Assembly: GCA_025829515.1 (NCBI GenBank)
Contig: GCA_025829515.1_4865.1
Length of the DNA stretch: 64,000 bases
Direction: 5' to 3' (one strand)
Source: a phage
Position numbers and translations under genes: made by a program. The notes under the pieces are model-generated. The model was given only the letters and a program-made list of their open reading frames with translations, did not search any database and was not told the DNA's origin. Of the stretch, positions 1 to 64,000 are shown in pieces. Every line of letters begins with the position of its first letter. Position 1 is the first letter of the stretch.

Positions 1-25
1 CTATAAAGGCGCGCATCTGAACAAC

Positions 26-427
26 ATGGTGCTAACCCGCGGTGATGAAGTTATCGGTCTGTCTCGTTACGACACGCAAATCGAAAACATCTATCCGGTG
101 TTTGCAGTAGCGATGTTGCGTTTGTTCATGCAGGATAAAGCCGACCTTTGTGGTCAGCTTGCGGGTATGGCGGATCGTGTTGGTCATATTCTGCCGACGC
201 TGGTGAAACTGTACCCAGTTACGATTGACGTGGCGTTTACTACTGTAGACAACAACCACGGTTATATCGTGCTGACCAAAGACGGTAAAGTTATCGCTGG
301 TAATCTGACTGATAACGAAGTGCAGAAGCATATGGACAAATTTGCGTTCATGGTGAATCGCTTGGCGCACGTCAGTGTCAAACATTCTGAAACTTGGACG
401 ACGCTTGTCTCCAAACCTGAACTGTAA
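26..427 (+). CDS. hypothetical protein; frame is open upstream to the window edge, so may be 5'-partial
   Basis: 133-aa ORF ending immediately before a hairpin plus T-run terminator; no stop in frame between position 2 and the ATG. Confidence 0.5.
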   Translation: MVLTRGDEVIGLSRYDTQIENIYPVFAVAMLRLFMQDKADLCGQLAGMADRVGHILPTLVKLYPVTIDVAFTTVDNNHGYIVLTKDGKVIAGNLTDNEVQKHMDKFAFMVNRLAHVSVKHSETWTTLVSKPEL

Positions 428-430
428 TCA

Positions 431-466
431 TTAAGGGGTCTTCGGACCCCTTAATTTTTTGTCTTT
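431..466 (+). terminator. intrinsic terminator
   Basis: aaggggtc-ttcg-gacccctt hairpin followed by a T-run. Confidence 0.75.
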
Positions 467-516
467 TTACGCGTTATCCTCATGTTGTGACAGCATTACC
501 TTTTGAGGGCATTACA

Positions 517-1518
517 ATGAAAACTGTGGCTAAATTGTTCCGCAGCAGCATTCGCTCTGCCGAGTTCCAAAATAACGTCGGTACCGATACTGTACGAGCA
601 CGCCGCCTAAAAGAGTTTCTAAAGGACGAGACTTATTCTGTTTACGTGGTCCGGAATAAAGAAACCTGGGAGGGTTATTTAGTGGCCACCTATCGACACG
701 GTGACCCTACACTAACCTGTCACTATTTTGAGGAGTTTGTACCTGGGGCGTTCGATAAAGTTGGTTTGGCCCTTGTGCTCGACCATACCGGATTCGAATA
801 TATGTCGTGCCCAGCACCTACTGACGATGTTGAACAAAAACTGGTCGAAAAAGGGTTTGTTCTTTCAGATATCGTTTGGGCATGTCATTCTAAACTGTTT
901 GACAAAGTAATCACCGCATCAGAAATCAAGATTATTTCTGGTGATGCATACGCAGAACTTACCAAGGAAGATAAAGACGTTATCCTGAATTTGATTAGCG
1001 GTGCAATTTGCGAAGAGTTAGAGTACGATGTGCGCGGCTACTATACACACATTGGTCCGTTAGCAGAAACAGTAATAGCAAGAATTCAGCACGCTAATGT
1101 GGAGACTGCAATTTGGCGAGACGGTCATGATATCGTCGGTATTGCCCAGATGCGCTTGGTTACACCAGGCGTCGTTGAACTTTCTGGTTTAACCGTTGCA
1201 CCTACGCACCGTAAACGTGGCATTGGTCGCCGGCTAATGGGCGCGCTATTCGATTTCGCACAACGTCATTCCGACCAAGTCTATATTGAAACAGCTGCTG
1301 ATAATAATCCAGCAAATCACCTGTACGGCAACATCTTACGTTGCAAGCAGGTACTGCGTACACTAACGTTGAAACGCGATCCTGAACTTATTAGCTGGAA
1401 ACGGGTGAATGGGAACCGCGCCGATCGAGTGCTGAAAGAAGAACCTAGCATTCCGGTGGAGACTACAACCAGGCTGACTATCAGTGATATGTTTCAATCT
1501 GGCATGAGAGGATGTTAA
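517..1518 (+). CDS. GNAT-family acetyltransferase-like protein
   Basis: start moved to ATG at 517 (gagg SD upstream); C-terminal region has an acetyl-CoA-binding-type motif R-K-R-G-I-G-R-R-L (R/Q-x-x-G-x-G/A). Confidence 0.55.
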   Translation: MKTVAKLFRSSIRSAEFQNNVGTDTVRARRLKEFLKDETYSVYVVRNKETWEGYLVATYRHGDPTLTCHYFEEFVPGAFDKVGLALVLDHTGFEYMSCPAPTDDVEQKLVEKGFVLSDIVWACHSKLFDKVITASEIKIISGDAYAELTKEDKDVILNLISGAICEELEYDVRGYYTHIGPLAETVIARIQHANVETAIWRDGHDIVGIAQMRLVTPGVVELSGLTVAPTHRKRGIGRRLMGALFDFAQRHSDQVYIETAADNNPANHLYGNILRCKQVLRTLTLKRDPELISWKRVNGNRADRVLKEEPSIPVETTTRLTISDMFQSGMRGC

Positions 1519-1521
1519 CGG

Positions 1522-2340
1522 GTGATAAAACCAATTTTAAAATGGATGGGTGGTAAGAGTCGTGTACTGCCCGAGCTGCTACAGGTGTTTCCGGATGCTG
1601 AGTATTTCGTTGAACCTTTTGTGGGCGCAGGGTCAGTGTTTTTAAACACTAAATACCCGAACTATATTCTCGGCGACACGAACCCGGACTTAATCGAGTT
1701 ACTGACCATGGCGCGCGATCGTCCGGAAGCGCTGATTCTGGAAGCAAAGGCGCTCTTTGCAAATGGGACGGACCGCGGTCTCTACATGGAACGGCGCGAG
1801 GGATTTAACAGCGAAGCAACCACGGGGAAACCTAATCTCCAGCGCGCCGCGATGTTCCTGTATCTTACACGTCATGGTTACAATGGTTTGTGCAGATACA
1901 ATCAGTCGGGTGGGTTTAACGTGCCCTATGGTCAACACCCGAACGGTGTCTATTTCCCTGAAGAGGAAATTCTGGCGTGGGCAAAACGTTGTTCGGAAAC
2001 CAACGTCGAGCTGCTCTGCGCGGACTTCCGCGACATCCTAAATAAGTGCCCATCTAACGCTGTGATATACGCCGACCCGCCCTACATCCCACTTTCGGAT
2101 ACGGCTAAACATGCGCAGTATCACAGCAAAGAATTTTCACAAGCTGACCACCGCGAGTTAGCGAAACTTTTAAAACAACAAGCTGCCGATGGCAATAAGG
2201 TCGTTCTGTCAAACGCAGATACGTTACTCACACGTGACATCTACTACGGTTTTACCTGGCGTGAAGTTCAGGTGGGCCGATATATGTCCGCCGATGCGAA
2301 TAAACGTAAAGCGGTGACAGAGCTAATCGGCACCTTATAA
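1522..2340 (+). CDS. dam: DNA adenine methyltransferase, Dam family (GATC-type)
   Basis: GTG start; motifs VEPFVGAGSVFLNT (AdoMet binding), LYLTRHGYNGLCRYN and catalytic DPPY, near-collinear with E. coli Dam. Confidence 0.9.
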   Translation: MIKPILKWMGGKSRVLPELLQVFPDAEYFVEPFVGAGSVFLNTKYPNYILGDTNPDLIELLTMARDRPEALILEAKALFANGTDRGLYMERREGFNSEATTGKPNLQRAAMFLYLTRHGYNGLCRYNQSGGFNVPYGQHPNGVYFPEEEILAWAKRCSETNVELLCADFRDILNKCPSNAVIYADPPYIPLSDTAKHAQYHSKEFSQADHRELAKLLKQQAADGNKVVLSNADTLLTRDIYYGFTWREVQVGRYMSADANKRKAVTELIGTL

Positions 2341-2349
2341 GGTACCAAC

Positions 2350-3153
2350 ATGCAACTATTTAATCTATACGGTATGGACAAAAATGACCTGACCGTAGAG
2401 TTTAGTGGTCGATTGACCACCTTGGGGCAACTCCGTGAACGGATTCAAGATTTGCGACCCGTCGCAGACCAAGAAGACGATCATTGGTTAGTGTTGAGCA
2501 ATAGCGGTCGTGCGCAAATGTATTTTCGTGGATGTCGTTCAGGTATTGTTTACTACATCTACGAGTTGCACGTGCTTTCCGAGCCCCTGTTCCACGAGTG
2601 GAAGCGTTTAACGCGACTCCTGGAAGTGCAGATGCTTGATATCACCTGTTTTCCGCATGACACCGAACATGCGGCATTGTACCAACGTCTGGGGTTCGAA
2701 GCTGTAACGAAGCGTGTGGAGATTACTGTCAGTCCGAAATACGGTTTTACGTCAGACCCATCGGTTGTCCCGTTGGAGACATTGTCATTAGAACAAACCC
2801 AAGATGTTTGCTATCTAATGCGACCTACGCTAAAAGACGCAGGAACGCGTGAGATGTTGGGTGAATTAGCAAATGGTTTTGTCTCTGCGTTCGTGGGGCT
2901 GCACGGCCAGAAACCGTTTTCATTAATGCTTTATAAGGAGTTCCCGAAGAGCATCATTACTGAGCAATTCTGCTGCCAAACTTTTGACCCGGTTGCTTAC
3001 TCGGTAGAGTTTCTAAAACACTACCACGCCATTTTGCATTTGGCGGGACAGAAAGGTAAGAAGGTCAACATGGGCGTTGCGATAGAGCACGAGTTTCCTT
3101 CTATCGAAGGGTTAGAGTATCGTGTAATCACGCATCACTACACCCTTGCGTAA
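2350..3153 (+). CDS. hypothetical protein, possibly GNAT-like fold
   Basis: 267-aa ORF; ALYQRLGFEAV segment resembles a GNAT C-terminal motif; weak. Confidence 0.45.
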   Translation: MQLFNLYGMDKNDLTVEFSGRLTTLGQLRERIQDLRPVADQEDDHWLVLSNSGRAQMYFRGCRSGIVYYIYELHVLSEPLFHEWKRLTRLLEVQMLDITCFPHDTEHAALYQRLGFEAVTKRVEITVSPKYGFTSDPSVVPLETLSLEQTQDVCYLMRPTLKDAGTREMLGELANGFVSAFVGLHGQKPFSLMLYKEFPKSIITEQFCCQTFDPVAYSVEFLKHYHAILHLAGQKGKKVNMGVAIEHEFPSIEGLEYRVITHHYTLA

Positions 3154-3162
3154 GGAGAGAAT

Positions 3163-3975
3163 ATGCTGAGAGTTATCGAACGCACGGAGAGGATTCTGGA
3201 CCGAACGTGGTTGGAAGACCGTAAAGCGTTATCGTTGTTAAACGATATCGATCCTTCCACGTTACAAGATGAACGTCGTCTTTACTACCGAATCTTTGAA
3301 GTTTTCAGTCGGGACACAGTTGCGCCCGACGCGATCGTGCTCTGTCTGGACCACGGATACATGTTAGAAGTTATCAACATGGTTCGTGCTTTAGACGCCC
3401 AGTTAACCTCGCTTGCGGATGCTTTACTCCGCTCAGCGGGGTGTAACTACGCGATGCATTTTACTCGTTCGGAAGGGGACGAATATGCTCGCATGGGCTT
3501 TTGTTGCGAAACGATAAACTACCGCAAAATTAATACATCGGTGCCAAGTCACGATGAGGATTTCTGTGGGGATGTCAGTTCGCTGTTCGATAGTAAGAAA
3601 GCGTTCTTGGATTGGGTTAGAATGCTTTACGGTACAAGCTCTATCTACTCAACGCTCGTCATGGGCGGGAGGATGATGTCATGGCGGAGCAGCGATAGTT
3701 ACAAACTGACAGTGCTCTCACATCGTGGACAACGCTGGGTTATTGGTGGATGGTTTACCGCAGAAGGGGTGGTTACCCTAAGCCGTGAGGAGTTCGGACT
3801 GTTGATGCACTGTATCCAGTCTGAATTACCGGTGGGGGATGAATTAGTTTACACTTACCACCAATATACTGGGGGACCAGCCGCAATGTGGTTATTAGAA
3901 AACGGTTGGCTACCCGAAAGTTATGTGTACGGACGTGCCCTGAAAACTACTAATGGAGAAAATAATGCAAATTAA
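3163..3975 (+). CDS. hypothetical protein
   Basis: 270-aa ORF with aaggagag SD. Confidence 0.55.
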   Translation: MLRVIERTERILDRTWLEDRKALSLLNDIDPSTLQDERRLYYRIFEVFSRDTVAPDAIVLCLDHGYMLEVINMVRALDAQLTSLADALLRSAGCNYAMHFTRSEGDEYARMGFCCETINYRKINTSVPSHDEDFCGDVSSLFDSKKAFLDWVRMLYGTSSIYSTLVMGGRMMSWRSSDSYKLTVLSHRGQRWVIGGWFTAEGVVTLSREEFGLLMHCIQSELPVGDELVYTYHQYTGGPAAMWLLENGWLPESYVYGRALKTTNGENNAN

Positions 3976-4243
3976 TCGTACAGTGTCGAAGTCTAAAGAA
4001 GTCGTTTACAACGTTGAGGACGGCGACGTAATGCAGTTCCGTGCCGTTATTGACGAACAGCACGTACTCCAAGTTGTTTATTCGAAAGAAGAGATGACTC
4101 GTGCACATAGTCGCGTGTTGGAAAAGCTCGTCGCGAAAGCCAAACAACGCGACGGCATTAAATCCTACAACGTTATGTACGGTTATCAGTTACGTGAGGT
4201 GGAAGGGGAGCTGTTAATCACCCCTGTTCCGGTAACGGCGTAA
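3965..4243 (+). CDS. hypothetical protein
   Basis: start moved to ATG at 3965 (ggag SD 7 nt upstream); 92 aa. Confidence 0.45.
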   Translation: MQINRTVSKSKEVVYNVEDGDVMQFRAVIDEQHVLQVVYSKEEMTRAHSRVLEKLVAKAKQRDGIKSYNVMYGYQLREVEGELLITPVPVTA

Positions 4244-4283
4244 TTCGCCATTGTATGACCCTTAAACACCGTTGAGGTTAACT

Positions 4284-4766
4284 ATGGATATGATCGAATT
4301 AGGTCAGCTCCCTCAGCACGATTTCGATTTAGGCGTGCGCCATGAGGAAGGGGCCGACGCGAACACACTAATGGCCCGCTACTACGAGCTACTGACCGGT
4401 CAACCGTTGGACGATGAACACATCAACCGTTTTGAAAAACTGTTGGCACAACTCATCACCTCTAACGCAGAACGCATTGGCATGTTGAACGAAATGAACT
4501 TTGCCGATGTAGAGCCGTCTGACGCTCAGAAGATTCTTATCGATGGCCCTGTGCCAAGCGATGAAGTACAAGACCTTCTGGCAGGTATCCGTGCAGGCTT
4601 CGATGAAGCTGCTGAGAAATACGCGGAAGAGCTGGCAGATGTCGATTTGGCTGCGCCGGTTGACCCGAATCCATCTGCAGAGGAGACTGCAGCTGCGAAA
4701 TTGAAACTCGCACGCTTTATCTGTGCTGCTGTCTTGACAGACGACCGTGAAGAAAACCAACTGTAA
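4284..4766 (+). CDS. hypothetical acidic protein
   Basis: track start is TTG; ATG at 4284 has a gagg SD; followed by a terminator. Confidence 0.5.
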   Translation: MDMIELGQLPQHDFDLGVRHEEGADANTLMARYYELLTGQPLDDEHINRFEKLLAQLITSNAERIGMLNEMNFADVEPSDAQKILIDGPVPSDEVQDLLAGIRAGFDEAAEKYAEELADVDLAAPVDPNPSAEETAAAKLKLARFICAAVLTDDREENQL

Positions 4767-4810
4767 GGCCCGCCTCCTTGCCCACGGGTGAGGAGGTCCC
4801 TTTTTATTTA
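4767..4810 (+). terminator. intrinsic terminator
   Basis: cctcc...ggagg hairpin followed by tcccttttta ttt. Confidence 0.6.
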
Positions 4811-4862
4811 CATCAGTCCACTAACTTATGTGAAACAACCCACGTAATGAGGAATTAAGAGA

Positions 4863-5180
4863 ATGTGGTTAAGTGCTATTCATCGTGACCTGCCAAAACG
4901 TGAAGTGACTCTTTCTGTCGATGCGGAACCGATTACCGTTGGTGTCGCTAACTTCGACCGTATGGAAGAAGGGCAGTATGTCGTGGTGGACAACGATGAA
5001 AACGAATTCATGTTATTCCATCCCGAAGTTGATGCGTCTGAAATCCGCGAGGGTTCTATCTTGTTTTCTTGGCAAGACAAAGAAACTAAACAGTGGATGT
5101 GGTGCGTTGCTAACACAACCAATGAAAAAGGTACCGCGTATGCCCCAGGACAGCTTCATGTCGAACCTAAACCCCATTGA
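4863..5180 (+). CDS. hypothetical protein
   Basis: 105-aa ORF with gagg SD. Confidence 0.45.
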   Translation: MWLSAIHRDLPKREVTLSVDAEPITVGVANFDRMEEGQYVVVDNDENEFMLFHPEVDASEIREGSILFSWQDKETKQWMWCVANTTNEKGTAYAPGQLHVEPKPH

Positions 5181-5472
5181 GCCCACACTGACGCACCAGG
5201 AACTGCACGTCCGTTTTATTCGGGCGTTCACACCCCCGTTAGGTGGTGAGGTACACGATCGTTCCGTGGTTGCAGAAGTTAAAGGTATCGGCGAAGAACT
5301 AATGACACTGTCTAATATTGTGACGGGTGTTGAGTTCACGTTACCGTTAAACGTATTTCGGTTTATTCCGCGCGTAAACGAAACGCTGCTCATCGACCGT
5401 GTACATCATCGGATTATGGCGCAGGTACATCCTAGCCGTAAAGAGTATGTGCGCTTAGAGATGATGGTCTAA
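5140..5472 (+). CDS. hypothetical protein
   Basis: trimmed from the 183-aa track ORF to an internal ATG with aaaagg SD; overlaps the upstream gene by about 40 nt. Confidence 0.35.
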   Translation: MPQDSFMSNLNPIEPTLTHQELHVRFIRAFTPPLGGEVHDRSVVAEVKGIGEELMTLSNIVTGVEFTLPLNVFRFIPRVNETLLIDRVHHRIMAQVHPSRKEYVRLEMMV

Positions 5473-5480
5473 CGCACGAC

Positions 5481-5510
5481 TTTTCAGATAGATGTTATTT
5501 TACTGAACCT
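5481..5510 (+). promoter_or_regulatory. conserved intergenic motif copy 1 (TTTCAGATAGATGTTAT-n3-ACTGAACCT)
   Basis: near-identical copies at 13885-13914 and 17652-17682, each just upstream of a gene. Confidence 0.5.
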
Positions 5511-5534
5511 AACTGTAAAGAAAGGAAAAAGTAG

Positions 5535-5840
5535 ATGGCTAAACAATACACAATTGTTAAACGCGCAGGTACGACTCTGCTGTACGTGGAGAAAGGTTGT
5601 GAGAACACTGCAACCGCCAAGAAACTGAACCTGCAAGGGTTTCTGTATCAAGGTCTCCGCGCGGGTTTGACCATCACTTTCAAAGGCTTACCACAGGCGA
5701 AGAATCTGCGCGTCGTGCGTGCAGACGGTGTAGAGCGTGCCTTGGTAGCCGACACCCCGGTTGATACTATCCCTGCCACTAAGAAGGCAGCGAAAGCAAC
5801 CAAGAAAGTCGTCGATAAACGCAAACGCGCTGTCGCTTAA
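5535..5840 (+). CDS. small basic protein with Lys/Ala-rich C-terminal tail; possible nucleic-acid-binding protein
   Basis: 101 aa; aaagaaaggaaaaag SD; C-terminus ATKKAAKATKKVVDKRKRAVA; flanked by the conserved motif and a strong terminator. Confidence 0.6.
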   Translation: MAKQYTIVKRAGTTLLYVEKGCENTATAKKLNLQGFLYQGLRAGLTITFKGLPQAKNLRVVRADGVERALVADTPVDTIPATKKAAKATKKVVDKRKRAVA

Positions 5841-5842
5841 GT

Positions 5843-5888
5843 AGTCCCCTACCTAACTTCGGTTAGGTAGGGCTCTTTTTATTTTTAA
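5843..5888 (+). terminator. intrinsic terminator
   Basis: cccctacctaac-ttcg-gttaggtaggg perfect hairpin followed by ctctttttattttt. Confidence 0.85.
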
Positions 5889-5906
5889 CCCTCTGGGGGA
5901 TATACC

Positions 5907-6359
5907 ATGTTTCAATGTTCAGTCGTCAATGATGCGGAATTGGCCGTGTACAAGCAGCGCACAATCCGGGCGCTGGATGCTGAAAAACCAGTCGATGTTA
6001 AAACGCGTGCAATCATTAGGGCATTTAGCGAATGGCCGAATATCGCAACCGTTTGGGCATTCACGGGAGAAGTTCGCAAAGACGGAGACAAGCTTCGTAC
6101 ACGTAGACACCACAGCTTAACATTTGTGGCAACCGAGGCGGGTCTTAAAGACATTAATCATTTATTAGAAGGATGGCAGCCGCACGAATACGGGAAACGT
6201 TTTCAGTTAAACTTTACTTGGCTGCGTCAAGAAGGCAACGCGAATCTCTGTTATCCAAGCTGGACGTTTAGACTCAACTATCGACCTGACCCAGATGTGA
6301 TGGAAAGAGTGATGGAGCACTGGCTCGCACTCGCAATTTTTACAGAACACAACCATTAA
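5907..6359 (+). CDS. hypothetical protein
   Basis: 150-aa ORF with ggggga SD. Confidence 0.5.
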   Translation: MFQCSVVNDAELAVYKQRTIRALDAEKPVDVKTRAIIRAFSEWPNIATVWAFTGEVRKDGDKLRTRRHHSLTFVATEAGLKDINHLLEGWQPHEYGKRFQLNFTWLRQEGNANLCYPSWTFRLNYRPDPDVMERVMEHWLALAIFTEHNH

Positions 6360-6387
6360 ATGAAGACACCCTTAAGGAGAATTAAAG

Positions 6388-6858
6388 ATGCCAGTTTTAT
6401 ACGGTGGTGTGGATCTGAAAGTTTTGGATCGGTTTAAACTACGGGCATCCGAAGCGCTCGTAAACGGTTGGGTCGAGCGTGGGGTACGGGATGCGTGTGA
6501 AGTTATTTGCCGTTACCCCGGCGCGACGACAATGTGGTCATGTCATGGACACGGACCATATTCTAAAAAGAACTCGCCAGGGGAGTTCCATGTAGTGTTT
6601 GTTCTTGGTGTTGGCTTTGAGCACAAAGCGCATGAGCTAGTTGCTGAGTTAATGAAAGCGGATATTCCACCGTTGTGGGATTTATCCATGGCGAGACTCA
6701 TGTACCCTGATGATGATTTCGTTTATGACCTCAGCGAAATCACCCTGAAAAACACGTATAACGCGTGGAAGATAACGTATCGTTATCTGCACACCGAACA
6801 ATCCCTTCGTGAAATTCGTAAAGTATTCCACACAGTTTGCAAAAAGGTTTTTAACTAA
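6388..6858 (+). CDS. hypothetical protein
   Basis: 156-aa ORF with taaggaga SD. Confidence 0.55.
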   Translation: MPVLYGGVDLKVLDRFKLRASEALVNGWVERGVRDACEVICRYPGATTMWSCHGHGPYSKKNSPGEFHVVFVLGVGFEHKAHELVAELMKADIPPLWDLSMARLMYPDDDFVYDLSEITLKNTYNAWKITYRYLHTEQSLREIRKVFHTVCKKVFN

Positions 6859-7556
6859 TGGCTAAGCAAAAGAAACCCCGTAACAAAAAGTATAACCCGA
6901 AAGTTGCCACAGAACGTACGGCACACACCGTCGCTGAAAACGCTCTGAATCGTATCACGTTTATCGGCAGTTCGATTCGTCGCCTCGGGCCGTACGCGGG
7001 CCGTGGTTTTCACTTTACGGCAAGTCCTCGTATTCGTGCTATCGCCACAGATATGTTAGTCGGTGGGCTGTTCGACCAACCGCGACCATGGCATCTTTGG
7101 GTGATGCACCTCACTGAACTCGACACCGGTGAAATTGTAACAGAAACCGCAGTTGCCACACTCGACGATTATACTTTGGCGGACTTCTGTGAACACGCTG
7201 AGAAGTTAGTTAAATCGTTACGCCCTGAACAGGAAGAGGGGAAGTATTTCGGTTATGCATTTGTGGCCGCCCCGAACGAGCGGTACGACTTCAAAGCGGA
7301 AGAAGACCAACTCATTGAAAACTTCATGCATTCTGGACTACTTGATACGTCGTTACATCTGTCGGAAGAGCAACAGTTCGTTAGTCGTGCAGAAATGGCC
7401 AACCTGCTCGTTGGTTATACTCGGAAGTTTGACGTGACCGTTGAACATGTCAAAGAAGTACCAGAGATTGTGAGCAAGAAAGACGAGGTGGTGCTTCCGG
7501 TTGACGAGGTTGTCAGTAAAGTAGCGACTGCGATAGGGGCAACGGGGGATTACTGA
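6858..7556 (+). CDS. hypothetical protein
   Basis: 232-aa ORF; start overlaps the upstream stop (coupled). Confidence 0.5.
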   Translation: MAKQKKPRNKKYNPKVATERTAHTVAENALNRITFIGSSIRRLGPYAGRGFHFTASPRIRAIATDMLVGGLFDQPRPWHLWVMHLTELDTGEIVTETAVATLDDYTLADFCEHAEKLVKSLRPEQEEGKYFGYAFVAAPNERYDFKAEEDQLIENFMHSGLLDTSLHLSEEQQFVSRAEMANLLVGYTRKFDVTVEHVKEVPEIVSKKDEVVLPVDEVVSKVATAIGATGDY

Positions 7557-7765
7557 TGAATCTACGTTGGCCGATCGTGGCTGCTGTGTTGTTTTGTATT
7601 TATATCGCCATCAGCACCAGTACCCGCACTGCAGAACGTCGCGAGACCGCAACCAGTACGTTCAGAATGTGCATTGACCGCATAGACCCGAACAGCACCA
7701 CTTATCCTGACGCGGTGAATGCGTGCCGTAAAGCAGTTGCTGAGATATTGAAAGAGGAAAATTAA
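7556..7765 (+). CDS. small putative membrane protein
   Basis: 69 aa; hydrophobic N-terminal segment WPIVAAVLFCIYIAIST; start overlaps upstream stop. Confidence 0.4.
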   Translation: MNLRWPIVAAVLFCIYIAISTSTRTAERRETATSTFRMCIDRIDPNSTTYPDAVNACRKAVAEILKEEN

Positions 7766-7992
7766 TGGAAAACCTCACACCGATTGAGATAGTGTCGCCA
7801 TTCGACCGTTACGTATATGGACAAACGCAAGCAAAGAAAATGCTGGCGATTGCGCTACGTAATCGATATCGTGCCAACAAACTCAACGTAGTGGACCGTA
7901 TGTCGGTCCACAAACAGAACCTTTTAATAGAAGGTCCAACAGGCACGGGTAAAATGGCGCTGATGCGTGAAGAAAAACAGAAACAAAAGTGA
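7765..7992 (+). CDS. HslU (ClpY)-like AAA+ ATPase N-terminal fragment, 75 aa
   Basis: TPIEIVSPFDRYVYGQTQAKKMLAIALRNRYRANKL...NLLIEGPTGTGK is collinear with the E. coli HslU N-terminus through Walker A; own aagagga SD; ends in a Lys-rich tail. Confidence 0.7.
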   Translation: MENLTPIEIVSPFDRYVYGQTQAKKMLAIALRNRYRANKLNVVDRMSVHKQNLLIEGPTGTGKMALMREEKQKQK

Positions 7993-8000
7993 GGTAAAGG

Positions 8001-9008
8001 ATGGCGAAGCTCGTTTCGTTTTCAGCAGGGTTGGATTCCACCTGGATAATGTATCAGCTGCTATGCAAAGCACCGGCCAATGAAGCACGACATGTCCGTC
8101 CTGCGTATTTCTCCATGTGGAATGGAGGTAACGCGAACTTCATGGAAATTCTTTGTAGCGTGGCCATTGTTGAACGGTTGATGGATAGACACCATGCACA
8201 AACCGATCATGTTACATGGGCGGTGCTCGGGGAAGAGAACTTCCCGCCTGTCGTTAGCGCTGGATATGCTAACGGCTGGTCGCCTCTGGTTCAGCAGGGC
8301 AATGTTGTTAACGGTCTCGCTAAACTGATGTGTGGTATTACGCGCAAACAGCACCACGCCTATGCAGTTGTTGGTTGGAATAAGCTAGATGCGTTGGAGA
8401 ATAGTCTAGAGCTGGGAGATTGGACATTAGACGAGTACGCTCGCTTAAAGAACCTCTATAGCGAATTGATGTATTTCCAAGATCATGCCGGTCGCGTTCC
8501 ACCGCTTCTAACACCTGCGTGGGATAAAGAGAAACTGGAAATGTGGCAGGAGTTGCCGGAAGATATTCGTAGGTTGGTACAGGTCAGTAACTACAACAAC
8601 TACGAATTCGCGATAGACCGTGAGAATAACGTGCTCATCGTTTATGCCAATCCGTCAGCAAAGTCGCAGAATTATCGTAGTCTTGGTATTACACCGTCAG
8701 TGGGATGGGAGATTAAAATCAACGATGCTTACAGACGGGTATGGTGTTCTGCTCTTGGTAGTGCTATTTCTGCTATGGGTTTGGACGTGCCGGCTTTTGC
8801 TAACTTTAAGGACACGGAAAGAAACCACACGACCTTTACGGTAAGTGAAGATACTGACCGGTTATGTATCACATCGTTTACCGCGGAAGAGTGGTGCGAG
8901 TATGCGCCACATTTTAAAGCGCTTCAGGAGAAAGAAAAAGAGATAGCGAAAAATGCCAAAGCAAGTAAAGCTGTGGACGCTCCAACTGGCGAAGTGGCGG
9001 ATAGCTGA
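8001..9008 (+). CDS. PP-loop-like (adenine nucleotide alpha-hydrolase superfamily) protein, function unknown
   Basis: N-terminal VSFSAGLDST resembles the SGGxDS PP-loop ATP-pyrophosphatase motif; gaggtaaagg SD. Confidence 0.45.
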   Translation: MAKLVSFSAGLDSTWIMYQLLCKAPANEARHVRPAYFSMWNGGNANFMEILCSVAIVERLMDRHHAQTDHVTWAVLGEENFPPVVSAGYANGWSPLVQQGNVVNGLAKLMCGITRKQHHAYAVVGWNKLDALENSLELGDWTLDEYARLKNLYSELMYFQDHAGRVPPLLTPAWDKEKLEMWQELPEDIRRLVQVSNYNNYEFAIDRENNVLIVYANPSAKSQNYRSLGITPSVGWEIKINDAYRRVWCSALGSAISAMGLDVPAFANFKDTERNHTTFTVSEDTDRLCITSFTAEEWCEYAPHFKALQEKEKEIAKNAKASKAVDAPTGEVADS

Positions 9009-9336
9009 AAAACGGAATTTGCCAAAGCTGGATATAACGGTTAAGTCGGGGCTGAAATATTTGGCACCCGACTGGGACTTTCTGATGGACTACAAGAAGT
9101 CTGACAAAGGCCCCGACGCAGAAGCTGCGTATACCAAACGCTACCTGCAGAAACTTAGTCGGTTGTTTGATGAAGACACTGATAAGTTGATAGAGATTCT
9201 CCGCCAGGGCGAGGTCGTACTAATGTGCTATTGCCCACCGGGGAAATTCTGTCATCGCCACTTGCTAGTTTCTTACCTTATTGAAATCGGTGAGTGGTTC
9301 GGTTATGAAGTAATTTACATGGGCGAATTATCGTAA
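8953..9336 (+). CDS. hypothetical protein with CYC...CHR motif (DUF488-like?)
   Basis: 127-aa ORF; motif LMCYCPPGKFCHRHLL; family assignment is from memory and uncertain. Confidence 0.4.
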   Translation: MPKQVKLWTLQLAKWRIAEKRNLPKLDITVKSGLKYLAPDWDFLMDYKKSDKGPDAEAAYTKRYLQKLSRLFDEDTDKLIEILRQGEVVLMCYCPPGKFCHRHLLVSYLIEIGEWFGYEVIYMGELS

Positions 9337-9347
9337 GGAGAGTCCTC

Positions 9348-9743
9348 GTGAAATTGATTATGCCTAAAACAGTTCCTAATCAGGATATGGTTACGACTAC
9401 ACTGTTTTCTGAATCATTACGTAACTCTGTACGTCAGACCGCTTCACGTCTAGACGTAGCAGTTGAAGAACTCGACCCAGAAATCTTCATGAAGTATGCG
9501 TTTATTGCAGAAGGTTACGCGATCGCCCTGAGTTATGCGCGGTATGTCGATGACGTGACAGAAGCTAAACGTTATTTAGAAGGCTGTTGTCAAGTTTTCC
9601 GTGAAGAAATCACCGAGATGGAGATGGTTGACCGCGGCTTACCTGAATTTGTAAAGGTGGGTTACGATAAGCTGTTGCAATCCATCGCGGATGAAATCGG
9701 ACGTCGCGGGTTAACTGTAGTGCACAGCGCTACACTGCACTAA
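9348..9743 (+). CDS. hypothetical protein
   Basis: GTG start with taaggagag SD. Confidence 0.5.
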   Translation: MKLIMPKTVPNQDMVTTTLFSESLRNSVRQTASRLDVAVEELDPEIFMKYAFIAEGYAIALSYARYVDDVTEAKRYLEGCCQVFREEITEMEMVDRGLPEFVKVGYDKLLQSIADEIGRRGLTVVHSATLH

Positions 9744-9755
9744 CACCGTACGAGT

Positions 9756-9800
9756 AGGCTACCACACGATCATATGTGTGGTAGCTTATTTTTTTTGTTT
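9756..9800 (+). terminator. intrinsic terminator
   Basis: gctaccacac...gtgtggtagc hairpin followed by ttattttttttg. Confidence 0.75.
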
Positions 9801-9812
9801 CTGGAGGCGTTA

Positions 9813-10346
9813 ATGGCAGACCGCTATCAGCCCGACCTAACACTCTCGTCGAAAGCGCTTGTCGTGGCGTTGATTAATCACGATAACGGCTTGTCATTAT
9901 CGCCTGACGAGATTGTGATAAGCGGGGTAGGGCCTATCGACTTAGGTGTTGAAAGTGCCCGTACCACGCAAGCGTACATTGCAAAAGCACGTAAACCTAA
10001 CGGTAAGAAGATTACCGTCTATTACGACCGTCTAGCTGCTAATAAGATTATCGACCCGCAAGGACCGATACTGGTTACTGTAGCTCCCGGCGACACCTAT
10101 GCTGATTTAGCGACAGTTGTAAACCAGTTGTGCGGTTTAAACTTGTCACGTGAGGACATCTCGACAGGGGTTATTACACCAACAAACGAGCCGTTGATTG
10201 CACCGATGAGTGACGATTCGCCGGCTTGGACGGCTACCTTTACATTCACGGCGTTTAATGAAAAAGAAGCTGTGGCAAGTCTGGATGAAGAAACTGTTTT
10301 ATGCATCGGTGATGATGCAGTGTTAACCTACGGAGACGATGCATAA
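9813..10346 (+). CDS. distant member of the paralogous anchor-domain family (see 19063-39074)
   Basis: start moved to ATG at 9813 (ggagg SD, downstream of terminator); shares the ITVYYDRL and LCGLNLSREDI motifs with the array genes. Confidence 0.5.
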   Translation: MADRYQPDLTLSSKALVVALINHDNGLSLSPDEIVISGVGPIDLGVESARTTQAYIAKARKPNGKKITVYYDRLAANKIIDPQGPILVTVAPGDTYADLATVVNQLCGLNLSREDISTGVITPTNEPLIAPMSDDSPAWTATFTFTAFNEKEAVASLDEETVLCIGDDAVLTYGDDA

Positions 10347-10819
10347 TGGCAACTGTAGTCAAAAAGAAACGTTTGCATGAACTCGATTCTTACAACGGTG
10401 ATAAGTCGAGCGCAGTAGCGCTTATCAGCGTTGATGAAAAGGAGTACAAACTTCCTCTCAGTGAAATCGGCGGTGGTGGGGCAGATGCAAACCCTATCCA
10501 AAACTTATCCGGTGCTGACGGTGTCGTTGAAATAGATCCCAATATTGCGGACGACTTCATTATCCGTTTAGGTGACCCCACCACTGCGCTTTCTATCACA
10601 CCTATTACCGACCCGGTTCCGGGTACGCGATATGAGTTATTACTGACGCTACGTCAGGGTACCGGTGCAAACAAAATCACCTGGCCGGCTTCGGTTAAAT
10701 GGCCTAACGGTGCAGAACCTCCGTTATCGTACACGCTGGACGCCGAGGATGTGTTGTCTTTGTCATCTACGGATGGCGGCACAACCTGGAAAGGGGCCAT
10801 TTGCGGAACAGGATACTAA
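10346..10819 (+). CDS. hypothetical protein
   Basis: 157-aa ORF; start overlaps upstream stop (ATAATG). Confidence 0.5.
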   Translation: MATVVKKKRLHELDSYNGDKSSAVALISVDEKEYKLPLSEIGGGGADANPIQNLSGADGVVEIDPNIADDFIIRLGDPTTALSITPITDPVPGTRYELLLTLRQGTGANKITWPASVKWPNGAEPPLSYTLDAEDVLSLSSTDGGTTWKGAICGTGY

Positions 10820-10822
10820 GCC

Positions 10823-13800
10823 ATGCGCAAATTTAAAATCTCTGCTAAACGACATGCGCTGAACTACGCACTGTCGCTGGCTTACGGACATCAGGACTTT
10901 GTTCGTCGAAACACCGGCTTAACTAACGACGCCCACAATGACCATTATCTGATTAACCCAGAAGGGGTGCTATCTAATAACCGGCATTTCATTGCTGACT
11001 CCATGGCAGTGTATCAACCTAATGGTGACGCCACCACAGAAGGTCAATCGTTGCTGATTATTGGCTACTGTCACATGTACATTGCTACCAAAAACCAGAT
11101 GTGGTTAGATGCGGCGATTCGTGCATGGGAAGCGTACGCTACCTACTATTACGCAGGTCAGGCCATTCCCGATTCACCACAACGTTGGATTTGTAACTGG
11201 CTAGTTAACGGTAAAGAGCCAGTGCTGGCAGACTATCCGGTGCATCCGACCGAGCCAACCCACGGTGGTTATAAGTGTGTACCGGTAACGTTTACGAACG
11301 GGCGTTGCCAGATACCCCAAGGCGCACCATTCTTTGGTGAATATCTGAACAATTTCTTTTCTGCGCATCGTGGCCATCCTACTTGGGGTGCGGTTAATGC
11401 CGACGTACAGAAAATTAAGGAATCGGAAGACGGGTTAATTGACTGGTCTAAAGTCCCTGATTACTTAATCGTCAATCCAGAGAAACCTTACGATGTAAAA
11501 GCGTGGGTGGACTGGAACACGATGCTAAACGACCCAACCGGATATACACCAATGTGGGGCGGTTCTACCTCGAAAGGTCCGCGGTACGAACCTGACTGGT
11601 TTGTTGTGTGGACGGGTGAGAAGGTTCAAGACGGCGATGTCATCGAATCCGGTTTACCTGATGCCCAGAAAGGAACCGTACAATTAAAGGACACTAGTAT
11701 TAACGGTGTATATTTGATTAACTACGCTTCCCAGGTACCTGTAGAGCACGGCGGATATTTGTTTGACCGCAATGAGCCGTGGCACAACCGTCCGGTTCAT
11801 ACCCCGTTAAAAGGGTCTGTTAACCAGATGGGTAACGCGGCAGATGCGGAAGTGTGGTTTATTGATGCCTGTTATCTGCTCTGGCGTATCACGGGTGAAC
11901 CGCGCTATAAAGCCGCATTAGACTCTGTGTTCTATACAGCGCACGAGTACACGTATATCGATGCGAAGGACAAGTTTTTCCGTCGTTCTAAGCTAGCCGA
12001 AACGCCATTTACAGATGGTATCTCGTACGACTATAAATACCCCAGCACTGTTGAGGTCGCTTACAGTCGTGATGAAAATGGTGATATTGTGTTCCGTTCT
12101 GAGGAAGCTGTGCAGAACTTTATGGAACAGCAAGCCGTGCGTTTCAGGATAAACAGTCAATCGAAGTTACGTGTGACATATGGCGGTGTTTGCGACAACG
12201 GTGATGCACTGGCGTGTAAAGTGATGGTGGATATTAACCCCGTCAAAGCGGATACTGAAGAAGTAAACTGGTACGGCTGTACGCTTCCGGGATCAACATC
12301 GATGGAAGTAGAACAGCATGACATCGATTTAGGGCATCTGGCCAGAATGACCAATCCGGCCAACGGCGAAGATTACATCATTGCCGATGCGCGAGCATGT
12401 TCGGACTACGGTGGGTGTACGTGGCAGGAGAAGTTTGAGAACAACATTTACGATGGTCGTTCAGGCACAATCGTAGAAGCGTTATTCCCGAACGACGATG
12501 CGGGTTTCATTATCGGTTTCTGGTTAACCGATGCCGGCGTTGCACCCCCGCAGTCAATTGTCTATCGTGCCGATGCTGATTTCAACTTCCGTTTCGAAGA
12601 TACCGACAAGTGGCGTTGGTGGTGGATGTTGCCCGCGACTAACGGGGAATGGAAACAGGTTATTATTCGCCCTGAAGACGCAACACTCTCGGGCTATCAA
12701 CCTGACCACGATACTGATGTCGAAACAAAACCGGCTGCGCCAAACTACACAACTATCGATCAGGTAACCATACTGCCCGATTCGGCTGTGGAGAATGCGC
12801 ACTTTAGCTGGTATTGCGTAAACGATGTTCCGCCACTGTTTAATGCAGATGATGGTTGGACGTTAACGTTCCGTATTGTAATTCGGGGAGGTTCTGCATT
12901 TACGGGTAAAGTGGGCGATTGTACGATAAAAGATTACCGTCTTGACTCGCTCGCGTATTGTCCAGGTACGATACCGTTCTCGAACATTTATTCGGAAGGA
13001 ACGTATCAGCTAGGTGCATGGCACGGGATGCCGTATCCCGGCTATCAGTATCCGTTTATGTACACCATACACACCGATGATCGCTACAAAGACTGGCTCT
13101 TAAATCAGATTCGGTTTATGCACGATTCACAAACCAACTACCAAACGCAGATAGGTGAGTTAGGTCCAGGTTGTGCGGCGTATATTTGGAACCGTTGGGA
13201 TAACTACTCTTACGGCCCGGCAGATACGTGGACAACGTTCCATTGGGGCGATGGACATCCGTGGGCAGGTTATCAGCCGCGCGCGTATAACGCCGCTGCG
13301 CGTTGTTGGTACGAATTAGTTGTGCGTGGTAAAGAGGTTCCACCTGAGCTAGTAGTGTACGTTGAAAATTGGGCTAAGTGGCTCGTAGGGTTCTTAGACC
13401 GCTTTGACAACCACACCCCGAATGAATTCCCTACGGCACCAAATAAACCGGTATGGGTAGAGAATGATTTCACAGCACATATGTGTGCGCTCTGGATAGC
13501 AGGCAGTGCTTACGCAGCAATGGCCGGCTGTACAGTGGAAGGGTTGAGCCGTATTATGGATATGGGGATGAAGGAGATGGGTGATAACTTCACCGTCACC
13601 GACATTCCAGGAAAAGCCATTAACGGTGCCTGGTCTCCGTGGGCAAATCCTACCACGGATAACGGTCAGGCTTTTGGGTTTTATACTGGAGAAGCGATGC
13701 GCGCCATCGGATTGTATCTCCTCTATAAAGAACACGGCCCAGGGCATGATATTTATCGTGACTTGGCAATCCCCGACCACACAACAGCCTCGCTCGATAT

Positions 13801-13840
13801 AACGTTTACTATCCCAGACGATCCGCTCGAAACTAATTAA
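10823..13840 (+). CDS. large hypothetical protein (1005 aa), Trp/Tyr-rich; possibly structural or a carbohydrate-active enzyme
   Basis: long uninterrupted ORF followed by a terminator; no motif I can name. Confidence 0.6.
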   Translation: MRKFKISAKRHALNYALSLAYGHQDFVRRNTGLTNDAHNDHYLINPEGVLSNNRHFIADSMAVYQPNGDATTEGQSLLIIGYCHMYIATKNQMWLDAAIRAWEAYATYYYAGQAIPDSPQRWICNWLVNGKEPVLADYPVHPTEPTHGGYKCVPVTFTNGRCQIPQGAPFFGEYLNNFFSAHRGHPTWGAVNADVQKIKESEDGLIDWSKVPDYLIVNPEKPYDVKAWVDWNTMLNDPTGYTPMWGGSTSKGPRYEPDWFVVWTGEKVQDGDVIESGLPDAQKGTVQLKDTSINGVYLINYASQVPVEHGGYLFDRNEPWHNRPVHTPLKGSVNQMGNAADAEVWFIDACYLLWRITGEPRYKAALDSVFYTAHEYTYIDAKDKFFRRSKLAETPFTDGISYDYKYPSTVEVAYSRDENGDIVFRSEEAVQNFMEQQAVRFRINSQSKLRVTYGGVCDNGDALACKVMVDINPVKADTEEVNWYGCTLPGSTSMEVEQHDIDLGHLARMTNPANGEDYIIADARACSDYGGCTWQEKFENNIYDGRSGTIVEALFPNDDAGFIIGFWLTDAGVAPPQSIVYRADADFNFRFEDTDKWRWWWMLPATNGEWKQVIIRPEDATLSGYQPDHDTDVETKPAAPNYTTIDQVTILPDSAVENAHFSWYCVNDVPPLFNADDGWTLTFRIVIRGGSAFTGKVGDCTIKDYRLDSLAYCPGTIPFSNIYSEGTYQLGAWHGMPYPGYQYPFMYTIHTDDRYKDWLLNQIRFMHDSQTNYQTQIGELGPGCAAYIWNRWDNYSYGPADTWTTFHWGDGHPWAGYQPRAYNAAARCWYELVVRGKEVPPELVVYVENWAKWLVGFLDRFDNHTPNEFPTAPNKPVWVENDFTAHMCALWIAGSAYAAMAGCTVEGLSRIMDMGMKEMGDNFTVTDIPGKAINGAWSPWANPTTDNGQAFGFYTGEAMRAIGLYLLYKEHGPGHDIYRDLAIPDHTTASLDITFTIPDDPLETN

Positions 13841-13841
13841 G

Positions 13842-13885
13842 TGTATACCAGCTATCCTTCGGGGTGGCTGGTACGCTTTATTTTA
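13842..13885 (+). terminator. intrinsic terminator
   Basis: imperfect accagc...gctggt hairpin followed by gctttattttattt. Confidence 0.55.
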
Positions 13886-13914
13886 TTTCAGATAGATGTT
13901 ATCTCAGTGAACCT
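13885..13914 (+). promoter_or_regulatory. conserved intergenic motif copy 2 (TTTCAGATAGATGTTAT-n3-AGTGAACCT)
   Basis: 17/17 identity to copy 1 in the core; lies between a terminator and the next gene. Confidence 0.5.
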
Positions 13915-13967
13915 CTGAAATTTACGTTTCAATCAGAGCTTATGTCATGTATTAAGGAGCACTTAAA

Positions 13968-14300
13968 ATGTCTAAAGTCTATCACATTGCGGTATTGCGT
14001 CAGGCAACTGACCTTGAAAGCGACGGTGAACTTCGAATGCAGGAAGCCATTCTGAGCACTGTTAAAGAACTTAACCAAGCAAACAATTTCGATGCACGCT
14101 TCGAAGCGCTGCCTGTAAGCCGTGGTGCTTTCTACGGCAGTCAAATACTGGCAACCCAGTATGCGATGGCGTTAAGTGAATTGCGTAATAACCCTAGCCC
14201 AGAGACCGCAGCGAAGATGAACAAGCTGTCGTTATGGATGAATAACCTGGATGTCCCCGCAGCATCCACTGTAAGTGGTTTGGGGGTGGTTAATGGGTAG
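13968..14300 (+). CDS. hypothetical protein
   Basis: 110 aa; ttaaggagc SD. Confidence 0.55.
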   Translation: MSKVYHIAVLRQATDLESDGELRMQEAILSTVKELNQANNFDARFEALPVSRGAFYGSQILATQYAMALSELRNNPSPETAAKMNKLSLWMNNLDVPAASTVSGLGVVNG

Positions 14301-14628
14301 AGTAATCGGTGTTGCCAGACCAATGCGTCTCAATAGGACACCGATGATAAAACGTGATATCGGTGAAGCTGTAAAACAGTTGTCGAATATCGACGGTTAC
14401 ACCTTTAAAGTGATAACACTGTACGACTACCCAGAAGGTAAAGTTCCGCAAGAGGCGCTGGATATATTCGTTAATGTATTAGACGATTGCCTTAAGAGTC
14501 CAACGGACGTAAATCTTATCAAACTAAACACCATGTCCCTTGAACTGTACCGGCTGCGTAAAATGGGCATTCATGCTCGCATCGGTAAAGGTGACCAAAC
14601 GTTAGCCGAATACTGGGCTAAACAGTAA
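14293..14628 (+). CDS. hypothetical protein
   Basis: start moved to ATG at 14293 (ggggg SD). Confidence 0.45.
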   Translation: MGRVIGVARPMRLNRTPMIKRDIGEAVKQLSNIDGYTFKVITLYDYPEGKVPQEALDIFVNVLDDCLKSPTDVNLIKLNTMSLELYRLRKMGIHARIGKGDQTLAEYWAKQ

Positions 14629-14655
14629 GCTATTTTAAATCCTAAGGAGCATTAA

Positions 14656-15174
14656 GTGAATATTATCATGAACCTGTATACCAAACGGGAACGTAACGTT
14701 TTAGAATCGGGCGTTGCCCCGGAAGTATTGGCTGCGGGGGATATTAGTATCGACCCATTGAAAGTGAAAGTCGCGGAACTGTTCCCTCGTGATGAATGGG
14801 ACATCTGGTATTTCCGTTGTTCGTCGGTATTAAATGCAATCAAGCAACTGTCTGATTATCAGCCTGGTCCGTATATCGGTACTTGGCACTGGTACGTTCC
14901 ACGCACACCAAACTTCCTTTACCTGCACGACGATGATAAACGTACTCATATTCGCACTGTAGCGACGCCTGCGCGTTTGGAGCGTTATCTGGAGCTAATC
15001 CACGACCGGCCTCGTAACGAGCTGCAGAGCATCGTAGAGGTGCTCAGACAGGTACCTTTAGACGGTATACTGGAACTGGACATGAAAATCGCCGATCGTC
15101 CGAGACATTACTGGGAATTTTCCTGGGTAGACGCGAAGTACGAAAACCATAACGTTATCTATCTGAAACGTTAA
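14656..15174 (+). CDS. hypothetical protein
   Basis: GTG start with taaggagc SD; 172 aa. Confidence 0.5.
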   Translation: MNIIMNLYTKRERNVLESGVAPEVLAAGDISIDPLKVKVAELFPRDEWDIWYFRCSSVLNAIKQLSDYQPGPYIGTWHWYVPRTPNFLYLHDDDKRTHIRTVATPARLERYLELIHDRPRNELQSIVEVLRQVPLDGILELDMKIADRPRHYWEFSWVDAKYENHNVIYLKR

Positions 15175-15184
15175 GGGGGACAGG

Positions 15185-15505
15185 ATGTTGAACTGGTTAC
15201 TTGCGCTGATTAACAAGCGACAAAAACAACTGTACGAAGAAAACCGAGAATTAGCTGCCGCTAACCGTCGTGTACAGGCCGATAACTTGCAGTTAAGACA
15301 CGACCTCGCGAAACTGGACGTTAATGCGAGTAGGCTCTGCACGCACATAAGTCGCTGTCACGACATTATCGAACGTATTGGGCACTACCATCTTACGTCC
15401 CCTGCGCGTCGTGCCTATGACGCGGCCGTTCAGGGATTAAAAGATACCAGGAGTGCGTACGACGAGATGTTAGAAGAATTTAGTAAACGTGAGGATAAAA
15501 ACTAA
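15185..15505 (+). CDS. hypothetical coiled-coil protein
   Basis: 106 aa; aaggggga SD; heptad-like N-terminus. Confidence 0.5.
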   Translation: MLNWLLALINKRQKQLYEENRELAAANRRVQADNLQLRHDLAKLDVNASRLCTHISRCHDIIERIGHYHLTSPARRAYDAAVQGLKDTRSAYDEMLEEFSKREDKN

Positions 15506-15888
15506 TGGAAATGCCAATGAACACCGACTTAGCACTGGCAATCGAACACATGAAAAACCATCAGCTGACGTTACTGAATGCAAGCACAGACGGACAACGT
15601 CAAGGGTATGCACTCGTTGCAAAAGCAGCGTTAGAACTTAACAAAATCCTGCTCGCTAAACTCTACAGCCTGGAGAACAGCGTGCTTCACGCAACGCATC
15701 TGGGTGAGGCCAGCGAGCTGGTTACAGACGTGCGCCTATATGCATCGCGCGAAATGGAGCGCTTAGTCAACGAGTGGAACCTTCAGTGTAACAGTGAGCG
15801 TGCTGATAACGATCCACGTAAAGTTGCACTGACGCCAGGCGTGTATATCAAGGACGGTAGCATCAACGAATATACCGGATTTAACTGA
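15505..15888 (+). CDS. hypothetical protein
   Basis: 127 aa; start overlaps upstream stop. Confidence 0.5.
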   Translation: MEMPMNTDLALAIEHMKNHQLTLLNASTDGQRQGYALVAKAALELNKILLAKLYSLENSVLHATHLGEASELVTDVRLYASREMERLVNEWNLQCNSERADNDPRKVALTPGVYIKDGSINEYTGFN

Positions 15889-15911
15889 TCGGTAGATAAG
15901 GGTGATTGTGA

Positions 15912-16337
15912 ATGGTAACCATAGACGTAGCTATCTCTATCGAGCTTCAACGCATCGGTGTAGGTACACTAAAACTTCGTTATCGCGATTTACCGCATTA
16001 CAACAAGATGTTTGATGTTGGGGTGATAAAGTTTTATAACCGGTACGGGCCAAGAGAACTATGTCTATGGTTTGTTGAGTTAGCGATAACCTACGGCGAG
16101 TTCTATCATCCTAACATACCACATGTCAGACATGTGTCAAGAGGGCACCTGGAAACTTCCAGAGAGTTCTGTCAGCGATTGTATAGCGCGATGGAGGAGT
16201 CCGCACCCATCGACTATGACGTGCCACCTGAACTGTTATTAATCGACCACGAAGGAGAAGCTGGTGTCTATTTCATTACGGGGACTGACTATTCACGAGA
16301 TTCAGAAATATTTACTCGAGGGCGGGAAACTGACTGA
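15912..16337 (+). CDS. hypothetical protein
   Basis: 141 aa; aagggtga SD. Confidence 0.45.
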   Translation: MVTIDVAISIELQRIGVGTLKLRYRDLPHYNKMFDVGVIKFYNRYGPRELCLWFVELAITYGEFYHPNIPHVRHVSRGHLETSREFCQRLYSAMEESAPIDYDVPPELLLIDHEGEAGVYFITGTDYSRDSEIFTRGRETD

Positions 16338-16569
16338 CGACTATCAAACCGCAGATATGTTGCTACAGTCATTTGTACCGTTACGTGCTGAGTATTACGA
16401 AATCGCGTTCCTGGGCGATGAATATTGTGTCCGTACACAAGGTCGCGAGTACGAAGCAGTTCGCGTACCACGAACACTCGGCGGGGTGATGATACTTATC
16501 GCTAATATCGAAGCACTCAATGCGAAATGTGCGTTATACATCGCACATGGAGGTCGCAATGGATTTTAA
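16264..16569 (+). CDS. hypothetical protein
   Basis: GTG start with gaaggagaa SD; overlaps the upstream gene in another frame. Confidence 0.4.
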   Translation: MSISLRGLTIHEIQKYLLEGGKLTDDYQTADMLLQSFVPLRAEYYEIAFLGDEYCVRTQGREYEAVRVPRTLGGVMILIANIEALNAKCALYIAHGGRNGF

Positions 16570-16634
16570 GTGGGAACCGTTAACGTTAGCAGAAATTCGT
16601 AACAGAATCGATAGAGCTATTGCAAGGAGAAAAC

Positions 16635-17036
16635 ATGTTCGGCCTGTTTCAGGAGAAAAAACAGTTGCGTCGCCAATTAGAAATACTGGAATTGGAACTC
16701 AGCCTATCAAAGACTGAGTTGGAAATTTCGAAAGAAGCGTGGAAAAGAAATCTTGATGAATCTTTCGAAGAACGCCGTAAGCTTACACGACTACTTTCTG
16801 AGGAACAGTCTAAGAACCGGAAACTCGAAGATGAGCTACGGGATGCCCGACGAGATGCGGATCTGCGTGACAAGATGTTAGGACGGAACCTGGGTGCCCT
16901 AATCTATTTCATAGAGCAACGTTGGGAACCAAAAACACTCCTTGAGTTGCTCTATGAAAAACTCTCCTGTGTAGGTAAACGTTCTGCGGCCATCGAGTAT
17001 TTCCGTAGTCACGGTTTCGAGGTAAAAGATGAGTAA
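16635..17036 (+). CDS. hypothetical coiled-coil protein
   Basis: start moved to ATG at 16635 (caaggaga SD); charged heptad repeats. Confidence 0.5.
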   Translation: MFGLFQEKKQLRRQLEILELELSLSKTELEISKEAWKRNLDESFEERRKLTRLLSEEQSKNRKLEDELRDARRDADLRDKMLGRNLGALIYFIEQRWEPKTLLELLYEKLSCVGKRSAAIEYFRSHGFEVKDE

Positions 17037-17113
17037 ATTAGAGGTTGGCAGGCTGTTCGTTAATCCTTAAAAGCAACAGTTTCAAATTAGTTACGACCAT
17101 AAGGAGTATTAAA

Positions 17114-17554
17114 ATGTTAAAGCCACGCAAACAGAAAAGATTACAGTTTGTCAAAATAGTACATCCGGAGTCCCGTCGTGTTACAGGTGGACGTCTCTAC
17201 GTGGGTAAACACCGTAGTCGTCTTATCAGCTGGTCGGCAATGGCCAACGTAGCCACCCAACTCCAGGCAATGGTTGAAGACCGTTGTCAGTTAAAAGGTG
17301 ATTTCTTTCAAGAGAAGAAACCCTATCGTGATATCTTCCGTACACTAAAAGCGTGCTGGGTACTCAGCTGGGTGCCTGGCCGCGAACAACTTTATTTTCT
17401 GCGTAAGTTCCCACGCCCTATGCCGAAGGAAAACATTAGCGTTTTCTTAGACAAACTAAAACGCTTTAATGACATCGGCATTAACGCTAATAAAGAGCAA
17501 GTTTCTGCTACAGTAGCAGCCCGGAAACTCTTACGCGATTACGTGGCCGATTGA
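17114..17554 (+). CDS. hypothetical protein
   Basis: start moved to ATG at 17114 (taaggagt SD); followed by a strong terminator. Confidence 0.5.
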   Translation: MLKPRKQKRLQFVKIVHPESRRVTGGRLYVGKHRSRLISWSAMANVATQLQAMVEDRCQLKGDFFQEKKPYRDIFRTLKACWVLSWVPGREQLYFLRKFPRPMPKENISVFLDKLKRFNDIGINANKEQVSATVAARKLLRDYVAD

Positions 17555-17591
17555 CTTGAGAGGCACTTATCCCAAAAGAGGTCAATAAAGC

Positions 17592-17633
17592 AGCACCCTA
17601 CTCCTTCGGGAGTAGGGTTTCTTCTTTTTTTGT
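17592..17633 (+). terminator. intrinsic terminator
   Basis: caccctactcc-ttcg-ggagtagggtt hairpin followed by tcttcttttttt. Confidence 0.85.
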
Positions 17634-17651
17634 CTAGTCCGATTACAATTA

Positions 17652-17682
17652 TTTTCAGATATATATTACTTAGGTGAGAGTT
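17652..17682 (+). promoter_or_regulatory. conserved intergenic motif copy 3 (TTTTCAGATATATATTAC-n3-GGTGAGAG, diverged)
   Basis: same architecture as copies 1 and 2; downstream of a terminator, 48 nt upstream of the next start. Confidence 0.4.
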
Positions 17683-17729
17683 AACCATTAACTCTTATCT
17701 AATCGACCATTATCTTAAGGAGTTTTAAC

Positions 17730-18176
17730 ATGTACATTCTGAATAACGAACTTACTAAGTACGCTAGCAAAAACCCGATTATGATTTCTTTCCTAATCGT
17801 GATGGCGGCCAACAAACAAGACCCTAGCGAATTCACTACTGAGGACTTCGAAGAGATTATCGCTAACGCCAAAGAAGCCACGTTCCAGACCACAGAGCCT
17901 ACTCGCGACGAGTTCCCCCTAGGTGAAGCCGGCGATGTAATGTTTAACGACATGGTTGCTTCGTACTACATCAATAGACGTGGTATGGAAATCGAATACG
18001 ATGAACTTCCTACTAGCAGCTTTGCTGAAATGATTCGTGATTATCGTCGTCAAGTTGTCTCTGACGATATCGTAAAGAAATACATGGCACAAATCAGCCC
18101 ATTCAGTCTTGAATTCGAAAACCGCGCGGTTGCCTTAGCAACACATCGCCTGCGTTTAGAAAAAGAAGTACACTAA
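17730..18176 (+). CDS. hypothetical protein
   Basis: 148 aa; taaggagt SD. Confidence 0.55.
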   Translation: MYILNNELTKYASKNPIMISFLIVMAANKQDPSEFTTEDFEEIIANAKEATFQTTEPTRDEFPLGEAGDVMFNDMVASYYINRRGMEIEYDELPTSSFAEMIRDYRRQVVSDDIVKKYMAQISPFSLEFENRAVALATHRLRLEKEVH

Positions 18177-18237
18177 TAATAACCCGGCGGGCAAAGTCCC
18201 GCCAATCAACCTGCAATCTACAAAAAAGGAATATCCC

Positions 18238-18456
18238 ATGCGCAACCTCTTCTCCAAATCTGAAATCAAACCTGTTGTTGAAACCACCGCCAAACGTAAG
18301 CCTGACATGATTGACCTGCTGCTGAAAATGTCTGCAGCAGAAGCCAAAGCTTTCATGAAAACAATGAAAGACGGCGATAAAATGATTGACAATGTTGAAG
18401 TAACCTACGGTGTTAAAGACCGCCCAAAGAATAACGGCCTCGTGTGGGTCTGTTAA
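18238..18456 (+). CDS. hypothetical small protein
   Basis: 72 aa; aaaaagga SD. Confidence 0.5.
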   Translation: MRNLFSKSEIKPVVETTAKRKPDMIDLLLKMSAAEAKAFMKTMKDGDKMIDNVEVTYGVKDRPKNNGLVWVC

Positions 18457-18477
18457 TCGACGATTGAGGATAAAGTC

Positions 18478-18909
18478 GTGAACGTAATCAAAAAGCTGAA
18501 CGGCGATACTTTCCATGCTCTGATGCCGAAGGGTGCACGTATTCGGATAAACAACAAAAACAAACCCTATAAGACGGACTACACGTTCGACACCACTGAC
18601 CACGCATTCGGTATCTGCGACGAAGGGACGAACGATGTCAAATGGATTATCGTGGTATACGAAACGTCTAGTGGGTATAAGTTCTGGGATGCCTATGAAC
18701 TGCAGAAGGGCTATTGGTGGTATGTCAGTTGGGAAGCTTTCAATGACAAGGTATCTTATTCGTGGAACGACTTCCCGCACTTTTGCTGGGATAGTTGGTT
18801 TCATGATTGCGGGGATAAGATTTCTGATCTTGTCCAGGAACTCTACAAACACTACAAAGAACACAATGGAAACTTCGTCTATCCTGAATGGGAACTGCCG
18901 AAGTCGTGA
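18478..18909 (+). CDS. hypothetical protein
   Basis: GTG start with gagga SD; 143 aa; followed by terminator. Confidence 0.55.
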   Translation: MNVIKKLNGDTFHALMPKGARIRINNKNKPYKTDYTFDTTDHAFGICDEGTNDVKWIIVVYETSSGYKFWDAYELQKGYWWYVSWEAFNDKVSYSWNDFPHFCWDSWFHDCGDKISDLVQELYKHYKEHNGNFVYPEWELPKS

Positions 18910-18962
18910 AGAAAAGGGAGCTTCGGCTCCCCTTCTTTTTTGTTTCCTTTTCTTTTTTTGTT
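18910..18962 (+). terminator. intrinsic terminator
   Basis: gggagc-ttcg-gctccc hairpin followed by a long T-rich tract. Confidence 0.8.
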
Positions 18963-19062
18963 TGCTCTTGTTCGGATTCTGGTACGCACTACGCTTTTAA
19001 TATGCTGGCAGGGGGTCTAAAAATCTTACGACCTCAATAATCCCTTAACTCGAGTTAACGCG

Positions 19063-19860
19063 ATGTCTTTTACTTCAAAACAGAATCTGCTAAAACTCAT
19101 CAACGAAGAGAATAAGATAAGCCCACCGCTTACCTTTGACGATGTTGATATCGGACTGCCGGAGGTTGTGTCAGTAGACGGTCGTGATTCGGAGGTAGTC
19201 CTTACCTCGAAGATGCGCGGTGATGAAGGTACGCAAGTGATTGTGGACTACCATCGTCGCCCATTAGAGGACTACCTTACAGGCGATGTTGCCTTTGGAG
19301 ACGAGGACGTGCAAACCACGCACGACTTACTCGCGGCGATTAACGAGCGTTTTAATCTGTCTATCTTACCTGAGGATATCGAAGATAACCCCATTGATGG
19401 ACAGACGCACACAGTCGTTGCTGTTGAAACTTCCCACGAGTGGCGAAGTCAAGCGGTCATCGAGCTGAAACCTGCTACACCTCTGGCAGAAGTAGTAACC
19501 AATACAGAGTTGAGCGGTCTTCTGTACCCGGATCACCAGGACATCCAGTTGGGTCAGGCGTATATCTATTCGCGTGACATCGATTGTAGCCACATCTCTC
19601 GTTTCCTGAGCCTCTTAGCGGTCGGTATCGAGGTAGATGACACGGCGTTGGCAATCGAACTCAACAAATGTGTTCCTGAGATTTGGGTAGCTGAAGATAC
19701 CCCATCCCCGTATAACCTGCGTGGTGCCACTGTCGTATTCGACGGCGTACCTGCAGACTTGCCGGGAGCAAATACGGCGTTCGCGAATGTCGTGTCAGTG
19801 CAACTGACCGATAAATGTACGAACTTCCAGGGCAGCCTCAACCTACACTTTAACAACTAG
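19063..19860 (+). CDS. paralog-family protein, short type (anchor N-domain plus variable C-domain), member 1
   Basis: shares N-terminal block, internal motifs and C-terminal LHFNN with six downstream genes. Confidence 0.7.
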   Translation: MSFTSKQNLLKLINEENKISPPLTFDDVDIGLPEVVSVDGRDSEVVLTSKMRGDEGTQVIVDYHRRPLEDYLTGDVAFGDEDVQTTHDLLAAINERFNLSILPEDIEDNPIDGQTHTVVAVETSHEWRSQAVIELKPATPLAEVVTNTELSGLLYPDHQDIQLGQAYIYSRDIDCSHISRFLSLLAVGIEVDDTALAIELNKCVPEIWVAEDTPSPYNLRGATVVFDGVPADLPGANTAFANVVSVQLTDKCTNFQGSLNLHFNN

Positions 19861-19870
19861 GAGGGTATAG

Positions 19871-20713
19871 GTGTCTATTTACGATAAGCCCTCGAAAGAG
19901 ATGTTGTTAGATGCTATTAACCGACAGAACGGATTAACGGCCAATCCACTCACATGGGAGCAGGTTGCAACTGGCTTCCCTGAGTCTGTCCAAACGCCTG
20001 GCGCTGACCGGAATACGCGTGTGCTCTTATACGGGTTGAACGGCAAGGGCTACAAAGGCAACGTTACGCTCGAATACGACCGTATCGAAATGGAAATTCT
20101 GTTCAGGAACGTAATACCGGTAGTCGTTGCCGACCCGGTAAATAAACTCTCTGAGTTGTTGCCGTTTCTGAATGCGAAATACGGCTTGTCTTTAGTTGCC
20201 GATGATATCGTTGACCAGTCAGTAAAAGATTTGGGAGAAAGCTGGTTAATCGATGTGACTATTAAGCCCGGTTGCTTGGCCTGGCAAGGTGGTTTCCGTT
20301 TACGCTTTGCGAAGTTCTTCCCGAACTTGGCGGATGTGGTGACGGATGTTGACCTCAGCGCAATAATCGCACCGTTCGTGGTTGCTAGTAAACCACAGGC
20401 CGAGTATGTGGCGTATGGTTACGATTGGACTGAACTGCAAAAACAGTTCACCACCGATTGGGTTTACAACCGTGCAATCACTGCAGCGGATGTTGAGTTG
20501 TTGAATGAAGTGGTGCCATTAAAGTTTGCATATGTGACGGGGGCGAATGCGCAACCTGAACAAATTGCACTCCAAGGTGCACGATTTATGGGGATAACTT
20601 CAGTCACACCGAACGATAGTTACAACCCCGATTATCAGCGTGTGGCGATTATCAAGCTAGCTGCGGACAGCAACTACGCCGGTAATCTCATCCTTCATTA
20701 TCTCCCGATATAA
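19871..20713 (+). CDS. paralog-family protein, short type, member 2
   Basis: GTG start with aggaggg SD; GADRNT motif, YGLSLVADDI, C-terminal LHYLPI. Confidence 0.7.
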   Translation: MSIYDKPSKEMLLDAINRQNGLTANPLTWEQVATGFPESVQTPGADRNTRVLLYGLNGKGYKGNVTLEYDRIEMEILFRNVIPVVVADPVNKLSELLPFLNAKYGLSLVADDIVDQSVKDLGESWLIDVTIKPGCLAWQGGFRLRFAKFFPNLADVVTDVDLSAIIAPFVVASKPQAEYVAYGYDWTELQKQFTTDWVYNRAITAADVELLNEVVPLKFAYVTGANAQPEQIALQGARFMGITSVTPNDSYNPDYQRVAIIKLAADSNYAGNLILHYLPI

Positions 20714-20723
20714 GGATTTTGAC

Positions 20724-21569
20724 ATGCCACTTTTAGCCACAGCTGAAAAGATTATTATCGCGGAAGTTAACGTCGAAAACAATCTCGATTTAAAAGTCGA
20801 GGATGTTGTTTTTGGTGTCCCTGCGATTCCAACGTCTGACGAAGACTTGGCAAAAGCTAACGGTCACAACGCGATGGTGCGCATTCAGGCATTGGCCACG
20901 GCTAATGCTATCGGTGCCACTACCGTGTATTACGATCGTGTTGACTTCGCAGACATGTTTACCGATCCGGACGGGATTCAACCTTTACGTGTTCCTGCGC
21001 GTCTCGATGCTGTTTACCAGATGCATGACGTGGTCGGGTTAATTAACCAGTATTACGGTCTCAGCCTTAAACCTGCAGATGTGGTGAATACCGAAATCGA
21101 CAGGAAGACATGGCGTGTGGATCTGGTTGCCACGCCCACTTCTTTAGGTTGGATAGGGCAACAACAGGTACAGCTGTTACCAGGCGATGCCTTGCTTCCT
21201 GCAAACTTCGAACCGTTAACAGTGACACCTTACGAGTACCCGTATTTCAACATCAAGGTCGGTCAAGGTGCAGTTTATTCGTATCCCTGGCGCTTTGATA
21301 ATTTCGCGGAGGAATTTCAACGACTAGGTGCTGCGATAACCACAGAACGTCTGGCACAGATTCTCAAAACGGTCACCGGGGATAACTGGACAACGTACCG
21401 TAACCCTATCGACTTTAACCTTCGTGAAGCCGTCGTCGTCTATAACGGGCGTAACAAAGCGGAATTACCAACCAACCCAGCAGTCGACAACGTGCTGATT
21501 GTGGAGCTGTCGTTGTACTGTCTGAATTTTGGCGGGCGTTTGTATTTGCATTACAACGACCCTGATTAA
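20724..21569 (+). CDS. paralog-family protein, short type, member 3
   Basis: YYDRVDF, YYGLSLKPADV, C-terminal LHYNDPD. Confidence 0.7.
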   Translation: MPLLATAEKIIIAEVNVENNLDLKVEDVVFGVPAIPTSDEDLAKANGHNAMVRIQALATANAIGATTVYYDRVDFADMFTDPDGIQPLRVPARLDAVYQMHDVVGLINQYYGLSLKPADVVNTEIDRKTWRVDLVATPTSLGWIGQQQVQLLPGDALLPANFEPLTVTPYEYPYFNIKVGQGAVYSYPWRFDNFAEEFQRLGAAITTERLAQILKTVTGDNWTTYRNPIDFNLREAVVVYNGRNKAELPTNPAVDNVLIVELSLYCLNFGGRLYLHYNDPD

Positions 21570-21590
21570 TCCTGAGTAAAGGAAGTAAGA

Positions 21591-22502
21591 ATGAAACCTT
21601 TAAACAAAACGTCCGATCAGCTGGTTCTGGATTTTATTAATGAGAAAAACCCAGACGCAGAACTGGAACTTTCTAAAATAACGCTCGGCACACCGACCCC
21701 TATTGTCGATGAAGGTGCCGATCGCAATACCAGCATGACCCTGACTGCGAAAAAGAACTCCGGGTACATCGGTACTCAGGACGTGACTTATAATCGCCTG
21801 GAAGGCGGTGCGCTGTTCCGTAATGTAACCGCATACCTCGACGTTAAACTGCCGAAAACCACCACCGACCTGCTGACGACCCTGAACACCCAATACGGAT
21901 TGAAGCTGACCGAAGACGATATCGTTCCGGCGGCTATTCCGGAAAATACCAACCCGCCGCTGACTAACCCGAACGATCCGGACCCAGCACCGGTTGACCA
22001 TGTCATTACCTTCAAAGAAGACTGCTACGCTTATCTGGGCAGCATCCCGGTTAAAATCGGTGCTAAGCCTCAGGTTGGTGAACGTCTGAGTCTGGTGGTA
22101 ACACAAACCAAGCTCGACGGCCTGGTTTACCCAGATGGTCCAAGCGAAGCGAAGGGTCAGGGCTACATCTACTCTTACGGTGTAGACTGCACAGCAATCG
22201 CAGCATTCCTGAAAGTACAGACGAAAGGTGTTATCGCTGGCGACTCTGCATTCCCGGTTGAGCTGAATAAAGTTGTGCCGGAACTGTGGGTTGCATCTGA
22301 TGAGCCTGCGGATTATAACCTGAAAGGTGCTAACGTGTTGTACGTTGGTTCTACTACTGACGATGGCACTGCTTCAGGCGACGATCCTAAGAAACCGGTT
22401 GAAGGTGCAAACACTGCTTACAACCAGGTTCTGCTGCTGCAGCTGGATGACACTCTGTGCACCAACTTCCAGGGCGTCATGTACCTGCACTTTAATGCCT
22501 AA
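21591..22502 (+). CDS. paralog-family protein, short type, member 4
   Basis: close paralog of member 1 (GQGYIYSYGVDC, ELNKVVPELWVASDEP, TNFQGVMYLHFNA). Confidence 0.7.
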   Translation: MKPLNKTSDQLVLDFINEKNPDAELELSKITLGTPTPIVDEGADRNTSMTLTAKKNSGYIGTQDVTYNRLEGGALFRNVTAYLDVKLPKTTTDLLTTLNTQYGLKLTEDDIVPAAIPENTNPPLTNPNDPDPAPVDHVITFKEDCYAYLGSIPVKIGAKPQVGERLSLVVTQTKLDGLVYPDGPSEAKGQGYIYSYGVDCTAIAAFLKVQTKGVIAGDSAFPVELNKVVPELWVASDEPADYNLKGANVLYVGSTTDDGTASGDDPKKPVEGANTAYNQVLLLQLDDTLCTNFQGVMYLHFNA

Positions 22503-22509
22503 TTAGGCC

Positions 22510-22556
22510 TCGCTGGGAGGAGGAAATCCTCCTCCTGGCTACTCCTTTCTTTTTTG
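22510..22556 (+). terminator. intrinsic terminator
   Basis: gggaggagg-aaat-cctcctcc hairpin followed by T-run. Confidence 0.7.
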
Positions 22557-22571
22557 GCCGAGGAGGCTATT

Positions 22572-23411
22572 ATGGCTTTATATAGTCTGTCTCAGCGACA
22601 ATATCTGTACGATGCGATTAATGCCGAAAACCCGGATGCTGTTCTACCGATGGGTTTAGACAATGCTATCATCGGTACGCCGAAAGCAATCACACCGACA
22701 GCAAGCGGTGCCAATACTGAGATTATCATTCGTGGTCGTCAAGGTCGTGGCTATATCGGTCCTCAGACGTTCCGTTATAAGCGCTTGTCGCTGAACGACT
22801 TATTTAAGAACATGACACCTCAGGTAACTGCACCGAATGCCTACGGTTGGTTGAACGTGGAGTCGAAACGTACTGCGTTTGCGCAGAACCTGAACGGTCG
22901 TTATGGATTAAACCTGGTTGCAGACGATATCCCAGAACAATACGTTTATCTGAACGTAAACAACACGATGCGCATTAACGCTAGCTGTATCCAATACACT
23001 GGCAGCATCACCTTTATGTCTATCCGGGGTAAGAATAGTCTCGAAGACCTCGTGGTAAACGACATCTTGTTGGCTTTGAACCACCCTGCAGCAGCAAGCA
23101 CTGGTAAGAAATACATGGGCTTCTTGACGTACGGGGAAGACTTTACCGATGAAGTGCAGGTTATGGCCTCGTTTAAGAACGGGCGAATGGATGTAGGAAG
23201 TAACTTTGATTTGGGTTACACGTCCAATCTGATGGCCACATTGGTCGCACGTGGGGTACCGTCGTTTGATCCGACGAACTGCACAATTACCCGCTACAAA
23301 ACGAGTGAGTTGGCGACCGCCAATAAAGCGTACGATAACGTATTGCTGATTACCGGCATTCAGAACGACCCGAAAGTAATCGGCGAGTGTATGTTGCACT
23401 ACAACAACTAG
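22572..23411 (+). CDS. paralog-family protein, short type, member 5
   Basis: start moved to ATG at 22572 (gaggagg SD); C-terminal LHYNN. Confidence 0.7.
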   Translation: MALYSLSQRQYLYDAINAENPDAVLPMGLDNAIIGTPKAITPTASGANTEIIIRGRQGRGYIGPQTFRYKRLSLNDLFKNMTPQVTAPNAYGWLNVESKRTAFAQNLNGRYGLNLVADDIPEQYVYLNVNNTMRINASCIQYTGSITFMSIRGKNSLEDLVVNDILLALNHPAAASTGKKYMGFLTYGEDFTDEVQVMASFKNGRMDVGSNFDLGYTSNLMATLVARGVPSFDPTNCTITRYKTSELATANKAYDNVLLITGIQNDPKVIGECMLHYNN

Positions 23412-23421
23412 GAATTAGCGA

Positions 23422-24309
23422 ATGGCTATTTATCAACCTTCTAAAGACGTCCTGTTGGCAGCAGTGAACGCACAGAACTCGCTTGCTGTTAAGATGACTG
23501 ACATCATCTGGTCCTCGCCAAAGGACATCCGTGGTACGGAGAAGGAAACGCTGACTAACCGTAACACGCAAATTAAAATTACGGCAGATGGGGTAACGGG
23601 CTCTACCTGGTCGGGTAAGAAAAATGTCTTCTACAACCGCATGAAAGTCGAAGACTTGTTAGTGCTGATTGGTGACACGTTGGCGATCGGCCCATCCAAC
23701 GAAACCTTGTATGCGGCCATTCCTGGACTGAACCAACGTTACGGTTTTGTTCTGGAAGAAGCTGACCTGCAGGACGCAGATATCGAATGGAACGGTGATA
23801 AGACCGAAGGTACTGTGCGCGTTGTTGCACATCCGGAGTCTATCGGCTGGGTTGGACAGGCGACATTTAAAGTCGTGAAAGGCGATGAGTCGTTAGTCTC
23901 TGCGGTCACTACTAACGTCCTGACCGGTCTGAAATACCCGAACGGTCAGATGGGTTCCGAAACCGTTACTGCGGTCATTGCAGAGGTTTATTCCTACCCG
24001 TACAACTTCACCAAATACCGTGATGAGTTGCTGGCATACGTGCCGGGTATTCTGTCCGGGCAGCCGTTAACGGATATGGTTAACCTGCTGAAAGATATCA
24101 CGGGTACTGCATGGGTAGCGACCACCTCCGCTTCCTACGGTTTGGCGGGCGCGGAGGTTATCAGCGTTGGTCTGAATGACCCTGTTGCAATGCCGACAAA
24201 CGCGAAGTACAAGTATGCGCTGGTGTTGAAACTGCCTGTTACCTGTACCACCATCGTCGGAACGTTGTATCTCCAGTTCAACGATCTGGACGATCCAAGC
24301 GAGGTATAA
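23422..24309 (+). CDS. paralog-family protein, short type, member 6
   Basis: TNRNT, YGFVLEEADL, C-terminal LYLQFNDLDDPSEV. Confidence 0.7.
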   Translation: MAIYQPSKDVLLAAVNAQNSLAVKMTDIIWSSPKDIRGTEKETLTNRNTQIKITADGVTGSTWSGKKNVFYNRMKVEDLLVLIGDTLAIGPSNETLYAAIPGLNQRYGFVLEEADLQDADIEWNGDKTEGTVRVVAHPESIGWVGQATFKVVKGDESLVSAVTTNVLTGLKYPNGQMGSETVTAVIAEVYSYPYNFTKYRDELLAYVPGILSGQPLTDMVNLLKDITGTAWVATTSASYGLAGAEVISVGLNDPVAMPTNAKYKYALVLKLPVTCTTIVGTLYLQFNDLDDPSEV

Positions 24310-24312
24310 TTG

Positions 24313-25140
24313 ATGATCAACTATGCTAAGCCGTCAAACGAGTTGGTCTTTGACCTCATTAACCGGGATAACCCAAACCTACCTATTAAAGCGTCGCCGG
24401 CAAACTGCTACGTGGAGAAAGTGACACAGGTTCCCGTTAATGCAGCTTCCAACAACCGCAATACGTCGGCACGCTTGCGCGGTATTCAGGGTTCTGGATT
24501 TCGAGACGCAATCACCGTTTACTACGACCGTGTGAACTTAGCGCGGTTATTGCCGTGGGGGCCTTCCGTCCAGGCGCAGTTCGTCACGTTTGACGCACCC
24601 AACCTCCACTCAGCCTTTTCGGTGCTCTTGGATACCTACGGAGTAAACTTCTCCGCAATCGATATCCAAAACTACTCACTGTTTGGTGCCAATACCCCAA
24701 ATTACACCAATACACAGACCATTGCAGCGCTATCGACATCTCCGGCTTATATCGGTTCTGCGACGTTGCGTTATAACCGTGGTTTACCGGTACTAGACAC
24801 TTCGGTGAAATCGGATGTCTTGAATGCGATTCAAGAGCCTATTTCACCGTCTCTCGGTAAGAAGTGTATTGATTTGTTGACGTACGGTATTGACTTTACC
24901 GCGTATAAAAACCTACTGACAGTAGATGCTTCTGGCCTACCGCAGTGGGCTGGTTTGCGTAAGGTGTTGGATGACCTGGGTATTCCGAACTACGCGGGGC
25001 CACTGAACAGCAACACCGTTCAGGATGTGCCGACTTCCACCGCTCAGTTCGCTAACAAATCGTACGACCGCGTGGTTATCCAAACGGGTATCGATGAGGA
25101 AGGCGTGAAAGGCGTGGCGTACTACCACTATAACAGCTAA
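24313..25140 (+). CDS. paralog-family protein, short type, member 7
   Basis: start moved to ATG at 24313; NNRNT, ITVYYDRVNL, C-terminal YYHYNS. Confidence 0.7.
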   Translation: MINYAKPSNELVFDLINRDNPNLPIKASPANCYVEKVTQVPVNAASNNRNTSARLRGIQGSGFRDAITVYYDRVNLARLLPWGPSVQAQFVTFDAPNLHSAFSVLLDTYGVNFSAIDIQNYSLFGANTPNYTNTQTIAALSTSPAYIGSATLRYNRGLPVLDTSVKSDVLNAIQEPISPSLGKKCIDLLTYGIDFTAYKNLLTVDASGLPQWAGLRKVLDDLGIPNYAGPLNSNTVQDVPTSTAQFANKSYDRVVIQTGIDEEGVKGVAYYHYNS

Positions 25141-25143
25141 GTG

Positions 25144-25171
25144 TAGGGGCTCTTCGGAGCCCCATCTTTTG
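25144..25171 (+). terminator. intrinsic terminator
   Basis: ggggctc-ttcg-gagcccc hairpin followed by atctttt. Confidence 0.7.
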
Positions 25172-25187
25172 GCGATGCGGAGTCCCT

Positions 25188-26600
25188 ATGCTATTTTACT
25201 CGAAGGAGTCGGCACTGCTTGTATACGACCAAGTCAATCGGGATAACCCTGATTTAGTTATTAAGCTGACGCCGGCTATCGCTGCTTTAACCAGTGGCCC
25301 AACCTCAGTTACGTTAAACCAACGTAACACCAAAGCTGTTTTCACCGGGTATCCAGGGACAGGTGTACAAGGTAATGTTACCGTGTACTACGACCGGATT
25401 AACCTGGCCACCTTATTTAATTTTGTGCCGACTGTGGCTATCAAAGACACAGTCTTAACGGTACGAGACGCGTTACCTGCAATAAACGACGCATTAGGAC
25501 TTACATTAGTTGCTTCTGATTTGCAGTCACCTGACGCAAGTTTACCTAAACCGAGCGTTTCGCCGCAGACGTTGAAATTAAATATCTCAGGCAATTGCCC
25601 TGCGTTTACAGGCAGCTTAACGATACGTTATACCGTCCCGAGTGGTGCAATTTACCCCGATTCTGGACCTGGCCCTAAAACGTTGCTGCAAGGTAACACT
25701 ATCGCGGGTTATTTCGGAACAACCAGAACTGCAGAGTTGTTTACACACTCTCAACTTCTTAATGCCACTATATCGGCCGGTGCGTTACCACCGGTACATT
25801 CTGGTGCCGAAGGTTGGTACAAGTTCTTTTACCAGGGTAGGGTTATTTACCTCCCGATCAGTCCTGTCGCTGGCTCCATCTCCTGGAATACGTTATATAC
25901 AAACGGACTCGTTTACGGAACAGACGATAACGGTAAATACCCTGCAGCGACGCCCGTTAACCAGGGACGCATCATTAGCTTTACAGGCGCAGACAACAAA
26001 AGGTTTTACTTCCGTGTTCGTCTACCTAGTGCCGGGAAAGACCCATACGTCAGCGGCACCCCAACTGCCGCTGAGTTAGCAGGTAGTGAGTTTGAGATGT
26101 TCAACTTTCTGTATAATGGAACGTGGGACAAACCGATTAACAGTTACTGGACGCTGTTCTGTTTATTGAAAGATACACTGAAGACCAACGTCGCCCATCA
26201 TCGCATGGCGACGTTGTCTGGAGCAAGTTGGACAAACTTAGAAAAATCATCGAGTGCGGGCAACTACTACTGGTTCCCGGTGCTGGAGTTGGTGGATAAG
26301 TCCACAGTTACCTTGGGTTTAGAAGATATCCACGGTACGGCAGATTACAGTCTCCAACCGTGCAGCGTGTCCGCAGAAAACACATTTAGTCTCAAGCCGT
26401 TAGTGCTCGGTAATCCGGATACTACCGATTTCGAACCGGTAGTTGTTACTTCAGAAAACAGTTTCGCACTGCATCCGCCTGCTTTAATGCTGCCGAAGAC
26501 AGTCGACTTCCAACCTATTGCGGCTACCGCTGAAATGTATACGCCCCCTGACAAGACAACGTTAACGTCTCTTAACGGTGAACTGGACGGCTTTAAGTAG
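25188..26600 (+). CDS. paralog-family protein, long type (anchor N-domain, GPGP core domain, linker, C-terminal NGELDGF tag), module 1
   Basis: NQRNT, VTVYYDRINL, DSGPGPKTLL...GYFG...ELF, YWFPVLELVD, ends SLNGELDGFK. Confidence 0.7.
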   Translation: MLFYSKESALLVYDQVNRDNPDLVIKLTPAIAALTSGPTSVTLNQRNTKAVFTGYPGTGVQGNVTVYYDRINLATLFNFVPTVAIKDTVLTVRDALPAINDALGLTLVASDLQSPDASLPKPSVSPQTLKLNISGNCPAFTGSLTIRYTVPSGAIYPDSGPGPKTLLQGNTIAGYFGTTRTAELFTHSQLLNATISAGALPPVHSGAEGWYKFFYQGRVIYLPISPVAGSISWNTLYTNGLVYGTDDNGKYPAATPVNQGRIISFTGADNKRFYFRVRLPSAGKDPYVSGTPTAAELAGSEFEMFNFLYNGTWDKPINSYWTLFCLLKDTLKTNVAHHRMATLSGASWTNLEKSSSAGNYYWFPVLELVDKSTVTLGLEDIHGTADYSLQPCSVSAENTFSLKPLVLGNPDTTDFEPVVVTSENSFALHPPALMLPKTVDFQPIAATAEMYTPPDKTTLTSLNGELDGFK

Positions 26601-26611
26601 AGGTATCATCT

Positions 26612-27610
26612 ATGTCTTTTACTTTGCGTTGGAAAAATCCAAACGTAATCTCTACGGTAGTAAAAATCTACCGTGATGTTAAAGATATCACACCAAGCGC
26701 TTTGCCTGAACCGATTGCAACGCTCTCAAACGGCGAGACAGAATGGCGTGATACCACCGCCACACCAGGCGCAACCTATTATTACCTTCTGACGGTAACC
26801 GCCAACGGTAAAACAGTGGCATCGTCTAGCCAGAAATATACCATTGAACTGAAGCGGGGAATCGGTCCAATGACTATTCTAAACGGTGACGACCGTTTAG
26901 GGTTTATGGGTGCGGTTCCTTACGACGAACAGTGGCTTCCGTCGCAAATGCCACCTGCATTTTTGGCGATGTTCCCTAACCTACTAACCGATCGTGTGGC
27001 GTTGTATAAATTTACCCGAAACGGGAAGATCTATTACATGCTATCTAGCACGTCGCAGTTCCCGAATACGCCTGTGGACTGGGCTTCCCTCTATCAAGCT
27101 GGTTTAGTCTACGGTACAGGCGATGCTGGCCCAGAGAACGGCCATGGAACGCTACCGGCCACTCCACAAGACGCTAAGATAGTCCACAGAGGGGATACGT
27201 ACATTATGCGTCTTCCTCGCGGCCTGACGACGTCTAGCGAGTCTCCTGCGTATCCTTTCGTGGCTGACTACAATGGGAAAACCCACGATGAAATCGCTTC
27301 TCTAACCAACCCGTGCGAGTATAACGATTTACTTTACACGATGGTTAACGAGGTGCCGAAGAAACAACGTTGGGCTAACTGGGCAACAATCGGTTATACT
27401 TATCTGGGACAGGGTACTTTGGGAACCTTGGCACAGTATTTCGGCGGTGGTGTTCTCTGTATGGAACACGACACCGCGGAAGACCGTGTGCTCCATCGTG
27501 GTATTTTTAACAATGCCGGTGGAACACCCGTATCCACGATTCAGCGTATAAACTATTTATCACCCACCACGAAAGGGCGCTACTACCCTATCTTTGAACT
27601 GGTCGAGTAA
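26612..27610 (+). CDS. module 1 B-type protein (fibronectin-III-like N-domain plus core domain)
   Basis: N-terminus RWKNP...IYRD...TYYYLLTVTANG (FN3-like pattern, inferred); core ends YYPIFELVE. Confidence 0.7.
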   Translation: MSFTLRWKNPNVISTVVKIYRDVKDITPSALPEPIATLSNGETEWRDTTATPGATYYYLLTVTANGKTVASSSQKYTIELKRGIGPMTILNGDDRLGFMGAVPYDEQWLPSQMPPAFLAMFPNLLTDRVALYKFTRNGKIYYMLSSTSQFPNTPVDWASLYQAGLVYGTGDAGPENGHGTLPATPQDAKIVHRGDTYIMRLPRGLTTSSESPAYPFVADYNGKTHDEIASLTNPCEYNDLLYTMVNEVPKKQRWANWATIGYTYLGQGTLGTLAQYFGGGVLCMEHDTAEDRVLHRGIFNNAGGTPVSTIQRINYLSPTTKGRYYPIFELVE

Positions 27611-27619
27611 GGGGCAGTC

Positions 27620-28543
27620 ATGACTATACGGTTAAGCTGGCCGTCCCAAGCCAGCAAAGGTCTTACCGCGATTGAAATCTACCGCAAGGAAGGATGGAAC
27701 GCAACAATCGACGTTTACAACCCAGGCACACCCCACGCCACCTTATCCGGTAGCGCGGTAGAGTTCGTAGATAATATCGATACCCTGACGAAGAATACAA
27801 CTTATCGTTACTGGGTAGCTGCTGTGAAAGATAATGAACGACTTATCGGCAATCCGATTACGCAAGGGTTCTATCCGGACACTGGACCGGGGCCACAAAC
27901 TATTTTGCGTGGCGATTGGGCGTCAGGCTATTTCGGTACGGTATCTAATACCGAGTTCTTTAATACTGCCGAGTTAAAACTCATGTTAACCGCGCAGCAG
28001 GGAAACATGTTTACTTACGACCCTCAGGAATGGCACAAGTTTATTTTCCGTGGGCGAATTGTCTTCTTCCCAGCGACGATGCATTCGAAAAGCAACTCGG
28101 TACAAATGGCGTATCAGTACGGCATGATGTACGGGACCGATGATGTCGGAAGTATTGTTCCGCAGGGAGCCACGGCGACTAAACAAGATTGTAAGGTCAC
28201 GAAGGATGGTCGTACGTACCGTATCCGATTACCTTACGCAGTCCCGTACGACGCGGCACTCTCAGGACAGGATTACAACAACGGTGAATGGCGAAACACA
28301 ATGGGCCGTTTGTATCCTGTCGGTGCACAGTACGCAGCCCTCGGTCTTGGTGCGATTGACTCACTTGAAAGACAAGGCGCGACTGCGCAGCCGAATGAGT
28401 CAGGTGCCGCTGTATTAGCTCCTTTGTGGAGCAACAACATATTCGCTTATGCGTATGGCACCGTGCCTATGGGGATTAGTAACACCGCAGGTGTCGGGAA
28501 CTCGGCCACGATATTCTTTGCTTTTGAATTAGTCTTACCGTAA
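27620..28543 (+). CDS. module 1 C-type protein (FN3-like N-domain plus GPGP core domain)
   Basis: IEIYRK...TTYRYWVAAV, DTGPGPQTILRGDWASGYFG, ends FAFELVLP. Confidence 0.7.
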   Translation: MTIRLSWPSQASKGLTAIEIYRKEGWNATIDVYNPGTPHATLSGSAVEFVDNIDTLTKNTTYRYWVAAVKDNERLIGNPITQGFYPDTGPGPQTILRGDWASGYFGTVSNTEFFNTAELKLMLTAQQGNMFTYDPQEWHKFIFRGRIVFFPATMHSKSNSVQMAYQYGMMYGTDDVGSIVPQGATATKQDCKVTKDGRTYRIRLPYAVPYDAALSGQDYNNGEWRNTMGRLYPVGAQYAALGLGAIDSLERQGATAQPNESGAAVLAPLWSNNIFAYAYGTVPMGISNTAGVGNSATIFFAFELVLP

Positions 28544-28556
28544 TGGAGTAAATACC

Positions 28557-29975
28557 ATGGGGTTGTATACAGAACCTTCAATGGAACTGCTCTGCCAACA
28601 AATTGTGCGTGACAATCCCGGTTTAGCAGGAAAAATCACCCCTGACTCCATTGGGGTCAGGGGTGTTCCTGTTGCGAAAAACGTTAACGGACGAAACACT
28701 CAGATTACGTTGGTAGGAAAACCCGGTAAAGGATTTGCTGGGGAAATAACGGTATATTACGACCGGTTGAATCTGGCCAGTCTATTTAAGTCTGGCCCGA
28801 ATATGGTGAGTATTCCACGTAGCGCACAAACCCATGCGGAAGCGTTACCGGCGTTCAATGAATTGAACGGGTTGAACTTAACCGCGAGTGACATCACCAG
28901 TCCAAACGTTGCATTAATGAAATACGCTACGCCGGAAACTGTAACTCTGACGGCGCACGCTAACTCCTTGTGTTATACCGGGTCATGCAAGATGACCTAT
29001 GTTTACGAACCGATTGCGATGTATCCGAAGTCGGGTCCTGGGCCAAAAGGATTAATGGCCGGTAATGAGTTATACGGATTCTTTGGGCTGGTAAGCGCGG
29101 AAGAGTTATTCACATCTGATGAAATGGTGTATGCCCTCTATAACGGCACCAACTGGCCTAACCGCTACGCTATCAAGTGGCTCAAATTCTTTCTGAATGG
29201 GGCGGTAGTGTTTGTTCCGACCCGTGCGATTTGCAACGTTACCTGGGCAGACCTGTACAACAAGGGTGCAATATTTGATTCCGGAGACGCAGGACCTCGC
29301 CCGAAGTCGACTTACACACCTGTCGATGTTGAACAGTTGAAATACATGGTAAAACGGGATGATGAAGGAACGCATTATTTCAGAATGTCTATCCCGTATT
29401 ACACCGAGAACGCCGCCGCGCCTGATTGGAGTAAACCGCCGTCAATCACCTCTATCCTGTCACTGACCAGCAAATTGGGGTCGGTGAACGTATATGGGGA
29501 GTGGGGAACTCTTAGCACGACTGATGCTAACTTCCTGGATTACGTGTGGTTACGACATCAGTTCGGTGCCGACCAAGCGTATTACCAGTCTATCAGTGGG
29601 AGCTATCGTTCATACACCTACATCTACACCTCTTCTGGCTTTTGGCCAATCCTGGAGATGTTTGATGTTGCCAATGAACCTGTGCCGTTGATTGACGAAG
29701 GTGCAGAGCTAACATGGGCACCGTCCGTGGTTACTCTGACGGACATCGACCAAAATGAATCGCTTCGTGTGGTGCCTATTACGGAAACCTCCGCTGCAGC
29801 GAATCCACGTCCTCTGCTTGCCGCGACGGACAATGATGAACGTGCATATTCCGTCGCGGTAACAGGCATGGCTAGCGTTAAGATTAGACCGATTATTCTC
29901 ACGACTGACCAAATCGCCCAACCTTCAAAAATTACTCTGGGCGATACTAACGGTGAGTTGGATGGATTCCAATAA
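28557..29975 (+). CDS. paralog-family protein, long type with NGELDGF tag, module 2
   Basis: ITVYYDRLNLASLF, KSGPGPKGLMAGNELYGFFG, ends TNGELDGFQ. Confidence 0.7.
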   Translation: MGLYTEPSMELLCQQIVRDNPGLAGKITPDSIGVRGVPVAKNVNGRNTQITLVGKPGKGFAGEITVYYDRLNLASLFKSGPNMVSIPRSAQTHAEALPAFNELNGLNLTASDITSPNVALMKYATPETVTLTAHANSLCYTGSCKMTYVYEPIAMYPKSGPGPKGLMAGNELYGFFGLVSAEELFTSDEMVYALYNGTNWPNRYAIKWLKFFLNGAVVFVPTRAICNVTWADLYNKGAIFDSGDAGPRPKSTYTPVDVEQLKYMVKRDDEGTHYFRMSIPYYTENAAAPDWSKPPSITSILSLTSKLGSVNVYGEWGTLSTTDANFLDYVWLRHQFGADQAYYQSISGSYRSYTYIYTSSGFWPILEMFDVANEPVPLIDEGAELTWAPSVVTLTDIDQNESLRVVPITETSAAANPRPLLAATDNDERAYSVAVTGMASVKIRPIILTTDQIAQPSKITLGDTNGELDGFQ

Positions 29976-29987
29976 GAGGTAACGACA

Positions 29988-30974
29988 ATGGCTTTTACAA
30001 TTCGTTGGACGAACAATAACCCTGGGGCTTCGACCGTGAAGCTGTACCGCGACACCAAACCTCTGGTGCGTACGGCATTACCTGAACCTCTGGCAACGTT
30101 CACTGACGGGGAAACTGAGTATACTGACCGAACGGCGATACTGGGGACAACGTATTACTACATGACCACCGTGACAGTGGGAAGCCGGACACTGTTCAGT
30201 CCGCAGAAATCAATTCTGATTCAGAACCGTCGCGGTATCGGCATCGTGGCTCCACAGTACGGTGATGACCGCTTTGCGTATTACGGGTATGTGGCGTACG
30301 GTGAATTACCTAGCGCGGGTGATTATCCGCCAGGGTTTGTGGCCCTTTCTGGATACGACCCAACTGTTAAGCCGGGCTTGATGAAGTTCCAGCTAGACGG
30401 TAAAATTCTGTATCTGTTTAGTGGTCTTCGTGTGAACGGCAACACGCTGTATAGCCGTGATGCGATTTATAACGCGGGTTTGCTGTACGGTGTGGCGGGA
30501 CCTGGTCCGGAAGGCGGTCATGGCGATTTACCTGACGTTGACCAGGCTGGGGAGTTTACGTGGTTGGGTGACCGCTATCGGATGCGCCTGCTGCGCGGTT
30601 TAACACTCGACAGTGAAAGCCCGGTCATGACACTCGATGCACAGTGGAACGGTAAACTCCATGACGCGTCACCGTATACTGCCGATAGCGAATACAACCG
30701 ACTCATCTATGGGATAAGTAGCTGGTTCCCAGAAAAGAAAAAAGTGATGTCCCTGATAAAGTGGTCGAACTCCAGCATATTCGGAAGTGGATCGCTGGTG
30801 GCAGGCCGTGGGGCGCATTGTCAGGAGTTTGACCCAGACCGTAAGTTGGGGCTGACGCGCGGATGGGCGGCGGCGGATTCCACTGATACCGTGGATAACC
30901 TCCAGCGTATACAACATGTCCCTGGTGCGACCGGCGGTATTTGGATTCCAGTAATCGAGCTTATCGAGGATTAA
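29988..30974 (+). CDS. module 2 B-type protein
   Basis: paralog of 26612-27610; ends IWIPVIELIED. Confidence 0.7.
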   Translation: MAFTIRWTNNNPGASTVKLYRDTKPLVRTALPEPLATFTDGETEYTDRTAILGTTYYYMTTVTVGSRTLFSPQKSILIQNRRGIGIVAPQYGDDRFAYYGYVAYGELPSAGDYPPGFVALSGYDPTVKPGLMKFQLDGKILYLFSGLRVNGNTLYSRDAIYNAGLLYGVAGPGPEGGHGDLPDVDQAGEFTWLGDRYRMRLLRGLTLDSESPVMTLDAQWNGKLHDASPYTADSEYNRLIYGISSWFPEKKKVMSLIKWSNSSIFGSGSLVAGRGAHCQEFDPDRKLGLTRGWAAADSTDTVDNLQRIQHVPGATGGIWIPVIELIED

Positions 30975-30976
30975 TC

Positions 30977-31876
30977 ATGCCTATTACATTAAACTTTGCA
31001 CAACGGAAGCCACAGGCGCTCGATAACATTGAAATCTATCGCAAGACGCCGGGCAACGCCACCATTGATGTTAATGCACCGGGAACGCCTCTGGCAACCC
31101 TTCCGGGTGACGCTACATCGTACGAAGACAACGCTGTGGAAAACAACACCACTTACCGTTATTGGATTGCTGCGGTTAAAGACGGTGAGCGTGTCTTCAA
31201 CACCCCTACCGCCCAAGGGTTCTTTTTAGACACCGGGCCTGGCCCCCAGAAACTGTTATACGGCGACTGGCACGCTGGATACTTTGGAACAGTAACGCCA
31301 GCAGAGTTATTCACTAACGCGGAACTGAACAGCCTCGTGGTGAATATGTTCAGTTCCGCCGTTGGTGCCTGGCATAAGTTCATTTACAAAAACCGTATTC
31401 TGTTTATGTCCGATAACTCGATAATATACGCTAGCCCGCAGTTCATTTATAACCAGGGGCTGATGTACGGCCAGGATGGCAACGGATATGTGCCGAGCTG
31501 GGCTAGTGCACGTAACCAACGCCGCACGGTGACGAAAAACGGTTACGAATACGTGGTGCGCTTGCCGTATTTGTTCGACTACAAATACTGGACGTCTTTC
31601 GTTGGAGGCGGTAACACCGAGTTGTATCTCGACGGTGAGTGGTTTAACACCTTCGCGCGCCTGTACAACTACAGTGGGCAGTTTCCGCGCTTTGACGACC
31701 TTCCGGTCGGTTCAATCGATTCGGTTACTGCCCAACAATCTGCATTCTTTGCGGCTATGAATAACTCGTTCAGTCAGTGGTACAACCGTCCACCTTACCC
31801 AGAGTCGCCGACATGGAGTAACTACGGTACCACTACAGTGCGTTCTATTGCGGTACTTGAACTCGTTCTGCCTTAA
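30977..31876 (+). CDS. module 2 C-type protein
   Basis: start moved to ATG at 30977 (gagga SD); paralog of 27620-28543; ends AVLELVLP. Confidence 0.7.
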   Translation: MPITLNFAQRKPQALDNIEIYRKTPGNATIDVNAPGTPLATLPGDATSYEDNAVENNTTYRYWIAAVKDGERVFNTPTAQGFFLDTGPGPQKLLYGDWHAGYFGTVTPAELFTNAELNSLVVNMFSSAVGAWHKFIYKNRILFMSDNSIIYASPQFIYNQGLMYGQDGNGYVPSWASARNQRRTVTKNGYEYVVRLPYLFDYKYWTSFVGGGNTELYLDGEWFNTFARLYNYSGQFPRFDDLPVGSIDSVTAQQSAFFAAMNNSFSQWYNRPPYPESPTWSNYGTTTVRSIAVLELVLP

Positions 31877-31887
31877 CAGGAGACTTC

Positions 31888-33330
31888 ATGGGATTGTATA
31901 GCGCACCCGAACTGGAATTACTCTGCCAACAAGTCGTAAGGGATAACCCTGAACTCGCAGGAAGAATCAGCGCTGATTCGATTGGGGTGAGGGGTGTTCC
32001 TGCCGAGACCACTAAGAATGGTCGTAACACGGTAATTACGTTGGTAGGTAAACCCGGTAAAGGTTTCTCTGGGGAGTGCACGGTTTATTACGACCGTTTA
32101 ACATTATCAGATCTATTTAAAATAGCTCCGCGCGTCTACGTACCACAAACGGCCAAGACCGTGCGGGATCTTCTCCCAGCTCTACGTGATTTATACGGTG
32201 TTTGGTTATCTGATAGCAGTGTACAGTCGGTAGACGCGCCTATCAAATCGCTGGCAACGCCAACACGTATTAATTTAACCGCGTATAATAGCGTATGCTA
32301 TCGCGGCTATATCCCGGTCGATTATTTGAATGAAGCCGTAGGGTACTATCCAGATTCTGGGCCAGGCAATAAATATTTGTTGGCAGGGGACAGCACAAAC
32401 GGATACTTCGGTCACGTTTCTCAGCAAGAGTTATTTACCTTTGCTGAACTAAACAACCTAATTCGTCCTGATGTTTCCCCAACGAAAATGACTTTCGAGT
32501 GGTTGAAATTTTTCAAGGACGGTAAGATTGTTTATCTACCGACTACCGGAACGTTAACAGCAACCTGGACGGCCCTTTATCAAGCGGGTGCCATTTTCGG
32601 TACAGGTGACGCTGGTCCGTATCCAGACGGTATCGAACCTGTTGACCAGGCTTTGATTGTCACGAAAACTGAGAATAACAAGACGCATTATTACCGTGTC
32701 TCCGTTCCGGTTAGCCCTGATTTATCAAAGGCCACGCCGTTGTGGCTTATTTCACAACTCGGTGACGGTTCTACGGGTGGCGACTGGGCAAATGACACCA
32801 CGTTAACCAGAACCACCGTCTTCTTCACGCAACAACTGTTAACCGGGGGTAACCCTGTTAAAGTACAACGTTGCAATATGCGCGGTGGCTCAGTTGAATG
32901 GGTAACCCTTGCAGATACCACTTACTGGTGGCCTGTTTTAGAGGAAATCAATAAGGACGACATCGTCTTACCTTTAGCTGATGTGGAAGGGGATGTTGTG
33001 TGGCGCGTTAGGGTTATTCCTAATGTACCATCACCACAACCTGATAGCATTCGCCCTCTTGCAGTCGAGGTTGCGACAACAGATGCGCCGAGACCTCTAG
33101 CAACAACTGCGGAACAGGTGGAAGAACCTATCAGCCCGATTGTGGTGGGTGAACCAAACGTCGATACTGCGCTGCCGTTATCGACAGTGTCGAAGAGCGT
33201 AGGTACAGTTAGGCCGATGGTTGTACTTGAACCACACGTCGACGCACCGCGTCCACTACCGCCTACTCAGGCAGAACCTCCACTTAAAACAGATTTAGCA
33301 ACCGCGAACGGTGAGTTGAACGGCTTCTAA
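31888..33330 (+). CDS. paralog-family protein, long type with NGELNGF tag, module 3
   Basis: CTVYYDRLTLSDLF, DSGPGNKYLLAGDSTNGYFG, Pro-rich DAPRPL repeats, ends ATANGELNGF. Confidence 0.7.
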   Translation: MGLYSAPELELLCQQVVRDNPELAGRISADSIGVRGVPAETTKNGRNTVITLVGKPGKGFSGECTVYYDRLTLSDLFKIAPRVYVPQTAKTVRDLLPALRDLYGVWLSDSSVQSVDAPIKSLATPTRINLTAYNSVCYRGYIPVDYLNEAVGYYPDSGPGNKYLLAGDSTNGYFGHVSQQELFTFAELNNLIRPDVSPTKMTFEWLKFFKDGKIVYLPTTGTLTATWTALYQAGAIFGTGDAGPYPDGIEPVDQALIVTKTENNKTHYYRVSVPVSPDLSKATPLWLISQLGDGSTGGDWANDTTLTRTTVFFTQQLLTGGNPVKVQRCNMRGGSVEWVTLADTTYWWPVLEEINKDDIVLPLADVEGDVVWRVRVIPNVPSPQPDSIRPLAVEVATTDAPRPLATTAEQVEEPISPIVVGEPNVDTALPLSTVSKSVGTVRPMVVLEPHVDAPRPLPPTQAEPPLKTDLATANGELNGF

Positions 33331-33340
33331 GGAGTAACAG

Positions 33341-34339
33341 ATGGCTTTCACACTACGCTGGAAAAATGAAAATCCGGCAGGTTCAATTGTTAACATTTAT
33401 CGGGGCACGGCTAAAATAAATACAGCCGCATTACCAGCCCCTATTGCAACTTTAAGTAATGGCGAAACGGAATGGACGGACGAAACCGTTATTCTTAACA
33501 CCCGTTACTGGTATCTTTTAACAGTAACTGTTAACGGTCGTACCGTAGGTAGTCCACAAAAATCCATTGTCATTAAAAACCGTCGTGGTGTGGGTGGCGT
33601 CGACCAGATTAACTATTCCGATACTGACGACTTGGCGTTTCTGGGGCAGTTGCCGTTCGAAGAACAGATGACCTATGACGCGTTGCCTGCAGGCTTTCGT
33701 GCATTAACAGGGATATCGGGCACGGGCACGCTAATCATGAACAAGTTTTATCGTCATGGTAAAGTTTACTACATGATGAACAGCGGCGGACGATTTAACT
33801 CTACACTTTACTCGTGGAATGACATTTATAACGCGGGGCTTGTGTACGGTGTTGATGGATTTGGTCCTGATAACGGACGTGGGGATTTGGCAGGTGTTGA
33901 CCAGAGTGGGTTGTTTGAATGGCAAGGCGACACCTATCGGATGCGATTGCTGCGCGGTTTAACCGACGGGGACGAACCGACAGTAATGACATTGGATGAA
34001 TCGTTGCGAAACGCAGACCATGATGACTTGGAATATGGTCGCTGCGAATATAACGATTTTGTTTATCCGTTCGGAGAATGTATCCCTAACAAACAAATGC
34101 TCCCTAACTGGACTAATATTAGTCCAGCGTCCATTTATGGGAGCGGTAGCGCTTACCAAGGCAAAGGTTTCTTGTGCCAAGAACGTGATCCTGAATCGGG
34201 ATTAGTTCTGGTTCGCGGGTCTGCGCCTATCGATTCAAGCATAACCAATACGTCGAAACGTAACCTCTCCCAAGTTACGTTAGTTGATAGTGCTGAGAAG
34301 GTCGGTTTGTACGCATTCGTTATCGAGTTAGTGGAGTAA
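33341..34339 (+). CDS. module 3 B-type protein
   Basis: paralog of 26612-27610 and 29988-30974; ends YAFVIELVE. Confidence 0.7.
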   Translation: MAFTLRWKNENPAGSIVNIYRGTAKINTAALPAPIATLSNGETEWTDETVILNTRYWYLLTVTVNGRTVGSPQKSIVIKNRRGVGGVDQINYSDTDDLAFLGQLPFEEQMTYDALPAGFRALTGISGTGTLIMNKFYRHGKVYYMMNSGGRFNSTLYSWNDIYNAGLVYGVDGFGPDNGRGDLAGVDQSGLFEWQGDTYRMRLLRGLTDGDEPTVMTLDESLRNADHDDLEYGRCEYNDFVYPFGECIPNKQMLPNWTNISPASIYGSGSAYQGKGFLCQERDPESGLVLVRGSAPIDSSITNTSKRNLSQVTLVDSAEKVGLYAFVIELVE

Positions 34340-34342
34340 AAC

Positions 34343-35245
34343 ATGTCGATTATCTTAAACTGGAAACAACAGTCAGGTCAGACTTTAGATTCCATTGAAA
34401 TCTATCGTTACGACAACCCTAGACAAAGTGTTAACCCAGTAGCACCGGGGGAACCCATTGTAACACTACCAGGTAACACAACGACGTACGAGGACAAGAC
34501 CACCGAAGCGTATAAAACGTATCAATATCGCATCGTGGCGGTAAAGGGCACTGAAAAGGTTATGGGGCTGCCGATTGTACAGGGCGACTTTCCAATGACA
34601 GGGCCCGGCCCACAGGAACTTATTCGTGGCGATTGGCATCGTGGCTACTTTGGCACACTGACAAACAAAGAATTTATTCTTAACCATGCCGAGCTGAATG
34701 GTTTAATTGGCTTTAATGCCTGGAACCAAGCTCCAACATTGTTCCATAAATTCGTTTTCAAAGGACGCATTCTGTTCATTCCTGACACGGTGACCCGTTT
34801 AGGGACGTCGTGGGAAGAACAATACCGGCAAGGTCTGGCCTGGGGAACAGATGACTACGGTTTCCCGCCAGGGGGCGTCACTACCACTAACCAGCGTCGG
34901 ACATTTAATAAAGACGGTTACGAGTATGTGGTACGCTTGCCTCGACTCGGAGACTACAGTTATGGGCACAGCACCTACCTAAGCAGCGGTGGTTATTTTC
35001 AAGACGGCGAGTGGCACAACACGTTCGCAAGCTTGTTCCGGTACGCGGGCGTCGTAAGACGTTTTGGCGACTTACCGATGCGCTCCGGCGGTAGTCCAAC
35101 CGATTCAAGCGCAACATTGTTTGCCAACGGTCGTGACATCTACAACGCCTGGTACTATCGCAGCAACTCACCAGACTCACCATCGTATACCTATTCGACC
35201 GATAGCGCGTCGGTAGTCCACGTTATCGAATTGGTTCTTAGCTAA
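34343..35245 (+). CDS. module 3 C-type protein
   Basis: paralog of 27620-28543; MTGPGPQELIRGDWHRGYFG; ends HVIELVLS. Confidence 0.7.
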   Translation: MSIILNWKQQSGQTLDSIEIYRYDNPRQSVNPVAPGEPIVTLPGNTTTYEDKTTEAYKTYQYRIVAVKGTEKVMGLPIVQGDFPMTGPGPQELIRGDWHRGYFGTLTNKEFILNHAELNGLIGFNAWNQAPTLFHKFVFKGRILFIPDTVTRLGTSWEEQYRQGLAWGTDDYGFPPGGVTTTNQRRTFNKDGYEYVVRLPRLGDYSYGHSTYLSSGGYFQDGEWHNTFASLFRYAGVVRRFGDLPMRSGGSPTDSSATLFANGRDIYNAWYYRSNSPDSPSYTYSTDSASVVHVIELVLS

Positions 35246-35256
35246 CAGGAGCTAAT

Positions 35257-35553
35257 ATGGGGTTTTACTCATCCACTGCACTTGAGCTGTTGTGTCGGCT
35301 CATTCAGCGGGATAATCCCCAACACGCAGGTCGAATCAGCGCAGATTCAATTGGGGAGTGTACGATCTATTACGATAAGTCGTTAAGCAGTAACACAGTG
35401 GCCGATGTTACCACCGCATCCAACTCGTTCGCTAATAAAGCGTACGGCCGCGCGGTTATCCAAACTGACGTCGAAGCAGCTGGAGTTAAAGGGATAGCGT
35501 ACTTCACCATAACAGCTAAAAATAGGCCCCGAAGGGCCTATTTTCTTTTTTAG
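35257..35553 (+). pseudogene. chimeric, frameshifted remnant of the paralog family
   Basis: first ~33 codons match long-type N-termini, then jumps to a short-type C-terminus; a 1-nt difference relative to the YYHYNS-stop ending removes the stop and the frame runs into the terminator hairpin. Confidence 0.6.
35521..35553 (+). terminator. intrinsic terminator
   Basis: aataggcccc-gaag-gggcctatt hairpin followed by ttcttttttt. Confidence 0.8.
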
Positions 35554-35562
35554 GACGTTGCA

Positions 35563-36882
35563 ATGATCAACTATAACAAACCTGTCATGCAGCTGGTTTG
35601 GGATCAGATTAATCGTGATAACCCGCAGCTCAAGAAACCACTCAACGCAACCAACGTGGCGTTATTACAAGGTCCTTTAACCAATGCCTTGCGCGATGGC
35701 CGCAACAGCCGTATAGTGGTAAACGGATTACAGGGTGGCGGTTACAGCGGTAAGATGGACATCTACTACGACCGCTTAAACCTTTCGCAGTATTTTAAAG
35801 GCGTCAGCGTACCGGTTAAAGTACCTTATCGGGCGACGTCCTACCGCGACATCATCGACCGGATTTCCGCAGCTTGTGGGCTGGTGCTTACTGCTGACGA
35901 TTTAACGTATCCTGACAGCCAGTTTGCAATGATCACTGTGGCAACGGGCGATCGGACGGTGGCGATTAAATCGGATAACCCCGCATTCACGGGTCACATT
36001 CCTATTAGCTTTATTCGTGAAGAGCCCAGCTTTGCCGACTTGTACCACACCACCGAAACCGGAGCTTGGGAACCCATGGATGTTTACAGCACGGTCTATC
36101 GACTCGACTGGAGCATGTACACCCAACAGATAATCAATATTCCAATGGGTACCCCGCTGCGACTAAACAGTAACTCGTACATGACCCAGTTCATCGCGGC
36201 GCTGTCGGCATGGTCGGGCATCCCGTTCACTATCGGTAATGCTGCTACCGATAACCCGTATGACCTCTATGGGTATGTCGCTACACGCAATAACAACCCA
36301 GGCTTAGACCCTGATATGCGTGGGGAGTACAATTACTGCGTGAAGTTGACGCCACCTGAGGATATGGGTAATCTCCGTCGTCCGTTCTTCTTGCACTTTG
36401 GTCCGAAAAATAACGTGGCCTATTTGGCGCAGGAAAAGGACGTCGAACGTTATGCGCGTTACATGAGGTTCCGGGAAACCAGCTCAAATTCGATGAGCGT
36501 CACGTTGTATCAAAACGAGTACGTGTTGACTCGGGCAGAATCGCCTGAAACTGCGGATGATTTAACGGGTTCCCCGTATGGCACTCGATACTGTACCGGG
36601 AGTATTCGACGGCTGATGCAACACGCGTTTCCGACCGAAGAGATGTTCCAAGAAAGTATTGCTAACCGACGTCGGGTACTGTACCACACTGCTTACACCA
36701 CCACGACATCAGCTATTACTTACCAGGGACTATACCGTAACGGATACCAATCCAAACAAATGACGAGCCTCTACTCGAATTACTGTAACTATTTCATCTA
36801 TTACGACCCAAGCAAAGGCGGCTATATGGTCTACAGTCCATATAGCAAAACCGCCCCGGTCCCTTGGTATCCAGCGCTATAG
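35563..36882 (+). CDS. paralog-family protein with a distinct C-terminal domain
   Basis: N-terminus MINYNKP...INRDNP...DIYYDRLNLS is family-like; C-terminus YYD..G.M...PY.K.AP.PW shared with the next gene. Confidence 0.65.
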   Translation: MINYNKPVMQLVWDQINRDNPQLKKPLNATNVALLQGPLTNALRDGRNSRIVVNGLQGGGYSGKMDIYYDRLNLSQYFKGVSVPVKVPYRATSYRDIIDRISAACGLVLTADDLTYPDSQFAMITVATGDRTVAIKSDNPAFTGHIPISFIREEPSFADLYHTTETGAWEPMDVYSTVYRLDWSMYTQQIINIPMGTPLRLNSNSYMTQFIAALSAWSGIPFTIGNAATDNPYDLYGYVATRNNNPGLDPDMRGEYNYCVKLTPPEDMGNLRRPFFLHFGPKNNVAYLAQEKDVERYARYMRFRETSSNSMSVTLYQNEYVLTRAESPETADDLTGSPYGTRYCTGSIRRLMQHAFPTEEMFQESIANRRRVLYHTAYTTTTSAITYQGLYRNGYQSKQMTSLYSNYCNYFIYYDPSKGGYMVYSPYSKTAPVPWYPAL

Positions 36883-36896
36883 ACTAAGGTGTCACC

Positions 36897-39074
36897 ATGT
36901 CCTACACTCCTGATTTAGTGGCGACCGTGATTCGGTCGCTCAACCGTAAAAACGCGGTCGCCAAAGCAGTAGACCCCGCTAACGTACGCCTGGTGTCCGT
37001 GGCGCATCGTGACGAAAAAACCCTAGACGTCACACTGACAGGGGGTCCGGGGTATTCAAGTTACGGTCAAATTACGGCCCAAGTCACGAAGCAAAATATT
37101 GCTGATTATTTCGCCAAGGTTAAGTTGGATGCCATTCCCACTTGTGCGTCCATCCACGAACTGTTGCCGCATTTAGACACTCTACTAGGGATTACCTTTT
37201 TAACTGACGACTTTGAAGACCTGCCTATCACTTGGACAAACAATGCTGCGTGTATCACGTTCCAGGCGAAACAGACAAGTCTTATCTGGTACGGCAGCCA
37301 AACGCTAGATGTGATAAACGGTGACGTGGATATCAACACCGTCTACACTGTTACCAACATCATTCTCACGCTAAAGGCTGCGAATAAACAGCAGTGGATT
37401 AACTTCTACTCTAATGCAACCAAACGGATCGTGGATCTTGATAAAGTCGATGTCAGCTCCCCGATGTCCCCGGAGGATATAGGCCAAACCTCTGCGTATA
37501 ACAGCGTCGTAGCTTTGACCGCTAGACCGGGGAGCGGGATGTTTGGAACGAAGTATGTGTTCTTTTCACGTAACAAACTCGAGACATATGCAGGCAAAAC
37601 CACATACGTCCCGGATGATTTCACCGGTAGCCTGCACGATGCTCTGGCCATCGAGACACTCGGCATTCGGAGTGTTTTTGATGTAAACGAAATTGCTCCT
37701 GTAGAGAACCTGGCAGGCGAGTGGCCGAGACAAGTGCAATTGGCACCCGTAGAGGGTTCGTACAAAGTCATGGGCAGTGCCACGTTGAATGTGGCACGCT
37801 ATCAAGATAACGAGCAAACCCTTAACCTGAACTACACAACTACGTCGCAACTTTCGGACAGCTACTGGGCCACAACGTTGACCAACCATGCGGCGTGCGG
37901 GCGTTTGTTTGTTAACGTGACCGTAGATGCGGGGGCTTTCGTTTATCGCGACAGCAACCTGAAACCGACGTTCGTTATCGACGAATTGCCGCAAATTGGC
38001 GAGGTGGTTTGGAACTTCGTTAACCGGGGAACCATTCTTGGTCGTGGTGGTTCGGGTATGGTCTACTCTATGCCTGCGAACACATCAGCGGACGGAGCTG
38101 ACGCAATCCACATTACCGATGCCTTCCGCGGCAAAGTCACCATCGAAAACTACGGCACCATCGCCGGAGGTGGGGGCGGGGGCGACTACTATGCGTTTAG
38201 CACCACCAAGATCGGTGGAGCTGGTGGTGCGCCACTCGGGACAGGCGCGGTGGTGCCCAGCGGCACCAATAACCGTAACGGCTTAGCTGGGTCCCGTGAC
38301 AAAGGCGGTGCTACTCAGTTAGTCGTCGCACAATTTACCGGCTACCAGAGTCGCTACTATGGCGGTCCGGGTGGGGATTGGGGCCAGCCGGGACGATATA
38401 CAGCGTTCGAGCAATGGAACACCCCGGCTACCGGCTCGCCGATCTATGTCTACGGTCGTGAAGACGGGATGTCATGGACTCGCCCTGGGATGGCAGGCGA
38501 AGCCGTCGGTGGGAATAAAAGTATCGTCAACTGGGTATCCGTCGGAACGGTGAAACCGAATGTCACCAACGAGTACCAAGAGTTCCTCGACTACCTCGCA
38601 GATTTAGATGCCAACCGATTGGCCAGTGCGGATGGGATAGATAAAGTCACCGACCCAACCAAGCCTGTAGTTGTGGAGTTCTTAGGTACGATTATTTCAG
38701 GTACGCTGTTCCAAAAGCAAAACATACCCGGCGGTTTGGTGGGAACACCATACGGCGATGCTGTAGCCAACTTACCAGCCACCACATTGTTTGGTATCAT
38801 GGCACACTGTGTATCGGAGTTTGATATTGTGCACGACACTTGGCGTTACAACCGCGCGGTGATGTTCACGCTAAAACCCGCACCTACCGGGGCGATTAGC
38901 CTCGCTGTGGAACGCAACCGGGTGAAATCGGCTACCAGTAGTGCACCGGTGGAGAAGTTCTACGTCGATCGCTTCGTGTATTACGATGCGTATCTCGGTA
39001 AAATGATGGAATGTAATCCGTATACCAAATCTGCCCCTAAACCGTGGGTGCGGCCAACGATACCGTTATCGTAA
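36897..39074 (+). CDS. paralog-family protein with Gly-rich region (725 aa); candidate receptor-binding protein
   Basis: Gly-rich tract IAGGGGGGDYYAFSTTKIGGAGGAPLGTG; C-terminal domain shared with 35563-36882; stop is followed in frame by FNEELDGFKA-stop. Confidence 0.65.
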   Translation: MSYTPDLVATVIRSLNRKNAVAKAVDPANVRLVSVAHRDEKTLDVTLTGGPGYSSYGQITAQVTKQNIADYFAKVKLDAIPTCASIHELLPHLDTLLGITFLTDDFEDLPITWTNNAACITFQAKQTSLIWYGSQTLDVINGDVDINTVYTVTNIILTLKAANKQQWINFYSNATKRIVDLDKVDVSSPMSPEDIGQTSAYNSVVALTARPGSGMFGTKYVFFSRNKLETYAGKTTYVPDDFTGSLHDALAIETLGIRSVFDVNEIAPVENLAGEWPRQVQLAPVEGSYKVMGSATLNVARYQDNEQTLNLNYTTTSQLSDSYWATTLTNHAACGRLFVNVTVDAGAFVYRDSNLKPTFVIDELPQIGEVVWNFVNRGTILGRGGSGMVYSMPANTSADGADAIHITDAFRGKVTIENYGTIAGGGGGGDYYAFSTTKIGGAGGAPLGTGAVVPSGTNNRNGLAGSRDKGGATQLVVAQFTGYQSRYYGGPGGDWGQPGRYTAFEQWNTPATGSPIYVYGREDGMSWTRPGMAGEAVGGNKSIVNWVSVGTVKPNVTNEYQEFLDYLADLDANRLASADGIDKVTDPTKPVVVEFLGTIISGTLFQKQNIPGGLVGTPYGDAVANLPATTLFGIMAHCVSEFDIVHDTWRYNRAVMFTLKPAPTGAISLAVERNRVKSATSSAPVEKFYVDRFVYYDAYLGKMMECNPYTKSAPKPWVRPTIPLS

Positions 39075-39114
39075 TTTAACGAGGAACTTGACGGGTTTAA
39101 AGCCTGAAGATAAT

Positions 39115-39152
39115 CCATGCCCTCTTCCCCACGGGGAAGAGGCTTTCTTTTT
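39115..39152 (+). terminator. intrinsic terminator
   Basis: cctcttcccc-acgg-ggaagagg hairpin followed by ctttcttttt. Confidence 0.75.
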
Positions 39153-39179
39153 ATGACCCTATCAACTCAGGAGGTTATC

Positions 39180-39770
39180 GTGGTCGATCGTTGGAGTAAA
39201 GAGGGCATTATTCGTGCCAAAGTAAACATCGAAGCCGGTTACGTTAATAACCCGAAAGATTTGGGCAAAGCAACGAACCGCGGTGTCACCGAACTCACTG
39301 CGCGCGAATATGGCTATAAAGGGGATATGCGTGACCTGAGCTTAGAAATCGCGTTAGACATTTACAACAAGCTCTGGTGGCAGCGGATGCGTTTAGACCA
39401 GATTATGAAAATGAATGTCCTGCTAGCTGACCGAATGTTTGATTTCGGCATTAACGCAGGACGCGGTAACTGTATCAAGTCCCTGCAACGTATTCTGAAC
39501 GTATTAAACCGTCAGGGTAAACTATACGATGATATCGATGCCGATGGTGGTATCGGGCCACGTACGTTAACAGCGTTAGAAGGCTTCATCAAAGCCCGTG
39601 GGGAAGAGGGCCTGAATCGACTGATGTTCGCTTTAACCTGTCATCAGGTTGCGTACTACACGGAAATCAGTGAAGGGCGTGAGGATAACGAAGAGTTTAC
39701 TTACGGCTGGTATGGCCGCGTCTATCAGGAAATGCCAGACTACGTGGCTAAGTTGGGGATGTGCAAATGA
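39180..39770 (+). CDS. endolysin, glycoside hydrolase family 108-like with PG_binding_3-like C-terminus
   Basis: EAGYVNNPKDLGKATNRGVTELTAREYGYKGDMRDL and DGGIGPRTLTALEGF, NEEFTYGWYGRV match the GH108-type phage lysin pattern; start placed at GTG after AGGAGG (in-frame ATG at 39153 lacks an SD). Confidence 0.8.
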   Translation: MVDRWSKEGIIRAKVNIEAGYVNNPKDLGKATNRGVTELTAREYGYKGDMRDLSLEIALDIYNKLWWQRMRLDQIMKMNVLLADRMFDFGINAGRGNCIKSLQRILNVLNRQGKLYDDIDADGGIGPRTLTALEGFIKARGEEGLNRLMFALTCHQVAYYTEISEGREDNEEFTYGWYGRVYQEMPDYVAKLGMCK

Positions 39771-39868
39771 AACAGAATTGGTTTGCTGCCTTAATGAAAG
39801 CTATCTGGCGCGCCCTTGTTTTTGCCGCAAGGAGAAAACGTAATGACCCACCGTCCAACTCCGCCTAA
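39767..39868 (+). CDS. small hydrophobic ORF (33 aa); candidate lysis-cassette membrane protein
   Basis: ATGA overlap with endolysin stop; WFAALMKAIWRALVFAA then basic tail; below the ORF-track size cutoff. Confidence 0.3.
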   Translation: MKQNWFAALMKAIWRALVFAARRKRNDPPSNSA

Positions 39869-39995
39869 GTTCCCCGAAGTACAAACCGTTCCGGAAACGT
39901 ATTACGATTCTGGGTTCTTCAAACTATTACGCGCGATCTTCTGTCGGAGGGTAAAGCCATGCAATACGACAACGACGACTGGCCGAAAGGCTTAA
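39843..39995 (+). CDS. small ORF (50 aa)
   Basis: ATG preceded by aaggagaaaacg SD. Confidence 0.25.
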   Translation: MTHRPTPPKFPEVQTVPETYYDSGFFKLLRAIFCRRVKPCNTTTTTGRKA

Positions 39996-40051
39996 TGCCC
40001 ATTTTACTGGGATTAATGGTCCTCACGATGCTCGTGCGTTATATGACGTGA
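39959..40051 (+). CDS. small single-TM ORF (30 aa); candidate holin or spanin-like component
   Basis: ggagg SD; PILLGLMVLTMLV transmembrane-like segment. Confidence 0.3.
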   Translation: MQYDNDDWPKGLMPILLGLMVLTMLVRYMT

Positions 40052-40058
40052 GGTCAGT

Positions 40059-40700
40059 ATGGAAGCACTTAAGTATAAGTTGTTAGAGAAGCCGTGGTTT
40101 ATCCTCACGGATGATTTCCATTTCGAGTTTACGTTGCGCAGCCTCTATCGTGAACACGCCGGAATGGATGCGATGGTAGCATTAGCAGGTCTGCATCCGG
40201 ATACCCCGTTATGGGTAACGGTACCGAAAGGATTTGTGACGGACCTGGCAAGCATTCCAGAAGCGTTACGTCCTATCCTGCATCCGGATGGGCCTTGGGC
40301 TGCTGCCGCTTGTGTGCATGATTTGTTTTACCAGAAACGTTCATCGGTAGGCTTTTACCCTGACACTGTCGAAGGTAATCTATCTCGTGCATGTGACAAA
40401 ACATTCGCTGACCTGATGTTCTTACGTATCATGGAGGCATTAGGCGTTGACACCTTTATTCGTAAGTCCTTCTACCATGCCGTTCACGAGTTTGGTTGGC
40501 CGTCCTATGTAGACGATAACTCTAAGGTGGTTTATAGCCGGCCGGTAGAAAAGACGTTGTCCTATAATCGCAACTACCTGTTCTTTAGAACGTCGCGTAC
40601 GTTAGCGATTCCTGAACACGAACGTGTTGACATTACTAATGGGCAACCGGTAAACGTGCAGTATTTGAATATCAAACGTGCGTTCCTGACTACCCCTTAA
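40059..40700 (+). CDS. DUF1353-like protein
   Basis: KGFVTDLASIP resembles the DUF1353 F-x-T-D-G-A-S-I-P signature. Confidence 0.5.
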   Translation: MEALKYKLLEKPWFILTDDFHFEFTLRSLYREHAGMDAMVALAGLHPDTPLWVTVPKGFVTDLASIPEALRPILHPDGPWAAAACVHDLFYQKRSSVGFYPDTVEGNLSRACDKTFADLMFLRIMEALGVDTFIRKSFYHAVHEFGWPSYVDDNSKVVYSRPVEKTLSYNRNYLFFRTSRTLAIPEHERVDITNGQPVNVQYLNIKRAFLTTP

Positions 40701-40709
40701 GGAGAGAAA

Positions 40710-41225
40710 ATGTTTCATCCGAATCCTGCCAACTTCGCGTTAAAAGAGTTGATGCCGCAGGAGTACATCGCGAAATACGGTGAAGGTGCTATTCGTTTCC
40801 TTAATCCGTTACTGCTAATCTCGCTCCAACAGATTCGTAATCGTTTTGGGCGGATGGTGATTTTAACCAGTTCCCAGCAACAGCGTAGTCTGCGTACCCT
40901 GCAGTTCTTTATTAATCAAGAGAAACCAAAGGGTGGAGATTGGCAAACTCGTGCAAACAAACTGTACGCCGAATCAGGCAGTATGCATAAATTCGGTAAT
41001 GCGTTTGATGCAACAATGCTTGATACTCCGTTGCAGAAAGTACACGACTATATTGCCGCGAACCCTAACGAGTTTCCGTTTATTCACTTTATCGAGTGCG
41101 ATATTACCTGGCTGCATGTTGACGTACGCAACCAGCCTGATATCACCTTCTGGTCACCGACACGTGGTACCGTTAAAGTGGTTAAGCAACAACCCATCGA
41201 TTGGAGCAAGCTAGTTAAAATCTAA
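40710..41225 (+). CDS. peptidase M15 (VanY/L-Ala-D-Glu peptidase)-like protein
   Basis: SMHKFGNAFD fits the SxHxxGxAxD zinc-binding motif of M15 peptidoglycan peptidases. Confidence 0.45.
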   Translation: MFHPNPANFALKELMPQEYIAKYGEGAIRFLNPLLLISLQQIRNRFGRMVILTSSQQQRSLRTLQFFINQEKPKGGDWQTRANKLYAESGSMHKFGNAFDATMLDTPLQKVHDYIAANPNEFPFIHFIECDITWLHVDVRNQPDITFWSPTRGTVKVVKQQPIDWSKLVKI

Positions 41226-41304
41226 GCCACTTTAATCAAAAGTAATATCATTTATCATTTGATACGTTTAATGCGCTTAGAGAGCGTTACAGAGCGTTTT
41301 AGAG

Positions 41305-41362
41305 GGTAAATAAAGCCCTTACCCACTCCCCTTACGGGAGTGGGTAAGCATTATTTATTTTC
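41305..41362. terminator. bidirectional intrinsic terminator between convergent genes
   Basis: cttacccactcc...ggagtgggtaag hairpin flanked by an A-tract on one side and a T-tract on the other. Confidence 0.7.
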
Positions 41363-41842
41363 TTCTAACGGAACAATCGTAATCGGAGTAGGAACTTCAC
41401 CGATAAACCCGCTGCTGCAGCGAAAGAATGTCATCCCTTTACCTTCGCCGGTATACGGGTTCACATCCGAAAAAGAGTAAGTGGGGCTATCGTTTACGGT
41501 TTTATTAATACGGTAATAACGCTCACCTGTGGTGGTGTTAACATTCCCGTCGATTTTGCCAATTGTATCTTTAAACATCATCGGTGACTCTAGTTTGCCA
41601 CCGTCCCACGTTGCTACCCAGTTTGCACCCACATCCATTACTGTTACTGACCGCGGCATCATCTGTAGATTGTCCAGAACCGGACGGTAGTCTATAAACT
41701 TCTCCTGCGTCCCTGTGCATGTATAAATCACCAAGTCGTGATTCTTTACTGGTGTGGCGCTAAATTGTCCTATGTTGCTTGGCGACTGAACACAACCGGC
41801 CAACAGGTTTATAATCGCGAGTACGATAAATAGACGTTTCAT
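41351..41842 (-). CDS. lipoprotein (signal peptide plus lipobox LLAGC)
   Basis: MKRLFIVLAIINLLAGC; lone minus-strand gene between two bidirectional terminators. Confidence 0.7.
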   Translation of the reverse strand: MKRLFIVLAIINLLAGCVQSPSNIGQFSATPVKNHDLVIYTCTGTQEKFIDYRPVLDNLQMMPRSVTVMDVGANWVATWDGGKLESPMMFKDTIGKIDGNVNTTTGERYYRINKTVNDSPTYSFSDVNPYTGEGKGMTFFRCSSGFIGEVPTPITIVPLEENK

Positions 41843-41966
41843 AGAGTACCTTTCAGTGGTAAAAAAATTTCTCGTTTAACAGCCAACTTTACTGTCATAT
41901 TAAGCCCACTATGTTGTTTTTAGAACGATTTAGTATGCACCACAAACCTACTATAAGGAAACAACC

Positions 41967-42494
41967 ATGGCAGTCATCTCTGCAAAAGACCAACTCGTCG
42001 CGCTGTTTAATGCTGCAAACAGCGGACTGTCTAGTCCGTTAACTTCTGCTGACGTTACATTCGGCGCTGTTGCTGACTATTCACCAGCAGATTCTGGAGA
42101 CACCCGCAACTCCAAACTCACCATCACTGCCACCGCGGAATCCGCTAACTTTACTGGCGAGAAAGAGCTGCATTATACCCGCCTCGATTCATTGAACATC
42201 ATCGGTGCGAAAGCAGTTACCGCTGACCAGGCAGAATGGGATACCGATGAAGAAGTGCTTGCTTTTGTCAACGCAGATCTAATTGCCGCCGGTAAAACGG
42301 AAGATGCGTTTGCATTGTCTGAACTCACCATTTCACGCGAGGACGGCGACAGTGGTGAGAAAATCATCACTGTTATGGTGAAAGAAGGCCACATTAAATA
42401 CCAGCCTGCCAGCCTTGCAGTTTATACTGTAACGCAGCCAATCGTTAAAACTGACCTGAGCACCACCAACGGTGAACTGGACGGATTCGTTTAA
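41967..42494 (+). CDS. short paralog-family member carrying the C-terminal NGELDGF tag
   Basis: DTRNSKLTITA, HYTRLDSLNIIG, ends LSTTNGELDGFV. Confidence 0.65.
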   Translation: MAVISAKDQLVALFNAANSGLSSPLTSADVTFGAVADYSPADSGDTRNSKLTITATAESANFTGEKELHYTRLDSLNIIGAKAVTADQAEWDTDEEVLAFVNADLIAAGKTEDAFALSELTISREDGDSGEKIITVMVKEGHIKYQPASLAVYTVTQPIVKTDLSTTNGELDGFV

Positions 42495-42518
42495 CAAAAC
42501 AACTTAGTAGTTTCTAAG

Positions 42519-42574
42519 AAATAAATAAAAGGTACCTACCTCCCTTCGGGGAGGTAGGGCCTTTATTTTCTTTG
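42519..42574. terminator. bidirectional intrinsic terminator
   Basis: cctacctccc-ttcg-gggaggtagg hairpin with A-run upstream and T-run downstream. Confidence 0.8.
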
Positions 42575-42575
42575 C

Positions 42576-43247
42576 TTACATGCCGAGTGACTCGGACAAT
42601 GTTTTTAATCCAGTGTAATCGCGCTTTTCAGCTAACTCACGGATTTGGCGTTTGTTATCTGCCATTGCTGAGTGCAACACCTGGTCACGTGCAACAATAG
42701 CGGCCAGCAACGCTTTACATTGGGCTACTGTAAACGGACTGTGCTTAGTATTCAGCGTATCGAGCCAGTATTCTGGTGCGGTATCTGCCTGAATGTATTG
42801 ACCGAGGATGGTACGCGACGATTCATCGGCTTGAAAGTGGCTACCTTCAAACTCGATATAACCATGGCGCTCATCTTCGTAGCGGTGGTCGAGTTCCAAC
42901 AGCATCTTCTGCACGTCTTCGTAAATGTAACGCGCGGTAGATTTCAGATTCCCGCGAATTTCGTCGAGGTCAATCTCCAGCACATTAGCAATAAACTCTT
43001 TCGTGCGTTTCAATGTGAAGTTAGCTTCAATCTCCGACATCTCATACAGCTTCATGCGTGCCAGGGCTTCTTTATCAGACATCCCTTCGATGAGATGGTA
43101 ATGGAGTAATGCACAAAATCCGGTACGGCCCTGATCCTGCGCACCGATTCGTTCCATGAAATTACCGTGACGATCAATCGGCAAATCACGCTGGAAATAA
43201 CGGGCGCGGATCTCTTCGTTCGTTAAGCTTTTGTCAGTAACAGACAT
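42576..43247 (-). CDS. hypothetical protein; last gene of the Cys-peptide/radical-SAM operon
   Basis: 223 aa; GAGGAGG SD; start overlaps upstream stop by 25 nt. Confidence 0.55.
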   Translation of the reverse strand: MSVTDKSLTNEEIRARYFQRDLPIDRHGNFMERIGAQDQGRTGFCALLHYHLIEGMSDKEALARMKLYEMSEIEANFTLKRTKEFIANVLEIDLDEIRGNLKSTARYIYEDVQKMLLELDHRYEDERHGYIEFEGSHFQADESSRTILGQYIQADTAPEYWLDTLNTKHSPFTVAQCKALLAAIVARDQVLHSAMADNKRQIRELAEKRDYTGLKTLSESLGM

Positions 43248-43789
43248 TCGTCCTCCTCAATCAGGCCAAGTTCTAACAACAAACCGAAGTCCAGCATCTG
43301 GAAGTCCTGATCGAGGTTACCGGCCCACAACAGAGAAATGTTGTGTTGCTCTTCTTCTTCCAACTGCGGGAGCAGGTGTTCTTCGAAGATTTGACGCTCT
43401 GTGTAATAAGCGTCAACCGGGTTATTGGAGCGTAAGTTACGAATACGCATCCGCGGGAAAGACAAGCCCAAAGCCACTAAACTTTCAGGACTGGCTTCAT
43501 CAATAGAGTGACGTAGCAGTTCGATTTTGTGGCGTGGGTATGCAAGCAGTCGCTTCTCAAAGCCAGGGTTGCGCTTTTCGATTTCCGCGACAGACTCGTG
43601 TCCTTTCTCAACGCAGTAGACCGGGATCATCACGTTCAGCCCGTATTTAATCAACAGGCTTTGGATTTCATCAGTGAAGTCTTCCCCTGCCACAATTGCG
43701 TGCACATTGTACAGCTTGCTTTTGCGCAGGAAGCGATCGACCAAGTGCAGTTTACGCTTCGTAAAATTGTGAATCAGTATTGACTTCAT
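43223..43789 (-). CDS. hypothetical protein
   Basis: start trimmed to ATG at 43789 (GGAG SD); overlaps the upstream radical SAM gene by 38 nt. Confidence 0.5.
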   Translation of the reverse strand: MKSILIHNFTKRKLHLVDRFLRKSKLYNVHAIVAGEDFTDEIQSLLIKYGLNVMIPVYCVEKGHESVAEIEKRNPGFEKRLLAYPRHKIELLRHSIDEASPESLVALGLSFPRMRIRNLRSNNPVDAYYTERQIFEEHLLPQLEEEEQHNISLLWAGNLDQDFQMLDFGLLLELGLIEEDECLLLTKA

Positions 43790-45080
43790 TCTGGGCTCCG
43801 TTTTGTAATTTTTCTGCTTCGGCACGTTGGCGTACACAACGTGAACAATAGCACATGGATTTATCATGCAAATCTGATGCGCGAGTCGTACCAGTTTTCT
43901 GATACCAATATTCCGCCGCCATCAGCTTCGCAGTAGTCCAACCACACTGACGACGCTCGGCGTGATACGCTTTACGGTCTTCCAGTGTACCTTCACCGTT
44001 TTCGTACGATGCTGCTGCGCAGCTACCGCAGCTGTGTTTCATCGGACACCCTAAACAGGTTTCTGGGTAGTTGGTGTACTGCGTTTGAATCTCTTCTAAC
44101 AGCTTACCGCCGTCCAGGCTCACAAACTCACGACCAACCAGTTCCGCTACAGCAGAGCGGGAAGTTACCGTGGACATGAAACGGTTACAACCGTAAATCT
44201 TGCGATCAAAGCCGAGACAGGTCATGTGCGTCAACGTACCGCAGTACGGTTTCAGGCGTTCTGGGTCGAGACGAACAGAGTCGTCATGTAAGAGTTTGTC
44301 ACGCCAATCCGGGTCCCAAGTTGCCATAAAGTTCAGGCCATCCGGGATGATGTGTGTAATCGTGTTACGCGGGTTGGTGTGCAGACCCTTCTCAATCCAG
44401 TAGTCCATCACGTCCATCATCTGGTTCGCGATATCCAACGCCATATGGCGCGGCAGGATATCTTCGTACGTTACGTTACCAGAGATGGTACCACCGCCGG
44501 ACATGTCAATTAACGATTTCATGCTGGCGGCATAGTGCGGCAATGTATCGATCGTAAACGTCGCCTTTACGCCCAGCTCAGCGATGCCAACACTCTTCAG
44601 ATAATTGTAACCGCGTACCGCAGCTTCGTACGACCCTTCACGCGTCGTGGTAAAGATACGATATTTGTCATGGACTTCAGGTAAACCATCGATGGAGACC
44701 CCAATAGACAGTTTGTCTTTCCAGCGCTCGATAATTTCTTTGTTCAGCGGACGGTCCAGAAGCGTACCGTTCGTGGAGATACTGAACATATACGGGCGAT
44801 TGTGTTCTGCGCATAACTTCTCTGCGGTTTCAAAGGCCGCCAAAAGAAGTTTAGGCTGCATGAACGGCTCACCACCGATGATATCGATGATGACTTCAAC
44901 GTTCGGGATATCTTTATCACGCTCGAAACAAGCGTGGATAAAATCAATCACGTCTGCTACTTTGTTGTTACGCGGATATTTACGCTCGTAGCAGTATTCG
45001 CAGTCCAGGTTACATGACAGGTTAGTCACAACCTGATACGTGCGTGGTGTGTACTGGATTTGCTGTTCGCTATTACTCAT
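43752..45080 (-). CDS. radical SAM enzyme with SPASM/twitch-type Cys-rich C-terminal domain
   Basis: CNLDCEYC (CX3CX2C), IIGGEPFM, TNGTLL, C-terminal cysteines CGTLTHMTC...CNRF...CLGCPMKHSCGSCAA; ATG overlaps upstream stop. Confidence 0.8.
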   Translation of the reverse strand: MSNSEQQIQYTPRTYQVVTNLSCNLDCEYCYERKYPRNNKVADVIDFIHACFERDKDIPNVEVIIDIIGGEPFMQPKLLLAAFETAEKLCAEHNRPYMFSISTNGTLLDRPLNKEIIERWKDKLSIGVSIDGLPEVHDKYRIFTTTREGSYEAAVRGYNYLKSVGIAELGVKATFTIDTLPHYAASMKSLIDMSGGGTISGNVTYEDILPRHMALDIANQMMDVMDYWIEKGLHTNPRNTITHIIPDGLNFMATWDPDWRDKLLHDDSVRLDPERLKPYCGTLTHMTCLGFDRKIYGCNRFMSTVTSRSAVAELVGREFVSLDGGKLLEEIQTQYTNYPETCLGCPMKHSCGSCAAASYENGEGTLEDRKAYHAERRQCGWTTAKLMAAEYWYQKTGTTRASDLHDKSMCYCSRCVRQRAEAEKLQNGAQNEVNTDSQFYEA

Positions 45081-45987
45081 TGTTCGCCGCCCGTTTACGC
45101 TTAGCAGAAATTACACGGTTGATGTAGTTATACGCATCAACGCCGATAGAACGCGCCAGGCGATTACAGCCGACTTCCAATATCTCTGGGGCGTTCTGAA
45201 TTTGCTCCTGCGTACCGTCGGCGTTAAGCCACAGCACTTCACTGCACGTGTTGCACTCGGTATCGAACATTTTACTGATCGCAAGCCCACATTCAGAATC
45301 GTTCTGCATGTTAAGGCGTTCGATATTGTCGAGTATTTTCCAATACCCGTACATGAAGTTCATGACGTGGTCTGGCGATAACGGTTTCGGCATCATCGCA
45401 TCAAACAACAACGACACACCACCTGGACGGTAATGATAGATTGCTCGGTGCAGCTCGATGAAATCTTCGTACCAGCGTTTATCACCTAACTGGTCACGCG
45501 TCATCACACCCCAGGTGTAATAGTTGTCCAGCTCGTACAGCACTTCCAGCGCTTCGTGATTACCACCGTTTACAAAGTTCATAAACGGACGTTCCGACTT
45601 CTTGTAGCCGTCAATGGACACAAAGATAAGGTCGAACTGTTTCAGCAACGGCAGATGTGACTTACGCATCTTTAAACCGTTGGTGTACATGTGATGACGG
45701 AGGTTCGGATGAGACTCCTTCAACTCGTTCACGAAGTCTTCAATCTTACGCTGCGCTAACAGCGGCTCACCGCCCGTCCAATGAATCTCACCGATATCCG
45801 GATTCTTCTCTAAAATAGAGAGAATCTCTTCACGTTGAAACTCACGAGAAGTATCTTCTCTATCCATGTAATAAGCCCCTCCACAGAAGCTACAGTCTAA
45901 GTTACACTTAGAAGTTGCGACAACCGACAGAATTGACGGTTTGTCGTACAGTTCAGACGAGATCCTGGATTCTACTTGATCTGTCAT
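45073..45987 (-). CDS. radical SAM enzyme
   Basis: CNLDCSFCGG (CX3CX2C), IHWTGGEPLL; start trimmed to ATG at 45987 (GGAG SD). Confidence 0.75.
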   Translation of the reverse strand: MTDQVESRISSELYDKPSILSVVATSKCNLDCSFCGGAYYMDREDTSREFQREEILSILEKNPDIGEIHWTGGEPLLAQRKIEDFVNELKESHPNLRHHMYTNGLKMRKSHLPLLKQFDLIFVSIDGYKKSERPFMNFVNGGNHEALEVLYELDNYYTWGVMTRDQLGDKRWYEDFIELHRAIYHYRPGGVSLLFDAMMPKPLSPDHVMNFMYGYWKILDNIERLNMQNDSECGLAISKMFDTECNTCSEVLWLNADGTQEQIQNAPEILEVGCNRLARSIGVDAYNYINRVISAKRKRAANNE

Positions 45988-46009
45988 TGCAGGTTGCTCC
46001 AGTATATTT

Positions 46010-46897
46010 TTAAATATAATCAATGGCGAATAAAGGATCTTCGTCTACATTAGCGCCGGGCACCAGTAACATCGGGTCGTGATAGGCAGCTAAAATTTTG
46101 TTCAGGTCGGCGTGTCTTTCGTTCAGGCGTTTCAAATCGGCCAACGTTACCGAACGACCACGAATCTCAGAAACAGCTTCTGCTTCTTCTTTCGTTAAAT
46201 CCACCTTCGTTAAGAGGAAACTTACCAGCTTACTCAAATCCGCTTCCGTCGCCGGATAATCCCCATATCGGGTTTGAACCAGATGTTGCATCCACGGTTT
46301 ACGAATACGTTTGGTGATTTCAAAATCGTCAGTCAACGCATACCAGACAGAACGCTTTTTATCCCACACGAACTTATAGCTATACGCCATCATGTCCGCT
46401 AAACGGGTGATGCCAAGTTCTTTATACCCCTCGATATCGATGTATGGTTCGGTGTCGAAATACGTTTCCGTATCGGCAGGTACCAGTACAAAGTAGTAAG
46501 GGAACGAGCCCAGATAGTCCGGACTCCACCAACGGCGCGCCATCGGTTTTGCTTCAAGTTCGTCAAACGGTGTAAACATCAGTTCTAAATCGACGCTGTT
46601 GTTCAAAATCCCTTCACTGAAGAAATACTTACCGTCGACTAACACGCCACGAGAGTTACCATCGCCGTTAAAGATAACGATGGCCTCTGCAACCATATCA
46701 CGGATCTTAAACGTATTTTCTACGGTGTAGTTCTTCTTGTCGGTCAAGAAGCGACCACGAACCTTTGGCCACTCACCAGGAATCTGTGCAATCAGTCTGA
46801 CTTTGTCAGCAAGGTGCGCACGCACTGAATCTGGGGAAGATAGATGCAGCGGGTGGTTGAATGTGGTTTTATACGCAAGATGCAAATCGTTTTTCAT
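46010..46897 (-). CDS. hypothetical protein (295 aa) between the peptides and the radical SAM genes
   Basis: GGAG SD; no recognisable motif. Confidence 0.55.
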   Translation of the reverse strand: MKNDLHLAYKTTFNHPLHLSSPDSVRAHLADKVRLIAQIPGEWPKVRGRFLTDKKNYTVENTFKIRDMVAEAIVIFNGDGNSRGVLVDGKYFFSEGILNNSVDLELMFTPFDELEAKPMARRWWSPDYLGSFPYYFVLVPADTETYFDTEPYIDIEGYKELGITRLADMMAYSYKFVWDKKRSVWYALTDDFEITKRIRKPWMQHLVQTRYGDYPATEADLSKLVSFLLTKVDLTKEEAEAVSEIRGRSVTLADLKRLNERHADLNKILAAYHDPMLLVPGANVDEDPLFAIDYI

Positions 46898-46919
46898 TTA
46901 ATACTCCGAACGTTTTCTG

Positions 46920-47126
46920 TTATCGATTCCCCGCTCCACGGCTACAGCTTCCGCTGCAGGACCAGCTACACCCACCATTACAGTTATAGTGAGAAAGCGG
47001 TAAGCCAGCCAGGTTATTTGTGGTCGACACGGTGCCCTGGTTAGCGATATAGTTGTTTGCCTGTGCGGTTGTAATGTAACCTTCTGCCGTAACGAGACGG
47101 TTTCGAATAGTCTTGAGACTGATCAC
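46920..47126 (-). CDS. Cys-rich peptide 3 (68 aa): shared leader plus one C-X3-C cluster
   Basis: GTG start after GGAGG; leader MISLKTIRNRL...NN.AG; core CNGGCSWSCSGSCS. Confidence 0.6.
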   Translation of the reverse strand: MISLKTIRNRLVTAEGYITTAQANNYIANQGTVSTTNNLAGLPLSHYNCNGGCSWSCSGSCSRGAGNR

Positions 47127-47141
47127 ATAAGCCTCCGTCAG

Positions 47142-47546
47142 TTAGGAGTTAGGACCTGAACAACCACCAGAGCACGCACCTGAGCAGTTTGCGGAGCAGG
47201 ATTTACCACAACCCCCAGAACAGCTGCCTGTGCACGTGCCGCTACAACCACCAGAGCACGAAGAGCTACAGCCCGTGCAGCTGCTGCTACAGCCTGATAC
47301 ACAGTTTGCCGAGCAAGTCGACCCACAACCACCTGTCGCGGACCCTGTGCAGCCGCCAGAGCAACTTGAGCAGCTAAAAGAGCATGTCCCACCACAGTCA
47401 TAGTGCGAACGGCCTTGACCTGCGAACAAGTCGGCGTTATTCGTAGCTTTATTGCGAATGTAGTTTTGCACATTCGTGGTGTTCTTTAAAGCGTTTGCAT
47501 CGATCGTGTTTAATCGGTTATTCAGTTCTTTTAATCCAATTGCCAT
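47142..47546 (-). CDS. Cys-rich peptide 2 (134 aa): leader plus about 80-aa (C-X3)n Cys/Ser/Gly core
   Basis: AAGGGGGA SD; leader MAIGLKELNNRL...NNADLFAGQGRSHYDCGGTCS; core of CSGG/CSSS/CTGS repeats. Confidence 0.65.
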   Translation of the reverse strand: MAIGLKELNNRLNTIDANALKNTTNVQNYIRNKATNNADLFAGQGRSHYDCGGTCSFSCSSCSGGCTGSATGGCGSTCSANCVSGCSSSCTGCSSSCSGGCSGTCTGSCSGGCGKSCSANCSGACSGGCSGPNS

Positions 47547-47556
47547 TTAATCCCCC

Positions 47557-47949
47557 TTAGCGACCTGAACAGCCGCCGGAGCAGGCCCCGGAACAACTGG
47601 AAGAACATGAGCCACCGCAACCACCAGTGCAGTTACCGGTACAGCTACTACTGCAACCACCAGAACAACCAGAGCAACCAGAACAGTTACCGCCACACGT
47701 CGAAGAACAGCTACCGATGCAAGAAGCAGAACAGCTTCCTGAACAGCTCGAACAACCGTGAGAACAGCCATTCGAACACGTCCAAGAACATGTCCCGCCG
47801 CAATCTAGCTGTGCTTTCGTCCAACCCCCAAATCGGTCTGCCGCATTATGGGCTTTAGAGGCCACTTGCGCGTCGATGCGGGGGCCTGTCGCCATGTTAG
47901 CTTCGACTATCTGGACGCGGTTTCTGACGTCTTTAATAGATATCGCCAT
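47557..47949 (-). CDS. Cys-rich peptide 1 (130 aa): leader plus (C-X3)n core with 21 Cys
   Basis: AAGGAA SD; leader MAISIKDVRNRV...HNAADRFGGWTKAQLDCGGTCS; core CSWTCSNGCSHGCSSCSGSCSASC... Confidence 0.65.
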   Translation of the reverse strand: MAISIKDVRNRVQIVEANMATGPRIDAQVASKAHNAADRFGGWTKAQLDCGGTCSWTCSNGCSHGCSSCSGSCSASCIGSCSSTCGGNCSGCSGCSGGCSSSCTGNCTGGCGGSCSSSCSGACSGGCSGR

Positions 47950-47969
47950 TACGCTTCCTTAAAAAGTAG

Positions 47970-48005
47970 AACGAGCGGACTATGTCCATAAACATAGTCC
48001 GGCTC
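47970..48005 (-). promoter_or_regulatory. intercistronic stem-loop between the fibre-like gene and the first Cys-rich peptide gene
   Basis: about 12-bp near-perfect stem GAGCCGGACTATG...CATAGTCCGCTC followed by a short T-rich stretch, then SD and ATG. Confidence 0.5.
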
Positions 48006-48014
48006 GTAAACAAA

Positions 48015-49217
48015 TTACTTAGTACCCGCTTCAGCTTGAACATCGTCGCGCGTGGTGAGGTTGTTGTTGACGTGAACAGCAGCCTGCACAACACCTCCAT
48101 ACTGTTTATGGAGGTAATTCGGGTGTGGGTTATCCGCAGCCGCATGGTTCGCCAGATTCTGGTTTGCCTGCGAAATTGCGTTGGTGTTGTTTATAACCTG
48201 AGTTTTAAGACTGTTGATTTGTCCTTGCAGGTTATCAATTTGCTGTTGGAAGTCCTTGCCCTGATTCTCAAGATCCGTGACGCGCTGATTTGTTTCATTC
48301 AGTGCAGACTGCAGATCGTTAACCATCTTCTGTAATTGCAACACCAGAGAATTAAGGTTAGCTAATGCTAACGACATTTTCTGGTAATTTTGAGCAACCA
48401 CATTAAGCTGGTCGTTCCACGCGGCTAACGAAGCCACAATTGCATCGATGCGTTTCCCCAACGCCGTGTCTGCTGCTCTTAAGTCGCCGATATCGTTGAT
48501 AGTGGCGTCAATGGCAGTCTGTACACTTTGAATCAGGGCACGAATCTCCGTCTCCGTCAGGCCATTAACCTGATGAATGTCGAGATTGTGTACGTTACCT
48601 TCGGCGTTGATGTGTGTATTTAAGGCGTCGAGGAAGTCGTTTCTCAGACCGTCCAGAATACCTTTAATTTCTTCCAGCTGTACTGCAGAGCCGGAGTTAA
48701 TCGCATCTTTAATCCCCGCGAGTACGGTAATGATATACTCAAAACCGTAGATATCGCCAAGGTCTTTATACGTCGGGGCGGACGGGAACGTATCGGGTAC
48801 GTTTCGAAGATCCTTGAAGTCCACCACACGGTCTTCAATTTTCAACGACGCAATCGCTTGTCGGATACCTTCGACGTTCGCGGACTGAAAACCACCAACG
48901 ACTTGCGCAGAGACTTCGATATCAGTAGGAATGGCCGAGTTAGTTACCACCACACCCATGACCACTTCGCGGTTCTTGGTCATTTTCTGATATGCAGTAT
49001 GTGCAAAAATCAGTTCGTAGTCTGTGCCGCGTTTGTACGGGTAGACACCTGGTTTATTCGCAGCTGCCAAGCGGAAGGTATCCGCGTAGAAAGCTCCGTC
49101 AGGAAAAGCAAAAGCCCGGTTAACTTTACCAGAACCTAACGTAATACGCCGTGTAACGGCGTTCGACGTTAATGTCCCGGTAAGGTCGAGCGGGTACTGA
49201 TGAATGATTTCGGCCAT
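48015..49217 (-). CDS. tail-fibre-associated coiled-coil protein
   Basis: start trimmed to ATG at 49217 (AGGAG SD); N-terminal domain shared with the three large fibre proteins; long heptad-rich C-terminal half. Confidence 0.6.
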   Translation of the reverse strand: MAEIIHQYPLDLTGTLTSNAVTRRITLGSGKVNRAFAFPDGAFYADTFRLAAANKPGVYPYKRGTDYELIFAHTAYQKMTKNREVVMGVVVTNSAIPTDIEVSAQVVGGFQSANVEGIRQAIASLKIEDRVVDFKDLRNVPDTFPSAPTYKDLGDIYGFEYIITVLAGIKDAINSGSAVQLEEIKGILDGLRNDFLDALNTHINAEGNVHNLDIHQVNGLTETEIRALIQSVQTAIDATINDIGDLRAADTALGKRIDAIVASLAAWNDQLNVVAQNYQKMSLALANLNSLVLQLQKMVNDLQSALNETNQRVTDLENQGKDFQQQIDNLQGQINSLKTQVINNTNAISQANQNLANHAAADNPHPNYLHKQYGGVVQAAVHVNNNLTTRDDVQAEAGTK

Positions 49218-49264
49218 TGCCAAACTCCTTTGATTGGGGCTTCCTTGCCCCATAGCGCTATCTG

Positions 49265-52200
49265 TTAGGTACGGAACATAAGATTGACCTGGATAATATC
49301 AGGCTGTTGACGTCCTCTCTCGTTCACCCAATCGTGCGCAATCGTTAACGTAAGATCATCGCCATCCCACGCCACGATCGGTGGTGGGAATAAACCCTGA
49401 GCGCCCGTGGTAACAACCGGGATTGCACCCGTCACATTCGTAAACGTGTAGCTACGACTGTTCAGAACAACTGGTGTGCCGTTGGTCTCTCCCGGCTGTG
49501 GTAAGATTTGAATCTTACTATCCGAAAGATCGGTGGTGATTGGTAGACCCCCAGCGTCCGTGAAAAGCCAAGAGCAAATATGCTGGTTAGCTGTTTCGAG
49601 CGCTGAAGAACTTACCGCCGCGACAAATGTAAAGGTGCACGGCACGCCTGCTGGCAGAGAGTGCTGTTTGTGGTGCACGGTATGTGGTGACGGCAATAAC
49701 ACTTCTGGATTTTCATCAATGTTAACATCCGTACCTTCCGCCTCGACGTTGTAGAAAAAGCCATCCACCGCCTCCCATGGGGCAACGTGAACATTAAAGG
49801 TCGTTTCTACTCCCGGTGTACCTGGGACGACGAATTTACTTTGCACCACCACCATCAAGTTCGTTGAGGTCGGTGAGAAAGCGGGCGTTGGAATACCTAC
49901 CCACTCCATGCCCAACGATGTCGCTTCACTGTTCTCATCGGCCGTTACCGTCGCAATTGTTGTAGGATGTTTCCAAAACGCCCCCGACTTGTTTGCCTGA
50001 GTAAACGCCGGCAAAGTTTTCAAGCCTTCGAAACGTTTGGACACCATCGCTTTACCGCGACGCTGTGCGTCAGATACGGTATAAAGCAACTGACTATCCA
50101 GATAGCCTTTCGTAGCATCGATCGACAAAGGACCCATCGCTTCTTTACGCAATGGTGCCAGTCTGCCCGTTGCTGCATCCCTTCCCACCTCCACATCATG
50201 CTTATTCTCAACCGCCGCATGTTCCAACAGTTGTTTCACCGCCCCTAATCGCTTAGCATGTTCGACGTTAGTCTCGACGACTCGCGACGAGCCCGTTTTA
50301 ACATACCCGATATAGAGTTCCGTTTCAGTGTCTGGATGTTGAATCACGTCCATTACGTACTTCGGTGTACCATTTTCTACCTTGGCGTGCAGGTAGAATG
50401 TCCGGTTCTGATGGTTTGTTGGAAATGCTGCGCTGAGGTCAATATACCACGTAGGCAGTTTATAAGTGCTCGAGCCGAAACGCAGGTTAACTTCCTCAGT
50501 CACATATACCAGCCAACCTTCGGCTGTTTCCACACCAGCAATGACAACCGATTCAGTCGGGCCACTAAAATTAGGAGCCGCGACAAAATCACTCGACGAC
50601 ATTGCGATACCACCACAATAGACGTAGTCGAGAGATGAGTTGTGTAGCATCACCTGATCACGATGAGCCAGATAAGCTGGGCTGACTGGGGTGTGGGATG
50701 GTGCCATACGTCCAATGCCGTGTGGAGCAGAAGAACGCGTCCAGGTACCGTTAGACAGCGTAAGACCAACACCGTAGTTAAGCGCACCCAAGTCGCCAAT
50801 TTGGCGCAAGGTTAACGTGTGTGGAAGATACAACCCGAACTGAGTACCATCTACTGACACCAGTGTAGGTTGTCCCGGCCGGCGTGTTTTTCCTCCCGTT
50901 ATCTCGCCCAACGTAGCATAACTCAAGCCATAGTCGAGGTTGTTATAGAAGTCAAACAGTGCCAATATCGCTGCGGGGAATGTTACCTGCCCGTTGCTGA
51001 TCGTTGGTTTCAGTGTAAAGTAGTAGATATCCAACACATTAACATTGTTCACAGTACGCATACATGCTACTTGTGCTAACGTGAGCGGTGTGGCCGTACC
51101 AATGCCGATGAACCAAATGGAGAACAGTGCCTTTCCGGCGTTATTTGCGGCAAGGATAAATTCCGAAGCATAACCATTCGCAGCGCCAGCCGGTGCACCG
51201 TCGATGATCATCTGCTTCATCTTATCCCATTCGGCTTGTGACAGCGTCAACCGATCGGCATGAATCGTGAAAGTGCCAGAAACGTTGTGGTAAGGGAATG
51301 TTTCTGGTCCTGTGCAATACCAGCCGTTTAACTCTGTACCAGGCGACGCCGGTGTAACAATGTGGCACATCTGCGACAGATTCTCGTACGTGGTAGAATC
51401 TACTACACGACGATTGTTAGTTGGGCCATACCCCGCCTTACCTGAGTAAGTGGTGTTCGGATCAAACTCAACTTCAATTGCCAAACGGGTACGCGGCTGT
51501 GACAACCAGATAAGTCTGGAATTCGCTCCCAGAGTCAGCGGATACGCCATACCTAGCTCGTAGATAGAACCACGACCTTGGTTTAACATTACCGCACTAA
51601 AACTTCTGGCAGTGAAGTTGTAGTCGCACGACAGGTACTCGTACCAACTCACACCGTCGTCTAACGTTGTAATCGTGACATAAGGCATTAGGTCGCGATC
51701 GTTTGCATGTCCTTGCGAAACGATATACTTGTCTTGCGATGTTGCAAAGGTTCGGTTATTAGCTTGACCTTCGCCCCACTTCCGGCTCGGAATCCCAATC
51801 TCAGCGCCACCGTTATAACGAACCGTGGTAAGATCGGCCACGATAGGGAATCGATCGGCACCTTCCAGCGTTACCGTCATTGAACCGCAATCAACAACAA
51901 AGCTTGACACCCATTGTTTAAAGTTAATAGTTTGCCCTGTAGTAGAAGCAAACCAGACTGTTGGCGTTAAACCAACACGAAAGTTCAGCCCATCCACAGC
52001 AATCGCGTGATTACATTCCGGACCATGGACGAAATTTCGCGCACTATTCCACTTCGCCGATGCGTCTGCGTAGATTTGTGTTACTGGCGCTACCAACACA
52101 TCTGTATCAGAACGTTTCTGACCCTGACGCAAGTAGATATTATCTCCCGACGTTAACATCCCACCTGTTAACACATCCGCCACAAACGTGTTGCTACCAC

Positions 52201-54448
52201 CCAGATTAAGTTCGTTGAGTGCGATGCTACGCATACTCACGAAATAGTCACCGGAGGTAAGCACAGTACGGAGCAGATAAACCCGCTCGTTGCAAACGAT
52301 CAAATCGTTTGTTGATGGATCAGCAACCCATGGAGCGGTTGTAATCACACCGGCCGCGTTACCATTTCGGTAATCGCCCAACTGAACTTTAACAACACGA
52401 TGATGTTTTGCATGGTCAATGGTTCCGTCAAAGATGACCAGGTAGTACGCACCGTCACTGCCTAAGCAGATCATTGCATCTGTACCGGTAATCACAATAG
52501 CAACCAGATTCACCCCAGGATACGCCGACATTCCAGCGGGGTGATAACGTACGGACGTCTGCTGCATATTTTCCAGCGTATTGCTTGGCGACACATCAGC
52601 ATAGGCGTAATAGATAGCCCAGTCACCTGGTGGATTCCCGTTAGAACCGTTACGGAGCGAGTAAACCTTACCAGACTCGTAACGCGCCAAACCTTTCTGC
52701 CAGGTTTGGTTTTTGGTATACCCTTCGTAGTTCCCCTGGACAGGTATAGGCAAGAAGTTATTGTTGCCGTACGATGATCCGCCGACAGTCCATGCGGGCA
52801 ACAGCGTAGCAATCTTGTCATTCAGTGTGTCAATCTTTTGTTCAAGCAAGAAGCCCTGACGCGAAGTGACCATCTTATCCGAGGTAGTGTCGATTGCATC
52901 CCACAGTTTAGCCAAACCTGTAACAGACGTGGATGCGTACGGCACGTTATCGAGATCTGCAATGGTGTGGGTGTGCGTTGTAAGCGCTTTGCCTGATAGC
53001 ACGGTGCGCAACGCATTAGTAACCGGTTTCTCCAGCGGCCCGGTATTGTTCATCTTCTCAATACCGAAATCTGCCGCGGTTAAGGTCAGATGCATCTGCC
53101 CGTTTGAATCTAATACAAACCCTTTACCATTGACTGTATACGTGTCGTCCACATATCCGTCGAGTTTGTTCTTCAAGTCAGTAACAGCTTTTTGGGAAAT
53201 CGCTGTGGACGCCGCAGCGGACGCCGAAAGGTTAGTAATCGCAAACAAACCCTGCACAGTTGTGGTTGCTGCAGGCAGCTCCGCATTCATGTAAACTTTG
53301 TTTGTTTCTTTACCAGAGCCGTAAATCTTCAACGTGTCGCTGGACTTGAAGTAGGCGTTTGCTGGAAGTATCTTCACCGAGGTCAAGTACATCTTAACCA
53401 TATCCGGTGTAACGAGATACACGCTGTTATACACAGGTGCAAGCACACCTGCATCATAAGCGCCCCACTTGTCACCTGCTTTACCCGAGTGAACCCAAAG
53501 CGTGTTCAGACCAGCACTGAACTCCGTAGCGATACCCGGTTCGTTGTTATCCTGGTCAGCTTTTAATACCAGCGGTTTTGTCGAGGTGATAATGAACTTC
53601 TCACCCTTCATGCTGATAACGTGACCAGACGTTGTTTGGAACGTAATCGCGTCGTTATTCAGAACACGCATACGGCCCAGTAAATCGCCCAGGGTATTAT
53701 CCAGAAGCATGTCAACGTGTTTCTGTTGGATGCCACTGGTAGACATTAACGTCACTAACTCTGCCAGTGTACGTCCAAACGCTTTAGTCGCATCCACGGC
53801 CTTACCGAGCACAGGGAGTGCGCCAATGTCACCGCAGGTGTAACCATGTGCATTTTTAATCAGGTGGTGTTGATACATTTCGTCATCAAACACCTGTTTA
53901 CCGTTCTGATAAATCAAATCGGTAACTTCGGCAAATGCCTCATCCAGTTCGTGGGCGCGCTCTAAAATGCCCAGACGGATATCTTCCAACGCCTTTACGA
54001 TTTCATCGCGAAGAATCGCTTCTTCGAGATCTTTTGGCGGGTCGATTGGCGAGATAATCGGTGGATATTTCATCAGCTCAGACCAATCGCAGTTGCGCGG
54101 GTCTTTCATATCCGTCTTAACCAGATACTTGCCGATTTCAGAAGCAGGGATGCGATACTGTCGACCAACCGACAACAACTCGTATTCTACCTCTGTGGCG
54201 TTCAGCAGCATTATGCTGCCGTATATTGCATCGTTCTCAGCCTCGGCTAATTCCTGGAAGTAATGTCCTAAGAAATAATCAAGACCTTCTATTAACTTGC
54301 GTTTGGTTCCGGTTGTTTTATCGGTAACGGTTAACGTTAACCCGATGCGATAGAACGGTGCTTCGACGGGAATGACCGTCGAATAACGGTTCGGGTAAGT
54401 AGCGGTACTGAGGGTACCGTTAAACTGCGCCGCATCTTCTCTCGGCAT
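49265..54448 (-). CDS. tail fibre protein (about 1727 aa)
   Basis: start trimmed to ATG at 54448 (AGGAG SD); T4-like fibre shaft repeats such as TTVQGLFAITNL...AISQKAVTDL. Confidence 0.7.
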   Translation of the reverse strand: MPREDAAQFNGTLSTATYPNRYSTVIPVEAPFYRIGLTLTVTDKTTGTKRKLIEGLDYFLGHYFQELAEAENDAIYGSIMLLNATEVEYELLSVGRQYRIPASEIGKYLVKTDMKDPRNCDWSELMKYPPIISPIDPPKDLEEAILRDEIVKALEDIRLGILERAHELDEAFAEVTDLIYQNGKQVFDDEMYQHHLIKNAHGYTCGDIGALPVLGKAVDATKAFGRTLAELVTLMSTSGIQQKHVDMLLDNTLGDLLGRMRVLNNDAITFQTTSGHVISMKGEKFIITSTKPLVLKADQDNNEPGIATEFSAGLNTLWVHSGKAGDKWGAYDAGVLAPVYNSVYLVTPDMVKMYLTSVKILPANAYFKSSDTLKIYGSGKETNKVYMNAELPAATTTVQGLFAITNLSASAAASTAISQKAVTDLKNKLDGYVDDTYTVNGKGFVLDSNGQMHLTLTAADFGIEKMNNTGPLEKPVTNALRTVLSGKALTTHTHTIADLDNVPYASTSVTGLAKLWDAIDTTSDKMVTSRQGFLLEQKIDTLNDKIATLLPAWTVGGSSYGNNNFLPIPVQGNYEGYTKNQTWQKGLARYESGKVYSLRNGSNGNPPGDWAIYYAYADVSPSNTLENMQQTSVRYHPAGMSAYPGVNLVAIVITGTDAMICLGSDGAYYLVIFDGTIDHAKHHRVVKVQLGDYRNGNAAGVITTAPWVADPSTNDLIVCNERVYLLRTVLTSGDYFVSMRSIALNELNLGGSNTFVADVLTGGMLTSGDNIYLRQGQKRSDTDVLVAPVTQIYADASAKWNSARNFVHGPECNHAIAVDGLNFRVGLTPTVWFASTTGQTINFKQWVSSFVVDCGSMTVTLEGADRFPIVADLTTVRYNGGAEIGIPSRKWGEGQANNRTFATSQDKYIVSQGHANDRDLMPYVTITTLDDGVSWYEYLSCDYNFTARSFSAVMLNQGRGSIYELGMAYPLTLGANSRLIWLSQPRTRLAIEVEFDPNTTYSGKAGYGPTNNRRVVDSTTYENLSQMCHIVTPASPGTELNGWYCTGPETFPYHNVSGTFTIHADRLTLSQAEWDKMKQMIIDGAPAGAANGYASEFILAANNAGKALFSIWFIGIGTATPLTLAQVACMRTVNNVNVLDIYYFTLKPTISNGQVTFPAAILALFDFYNNLDYGLSYATLGEITGGKTRRPGQPTLVSVDGTQFGLYLPHTLTLRQIGDLGALNYGVGLTLSNGTWTRSSAPHGIGRMAPSHTPVSPAYLAHRDQVMLHNSSLDYVYCGGIAMSSSDFVAAPNFSGPTESVVIAGVETAEGWLVYVTEEVNLRFGSSTYKLPTWYIDLSAAFPTNHQNRTFYLHAKVENGTPKYVMDVIQHPDTETELYIGYVKTGSSRVVETNVEHAKRLGAVKQLLEHAAVENKHDVEVGRDAATGRLAPLRKEAMGPLSIDATKGYLDSQLLYTVSDAQRRGKAMVSKRFEGLKTLPAFTQANKSGAFWKHPTTIATVTADENSEATSLGMEWVGIPTPAFSPTSTNLMVVVQSKFVVPGTPGVETTFNVHVAPWEAVDGFFYNVEAEGTDVNIDENPEVLLPSPHTVHHKQHSLPAGVPCTFTFVAAVSSSALETANQHICSWLFTDAGGLPITTDLSDSKIQILPQPGETNGTPVVLNSRSYTFTNVTGAIPVVTTGAQGLFPPPIVAWDGDDLTLTIAHDWVNERGRQQPDIIQVNLMFRT

Positions 54449-54493
54449 TGCAAACACTCCTAATCTGTAATAAAACGGAGACCGCCCTCCCAA

Positions 54494-54543
54494 TAACGGA
54501 AGGGCGGTTTACCTACGGACTACCCGCCCGTAGGCAGTCCGTC
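54494..54543 (-). promoter_or_regulatory. structured intergenic region between fibre genes
   Basis: two adjacent GC-rich hairpins (ccgccctcc...ggaagggcgg; cctacgg...ccgtagg). Confidence 0.4.
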
Positions 54544-57500
54544 CTAAGAGGCCCACTCACCCGAGTTGTTGCCTTCGTTTCTACGTTCAGTATCCAACGT
54601 TTGTAAAATCCAATCCCATGTCCTGGTGGGGATGTGGAATGGATTACGCTTCTCAATGAGAATCGTCTCGCCACCCGTGCGAAGTTCCACCGGTGTCGTT
54701 TCAGTAATCACGAACATCGGATTACCACTACTGCCCACGCCATTAATAGTGAACTTCGCTTGCAGCGGCGGCACAGAACCTTCCGGAGGCACGAACACGA
54801 TGTGAATTGGCTGCATCGGTTTCGTGCGGGCAAGTGTCCCAGATATCTGAACAGCTGTTGTCGATGCACTGAAAGGTATAACATTACCCGGAATTTTCTC
54901 ACTACCCACGATGATATATCCAGGGTAGTTAGAGAGCATTGTCCCATTTACCGACACAAAACGCTCATTTTGAGTTGGGCGATAAGCCCGCATAAAGCCG
55001 TACTTCCATTCACCACCGTTAGACGTATAGTCTGCAGGAGCCGACTCAAGTAGCGGAGCACCACGTTTCTGCAGCCCTTTGTAAAACGGCGCTGGGAGTT
55101 TACCGTTCGGTGCAAGTTCCGGATAACCCTCACTTGCAGCAGACATCGTGATGTATTCCGTAACCGGGTTATCGACGTTATCTCCAAAGTTCGCGAACGC
55201 GACGGTTGATATCGACATCTCCTCATGCCCAGAAGACTGGCTGTCCGGAGAACGCTCAATATACGACTCAAATAGCGAGCGTAGATAATGGAAACGATTT
55301 AAATCTACTTCTGTTGTGGAAGGGTCCATCAAACCGTGGTTGATAGTGACACCTTCACCAGTTTCGAGGCCAGTAACACTAATCGATAAAGCGCCGCCTT
55401 TAAAATAATCAATCGCGTCAAACGGAATGTCGTATTCTATCTCACGAACAGTCGCCGAAGCCTGCCCACCTATCTTACTAATCGACGATATTCGCAGTAT
55501 CTGCGTATCAACAATATAGCGATAACGAATAAGCCAGCGCGAACCAATGGCTGCGAACTCGCTAGCGATTGAAACCGGGAGATAGTCTAAACAGTCAGGC
55601 GACTGAACATCCACGCTCTTGATTACACGAGGAGCATCAACCAGCGTATTAGTAACGCTGGATTGTGTGCTGGCAATTCTTCCGGTTGGTTTATCGTACG
55701 GCGCGGCAATAAAGCCACAATTTAAACTGGTCTTGGAGTTACTCCACCGCAGGACTCTGGTTTTACCTTTCTCATCAGCAGAAGGGGCCATGAAGTTTAA
55801 TGAAACTTCGACGTCCGAGGTTTTTGGGACTTCAGGATAATCAGTGTCGATTACCACCGAACCCTCGAATGTCGCCATTCCGTTTTCTTTCGGGTTGCTT
55901 GGTGTAAACCAGCAATACGGGGACGCGTTTTCAGTAGAAACAACCGCCGCAAGAAGAATCCTGAGCGAGGTGGCACTTACGAATTTATAATCAAATAACC
56001 CACGGTCTAAACGAACGAGGTTATCCCCAGAAACAGACGGGTTAGTTGGATACGCGTACAGCCATTGTTTAGGTAACGGATCAACCTTATTCAACGGCAG
56101 CATTTTCGGGTTATCCGTCAATGACCAGTCGGTGTTACTCACCCCGTGTGCCAGACGTGTTTCGAAGTGCCGTTTAAGTTCGGACGCCATGCCAAAATCA
56201 AACGTCGTTTCAAACTCGTAAGTCGTGCCTGCAACCAATCCCGCGTCAGGGACATCGATGTGTCCGATATAGCCGCGTTCCAAGTTAATACCTTCCGTGT
56301 CCACAATAGGTTCGGCGCGCGAATATAACGCATCGGTTATCATGTTCACATAGAGGTAATGCCTTAAACCGTTCGGCGTCTTAACAAACTCCTGCAGGCG
56401 GGCAACTTTAGTGTTTTTATCCGAGGCCCCAACCGCAAAGTCACCGTCGTAAACTGTGAAACGAATTGCGGCTGCTTTAGCGCTATCGTTACACTCGGCA
56501 CGGAATGCTAAGCAATGTTGCTTCCACCCCTTCTTGACAGTCGCCTCCAGATACCCCGCTTCTGTAATACCCGCACCGATAATTTCACCGTCCAGATAAA
56601 CAGAAACAGCACCACCGCCACGAACCCAAATCCGCAGCTTACCAGAGTCGCAACGAACCCATGTTTTCGCCAAGAGGTTAACGACCGACAAATCACCCAT
56701 TCCGGTTGTCGTTAAACCAATCTGCGCACCGTAGTTCGTTTCCGGGACGGCAACCTCAAACCCACTAAAATCAATACCGGCACCGGTATTGATTACCGCG
56801 TTCTGCCACGTTCTTTCCATACGGTTATCTGGAGAGAACCACTGGAACATCGGCGTGGTTTGCAGGTCTATCGAACCAGATACCGTCCCCTCTTTACGTG
56901 CACCATTTAACAGATAGAAATAATTCAAATCCGTTACGGCGAGTGTGGTACGTGTAGATCCCACAGTCCAAGTCTTGCCGCGCACCGCGGCAAAATCGGT
57001 CACGGAGTCCTCTTTCGCGTTTGCTAGCGCAGCTGCAACTACGTCTAAACGTTTTGACAAATCGTTCAGAACGTTTGGGGTAACGCCGCGATTATCCGAC
57101 AAGCCATTTAGGTTGGTAGAATATCGAGCGATACCGGGCACTGTTTGAGAAGCCGTTGGGATCTGTAAATCGGCGAAGTTGTGATGGTGGCCTTTATCAC
57201 TAAGACCAGTAACTGCTTCTGCCAACGCATCAGAAAGTGGTTTATCGACGTCAGCTGTGTTATCAGCCAAGTCCAGACCCAAATCCTTTTTCGTTAGCGT
57301 TCGGCTACCAGTGTCCATCGGCTGGTTATTCAGCAGCGTTGTCTTCCTGACGTACGAAGACAGATCACCCTCGTACGGTAAGAGCGAAGCTGGGGTGGCT
57401 GCTTGTCCCTTGACTACATCGCTCGGCTTATCAGTCAGCGTCACAACGCCGGGTTCAGAGGTCGTCGCGGGTTTGGCTGTGACCTTCCCGGTGACGGGAT

Positions 57501-58674
57501 CGGCTTTTGACCCTTTACCCGTGAAAGTAATGCCGTTCACCCCGCTAATGTACAGTTTGTTGTCATCCGGGTCAACGGTACCACCGCCGGTACCAGGGTC
57601 TTGTTGATAGCCCATGAGAGCAGTTGTGGTCAGTAACGTCGTACCATTAAGCGTCAGCTTATCCATCCCCAAGGCACTGCCAGTCGACTCAATACGTAAT
57701 GTATTGATGCCTGCTTTCCACTCCATAAACCGGACGGTTCCAGTAGTGTCGGCATACCCACACGCCAACACAACAGAGCCATTAGATTTAAGAGTGAATG
57801 CCTCAGCAGAGAACACAATTTCGGATTCACCAGCAGGAGAACGGAACAGGGCACGAGTACCGGATATCGTCGCATTAAACACCCCTCTGGATTCTTTCGA
57901 TACCCATTTAGAAATGTACTTGTCGATATCCGATTGTTGCAGACCCAGTGCACGGACCTCGCTGGTTAACTGACGCAACGTCTTTCCATACGCCAGGAAA
58001 GTATCTGGCGTTTTCAGGTTGACAGGATGCGCACCGGCCTGCGCCGCGGTAGTCCCATGAGGGTTAGTCGACGCAATGTGTCCGGGGTAGTTAAATGTGG
58101 CGATTTCAGTTCCTAAGCCCAAAACCGCATCTTTCAGCTCAGTAAGCTTTTCACGAATCTGCTCGTTGGCCGCCCCGGCATCTAACTCCACATCATGCAC
58201 TGCAGAGGCAACATACTTTTTATTCAGCATGTCTGACCAAGCTACCGCTGCAGGGGTGGCTGGGTACAGGGAAGGTCGATTACCTAAAAGCAGCCAATCT
58301 GCAGCCGTTGGATTGTTGAGTGCCTTAATTAGCTCATCCAACATCTCAATCAAACCACTGTAAAACGTACCCCCGAGCATCTGGCCTTCAAAGACCACCG
58401 CACCACGCAGTTTAGGGTTAATAAGATGCACCCCGCAAAACACCGGGGTCGTCACCGAGTCGTCCAACGGTGTTAAAGCATACTCCAGCTCATAGTCCGT
58501 CCCGCGGGTAAGCGGTATGGACGAGCCGGCGAGCCTTACCACCAATCCTTCGAAAAACGGGCGATGATCTAGCATCACCACCCGATCGTTAGGATTGTCG
58601 GAGTCGATGATACGTTCCTCGATGAAGTGACACTCGGGATTCACACCCCGAGGATCGTAAGGATACGTTTTCAT
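54544..58674 (-). CDS. tail fibre protein (1376 aa)
   Basis: AAGGAG SD; shaft repeats QTVPGIARYST, GVTPNVLNDL, ATPASLLPYEG resemble the T4 gp34/gp12 repeat. Confidence 0.75.
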   Translation of the reverse strand: MKTYPYDPRGVNPECHFIEERIIDSDNPNDRVVMLDHRPFFEGLVVRLAGSSIPLTRGTDYELEYALTPLDDSVTTPVFCGVHLINPKLRGAVVFEGQMLGGTFYSGLIEMLDELIKALNNPTAADWLLLGNRPSLYPATPAAVAWSDMLNKKYVASAVHDVELDAGAANEQIREKLTELKDAVLGLGTEIATFNYPGHIASTNPHGTTAAQAGAHPVNLKTPDTFLAYGKTLRQLTSEVRALGLQQSDIDKYISKWVSKESRGVFNATISGTRALFRSPAGESEIVFSAEAFTLKSNGSVVLACGYADTTGTVRFMEWKAGINTLRIESTGSALGMDKLTLNGTTLLTTTALMGYQQDPGTGGGTVDPDDNKLYISGVNGITFTGKGSKADPVTGKVTAKPATTSEPGVVTLTDKPSDVVKGQAATPASLLPYEGDLSSYVRKTTLLNNQPMDTGSRTLTKKDLGLDLADNTADVDKPLSDALAEAVTGLSDKGHHHNFADLQIPTASQTVPGIARYSTNLNGLSDNRGVTPNVLNDLSKRLDVVAAALANAKEDSVTDFAAVRGKTWTVGSTRTTLAVTDLNYFYLLNGARKEGTVSGSIDLQTTPMFQWFSPDNRMERTWQNAVINTGAGIDFSGFEVAVPETNYGAQIGLTTTGMGDLSVVNLLAKTWVRCDSGKLRIWVRGGGAVSVYLDGEIIGAGITEAGYLEATVKKGWKQHCLAFRAECNDSAKAAAIRFTVYDGDFAVGASDKNTKVARLQEFVKTPNGLRHYLYVNMITDALYSRAEPIVDTEGINLERGYIGHIDVPDAGLVAGTTYEFETTFDFGMASELKRHFETRLAHGVSNTDWSLTDNPKMLPLNKVDPLPKQWLYAYPTNPSVSGDNLVRLDRGLFDYKFVSATSLRILLAAVVSTENASPYCWFTPSNPKENGMATFEGSVVIDTDYPEVPKTSDVEVSLNFMAPSADEKGKTRVLRWSNSKTSLNCGFIAAPYDKPTGRIASTQSSVTNTLVDAPRVIKSVDVQSPDCLDYLPVSIASEFAAIGSRWLIRYRYIVDTQILRISSISKIGGQASATVREIEYDIPFDAIDYFKGGALSISVTGLETGEGVTINHGLMDPSTTEVDLNRFHYLRSLFESYIERSPDSQSSGHEEMSISTVAFANFGDNVDNPVTEYITMSAASEGYPELAPNGKLPAPFYKGLQKRGAPLLESAPADYTSNGGEWKYGFMRAYRPTQNERFVSVNGTMLSNYPGYIIVGSEKIPGNVIPFSASTTAVQISGTLARTKPMQPIHIVFVPPEGSVPPLQAKFTINGVGSSGNPMFVITETTPVELRTGGETILIEKRNPFHIPTRTWDWILQTLDTERRNEGNNSGEWAS

Positions 58675-58686
58675 TCAAAAATCTCC

Positions 58687-61600
58687 TTAATCACGAATAA
58701 TAAGTGTTCGAGCTGACGTGTTTTTCGGATTGAACGTCATCATCTTGGATGGGTGTGCCGCCAGTGGAATTTTACCTGCATCCACTGGTCGGAACGAACT
58801 GTATGAATAGTTGCACATCGCGCTGTTCATCTCATTAATCGTTGAACCTGCATCCACCACGCCAGTAAAGAATCTTGCGCGGTTTAAGCCGGAATAGTTA
58901 ATCGCATAGTCAAGGAACGTGGCGTAATAACGATTCTTTGTCGGCATCGTGTTCAGGTTAGCGTAAGTCAAACGCGCTTCTGTGTCGGAACTAAACAAAC
59001 CACCCACGCCGTGATAAATCGGCGTACTCGGATCGGTAATCAGTTTCGTCAAGTCGATATAGTCAGGACGGAGACGGGTAGACAAATCCTCAGTCCACGA
59101 CTCGCCGGTCGACTGCAAGGTGTATTTCAGCGTCTTTGTTGTCGCGGTTAGCGTCAGCTCAAAGTTGATCGTTTTAGAATCGATGTTAATCGTTCCCACG
59201 AACGAAATACCGTCCGCTGTTCGCGCGTGGCTGAAACGCACCGATGGATTAAGTGCCGTCCAGTCATGGCCGGAACCAGTAACGCCGTTCAAGCCAATAA
59301 CAACCTGTGCAGCACGTCCGTAGTTAACCGCGATTCCCGCATACGTGCTCACGCCGCCTGGAGTGGTAATACGCCCTGCGGTGCGTGCGACGAGTACAGA
59401 AATACGGTGCATGAACGTGGCCGAGTGATGGCAACACCCAATTACCGTTTCTAGCACACTGTCCGCTGTTGCGGTTAAAGGTGTCCACGTTGCGGTAATG
59501 CCGTTATTCTGGAACATCGGGAATGTGTTGTGGACAAAACGATAGTCGGTTACAGATAAACTGGTTGTTTTAAACGTCCATTTATCAGCAGCCGGATCGT
59601 AGTCCGCTTTCAACATAGGCGTATAGCTGCTAGCCTGCGCGTAACGCCAATCGGCATCTATACGTTTTGTACCTGGTGCACCCGTGGACCACACAGGCCC
59701 GCCCGTACCGTAAGTAAATCCGAAATCAGCTTGCGTCATACCCCGACGAATATGGGCGTTATCATCCTCGATATGCTCGCCTAATTCACGGAACTCACCT
59801 AAACGCGTCACGTTGCGGATTTCTACAAAAACCACACCGGTTTCACTGGTGATGATGGAACCTATTTTGGTCATCGTCTCAGTTTCTGCCGTGTTTGGAT
59901 TTTCGTAGATAATGTACTTGCCGTCATCGCCCGCCGCGTCAACATACACGCCAAACTCAGCATCTTCGTGCGTCGCTGGGAATAGCTCCGCCAAGTTAAA
60001 TGTGGAGAGAGGTACTTTGTACTCGCGACCAACGAAATAATCGTTCGCTTTAATAGTAACCATCCAGTCGGTGTAAGTGATGCCGTTTTCAATGGTATCC
60101 GTGCCGGGTAAACCGTAACGAATAATGTTGATTGAAGCACCAGAGTCGACTGTCTTCGCAACCTTCTCTATCTCTGTGATAGCGTCCGCCTGTCGGATGA
60201 CCTCACCGCCGTCTAATGCCAGCGTGGCATCGTCAACCGCGGTGCCGAACTGTACTAAACCGAACTCCGTCGTTGTTGCACGCTTAATCCCGAGCGCAGC
60301 AGGAGCGTGTGTGTGACCGACGACTGCATACTTGTCCAGCTCAGCTCGTTGGAGCGGGGAAATCGGCAATTGCACGTCTGGGATGTTCTGTACGTTCGAT
60401 AAGCCGAAGTTAGTTTTATCGATGTAAATAGAACTCGTCAGTGGCATGTCGTTGATGTACGATTTAACGGCAACCAACTTGCCCGTAAACTGCTGATCCA
60501 ATTTCTTGATGAGTGCCGGCGTTGCGGCCAAGTCCTCACGATCACCGAATTCAGTAGCCAACAAACGGACAGCCATCAGGCCAAGGTCGTCGGACTCCGG
60601 TGGAACAAAAGTACAAATGAACGGAACAGACTGAATACCGTTGCCGTTAATGGTTACAGTAGCTGTGGATGTTCCGTAAAACAGTCCATCACCACCTGAC
60701 TCGTTACCCGGCAGGTACGGTCCGACCGTAGTAGGGTCCAATAGTTTCTTACCGTTGAACTCCAATCCACGGGAATCCGGATAAAGGATGAGTTGGTTAG
60801 CCCCACCTTGCCATGTAATCGGGTTATTCCCGGCGTTAACGGTTTGCGAATCGCGGCCAATAAAACGGATAACCCTCGGGTCAACCGTGAATTGTGCACC
60901 CACGCCTTCAGACTCATCGGTACCCACTGCTGACGTTATCGAAGTCAGGCCAGGCTTCATACCGAAAGTGCCGTTGATAGACTGTGCAGCCGCCGGTAAA
61001 CGTAAAAGCTTATTCGCCAGCGTTGACAGTTTCGGCAACAGATTGTTAACGTAATCTGTCAGCTGCGGTTGCGTTTTTCCGTATACCAGTGTCGCGTCCG
61101 AAGCAATACCGTTATTCTCCAAAGCACGGATTGCGCCCCACGAATCGCGATGTGGGTTATCCTTGCGCGGCACGTGCGTATGTGCTGGTGCATCACGGTA
61201 CAGCTTATCGACAATCTGGTGATATTTTACCAGCAGCTGGTACACGTCGTTGTTAACGTCAGGTGCCGGTGCGCCTGGTAATGAACGAATCTGGACGTAA
61301 TCGTTCTCACCTGCCCACCAGTTTAGGTTGACGCCCGATTTAAACTTCAACCATTTTGCGACATCAGTTTTCTGATACCCTGGTGCAAATTCGCTCGGTG
61401 GGTTGTCAACGTTAAAGCTGTAGTTAACGGTTTGCTTGCTTGTTTTAACGGTAATGTCGTAAACGCCGTTACCTTCGCGTCTGACCACGCTAAGCTCAAT
61501 ATCACCCGCCAACTCGGTATCGGTCAGGCCAGTCGTCAACGTATAGCTGTAATTAGACGAACCAGAACCAATCGCCGTCGTTAAGGTAAGATAAATCGCG

Positions 61601-62400
61601 CGTTGCTTCAACTGAAGACGCAGGATACTTGTCCCACCGTTTGCGTAACAGAGCATCCAATCGATCAACTCGCCTGGGTTCAACGTTGTTTCCGGTGGAA
61701 TGCTCGGTAAACGGTATTTTGCCGCTAACGAATACGCACCGAACGTCGTGTTCTGGTAAGATAACGAATAACGACGACGCGACGCGTTATACGTGTAGCC
61801 GCCAGTACCGTCGTACGTCGCATACTGCTCGGATGTGATAAGCGTGACACCGGCGCGATATTGAAGGTCTAACGTGTTACGAGCAATCGGGTCAACGCGA
61901 CTGATCGCTTCACCGAGCTTAGCACCAACCGCAACAATGGCTTCCATCAACTCGGATTCGCCACGCCAGTTTTCCCAGTCGAACTTAATATCGACCGGTG
62001 GGAAATATAAATCCCCAATGACGTTATCCCATTGGCAGTCTACGGGATAGCGATCTTTATTCGCTTCTCGTTCTGCGGCGATCATTTCTGCAGTGGCTTC
62101 ACCGATGCCAATTGCGTGGTAATCGAGTGTAAAGCCACTCTGATATTTCGGGTTGGTAATCCACACACCGCCGTGACAAACATGGCCAGTGCGTGCCATG
62201 CCCGTAACGTATGCATGGGTGATGACGTAATCATCACCTAATGTTAATTTCTTGCCGCCACTCTTGACCACCAGGGATGTGGTATAAAAGGGGGCGTGTG
62301 CGGGGAACAGCATCCGGTACTTAGTACCGATCGGCGTTACCGCTTCACCGGTCTGCATATTCCCCGGTTCTTGATAGTGCGGGTCAGGGACGACAGCCAT
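58687..62400 (-). CDS. large virion structural protein, tail fibre or baseplate-associated (1237 aa)
   Basis: AAAGGAG SD; first gene of the minus-strand block; shares the N-terminal APFY...G.DY motif with the other fibre proteins. Confidence 0.65.
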   Translation of the reverse strand: MAVVPDPHYQEPGNMQTGEAVTPIGTKYRMLFPAHAPFYTTSLVVKSGGKKLTLGDDYVITHAYVTGMARTGHVCHGGVWITNPKYQSGFTLDYHAIGIGEATAEMIAAEREANKDRYPVDCQWDNVIGDLYFPPVDIKFDWENWRGESELMEAIVAVGAKLGEAISRVDPIARNTLDLQYRAGVTLITSEQYATYDGTGGYTYNASRRRYSLSYQNTTFGAYSLAAKYRLPSIPPETTLNPGELIDWMLCYANGGTSILRLQLKQRAIYLTLTTAIGSGSSNYSYTLTTGLTDTELAGDIELSVVRREGNGVYDITVKTSKQTVNYSFNVDNPPSEFAPGYQKTDVAKWLKFKSGVNLNWWAGENDYVQIRSLPGAPAPDVNNDVYQLLVKYHQIVDKLYRDAPAHTHVPRKDNPHRDSWGAIRALENNGIASDATLVYGKTQPQLTDYVNNLLPKLSTLANKLLRLPAAAQSINGTFGMKPGLTSITSAVGTDESEGVGAQFTVDPRVIRFIGRDSQTVNAGNNPITWQGGANQLILYPDSRGLEFNGKKLLDPTTVGPYLPGNESGGDGLFYGTSTATVTINGNGIQSVPFICTFVPPESDDLGLMAVRLLATEFGDREDLAATPALIKKLDQQFTGKLVAVKSYINDMPLTSSIYIDKTNFGLSNVQNIPDVQLPISPLQRAELDKYAVVGHTHAPAALGIKRATTTEFGLVQFGTAVDDATLALDGGEVIRQADAITEIEKVAKTVDSGASINIIRYGLPGTDTIENGITYTDWMVTIKANDYFVGREYKVPLSTFNLAELFPATHEDAEFGVYVDAAGDDGKYIIYENPNTAETETMTKIGSIITSETGVVFVEIRNVTRLGEFRELGEHIEDDNAHIRRGMTQADFGFTYGTGGPVWSTGAPGTKRIDADWRYAQASSYTPMLKADYDPAADKWTFKTTSLSVTDYRFVHNTFPMFQNNGITATWTPLTATADSVLETVIGCCHHSATFMHRISVLVARTAGRITTPGGVSTYAGIAVNYGRAAQVVIGLNGVTGSGHDWTALNPSVRFSHARTADGISFVGTINIDSKTINFELTLTATTKTLKYTLQSTGESWTEDLSTRLRPDYIDLTKLITDPSTPIYHGVGGLFSSDTEARLTYANLNTMPTKNRYYATFLDYAINYSGLNRARFFTGVVDAGSTINEMNSAMCNYSYSSFRPVDAGKIPLAAHPSKMMTFNPKNTSARTLIIRD

Positions 62401-62467
62401 TTTACACTCCTTTTCTCTGAGGGCGTCGAGTTCATACTATGACCCGAATCCTTAGAGGAAACAGCCA

Positions 62468-63730
62468 GTGACTACTGCTTATCAAGTGCGGGCCGACAGC
62501 GCTTTTGGCTTCTCTCGAGACACCCGAACTTGGGGAACCATCGATGTCACGCAGCCCTTAAATACCCTTTGTGCTAACTACCACTTTTTCGAAGTAGGAC
62601 TAGAAGCACTAGGTGCTGAATATACCTTCTATAGCCAGTATCACCTGGCTGATTTACAAAACCGTACGGACACGTTGCAAGATTGGTTAAACACCAAGTC
62701 AGGAATCGCGATTCCAACGCTTGGGAAGGGCCTACCGAAGCTCGAATTCGTTGAGGCACATTACCAGTCTATTAATGCAGATGTGCCCGTAGAAACGCAC
62801 CTGTGCCCTCCTGGGTACCACTACACCCAGGACTTCAATCCTGATGATGCACACGACGTTGTTGTAGTCTGCGACGATGAGTGGAAAGAGAAATACCGTA
62901 CTGGAGTGCTGTACAACATCAACGGCCAGTGGGTACCTCACCAATCTGACCCAGTGGGCGTTCGCTTAACCGGCGCTGGTAATATCGTGCGGCGTGCCAA
63001 TACGCCAGACATTGGCTGTCTGGTGATGGCAAATATCGGTAAAGTAAAGACCTACCCCATATCCGGTTTAACGATGAACAAACTCGATACTACGCGAGAT
63101 TACTATTCTTCGTTAATGCTGACCTTACCCGATTCCATTACAGGGAAAACCGTTGGGTTCGTCATCGGAGGTATTCTGCATTGGTTGCCGCCGCAGGGCT
63201 ATTTCAGCGACCGTGCGATTATGCTGAGTCTGCCAAACCTTAGCGTGGCGAAGATTGTATTGGAAACCCGTCGCTATTACGATTGGGACGCCATCGGTGT
63301 AGGTGATTTAAGTACGCCTACGTCCGTTCAACGTATTCGTAACTCAGAAACGTTAAAAGCGTTGCTGACGCACGAATCCTCGTTTATCTTTACGATAGAC
63401 AACCCGTATCTCGAAAAAGAGATTCACGGAATAAGCCACAACGCTATCTGGGGCCGGTTCTATTTAAAAGACCCGACTGACCCAGATGGGAAGAAGACGC
63501 TAGGTCCTATCTTTAACCGTATTGGTAAATGTGTAGGGTACTGGCCGACCTGGGAAGAAGGGGAGTGGGTCTTTAATACCACATTCTTCGACCGGGAAAA
63601 CTTTTTGTTGGGGAACGCGCGTTGGTATAACCAGAATTTGGTAAACGACGCGCAGGCAATCGTCGGGCCTTTCGGGGCTTGGGGTAAGCCGTTTGTTGAA
63701 ATGCATCGCTACAAAGCAAGAAAAAAATAA
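62468..63730 (+). CDS. hypothetical protein (420 aa)
   Basis: GTG start; divergent from the fibre block; followed by terminator. Confidence 0.55.
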   Translation: MTTAYQVRADSAFGFSRDTRTWGTIDVTQPLNTLCANYHFFEVGLEALGAEYTFYSQYHLADLQNRTDTLQDWLNTKSGIAIPTLGKGLPKLEFVEAHYQSINADVPVETHLCPPGYHYTQDFNPDDAHDVVVVCDDEWKEKYRTGVLYNINGQWVPHQSDPVGVRLTGAGNIVRRANTPDIGCLVMANIGKVKTYPISGLTMNKLDTTRDYYSSLMLTLPDSITGKTVGFVIGGILHWLPPQGYFSDRAIMLSLPNLSVAKIVLETRRYYDWDAIGVGDLSTPTSVQRIRNSETLKALLTHESSFIFTIDNPYLEKEIHGISHNAIWGRFYLKDPTDPDGKKTLGPIFNRIGKCVGYWPTWEEGEWVFNTTFFDRENFLLGNARWYNQNLVNDAQAIVGPFGAWGKPFVEMHRYKARKK

Positions 63731-63780
63731 AAGGTAAACCCTACTCCCATTGGGAGTAGGGTACCTATATCTTTTTTGCC
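63731..63780. terminator. bidirectional intrinsic terminator
   Basis: ccctactccc-attg-ggagtaggg hairpin with T-runs on both strands. Confidence 0.8.
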
Positions 63781-63790
63781 CGCAGGCCGA

Positions 63791-64000
63791 TTACGCGTTT
63801 ACGTAATAGATGGCGTTGCCGAACATTTTGTTGTTGCCGCCACAAGCGGTAACTTTGAATGCTACGCCGCCTTCAGCTTCAGCTTTTTTAGCCAGCGCTT
63901 CGGTAACTTCGGTAACGGTGCTCAGTCCAGAAACCTGAACAGTGCCTGCTTCTACCAGACCAGAAACGTCGCTGCCTGCGGTGATTTCACGAATGCTCAT
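63791..64000 (-). CDS. DUF1471 (YdgH/BhsA/YjfY)-like small protein, probably 5'-partial at window edge
   Basis: GTVQVSGLSTVTEVTEALAKKAEAEGGVAFKVTA...GNAIYY matches the DUF1471 pattern; no signal peptide in window. Confidence 0.45.
   Translation of the reverse strand: MSIREITAGSDVSGLVEAGTVQVSGLSTVTEVTEALAKKAEAEGGVAFKVTACGGNNKMFGNAIYYVNA

Follow-up and report, generated by a model that had tools for sequence, protein, structure and literature searches.

The 65-nt spacer that separates a tail-fibre operon from a block of Cys-rich peptide and radical-SAM genes in an SPN3US-like phage may well carry two signals in one. We propose with middling confidence that a conserved terminator-like hairpin and a phiKZ-type TTAC-N15-TATG promoter are interleaved in it, transcription starting in the loop of the hairpin. 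Each component is of a known kind, and the hairpin alone is ordinary. What is new is the nested arrangement and a strictly spaced motif that can be detected in the sequence.

The window, that is the whole stretch of 64,000 nucleotides analysed here, corresponds to Salmonella phage SPN3US and its close relatives (Seoulvirus), with 97-98% identity over 2.5 kb around the spacer. SPN3US is a phiKZ-like jumbo phage with multisubunit RNA polymerases of its own and belongs with phiKZ to the same nucleus-forming, RNAP-encoding group. Several genes are annotated as 'RNA polymerase beta subunit' in SPN3US, in keeping with a phage-encoded multisubunit non-virion RNAP; none of them lies inside the window. 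The spacer (47950-48014) extends from the TAA of a 400-aa fibre-like gene to the ATG of a 130-aa Cys-rich ORF. Its parts and the neighbouring genes, all on the minus strand, are as follows.

62400-48015, minus strand: tail-fibre operon, the genes upstream of the spacer (ORF list)
62400-49265, minus strand: three large virion/fibre proteins ahead of the 400-aa gene (ORF list, SPN3US annotation)
48015-49217, minus strand: upstream gene, 400-aa coiled-coil virion/fibre-like protein (ORF list; SPN3US ACQ60_gp099, 'virion structural protein')
48017-48015, minus strand: TAA stop of the 400-aa fibre-like gene (ORF list)
48005-48010, minus strand: upstream promoter-like box TTTACG, with TTAC at 48009-48006 and its 'AC' invariant in 22/22 sequences
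47991-48007, minus strand: hairpin 5' arm ACGAGC-C-GGACTATGTT with C48001 bulged (folds; clade comparison)
47987-47990, minus strand: hairpin loop TATG (22/22 distinct relatives)
47971-47986, minus strand: hairpin 3' arm GACATAGTCC-GCTCGT (folds)
47961-47971, minus strand: T-rich tail TTCTACTTTTT, 6 T in the best 8-nt window
47955-47960, minus strand: Shine-Dalgarno-like AAGGAA, 5 nt ahead of the ATG, its AAGG invariant in all relatives
47557-47949, minus strand: Cys-rich peptide 1 of 130 aa, which opens the peptide and radical-SAM block (ORF list)
47142-47546, minus strand: Cys-rich ORF 2, 134 aa (ORF list)
46920-47126, minus strand: Cys-rich ORF 3, 68 aa (ORF list)

The Pfam matches of the 400-aa protein were to coiled-coil families and all sub-threshold. 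A 295-aa protein and then two radical-SAM enzymes (PF04055) are encoded downstream of the three Cys-rich ORFs. The N-terminus of Cys-rich peptide 1 is kept in all relatives.

On the minus strand the spacer reads TTTGTTTAC GAGCCGGACTATGTT TATG GACATAGTCCGCTCGT TCTACTTTTT AAGGAA GCGTA ATG. The initial annotation had placed a near-perfect inverted repeat of roughly 12 bp here. Its position was confirmed by folding, while its length had to be corrected: ACGAGC, the bulged C48001 and GGACUAUGUU face GACAUAGUCC-GCUCGU in a stem of 16 bp that extends from 48007 to 47971, with a single bulge and the loop UAUG (47990-47987). A 45-nt segment folded with a minimum free energy of -23.7 kcal/mol compared to -7.4 ± 2.6 kcal/mol for shuffled sequences (z = -6.3), and none of 200 shuffles was as low. 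The score was -7.5 for a 41-nt window around the hairpin and ranged from -6.3 to -7.8 over the analyses. It was only -2.3 for a 91-nt fold because the flanks dilute the signal. Thus, the coding strand holds a stable RNA stem-loop of the sort found in intrinsic terminators. With its perfect core of 10 bp, the stem belongs to a set of 11 perfect hairpins of this length or longer in the window; Markov resamples gave 0.53 ± 0.71. Folded as DNA, either strand gives a stable hairpin of about -15 kcal/mol. An RNA starting at G47987, on the other hand, reached -9.1 kcal/mol with z = 0.02 and hence no significant structure. Rfam gave no match at E ≤ 1 on either strand of 46800-49300.

The T-rich stretch (47971-47961), AAGGAA (47960-47955) and the ATG follow the stem as had been described. 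The T5 run begins 5 nt past the full stem and 7 nt past the 12-bp repeat of the initial annotation, which is why a simple terminator scan did not call the hairpin. A simple scan for sigma-70 promoters and terminators likewise returned nothing at the hairpin site; sigma-70 promoters are not expected in this phage group. An intrinsic terminator is expected to have its U-tract 0-2 nt past the stem; the tail here, UCUACUUUUU, has 6 T in its best 8-nt window. Stronger tails than this were found in relatives (TTTTTTATT, ATTTTTTTATT), and in Erskine- and Machinavirus a run of T6-7 (TTTTTTATT) follows the stem directly. In Derbicusvirus the hairpin is kept and the T tail is absent.

Hairpins with T-rich or TTAT-containing tails are the dominant intergenic element of SPN3US. 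Its genome has 53-54 intergenic hairpins of at least 9 pairs, for the most part with (C)TTCG(G) loops between C-rich arms. Of 53 intergenic hairpins, 37 are followed within 15 nt by an 8-nt window containing 6 or more T, compared to 7 of 88 inside genes. The tail of the spacer hairpin (6/8) lies at the low end among the intergenic hairpins of the phage, and its stem is more AT-rich than those of the canonical C-rich, TTCG-loop terminators. Judged by these other intergenic hairpins, the second signal in the spacer, beside the promoter motif, is probably a terminator-like hairpin. Members of the canonical class in the window are located at 430-455, 5847-5872, 17595-17618, 41318-41348, 42535-42558 and 63738-63762, among others. 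Their layout is a CCTAC(C/T)CCC-like arm, a TTCG-type loop, a G-rich arm, a short spacer and a T-run or TTTAT, and they are often bidirectional between convergent genes.

In phiKZ, terminators consist of a hairpin followed by a TTAT-containing tail (PMC10914365), and ONT-cappable-seq of phiKZ and 201phi2-1 gave CCYCCCC-HWWD-GGGRRGG and then YTTATKYYGT for intrinsic terminators (PMC10914365, PMC11512511). The spacer resembles them in having an intergenic stem-loop just past a stop codon, a short spacer and a T-rich tail. TTAT occurs in the tail of most relatives (CTTATTTATT, TTTTTTATTC, GTCTTATTA), within 12 nt of the stem in 15 of 22, as in phiKZ terminators, whereas the tail in the window (CTACTTTTT) lacks it. 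The C-rich and G-rich arms of the phiKZ consensus are not present either, since the arms GAGCCGGACTATGTT and GACATAGTCCGCTC are more AT-rich and bulged, and the invariant TATG stands where phiKZ terminators have a free 4-nt loop. Other hairpins of the window do fit the phiKZ motif, e.g. CCTACCTCCC-TTCG-GGGAGGTAGG at 42535-42558.

Orthologues of the spacer were collected from 13 GenBank phages and 17 IMG/VR contigs and yielded 22 distinct sequences, covering Seoulvirus, Erskinevirus, Machinavirus, Wellingtonvirus, Derbicusvirus and metagenomic lineages, with identities of the flanking fibre-like protein down to 46%. All 22 fold into a hairpin at the corresponding position (free energies from -13 to -26 kcal/mol; z from -2.7 to -7.9), with stems of 11-14 bp in the relatives. 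The arm sequences are clade-specific (GAGCCGGACTATG, GAGGAGAGTCATG, AGGAGGAACTATGC, GAGGACCTGTC, ACGGGCCTCGTC, GGGCGTTACTC), and their complementarity is kept. Three blocks are invariant in 22 of 22 sequences while the arms vary, namely AAGG of the ribosome-binding site, TATG of the loop and the 'AC' of TTAC just 5' of the arm.

The co-evolution of the arms was seen in an alignment-free arm-swap test, in which native hairpins had a mean of -20.0 kcal/mol and chimeras of 5' and 3' arms from different clades -11.1 ± 3.7 kcal/mol. Stable chimeras came only from clades with common arm sequences. Between the window and the Seoulvirus pEa29, four double transitions preserve pairs within 8 bp, with near-identical flanks. 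RNAalifold on a MAFFT alignment of the 22 spacers returned no consensus pairs. A covariance model with one fixed 11-pair structure had 71% of cells paired, with no excess over shuffles or slid partners and no significant column-wise covariation. This single-consensus test failed because the position of the bulge and the register differ between clades. In 19 of 22 sequences, G.U pairs make the fold of the sense strand better than that of the antisense strand. This bias lends modest support to an RNA-level structure on the coding strand, modest because only about six lineages are independent.

The promoter-like signal is of a kind known from phiKZ, whose promoters were described by Ceyssens 2014, Yakunina 2015 (PMC4666361) and de Martin Garrido 2026 (PMC12809450). 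The non-virion RNAP (nvRNAP) of phiKZ needs 5'-TATG-3' with the G as +1 (PMC4666361). This motif is essential for the enzyme (PMC4666361; PMC12809450) and is read on the single-stranded non-template strand by a beta-like subunit (PMC12809450). The box of phiKZ middle promoters is AAanTTACc near -24, and a subset of these promoters has TATG at the start site (PMC4666361). For late promoters the 4-nt TATG is the only firm determinant, and additional ones are undefined (PMC4666361, PMC12809450). A review from 2020 regarded the middle and late promoters of these phages as not predictable by bioinformatics (PMC7598289).

With G47987 as the predicted +1, a start derived from the TATG motif of phiKZ, TTAC at 48009-48006 occupies -22 to -19 and lies 15 nt upstream of the loop TATG. 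G47987 corresponds to SPN3US 144258. The spacer thus has a TATG at the putative start site and a TTAC box at a fixed distance, as phiKZ-like middle promoters do. The gap is 15 nt in all named and metagenomic clades except Wellingtonvirus (16 nt). The -22 box is degenerate at this locus, with AAAC in Erskinevirus and TAAC in Derbicusvirus. As in phiKZ middle promoters, a TTAC-containing A/T-rich box precedes TATG by about two helical turns, although it stands at -22 to -19 here and at roughly -24 to -21 in phiKZ. The loop TATG is found 38 nt upstream of the peptide-1 ATG and at other motif sites the distance is 18-163 nt. A TATG 18-160 nt ahead of genes is a feature in common with the phiKZ promoters, as is a non-conserved sequence between the two boxes. 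The spacing in the SPN3US-like phages is strict and detectable from sequence alone, whereas phiKZ-type middle and late promoters had been called unpredictable (PMC7598289).

In the window, TTAC-N15-TATG occurs eight times compared to 2.0 ± 1.4 expected, and none of 100 shuffles reached eight. A spacing of N16 occurs once (2.1 expected). The whole SPN3US genome was assembled from six pieces and spacings from 8 to 24 were compared. N15 gave 24 matches, while the other spacings gave 1-8 (mean 4.3; Poisson P about 4e-11). Half of the 24 matches are intergenic in a genome that is 6% intergenic, and ten are found 5-150 nt ahead of a gene start on the same strand, as defined by a rough purpose-made ORF caller. 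The consensus is WWWTTTACR-N14-TATG. About 14 copies in SPN3US are gene-proximal, the spacer site included; other sites of the motif are SPN3US 57144, 64412, 92595, 109947 and 187607, for example. In 100 kb of Erwinia phage Asesino (Erskinevirus) N15 was also the top spacing (6 vs 2.2; P about 0.02), an enrichment that is weak when taken alone. All six Asesino sites are orthologous to SPN3US sites and have kept the boxes while the spacers diverged, and the window site at 13922-13944 has the same footprint in SPAsTU, pEa29 and Asesino. The motif is therefore conserved across genera. Since the genes downstream of motif sites are mostly non-structural or hypothetical, we infer a 'middle-like' class.

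Most motif sites have z near 0. About ten of the 14 SPN3US sites and most Asesino sites are unstructured, and the spacer locus is the extreme among them (z = -7.8). Therefore, the hairpin is not a general component of the promoter and seems to be a second signal overlaid at this locus. As an obligatory promoter part it was rejected on these grounds and because phiKZ p119L has, by inspection, no obvious inverted repeat around TATG. A repeated family of TATG-loop hairpins was rejected as well, with four in the window compared to 3.4 ± 2.2 in resamples and three among 54 intergenic SPN3US hairpins.

Further intergenic copies of the motif are located at 4808-4830 and 13922-13944 on the plus strand and at 41840-41862 on the minus strand. 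Each of the first two comes after a terminator hairpin and ahead of a gene (at 4978 and 13968, respectively). The modules to which they belong (4767-4977 and 13841-13967) have the same parts in the same order as the spacer, i.e. stop codon, hairpin, T-rich tail, TTTAC box, 15 nt, TATG, ribosome-binding site and gene. There, each part follows the last over 127-211 nt and the T tail leads into TTTAC, whereas they are interleaved within 65 nt in the spacer. In the copy at 41840-41862 a gp107-like gene is predicted to have its start codon at the ATG within TATG, and the same applies to SPN3US 173097 and its Asesino ortholog. TATG doubling as a start codon would imply a leaderless mRNA or a start site other than the G. 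Another site, SPN3US 72661 (72640-72680), is found outside the window between the major head gene and gp190. Its hairpin GGGCAC-TGGG-TATG-AACCC-GTGCCC is centred on TATG (z = -3.3) and has no T tail. In the Asesino ortholog the arms differ and the fold is weaker (z = -2.4). When relatives of the gp190 locus were sought, only SPN3US itself was returned. The blastn matches there stop short of spanning the intergenic region.

We propose that two signals read by the phage's own RNA polymerase are interleaved in the spacer, and from the sequence we infer a promoter with +1 at the G, termination by the hairpin and the identity of this polymerase. Read-through RNA from the tail-fibre operon would fold the 16-bp hairpin with its T-rich tail, and the folded structure would function as a terminator or attenuator of the intrinsic type or, at the minimum, as a 3'-end hairpin. 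The same DNA would serve as a 'middle-like' phiKZ-type promoter with TTAC at -22 to -19 and TATG at -3 to +1. Initiation would take place at G47987 in the hairpin loop, 38 nt ahead of the peptide-1 ATG, and the 3' arm would become +2 to +17 of the new transcript. The arms would thereby occupy the unconstrained promoter spacer (-20 to -4) and the initial transcribed region (+2 to +17), with the constrained TATG in the loop, where pairing imposes nothing, so that the two codes would avoid collision. A transcript begun in the loop would lack the 5' arm; it could therefore not form the terminator and would escape it. A promoter-like motif nested in a hairpin has not been reported for phiKZ in the literature covered. 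The searched literature contained no transcript maps and no 5' or 3' ends for SPN3US-like phages.

The element could also be a plain intrinsic terminator or 3'-end stabilising hairpin of the fibre operon, with the downstream genes served by read-through and TATG and TTAC kept for other causes such as loop stability or terminator efficiency. The T-rich tail, the position right after the stop codon, the co-evolving arms and the better folding of the sense strand agree with this, as does the prevalence of hairpins with T-rich or TTAT tails between genes in this phage and in phiKZ. However, terminator loops are not normally invariant, yet TATG is kept in 22 of 22 sequences while the stems change, and the canonical terminators of the phage carry (C)TTCG(G)-type loops instead. 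Moreover, a plain terminator does not account for a motif with a fixed 15-nt gap that is enriched genome-wide and mostly at hairpin-free sites. We regard it as unlikely, though worth serious consideration. The partial terminator suggested by the initial annotation is in part borne out by the position after the stop codon, the arm co-evolution, the G.U sense bias in 19 of 22 sequences and a tail like those of other intergenic hairpins, but it was incomplete in that the conserved promoter-like TTAC-N15-TATG had been missed. The same annotation had considered an RNA processing element, for which no support was found. Typical RNase III substrates are longer than a 16-bp stem, and stems of 16 bp here and 11-14 bp in the relatives fall below that length. 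A processing site for RNase III or RNase E that parts fibre mRNA from peptide mRNA would suit a conserved intercistronic stem-loop with an internal bulge and an AU-rich region past the stem. Nevertheless, it would leave the fixed TTAC-N15-TATG spacing and the unstructured motif sites unexplained, Rfam offered no match, and we judge it very improbable. Still less credible, to the point of being hardly worth entertaining, is a short uORF opened by the loop ATG (18 codons in the window) that overlaps the start of peptide 1 and serves to couple or regulate translation of this peptide. The loop has a conserved ATG(G), and the ORF of the window ends at TAA 47935-47933 just inside peptide 1. On the other hand, no Shine-Dalgarno sequence precedes the loop ATG in the window, the ATG would be buried in or beside a stable stem, and the length and sequence of the ORF vary, with about 8 codons in Machinavirus and 17 in Erskinevirus.

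Conversely, the spacer might be a promoter only, in which the inverted repeat acts at the DNA level in initiation (strand opening, cruciform extrusion) or as a regulator site and does not terminate transcripts from upstream. The Derbicusvirus hairpin without T tail, the tail-less TATG-centred hairpin at SPN3US 72661 with its Asesino ortholog and the stability of the DNA hairpin on both strands are consistent with this. So is the behaviour of phiKZ nvRNAP, which binds TATG in single-stranded form and whose late promoters have further determinants that are undefined (PMC4666361, PMC12809450). Set against it are the unstructured majority of promoter-like sites in SPN3US and Asesino, phiKZ p119L, the G.U pairs that favour the sense RNA and the canonical T-run directly after the stem in most relatives. 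Arm sequences that change freely argue against a sequence-specific protein operator. Altogether we consider a promoter without termination quite unlikely.

That the inverted repeat aids initiation at the DNA level is improbable in our view, and this reading is kept alive by the AT-rich stem, the weak tail, the missing T tail in Derbicusvirus and the hairpin at SPN3US 72661. In its specific form, negative supercoiling would extrude the inverted repeat or let it breathe and present TATG single-stranded to the beta-like subunit of nvRNAP, which we hold to be decidedly improbable. If true, it would be a structure-assisted promoter of a multisubunit phage RNAP and an example of the 'missing determinant' through which a 4-nt motif gains its specificity. 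The promoters of coliphage N4 virion RNAP, a single-subunit enzyme, have stems of 5-7 bp and loops of 3 nt, with the start downstream of the hairpin. By analogy only, the spacer is like them in that a promoter-specifying sequence lies within or beside an inverted-repeat loop, and a supercoiling-driven extrusion that exposes single-stranded recognition bases is possible on this model. Unlike in N4, the stem has 11-16 bp (16 bp in the window, with a 4-nt loop), transcription would start within the loop, a hairpin is absent from most sites of the motif and the polymerase is of another family. The short stem, 3-nt loop and single-subunit polymerase of an N4-type DNA hairpin promoter are thus absent.

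Returning to the interleaved terminator and promoter, the design would be compact, with the terminator of one operon and the start of the next within 40 nt. If the promoter is real, the peptides and radical-SAM enzymes would be expressed largely from separate initiation and not from read-through alone. The sequence suggests that the block is expressed as a unit of its own and not as the tail of the fibre operon. Beyond this locus, the nvRNAP promoters of nucleus-forming jumbo phages are poorly defined, and the motif provides about 14 promoter candidates in SPN3US.

The Cys-rich, 295-aa and radical-SAM genes form a block at 43752-47949 (minus strand) that is present in all five genera. The three Cys-rich ORFs (130, 134 and 68 aa) are paralogous, with a common N-terminus (MAISIKDV..., MAIGLKEL..., MISLKTIRN...) and long CSGxCS-type repeats. 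The block looks like a RiPP-like precursor-plus-maturase layout within the tail-fibre region of a jumbo phage. Peptides 1 and 3 are unannotated in the SPN3US RefSeq record, and SPN3US gp100 (47138-47473) and peptide 2 are read in different frames. No description of the block was found in a literature search.

A 13-bp hairpin on the plus strand at 9755-9788, TAGGCTACCACAC-GATCATAT-GTGTGGTAGCTTA, has TATG at the junction of loop and 3' arm and is followed by T8, a ribosome-binding site and the gene of a gp144-like virion protein (9813). Stem, TATG and T-run are kept in pEa29 and Asesino, but a TTAC box at -22 is lacking. This could be another terminator into which a late-type (TATG-only) start is embedded. 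On the minus strand, two adjoining strong hairpins with about -52 kcal/mol over 107 nt were found at 54449-54543 between gp097-like and gp098-like fibre genes, the second one followed by TCTCCGTTTTATTAC. Such an arrangement resembles a tandem terminator or attenuator within the fibre operon.

By megablast, the window is not collinear with SPN3US at 1-943, 7807-7961 and 17037-17097, where offsets and unaligned segments occur. A 75-aa ORF (7765-7992) with a 10-bp hairpin and a TATGT loop at 7889-7913 lies in such a region. Finally, AGATAGATGTTATYT occurs twice on the plus strand (5486-5500 and 13890-13904) compared to 0.02 expected, each time intergenic and between a terminator and a TTAC-N15-TATG site. 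It is kept in SPAsTU, pEa29 and Asesino and present near SPN3US 72700 too, which makes it a candidate for an early (virion RNAP) promoter or another regulatory site.

Follow-up and report, generated by a model that had tools for sequence, protein, structure and literature searches.

[quoted passage not shown] The set of proteins fitted into this attachment density comprises gp131, gp133, gp134 and gp135, modelled as three copies of gp131 plus gp133, gp134 and gp135, a hexamer obtained by rigid-body fitting of AlphaFold3 models into maps of 4.4-4.6 Å and presented by its authors as a candidate. For Salmonella phage SPN3US, gp168, gp169 and gp170 have been grouped as "Paralog family C" (Ali et al. 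2017, PMC5694885; Weintraub et al. 2023, PMC10052503) and described as paralogous, low-abundance baseplate or tail-fibre candidates related to phiKZ gp131. Published SPN3US proteomics further found gp167-gp170, all four abundant, together with gp171 in wild-type virions, and almost none of these proteins in tailless particles, with gp167, gp168, gp169 and gp170 each classed as a tail protein by mass spectrometry (MS); gp168 is reported as "expected essential" and gp171 as an essential tail protein, and none of the SPN3US literature searched gives a host receptor. A set of paralogues sharing an anchor, as found here, is thus real but largely known, having already been described for SPN3US and phiKZ.

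The window, i.e. the whole 64-kb stretch of DNA analysed, derives from a Seoulvirus jumbo phage, with DNA 97-99% identical to SPN3US and SPN3US-like phages. Four minus-strand genes in this window are homologues of SPN3US gp170, gp169, gp168 and gp167, their coordinates and starts agree with the SPN3US RefSeq annotation, and amino-acid identity to the SPN3US counterparts across the gp167-gp171 set is 95.8-100% (Table 1). For gp168, the ATG at 54448 is favoured as the start, since the TTG further upstream, at 54493, falls within a terminator-like hairpin that separates gp169 from gp168. Given that the four proteins are 95.8-98.4% identical to those of SPN3US, the published proteomics also answers whether all four are present in virions, a check proposed when the locus was first read from sequence.

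Table 1. Features of the fibre locus, with window positions, strand and the evidence for each.
Feature	Position	Strand	Evidence
gp171, phiKZ gp130 homologue	62468..63730	+	SPN3US gp171 100% identical; full-length BLASTP to phiKZ gp130, E 3e-16
gp170 homologue, long fibre/baseplate protein	58687..62400	-	1237 aa; 97.7% aa identity to SPN3US gp170; full-length PHROG 7557 match
gp170, gp131-like N-terminal attachment domain, residues ~1-164	61909..62400	-	Family HMM E 1.4e-37; BLASTP to phiKZ gp131 residues 12-167, E 4e-9
gp170, insertion of ~220 aa between N-domain and shared shaft, residues ~165-386	61243..61908	-	gp170 387-723 aligns to gp168 166-520
gp170, proximal shaft common to gp168 and gp169, residues 387-723	60232..61242	-	BLASTP E 5e-5 to gp168, 1e-4 to gp169; PHROG 7449 and 8078
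gp169 homologue, long fibre/baseplate protein	54544..58674	-	1376 aa; 98.4% aa identity to SPN3US gp169; PHROG 8078
gp169, gp131-like N-domain and next helix, residues 3-207	58054..58668	-	Family HMM E 4.9e-43; BLASTP to phiKZ gp131, E 8e-7
gp169, residues 39-574, collinear with gp168 31-558	56953..58560	-	BLASTP E 5e-24, 23% identity, 563 columns
Terminator-like hairpin, 95-nt gap between gp169 and gp168	54481..54508	-	12-bp stem, 8 GC pairs, T-rich tail
gp168 homologue, long fibre/baseplate protein	49265..54448	-	1727 aa; 95.8% aa identity to SPN3US gp168; PHROG 7449
gp168, gp131-like N-domain and helix, A-type, residues 9-202	53843..54424	-	Family HMM E 7.9e-38; BLASTP to phiKZ gp131, E 1e-8
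gp167 homologue, short paralogue (N-domain and coiled-coil rod)	48015..49217	-	400 aa; 98% aa identity to SPN3US gp167; PHROG 2163, E 1e-108
gp167, gp131-like N-domain and helices, B-type, residues 1-211	48585..49217	-	Family HMM E 7e-64
gp167, coiled-coil rod, residues 222-360	48138..48554	-	Single long helix in AF2 model; unbroken heptad register; many coiled-coil Pfam matches

The sequence-only reading had proposed that these four proteins begin with a related segment, and this resemblance goes far beyond chance. All four N-termini matched PHROG 2163 (E 4e-14, 8e-23, 1e-87 and 1e-108), and a profile HMM derived from the N-terminal 215 aa of 149 representative database proteins matched exactly these four among all six-frame ORFs in the 64-kb window (E 7e-64, 3e-43, 3e-38 and 4e-38), with the matches beginning at residues 1-9 in each protein. 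Pairwise, the N-termini are only 13-25% identical, and three of the six BLASTP comparisons between them were individually non-significant, as might be expected if they were alike merely by chance or composition and shared no common function. However, the three significant pairs connect the four proteins as a chain (gp170-gp168, E 3e-4; gp168-gp169; gp169-gp167, E 5e-8), the alignment is significant by profile, and the domain aligns with the N-domain of phiKZ gp131, gp133, gp134 and gp135 (hhalign 99.3%, E 1.8e-20, 161 columns). The PHROG, window HMM and hhalign results together refute a chance resemblance, whose probability we consider negligible.

Residues of the motif initially noticed (the F of APFY, and G.DY) fall on near-invariant columns of this family. 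A beta-sandwich of ~110 residues makes up the domain, and downstream of it come a conserved W..L..P..FP linker, then one helix or two, and the H..NPH motif. The helix region and H..NPH motif are aligned in three of the four proteins, and in gp170 the motif is shifted by an insertion to residues ~400-429. Across 3,424 cluster representatives the domain was always found at residues ~1-200, in proteins ranging from 166 to 2164 aa, and it thus behaves as an N-terminal adaptor. This homologue set came from an exhaustive HMMER search, a word-indexed search with an 8-sequence profile having yielded just nine proteins, mostly fragments. PDB sequence searches with both N-domain profiles (entries to 8 April 2026, which do not include the phiKZ fibre models) gave no convincing solved-structure match, the lone hit being a short W..I..KP..FPP motif in "tail collar fibers gp4" (9d93, E 8e-5).

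Individual comparisons point to the same phiKZ proteins. When applied to the phiKZ locus, the N-domain HMM matched exactly gp131, gp133, gp134 and gp135. By BLASTP, gp168, gp169 and gp170 matched gp131 (E 1e-8, 8e-7 and 4e-9, respectively) within its first ~170 residues only, and gp167 matched gp135 (E 1e-14), of which it is the nearest SPN3US relative. phiKZ ORF145, listed elsewhere as the homologue of gp168 (Table 4 in Thomas et al. 2016), was not retained as such, since BLASTP with a cut-off of E 0.01 linked no window protein to either gp145 or gp146, the matches at phiKZ being confined to gp131, gp133, gp134 and gp135. Gene order is also preserved: gp171 adjoins the four fibre genes and is divergently transcribed, and SPN3US, CR5, phiKZ, 201phi2-1, Aphrodite1, Ea35-70, Kp24 and RP12 each have two to four N-domain genes immediately next to the gp130 homologue and in divergent orientation to it. 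The gp130 homologue itself is present in 206 phage records.

The homology to the phiKZ N-domain, the cryo-EM placement of that domain under gp130, and the adjacent gp171 together support the common attachment domain that had initially been suggested. We consider it likely that gp167-gp170 are paralogous baseplate-fibre proteins, each opening with a gp131-like N-domain and anchored at the baseplate periphery under gp171. The N-domain and next helix would fix each protein at this position, under the gp130 homologue, and the remainder of the protein would point outward from the baseplate. In gp167 this remainder includes a coiled-coil rod of ~140 residues, and in gp168, gp169 and gp170 it consists of a common proximal shaft continued by a large divergent distal part that presumably binds the host. 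Homology, domain position, the conserved gene order at the gp130 homologue, and the coiled coil of gp167 were established in the present analysis; the literature supplies the assignment of the proteins to the SPN3US tail and the cryo-EM position of the homologous phiKZ domains.

Beyond the N-domain, BLASTP identified a common homologous proximal region of ~350-500 aa in gp168, gp169 and gp170, preceded in gp170 by the insertion. In comparison to the CR5 orthologues, overall identity is 36-50% over the proximal ~400-600 residues (dropping to 20% across the insertion in gp170) and 16-25% in the distal parts beyond ~800 residues, a gradient expected of an anchor and shaft with a variable receptor-binding end. 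The distal parts did not resemble known structures at the sequence level: phmmer comparison of gp168, gp169 and gp170 to all PDB chains returned nothing at E 0.1 or better, and the C-terminal seven-bladed beta-propeller of phiKZ gp131 had no sequence match in these three proteins. For gp167, an AF2 model based on an 84-sequence alignment (pLDDT 81.7, vs. 62 with 7 sequences) includes a beta domain at residues 20-106 (pLDDT >90) and helices at residues 160-204. In the heptads of the downstream rod, hydrophobic residues occupy 80% of a positions and 75% of d positions.

The three long proteins had also been described as carrying T4-like shaft repeats, which our comparisons leave statistically unsupported. 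BLASTP of the long proteins against T4 gp34 gave a best E of 1.4, Pfam matches on these proteins (Phage_fiber_2, E 0.11; PTR, E 0.015) fell below curated cut-offs, and a profile derived from ten gp34 repeats reached 2.9 bits at best. A loose repeat regular expression found one copy per long protein, compared to 10 in gp34, and shuffled sequences gave as many; the ~40-aa gp34 repeat is thus not supported as a significant, repeated element of the long proteins.

These results bear on how the four proteins may be arranged, for which the sequence-only reading had offered several distinct fibres or a single multi-segment fibre. The latter, with the four proteins placed end to end like T4 gp34-35-36-37, could draw on the loose T....G....AT-type motif found once in each long protein, which lines up with the gp34 repeat in the top-scoring, though non-significant, BLAST segments. 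There is, however, no significant likeness to T4 gp34 or to Pfam fibre repeats, and only the proximal segment of a serial fibre would need an anchor, yet the anchor is found at the extreme N-terminus of all four proteins. The N-termini of the phiKZ paralogues are, likewise, all four together at the attachment site. Since a common N-terminal anchor favours parallel docking rather than a serial T4-style fibre, this is the less likely of the two original options, and we regard it as highly improbable. The phiKZ precedent suggests a third possibility, in which paralogues would be mixed within one six-membered fibre base. SPN3US may build mixed fibre bases like phiKZ, with three gp167 and one each of gp168, gp169 and gp170 as a candidate composition, which we consider possible but somewhat less likely than not. 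The co-occurrence of two N-domain types in each of six other genomes and the greater abundance of gp167 relative to the long proteins are in its favour, and the candidate status of the phiKZ hexamer, the ambiguous N-domain type of gp169 and gp170, and the large differences in length and distal parts between the three long proteins are against it; these unlike lengths and distal parts, along with the ~220-aa insertion in gp170, would be awkward to accommodate in a heterotrimeric shaft.

N-domains separate into an A-type and a B-type, cleanly so in leave-one-out tests, with at least one of each in all six other genomes. gp167 is of the B-type (119.9 bits with the B HMM vs. 71.6 with the A HMM) and gp168 of the A-type (69.9 bits with the A HMM vs. 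35.3 with the B HMM). gp169 and gp170 were considered as A-type but are unassignable (76.7 vs. 69.4 bits and 55.9 vs. 52.1 bits, respectively). The presence of both types in every genome examined suggests that they are needed together, which runs counter to another arrangement, namely four independent homotrimeric fibres, each self-trimerising and using the common N-domain to fill its own or an equivalent baseplate socket, so that the phage would have several receptor specificities and no hetero-oligomer. Several points are consistent with separate fibres: the homotrimer is the usual form of a phage fibre, gp168, gp169 and gp170 have distal parts with no relationship in length and little in sequence, each of these three has a one-to-one CR5 orthologue, paralogue number ranges from 2 to 4 across genomes, and MS abundances lie within ~2.5-fold. 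In contrast, each attachment site in the phiKZ density accommodates six N-domains instead of three, together with a six-helix bundle, and gp167, consisting of a coiled coil with no distal domain, is unlikely to act as a receptor-binding fibre alone. On this evidence, independent homotrimers appear possible but somewhat doubtful. Abundance estimates are compatible with either arrangement: in two MS data sets, the per-kDa abundance of gp167 exceeds that of each long protein by a factor of 1.4-2.5, and spectral counts put the long proteins at about the level of the 12-copy portal. Such counts are a crude measure; the same calibration assigns ~4-5 copies to gp171, for which 12 or more are expected, and they are too coarse to tell 3:1:1:1 from 1:1:1:1. 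Returning to the mixed six-membered base, a broader version would be a conserved chimallivirus rule of three A-type and three B-type N-domains per docking site, with SPN3US mirroring phiKZ to form a single branched fibre that bears three distinct receptor-binding arms; we view this generalisation as unlikely.

Host range in SPN3US-like phages, a group under development against Salmonella, is likely determined by gp167-gp170. One conserved docking module under gp171 would show where distal receptor-binding parts can be exchanged with assembly undisturbed. To the existing literature our analysis makes modest additions, namely gp167 as a member of the family and counterpart of phiKZ gp133-135, two N-domain types that co-occur in every genome examined, and a mix of long and short paralogues inverted between SPN3US and phiKZ, which leads to a testable prediction of fibre stoichiometry.

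Overall, the locus can be compared to several known systems. Paralog family C consists of the same genes as gp168-gp170 in the window (95.8-98.4% aa identity) but has three published members, gp167 being tabled among the tail proteins but assigned to no paralog family; based on its BLASTP match to gp169 and the common family HMM, gp167 can be counted as a fourth member, by virtue of its N-terminal ~210 residues alone. Likeness to T4 gp34 is limited to a loose T/S-x4-G-h-h-x-h-A-T motif, once per long protein, and to best (non-significant) BLAST segments landing on gp34 repeats, and T4 fibre proteins differ in having no common N-terminal anchor. Other systems compared were the N-terminal adaptor-binding domains of podophage fibres (T7 gp17, PDB 7boz/8e4g) and neck adaptor or head-completion proteins (8hqo_R). 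In 201phi2-1 (GenBank EU197055), gp216-gp220 are annotated paralogues, detected in the virion by MS, that adjoin the gp130 homologue gp215, and all four large paralogues match the N-domain part of PHROG 2163; they differ from the window set in combining, as in phiKZ, a single long protein with three short ones, and in including a 107-aa protein that lacks the N-domain. The likeness to phiKZ, with its "gp131-like N-terminal domain" and hetero-hexameric fibre base (PMC13250141; Sycheva et al. 2012), extends to a homologous N-domain, the same next helix and H..NPH motif, and four paralogues adjoining and divergent from a gp130 homologue. The two nevertheless differ in that a small gp132-like protein lacking the N-domain was not found in the window, and in that phiKZ combines one long protein (gp131, 771 aa) with three short ones of ~460 aa, whereas SPN3US combines three long proteins (1237-1727 aa) with a single short one (400 aa).

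Across the 14.4-kb region encoding gp167–gp170, named after their SPN3US orthologues, the window shares 97.4–98.4% DNA identity with SPN3US-like Salmonella jumbo phages (genus Seoulvirus). Gene coordinates and lengths agree with the SPN3US RefSeq record NC_027402, and the start codons chosen in the sequence-only reading are those of the RefSeq annotation. Compared pair by pair, the four N-termini resemble each other weakly (13–25% identity), and by BLASTP they are connected only stepwise (gp170–gp168, E 3e-4; gp168–gp169, E 5e-24; gp169–gp167, E 5e-8). All four N-termini nonetheless matched PHROG 2163 (E 4e-14, 8e-23, 1e-87, and 1e-108), and an exhaustive HMMER search with a window N-terminus profile recovered 3,424 cluster representatives at E ≤ 0.001 (2,694 of them at E ≤ 1e-10), with the domain always at residues ~1–200 of proteins of 166–2164 aa. 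A family HMM was built from 149 representatives, each cut to its first 215 residues; of the ORFs in all six frames of the 64-kb window it matched exactly these four (E 7e-64, 3e-43, 3e-38, and 4e-38) and no other. The common N-terminal segment noticed from the sequence is thus real, and the motif by which it was recognized (F of APFY; G.DY) corresponds to nearly invariant family columns.

Profile–profile comparison related this N-domain to the N-termini of phiKZ gp131, gp133, gp134, and gp135 (99.3% probability, E 1.8e-20, 161 columns), and in the phiKZ locus the family HMM matched exactly these four proteins, with no match to gp132, gp145, or gp146. By BLASTP, gp170, gp169, and gp168 each matched phiKZ gp131 best, within its first ~170 residues (E 4e-9, 8e-7, and 1e-8, respectively), and gp167 matched phiKZ gp135 best (E 1e-14, residues 9–210). 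The neighboring gp171 is a full-length homologue of phiKZ gp130 (E 3e-16; homologues in 206 phage records), and its gene is divergent from the fibre genes, as that of phiKZ gp130 is from gp131–135. N-domain genes directly adjoin the gp130 homologue in eight genomes, numbering four in SPN3US, CR5, phiKZ, and 201phi2-1, three in Aphrodite1 and Ea35-70, and two in Kp24 and RP12. Together, the phiKZ homology and the position beside a gp130 homologue support the common attachment domain that had been proposed.

Features of the window and of related loci.
Feature	Sequence	Coordinates	Strand	Description
gp170	window	58687-62400	-	1237 aa; 97.7% protein identity to SPN3US gp170
gp169	window	54544-58674	-	1376 aa; 98.4% protein identity to SPN3US gp169
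gp168	window	49265-54448	-	1727 aa; 95.8% protein identity to SPN3US gp168
gp167	window	48015-49217	-	400 aa; 98.0% protein identity to SPN3US gp167
gp171	window	62468-63730	+	100% identical to SPN3US gp171
Terminator-like hairpin	window	54481-54508	-	12-bp stem, 8 GC pairs, T-rich tail; in 95-nt gp169-gp168 gap
Radical-SAM gene	window	43752-45080	-	Pfam PF04055, E 1e-14
Radical-SAM gene	window	45073-46023	-	Pfam PF04055, E 1e-15
phiKZ gp132	L012	10811-11143		extra protein without N-domain
201phi2-1 gp217	L013	10446-10769		extra protein without N-domain
Aphrodite1 gp152	L014	20291-22801		extra protein without N-domain
Ea35-70 gp020	L009	7199-10651		extra protein without N-domain

Several relatives encode beside the fibre genes an extra protein beginning at the helix/H..NPH segment (PHROG 2163 positions ~160–268); none of the phiKZ gp132 kind was found in the 64-kb window. 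A linker motif following the beta domain, W..I..KP..FPP..H.H (phiKZ N-terminus profile positions 116–164), matches ‘Tail collar fibers, gp4’ (PDB 9d93, E 8e-5) and seems to be a short motif in common with fibres of unrelated phages. Its counterpart in gp167 lies at residues ~128–160, and its histidines are lost in all four window proteins.

For gp167, AF2 modelling (84 aligned sequences, mean pLDDT 81.7) gave a beta domain at residues 20–106 (pLDDT > 90), a poorly defined linker holding a conserved D/W..L..P..FP motif, helices at residues 160–204, and one continuous helix at residues 222–360, the latter with an unbroken heptad register (hydrophobic residues at 80% of a and 75% of d positions). 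From this layout and register, gp167 is predicted to be an anchor domain plus a ~20 nm coiled-coil rod, without a distal domain. Foldseek against BFVD returned 56 viral models at E ≤ 0.001; among the best 50, all named ones were virion, tail-fibre, or ‘YomR’ proteins from jumbo phages or an uncultured myovirus, and most matches listed aligned over the first ~220–270 residues. Solved structures yielded no convincing fold match to this model.

Each of gp167–gp170 has its own CR5 orthologue, so the paralogues are old and specialized. The proximal parts are conserved between orthologues, with 36–50% identity along most of the N-terminal ~600 residues and a fall to 20% across the gp170 insertion, and the distal parts beyond ~800 residues are variable (16–25%), the usual pattern where an anchor and shaft carry a receptor-binding tip. 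Between the window and SPN3US, gp168 carries 72 amino-acid differences, of which ~24 fall within residues 689–804 (approximately 52037–52384), a possible host-range hot spot, and only 3 within the first 200 residues.

The hairpin between gp169 and gp168 may divide transcription of the four genes into two units or lessen read-through. A mechanical ORF list holds a longer, TTG-initiated gp168, but use of this start is unlikely because it falls within the strong hairpin. Across window positions 46800–64000, sigma-70-like promoter matches are depleted (6 vs. 18.4 ± 4.0 for shuffled sequence) and hairpins of terminator type enriched (33 vs. 18.4 ± 4.7), consistent with a phage transcribing with its own RNA polymerases; the whole 64-kb window contains no tRNA genes. 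A few genes separate the radical-SAM pair from the fibre genes upstream of it, and such a block likewise follows the fibre genes in Cronobacter phage CR5 and, with three genes, in Ralstonia phage RP12; this linkage is conserved.

The long proteins have a homologous proximal region in common: by BLASTP, gp169 residues 39–574 align with gp168 residues 31–558, and gp170 residues 387–723 with gp168 residues 166–520, past a ~220-aa insertion in gp170. A second common module (BLASTP E 2e-10) lies far from the N-terminus, at gp170 residues 740–883 (59752–60183) and gp168 residues 1282–1417 (50198–50605), the gp168 copy also matching PHROG 3573, the family of the N-domain-less Ea35-70 gp020. While the N-terminal part of the sequence-only reading stood, the T4-like shaft repeats it ascribed to the long proteins found no statistical support: the best BLASTP match to T4 gp34 had E 1.4, Pfam fibre-repeat models scored under their cut-offs, a profile of ten gp34 repeats gave ≤ 2.9 bits, and a loose repeat regex occurred once per long protein vs. 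ten times in gp34, a single copy being equalled by shuffled sequences 13–19% of the time. A serial, T4-like fibre is highly improbable.

Taken together, this analysis and published work show that gp167–gp170 are tail components with an N-terminal module in common, that the phiKZ homologues of this module occupy fibre sockets, and that the four genes adjoin the socket-protein gene. How they would assemble is suggested by a 2026 cryo-EM atlas of phiKZ, in which fibre-attachment sites lie beneath gp130, each fitted as a candidate hetero-hexamer (3 × gp131 + gp133 + gp134 + gp135), with twelve such fibres per baseplate (PMC13250141). A neighbor-joining tree (26 N-domains, eight genomes) and leave-one-out HMM scoring (margins 30–130 bits) divide N-domains into an A-type resembling gp131 and a B-type resembling gp133–135, with at least one of each in all six genomes outside the SPN3US lineage. 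In this scoring gp167 falls plainly with the B-type (120 vs. 72 bits) and gp168 with the A-type (70 vs. 35 bits); the scores of gp169 and gp170 are ambiguous. Normalized to mass, gp167 also exceeds the other three in two MS data sets, at 1.90 SC/kDa vs. 1.00–1.41 for the long proteins in 2017 (PMC5694885) and 6.7 vs. 2.7–3.8 PSM/kDa in 2023 (PMC10052503). On this measure the long proteins lie near the portal, which has 12 copies (3.9 PSM/kDa), but it is a crude guide to copy number: the same scale gives only 4–5 copies of gp171. These types and abundances fit a mirror image of the phiKZ model, in which each site would hold three gp167 and one each of gp168, gp169, and gp170. We tentatively favor such a mixed hexamer of N-domain paralogues at the SPN3US fibre base, at somewhat below an even chance. 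Separate homotrimeric fibres, one per paralogue, are only slightly less probable; the long proteins differ greatly in their distal parts, which agrees just as well with independent homotrimers. What lends itself to testing is the stoichiometry of the fibre base.

Such paralogues have been described before in phiKZ-like jumbo phages, and the finding is essentially known. In SPN3US, gp168, gp169, and gp170 make up the “Paralog family C” of Ali et al. (2017), described as candidate baseplate/tail-fibre proteins of low abundance with a relationship to phiKZ gp131, and missing from a tailless mutant (PMC5694885); Thomas et al. (2016) listed gp168 as an expected-essential baseplate/fibre protein and gp171, the homologue of phiKZ ORF130, as an essential tail protein (PMC5105663). 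Table 4 of the latter names phiKZ ORF145 as the gp168 homologue (the text there names gp131); BLASTP matches only gp131/133/134/135, with nothing at E ≤ 0.01 between window proteins and phiKZ gp145/146. The 2023 MS study again limits family C to gp168–170; in its Table S2, gp167 is assigned to “Tail”, its paralog-family entry is empty, and it has 277/269/334 PSMs in wild type vs. 0/3/2 in tailless particles (PMC10052503), and the 2017 table likewise lists it as tail without a paralog family (PMC5694885). In 201phi2-1, the GenBank record annotates gp216–220 as paralogues present in the virion. To this literature we make a small addition: on sequence homology through the N-terminal ~210 residues, gp167 is a fourth family member, corresponding in SPN3US to the short paralogues of phiKZ.
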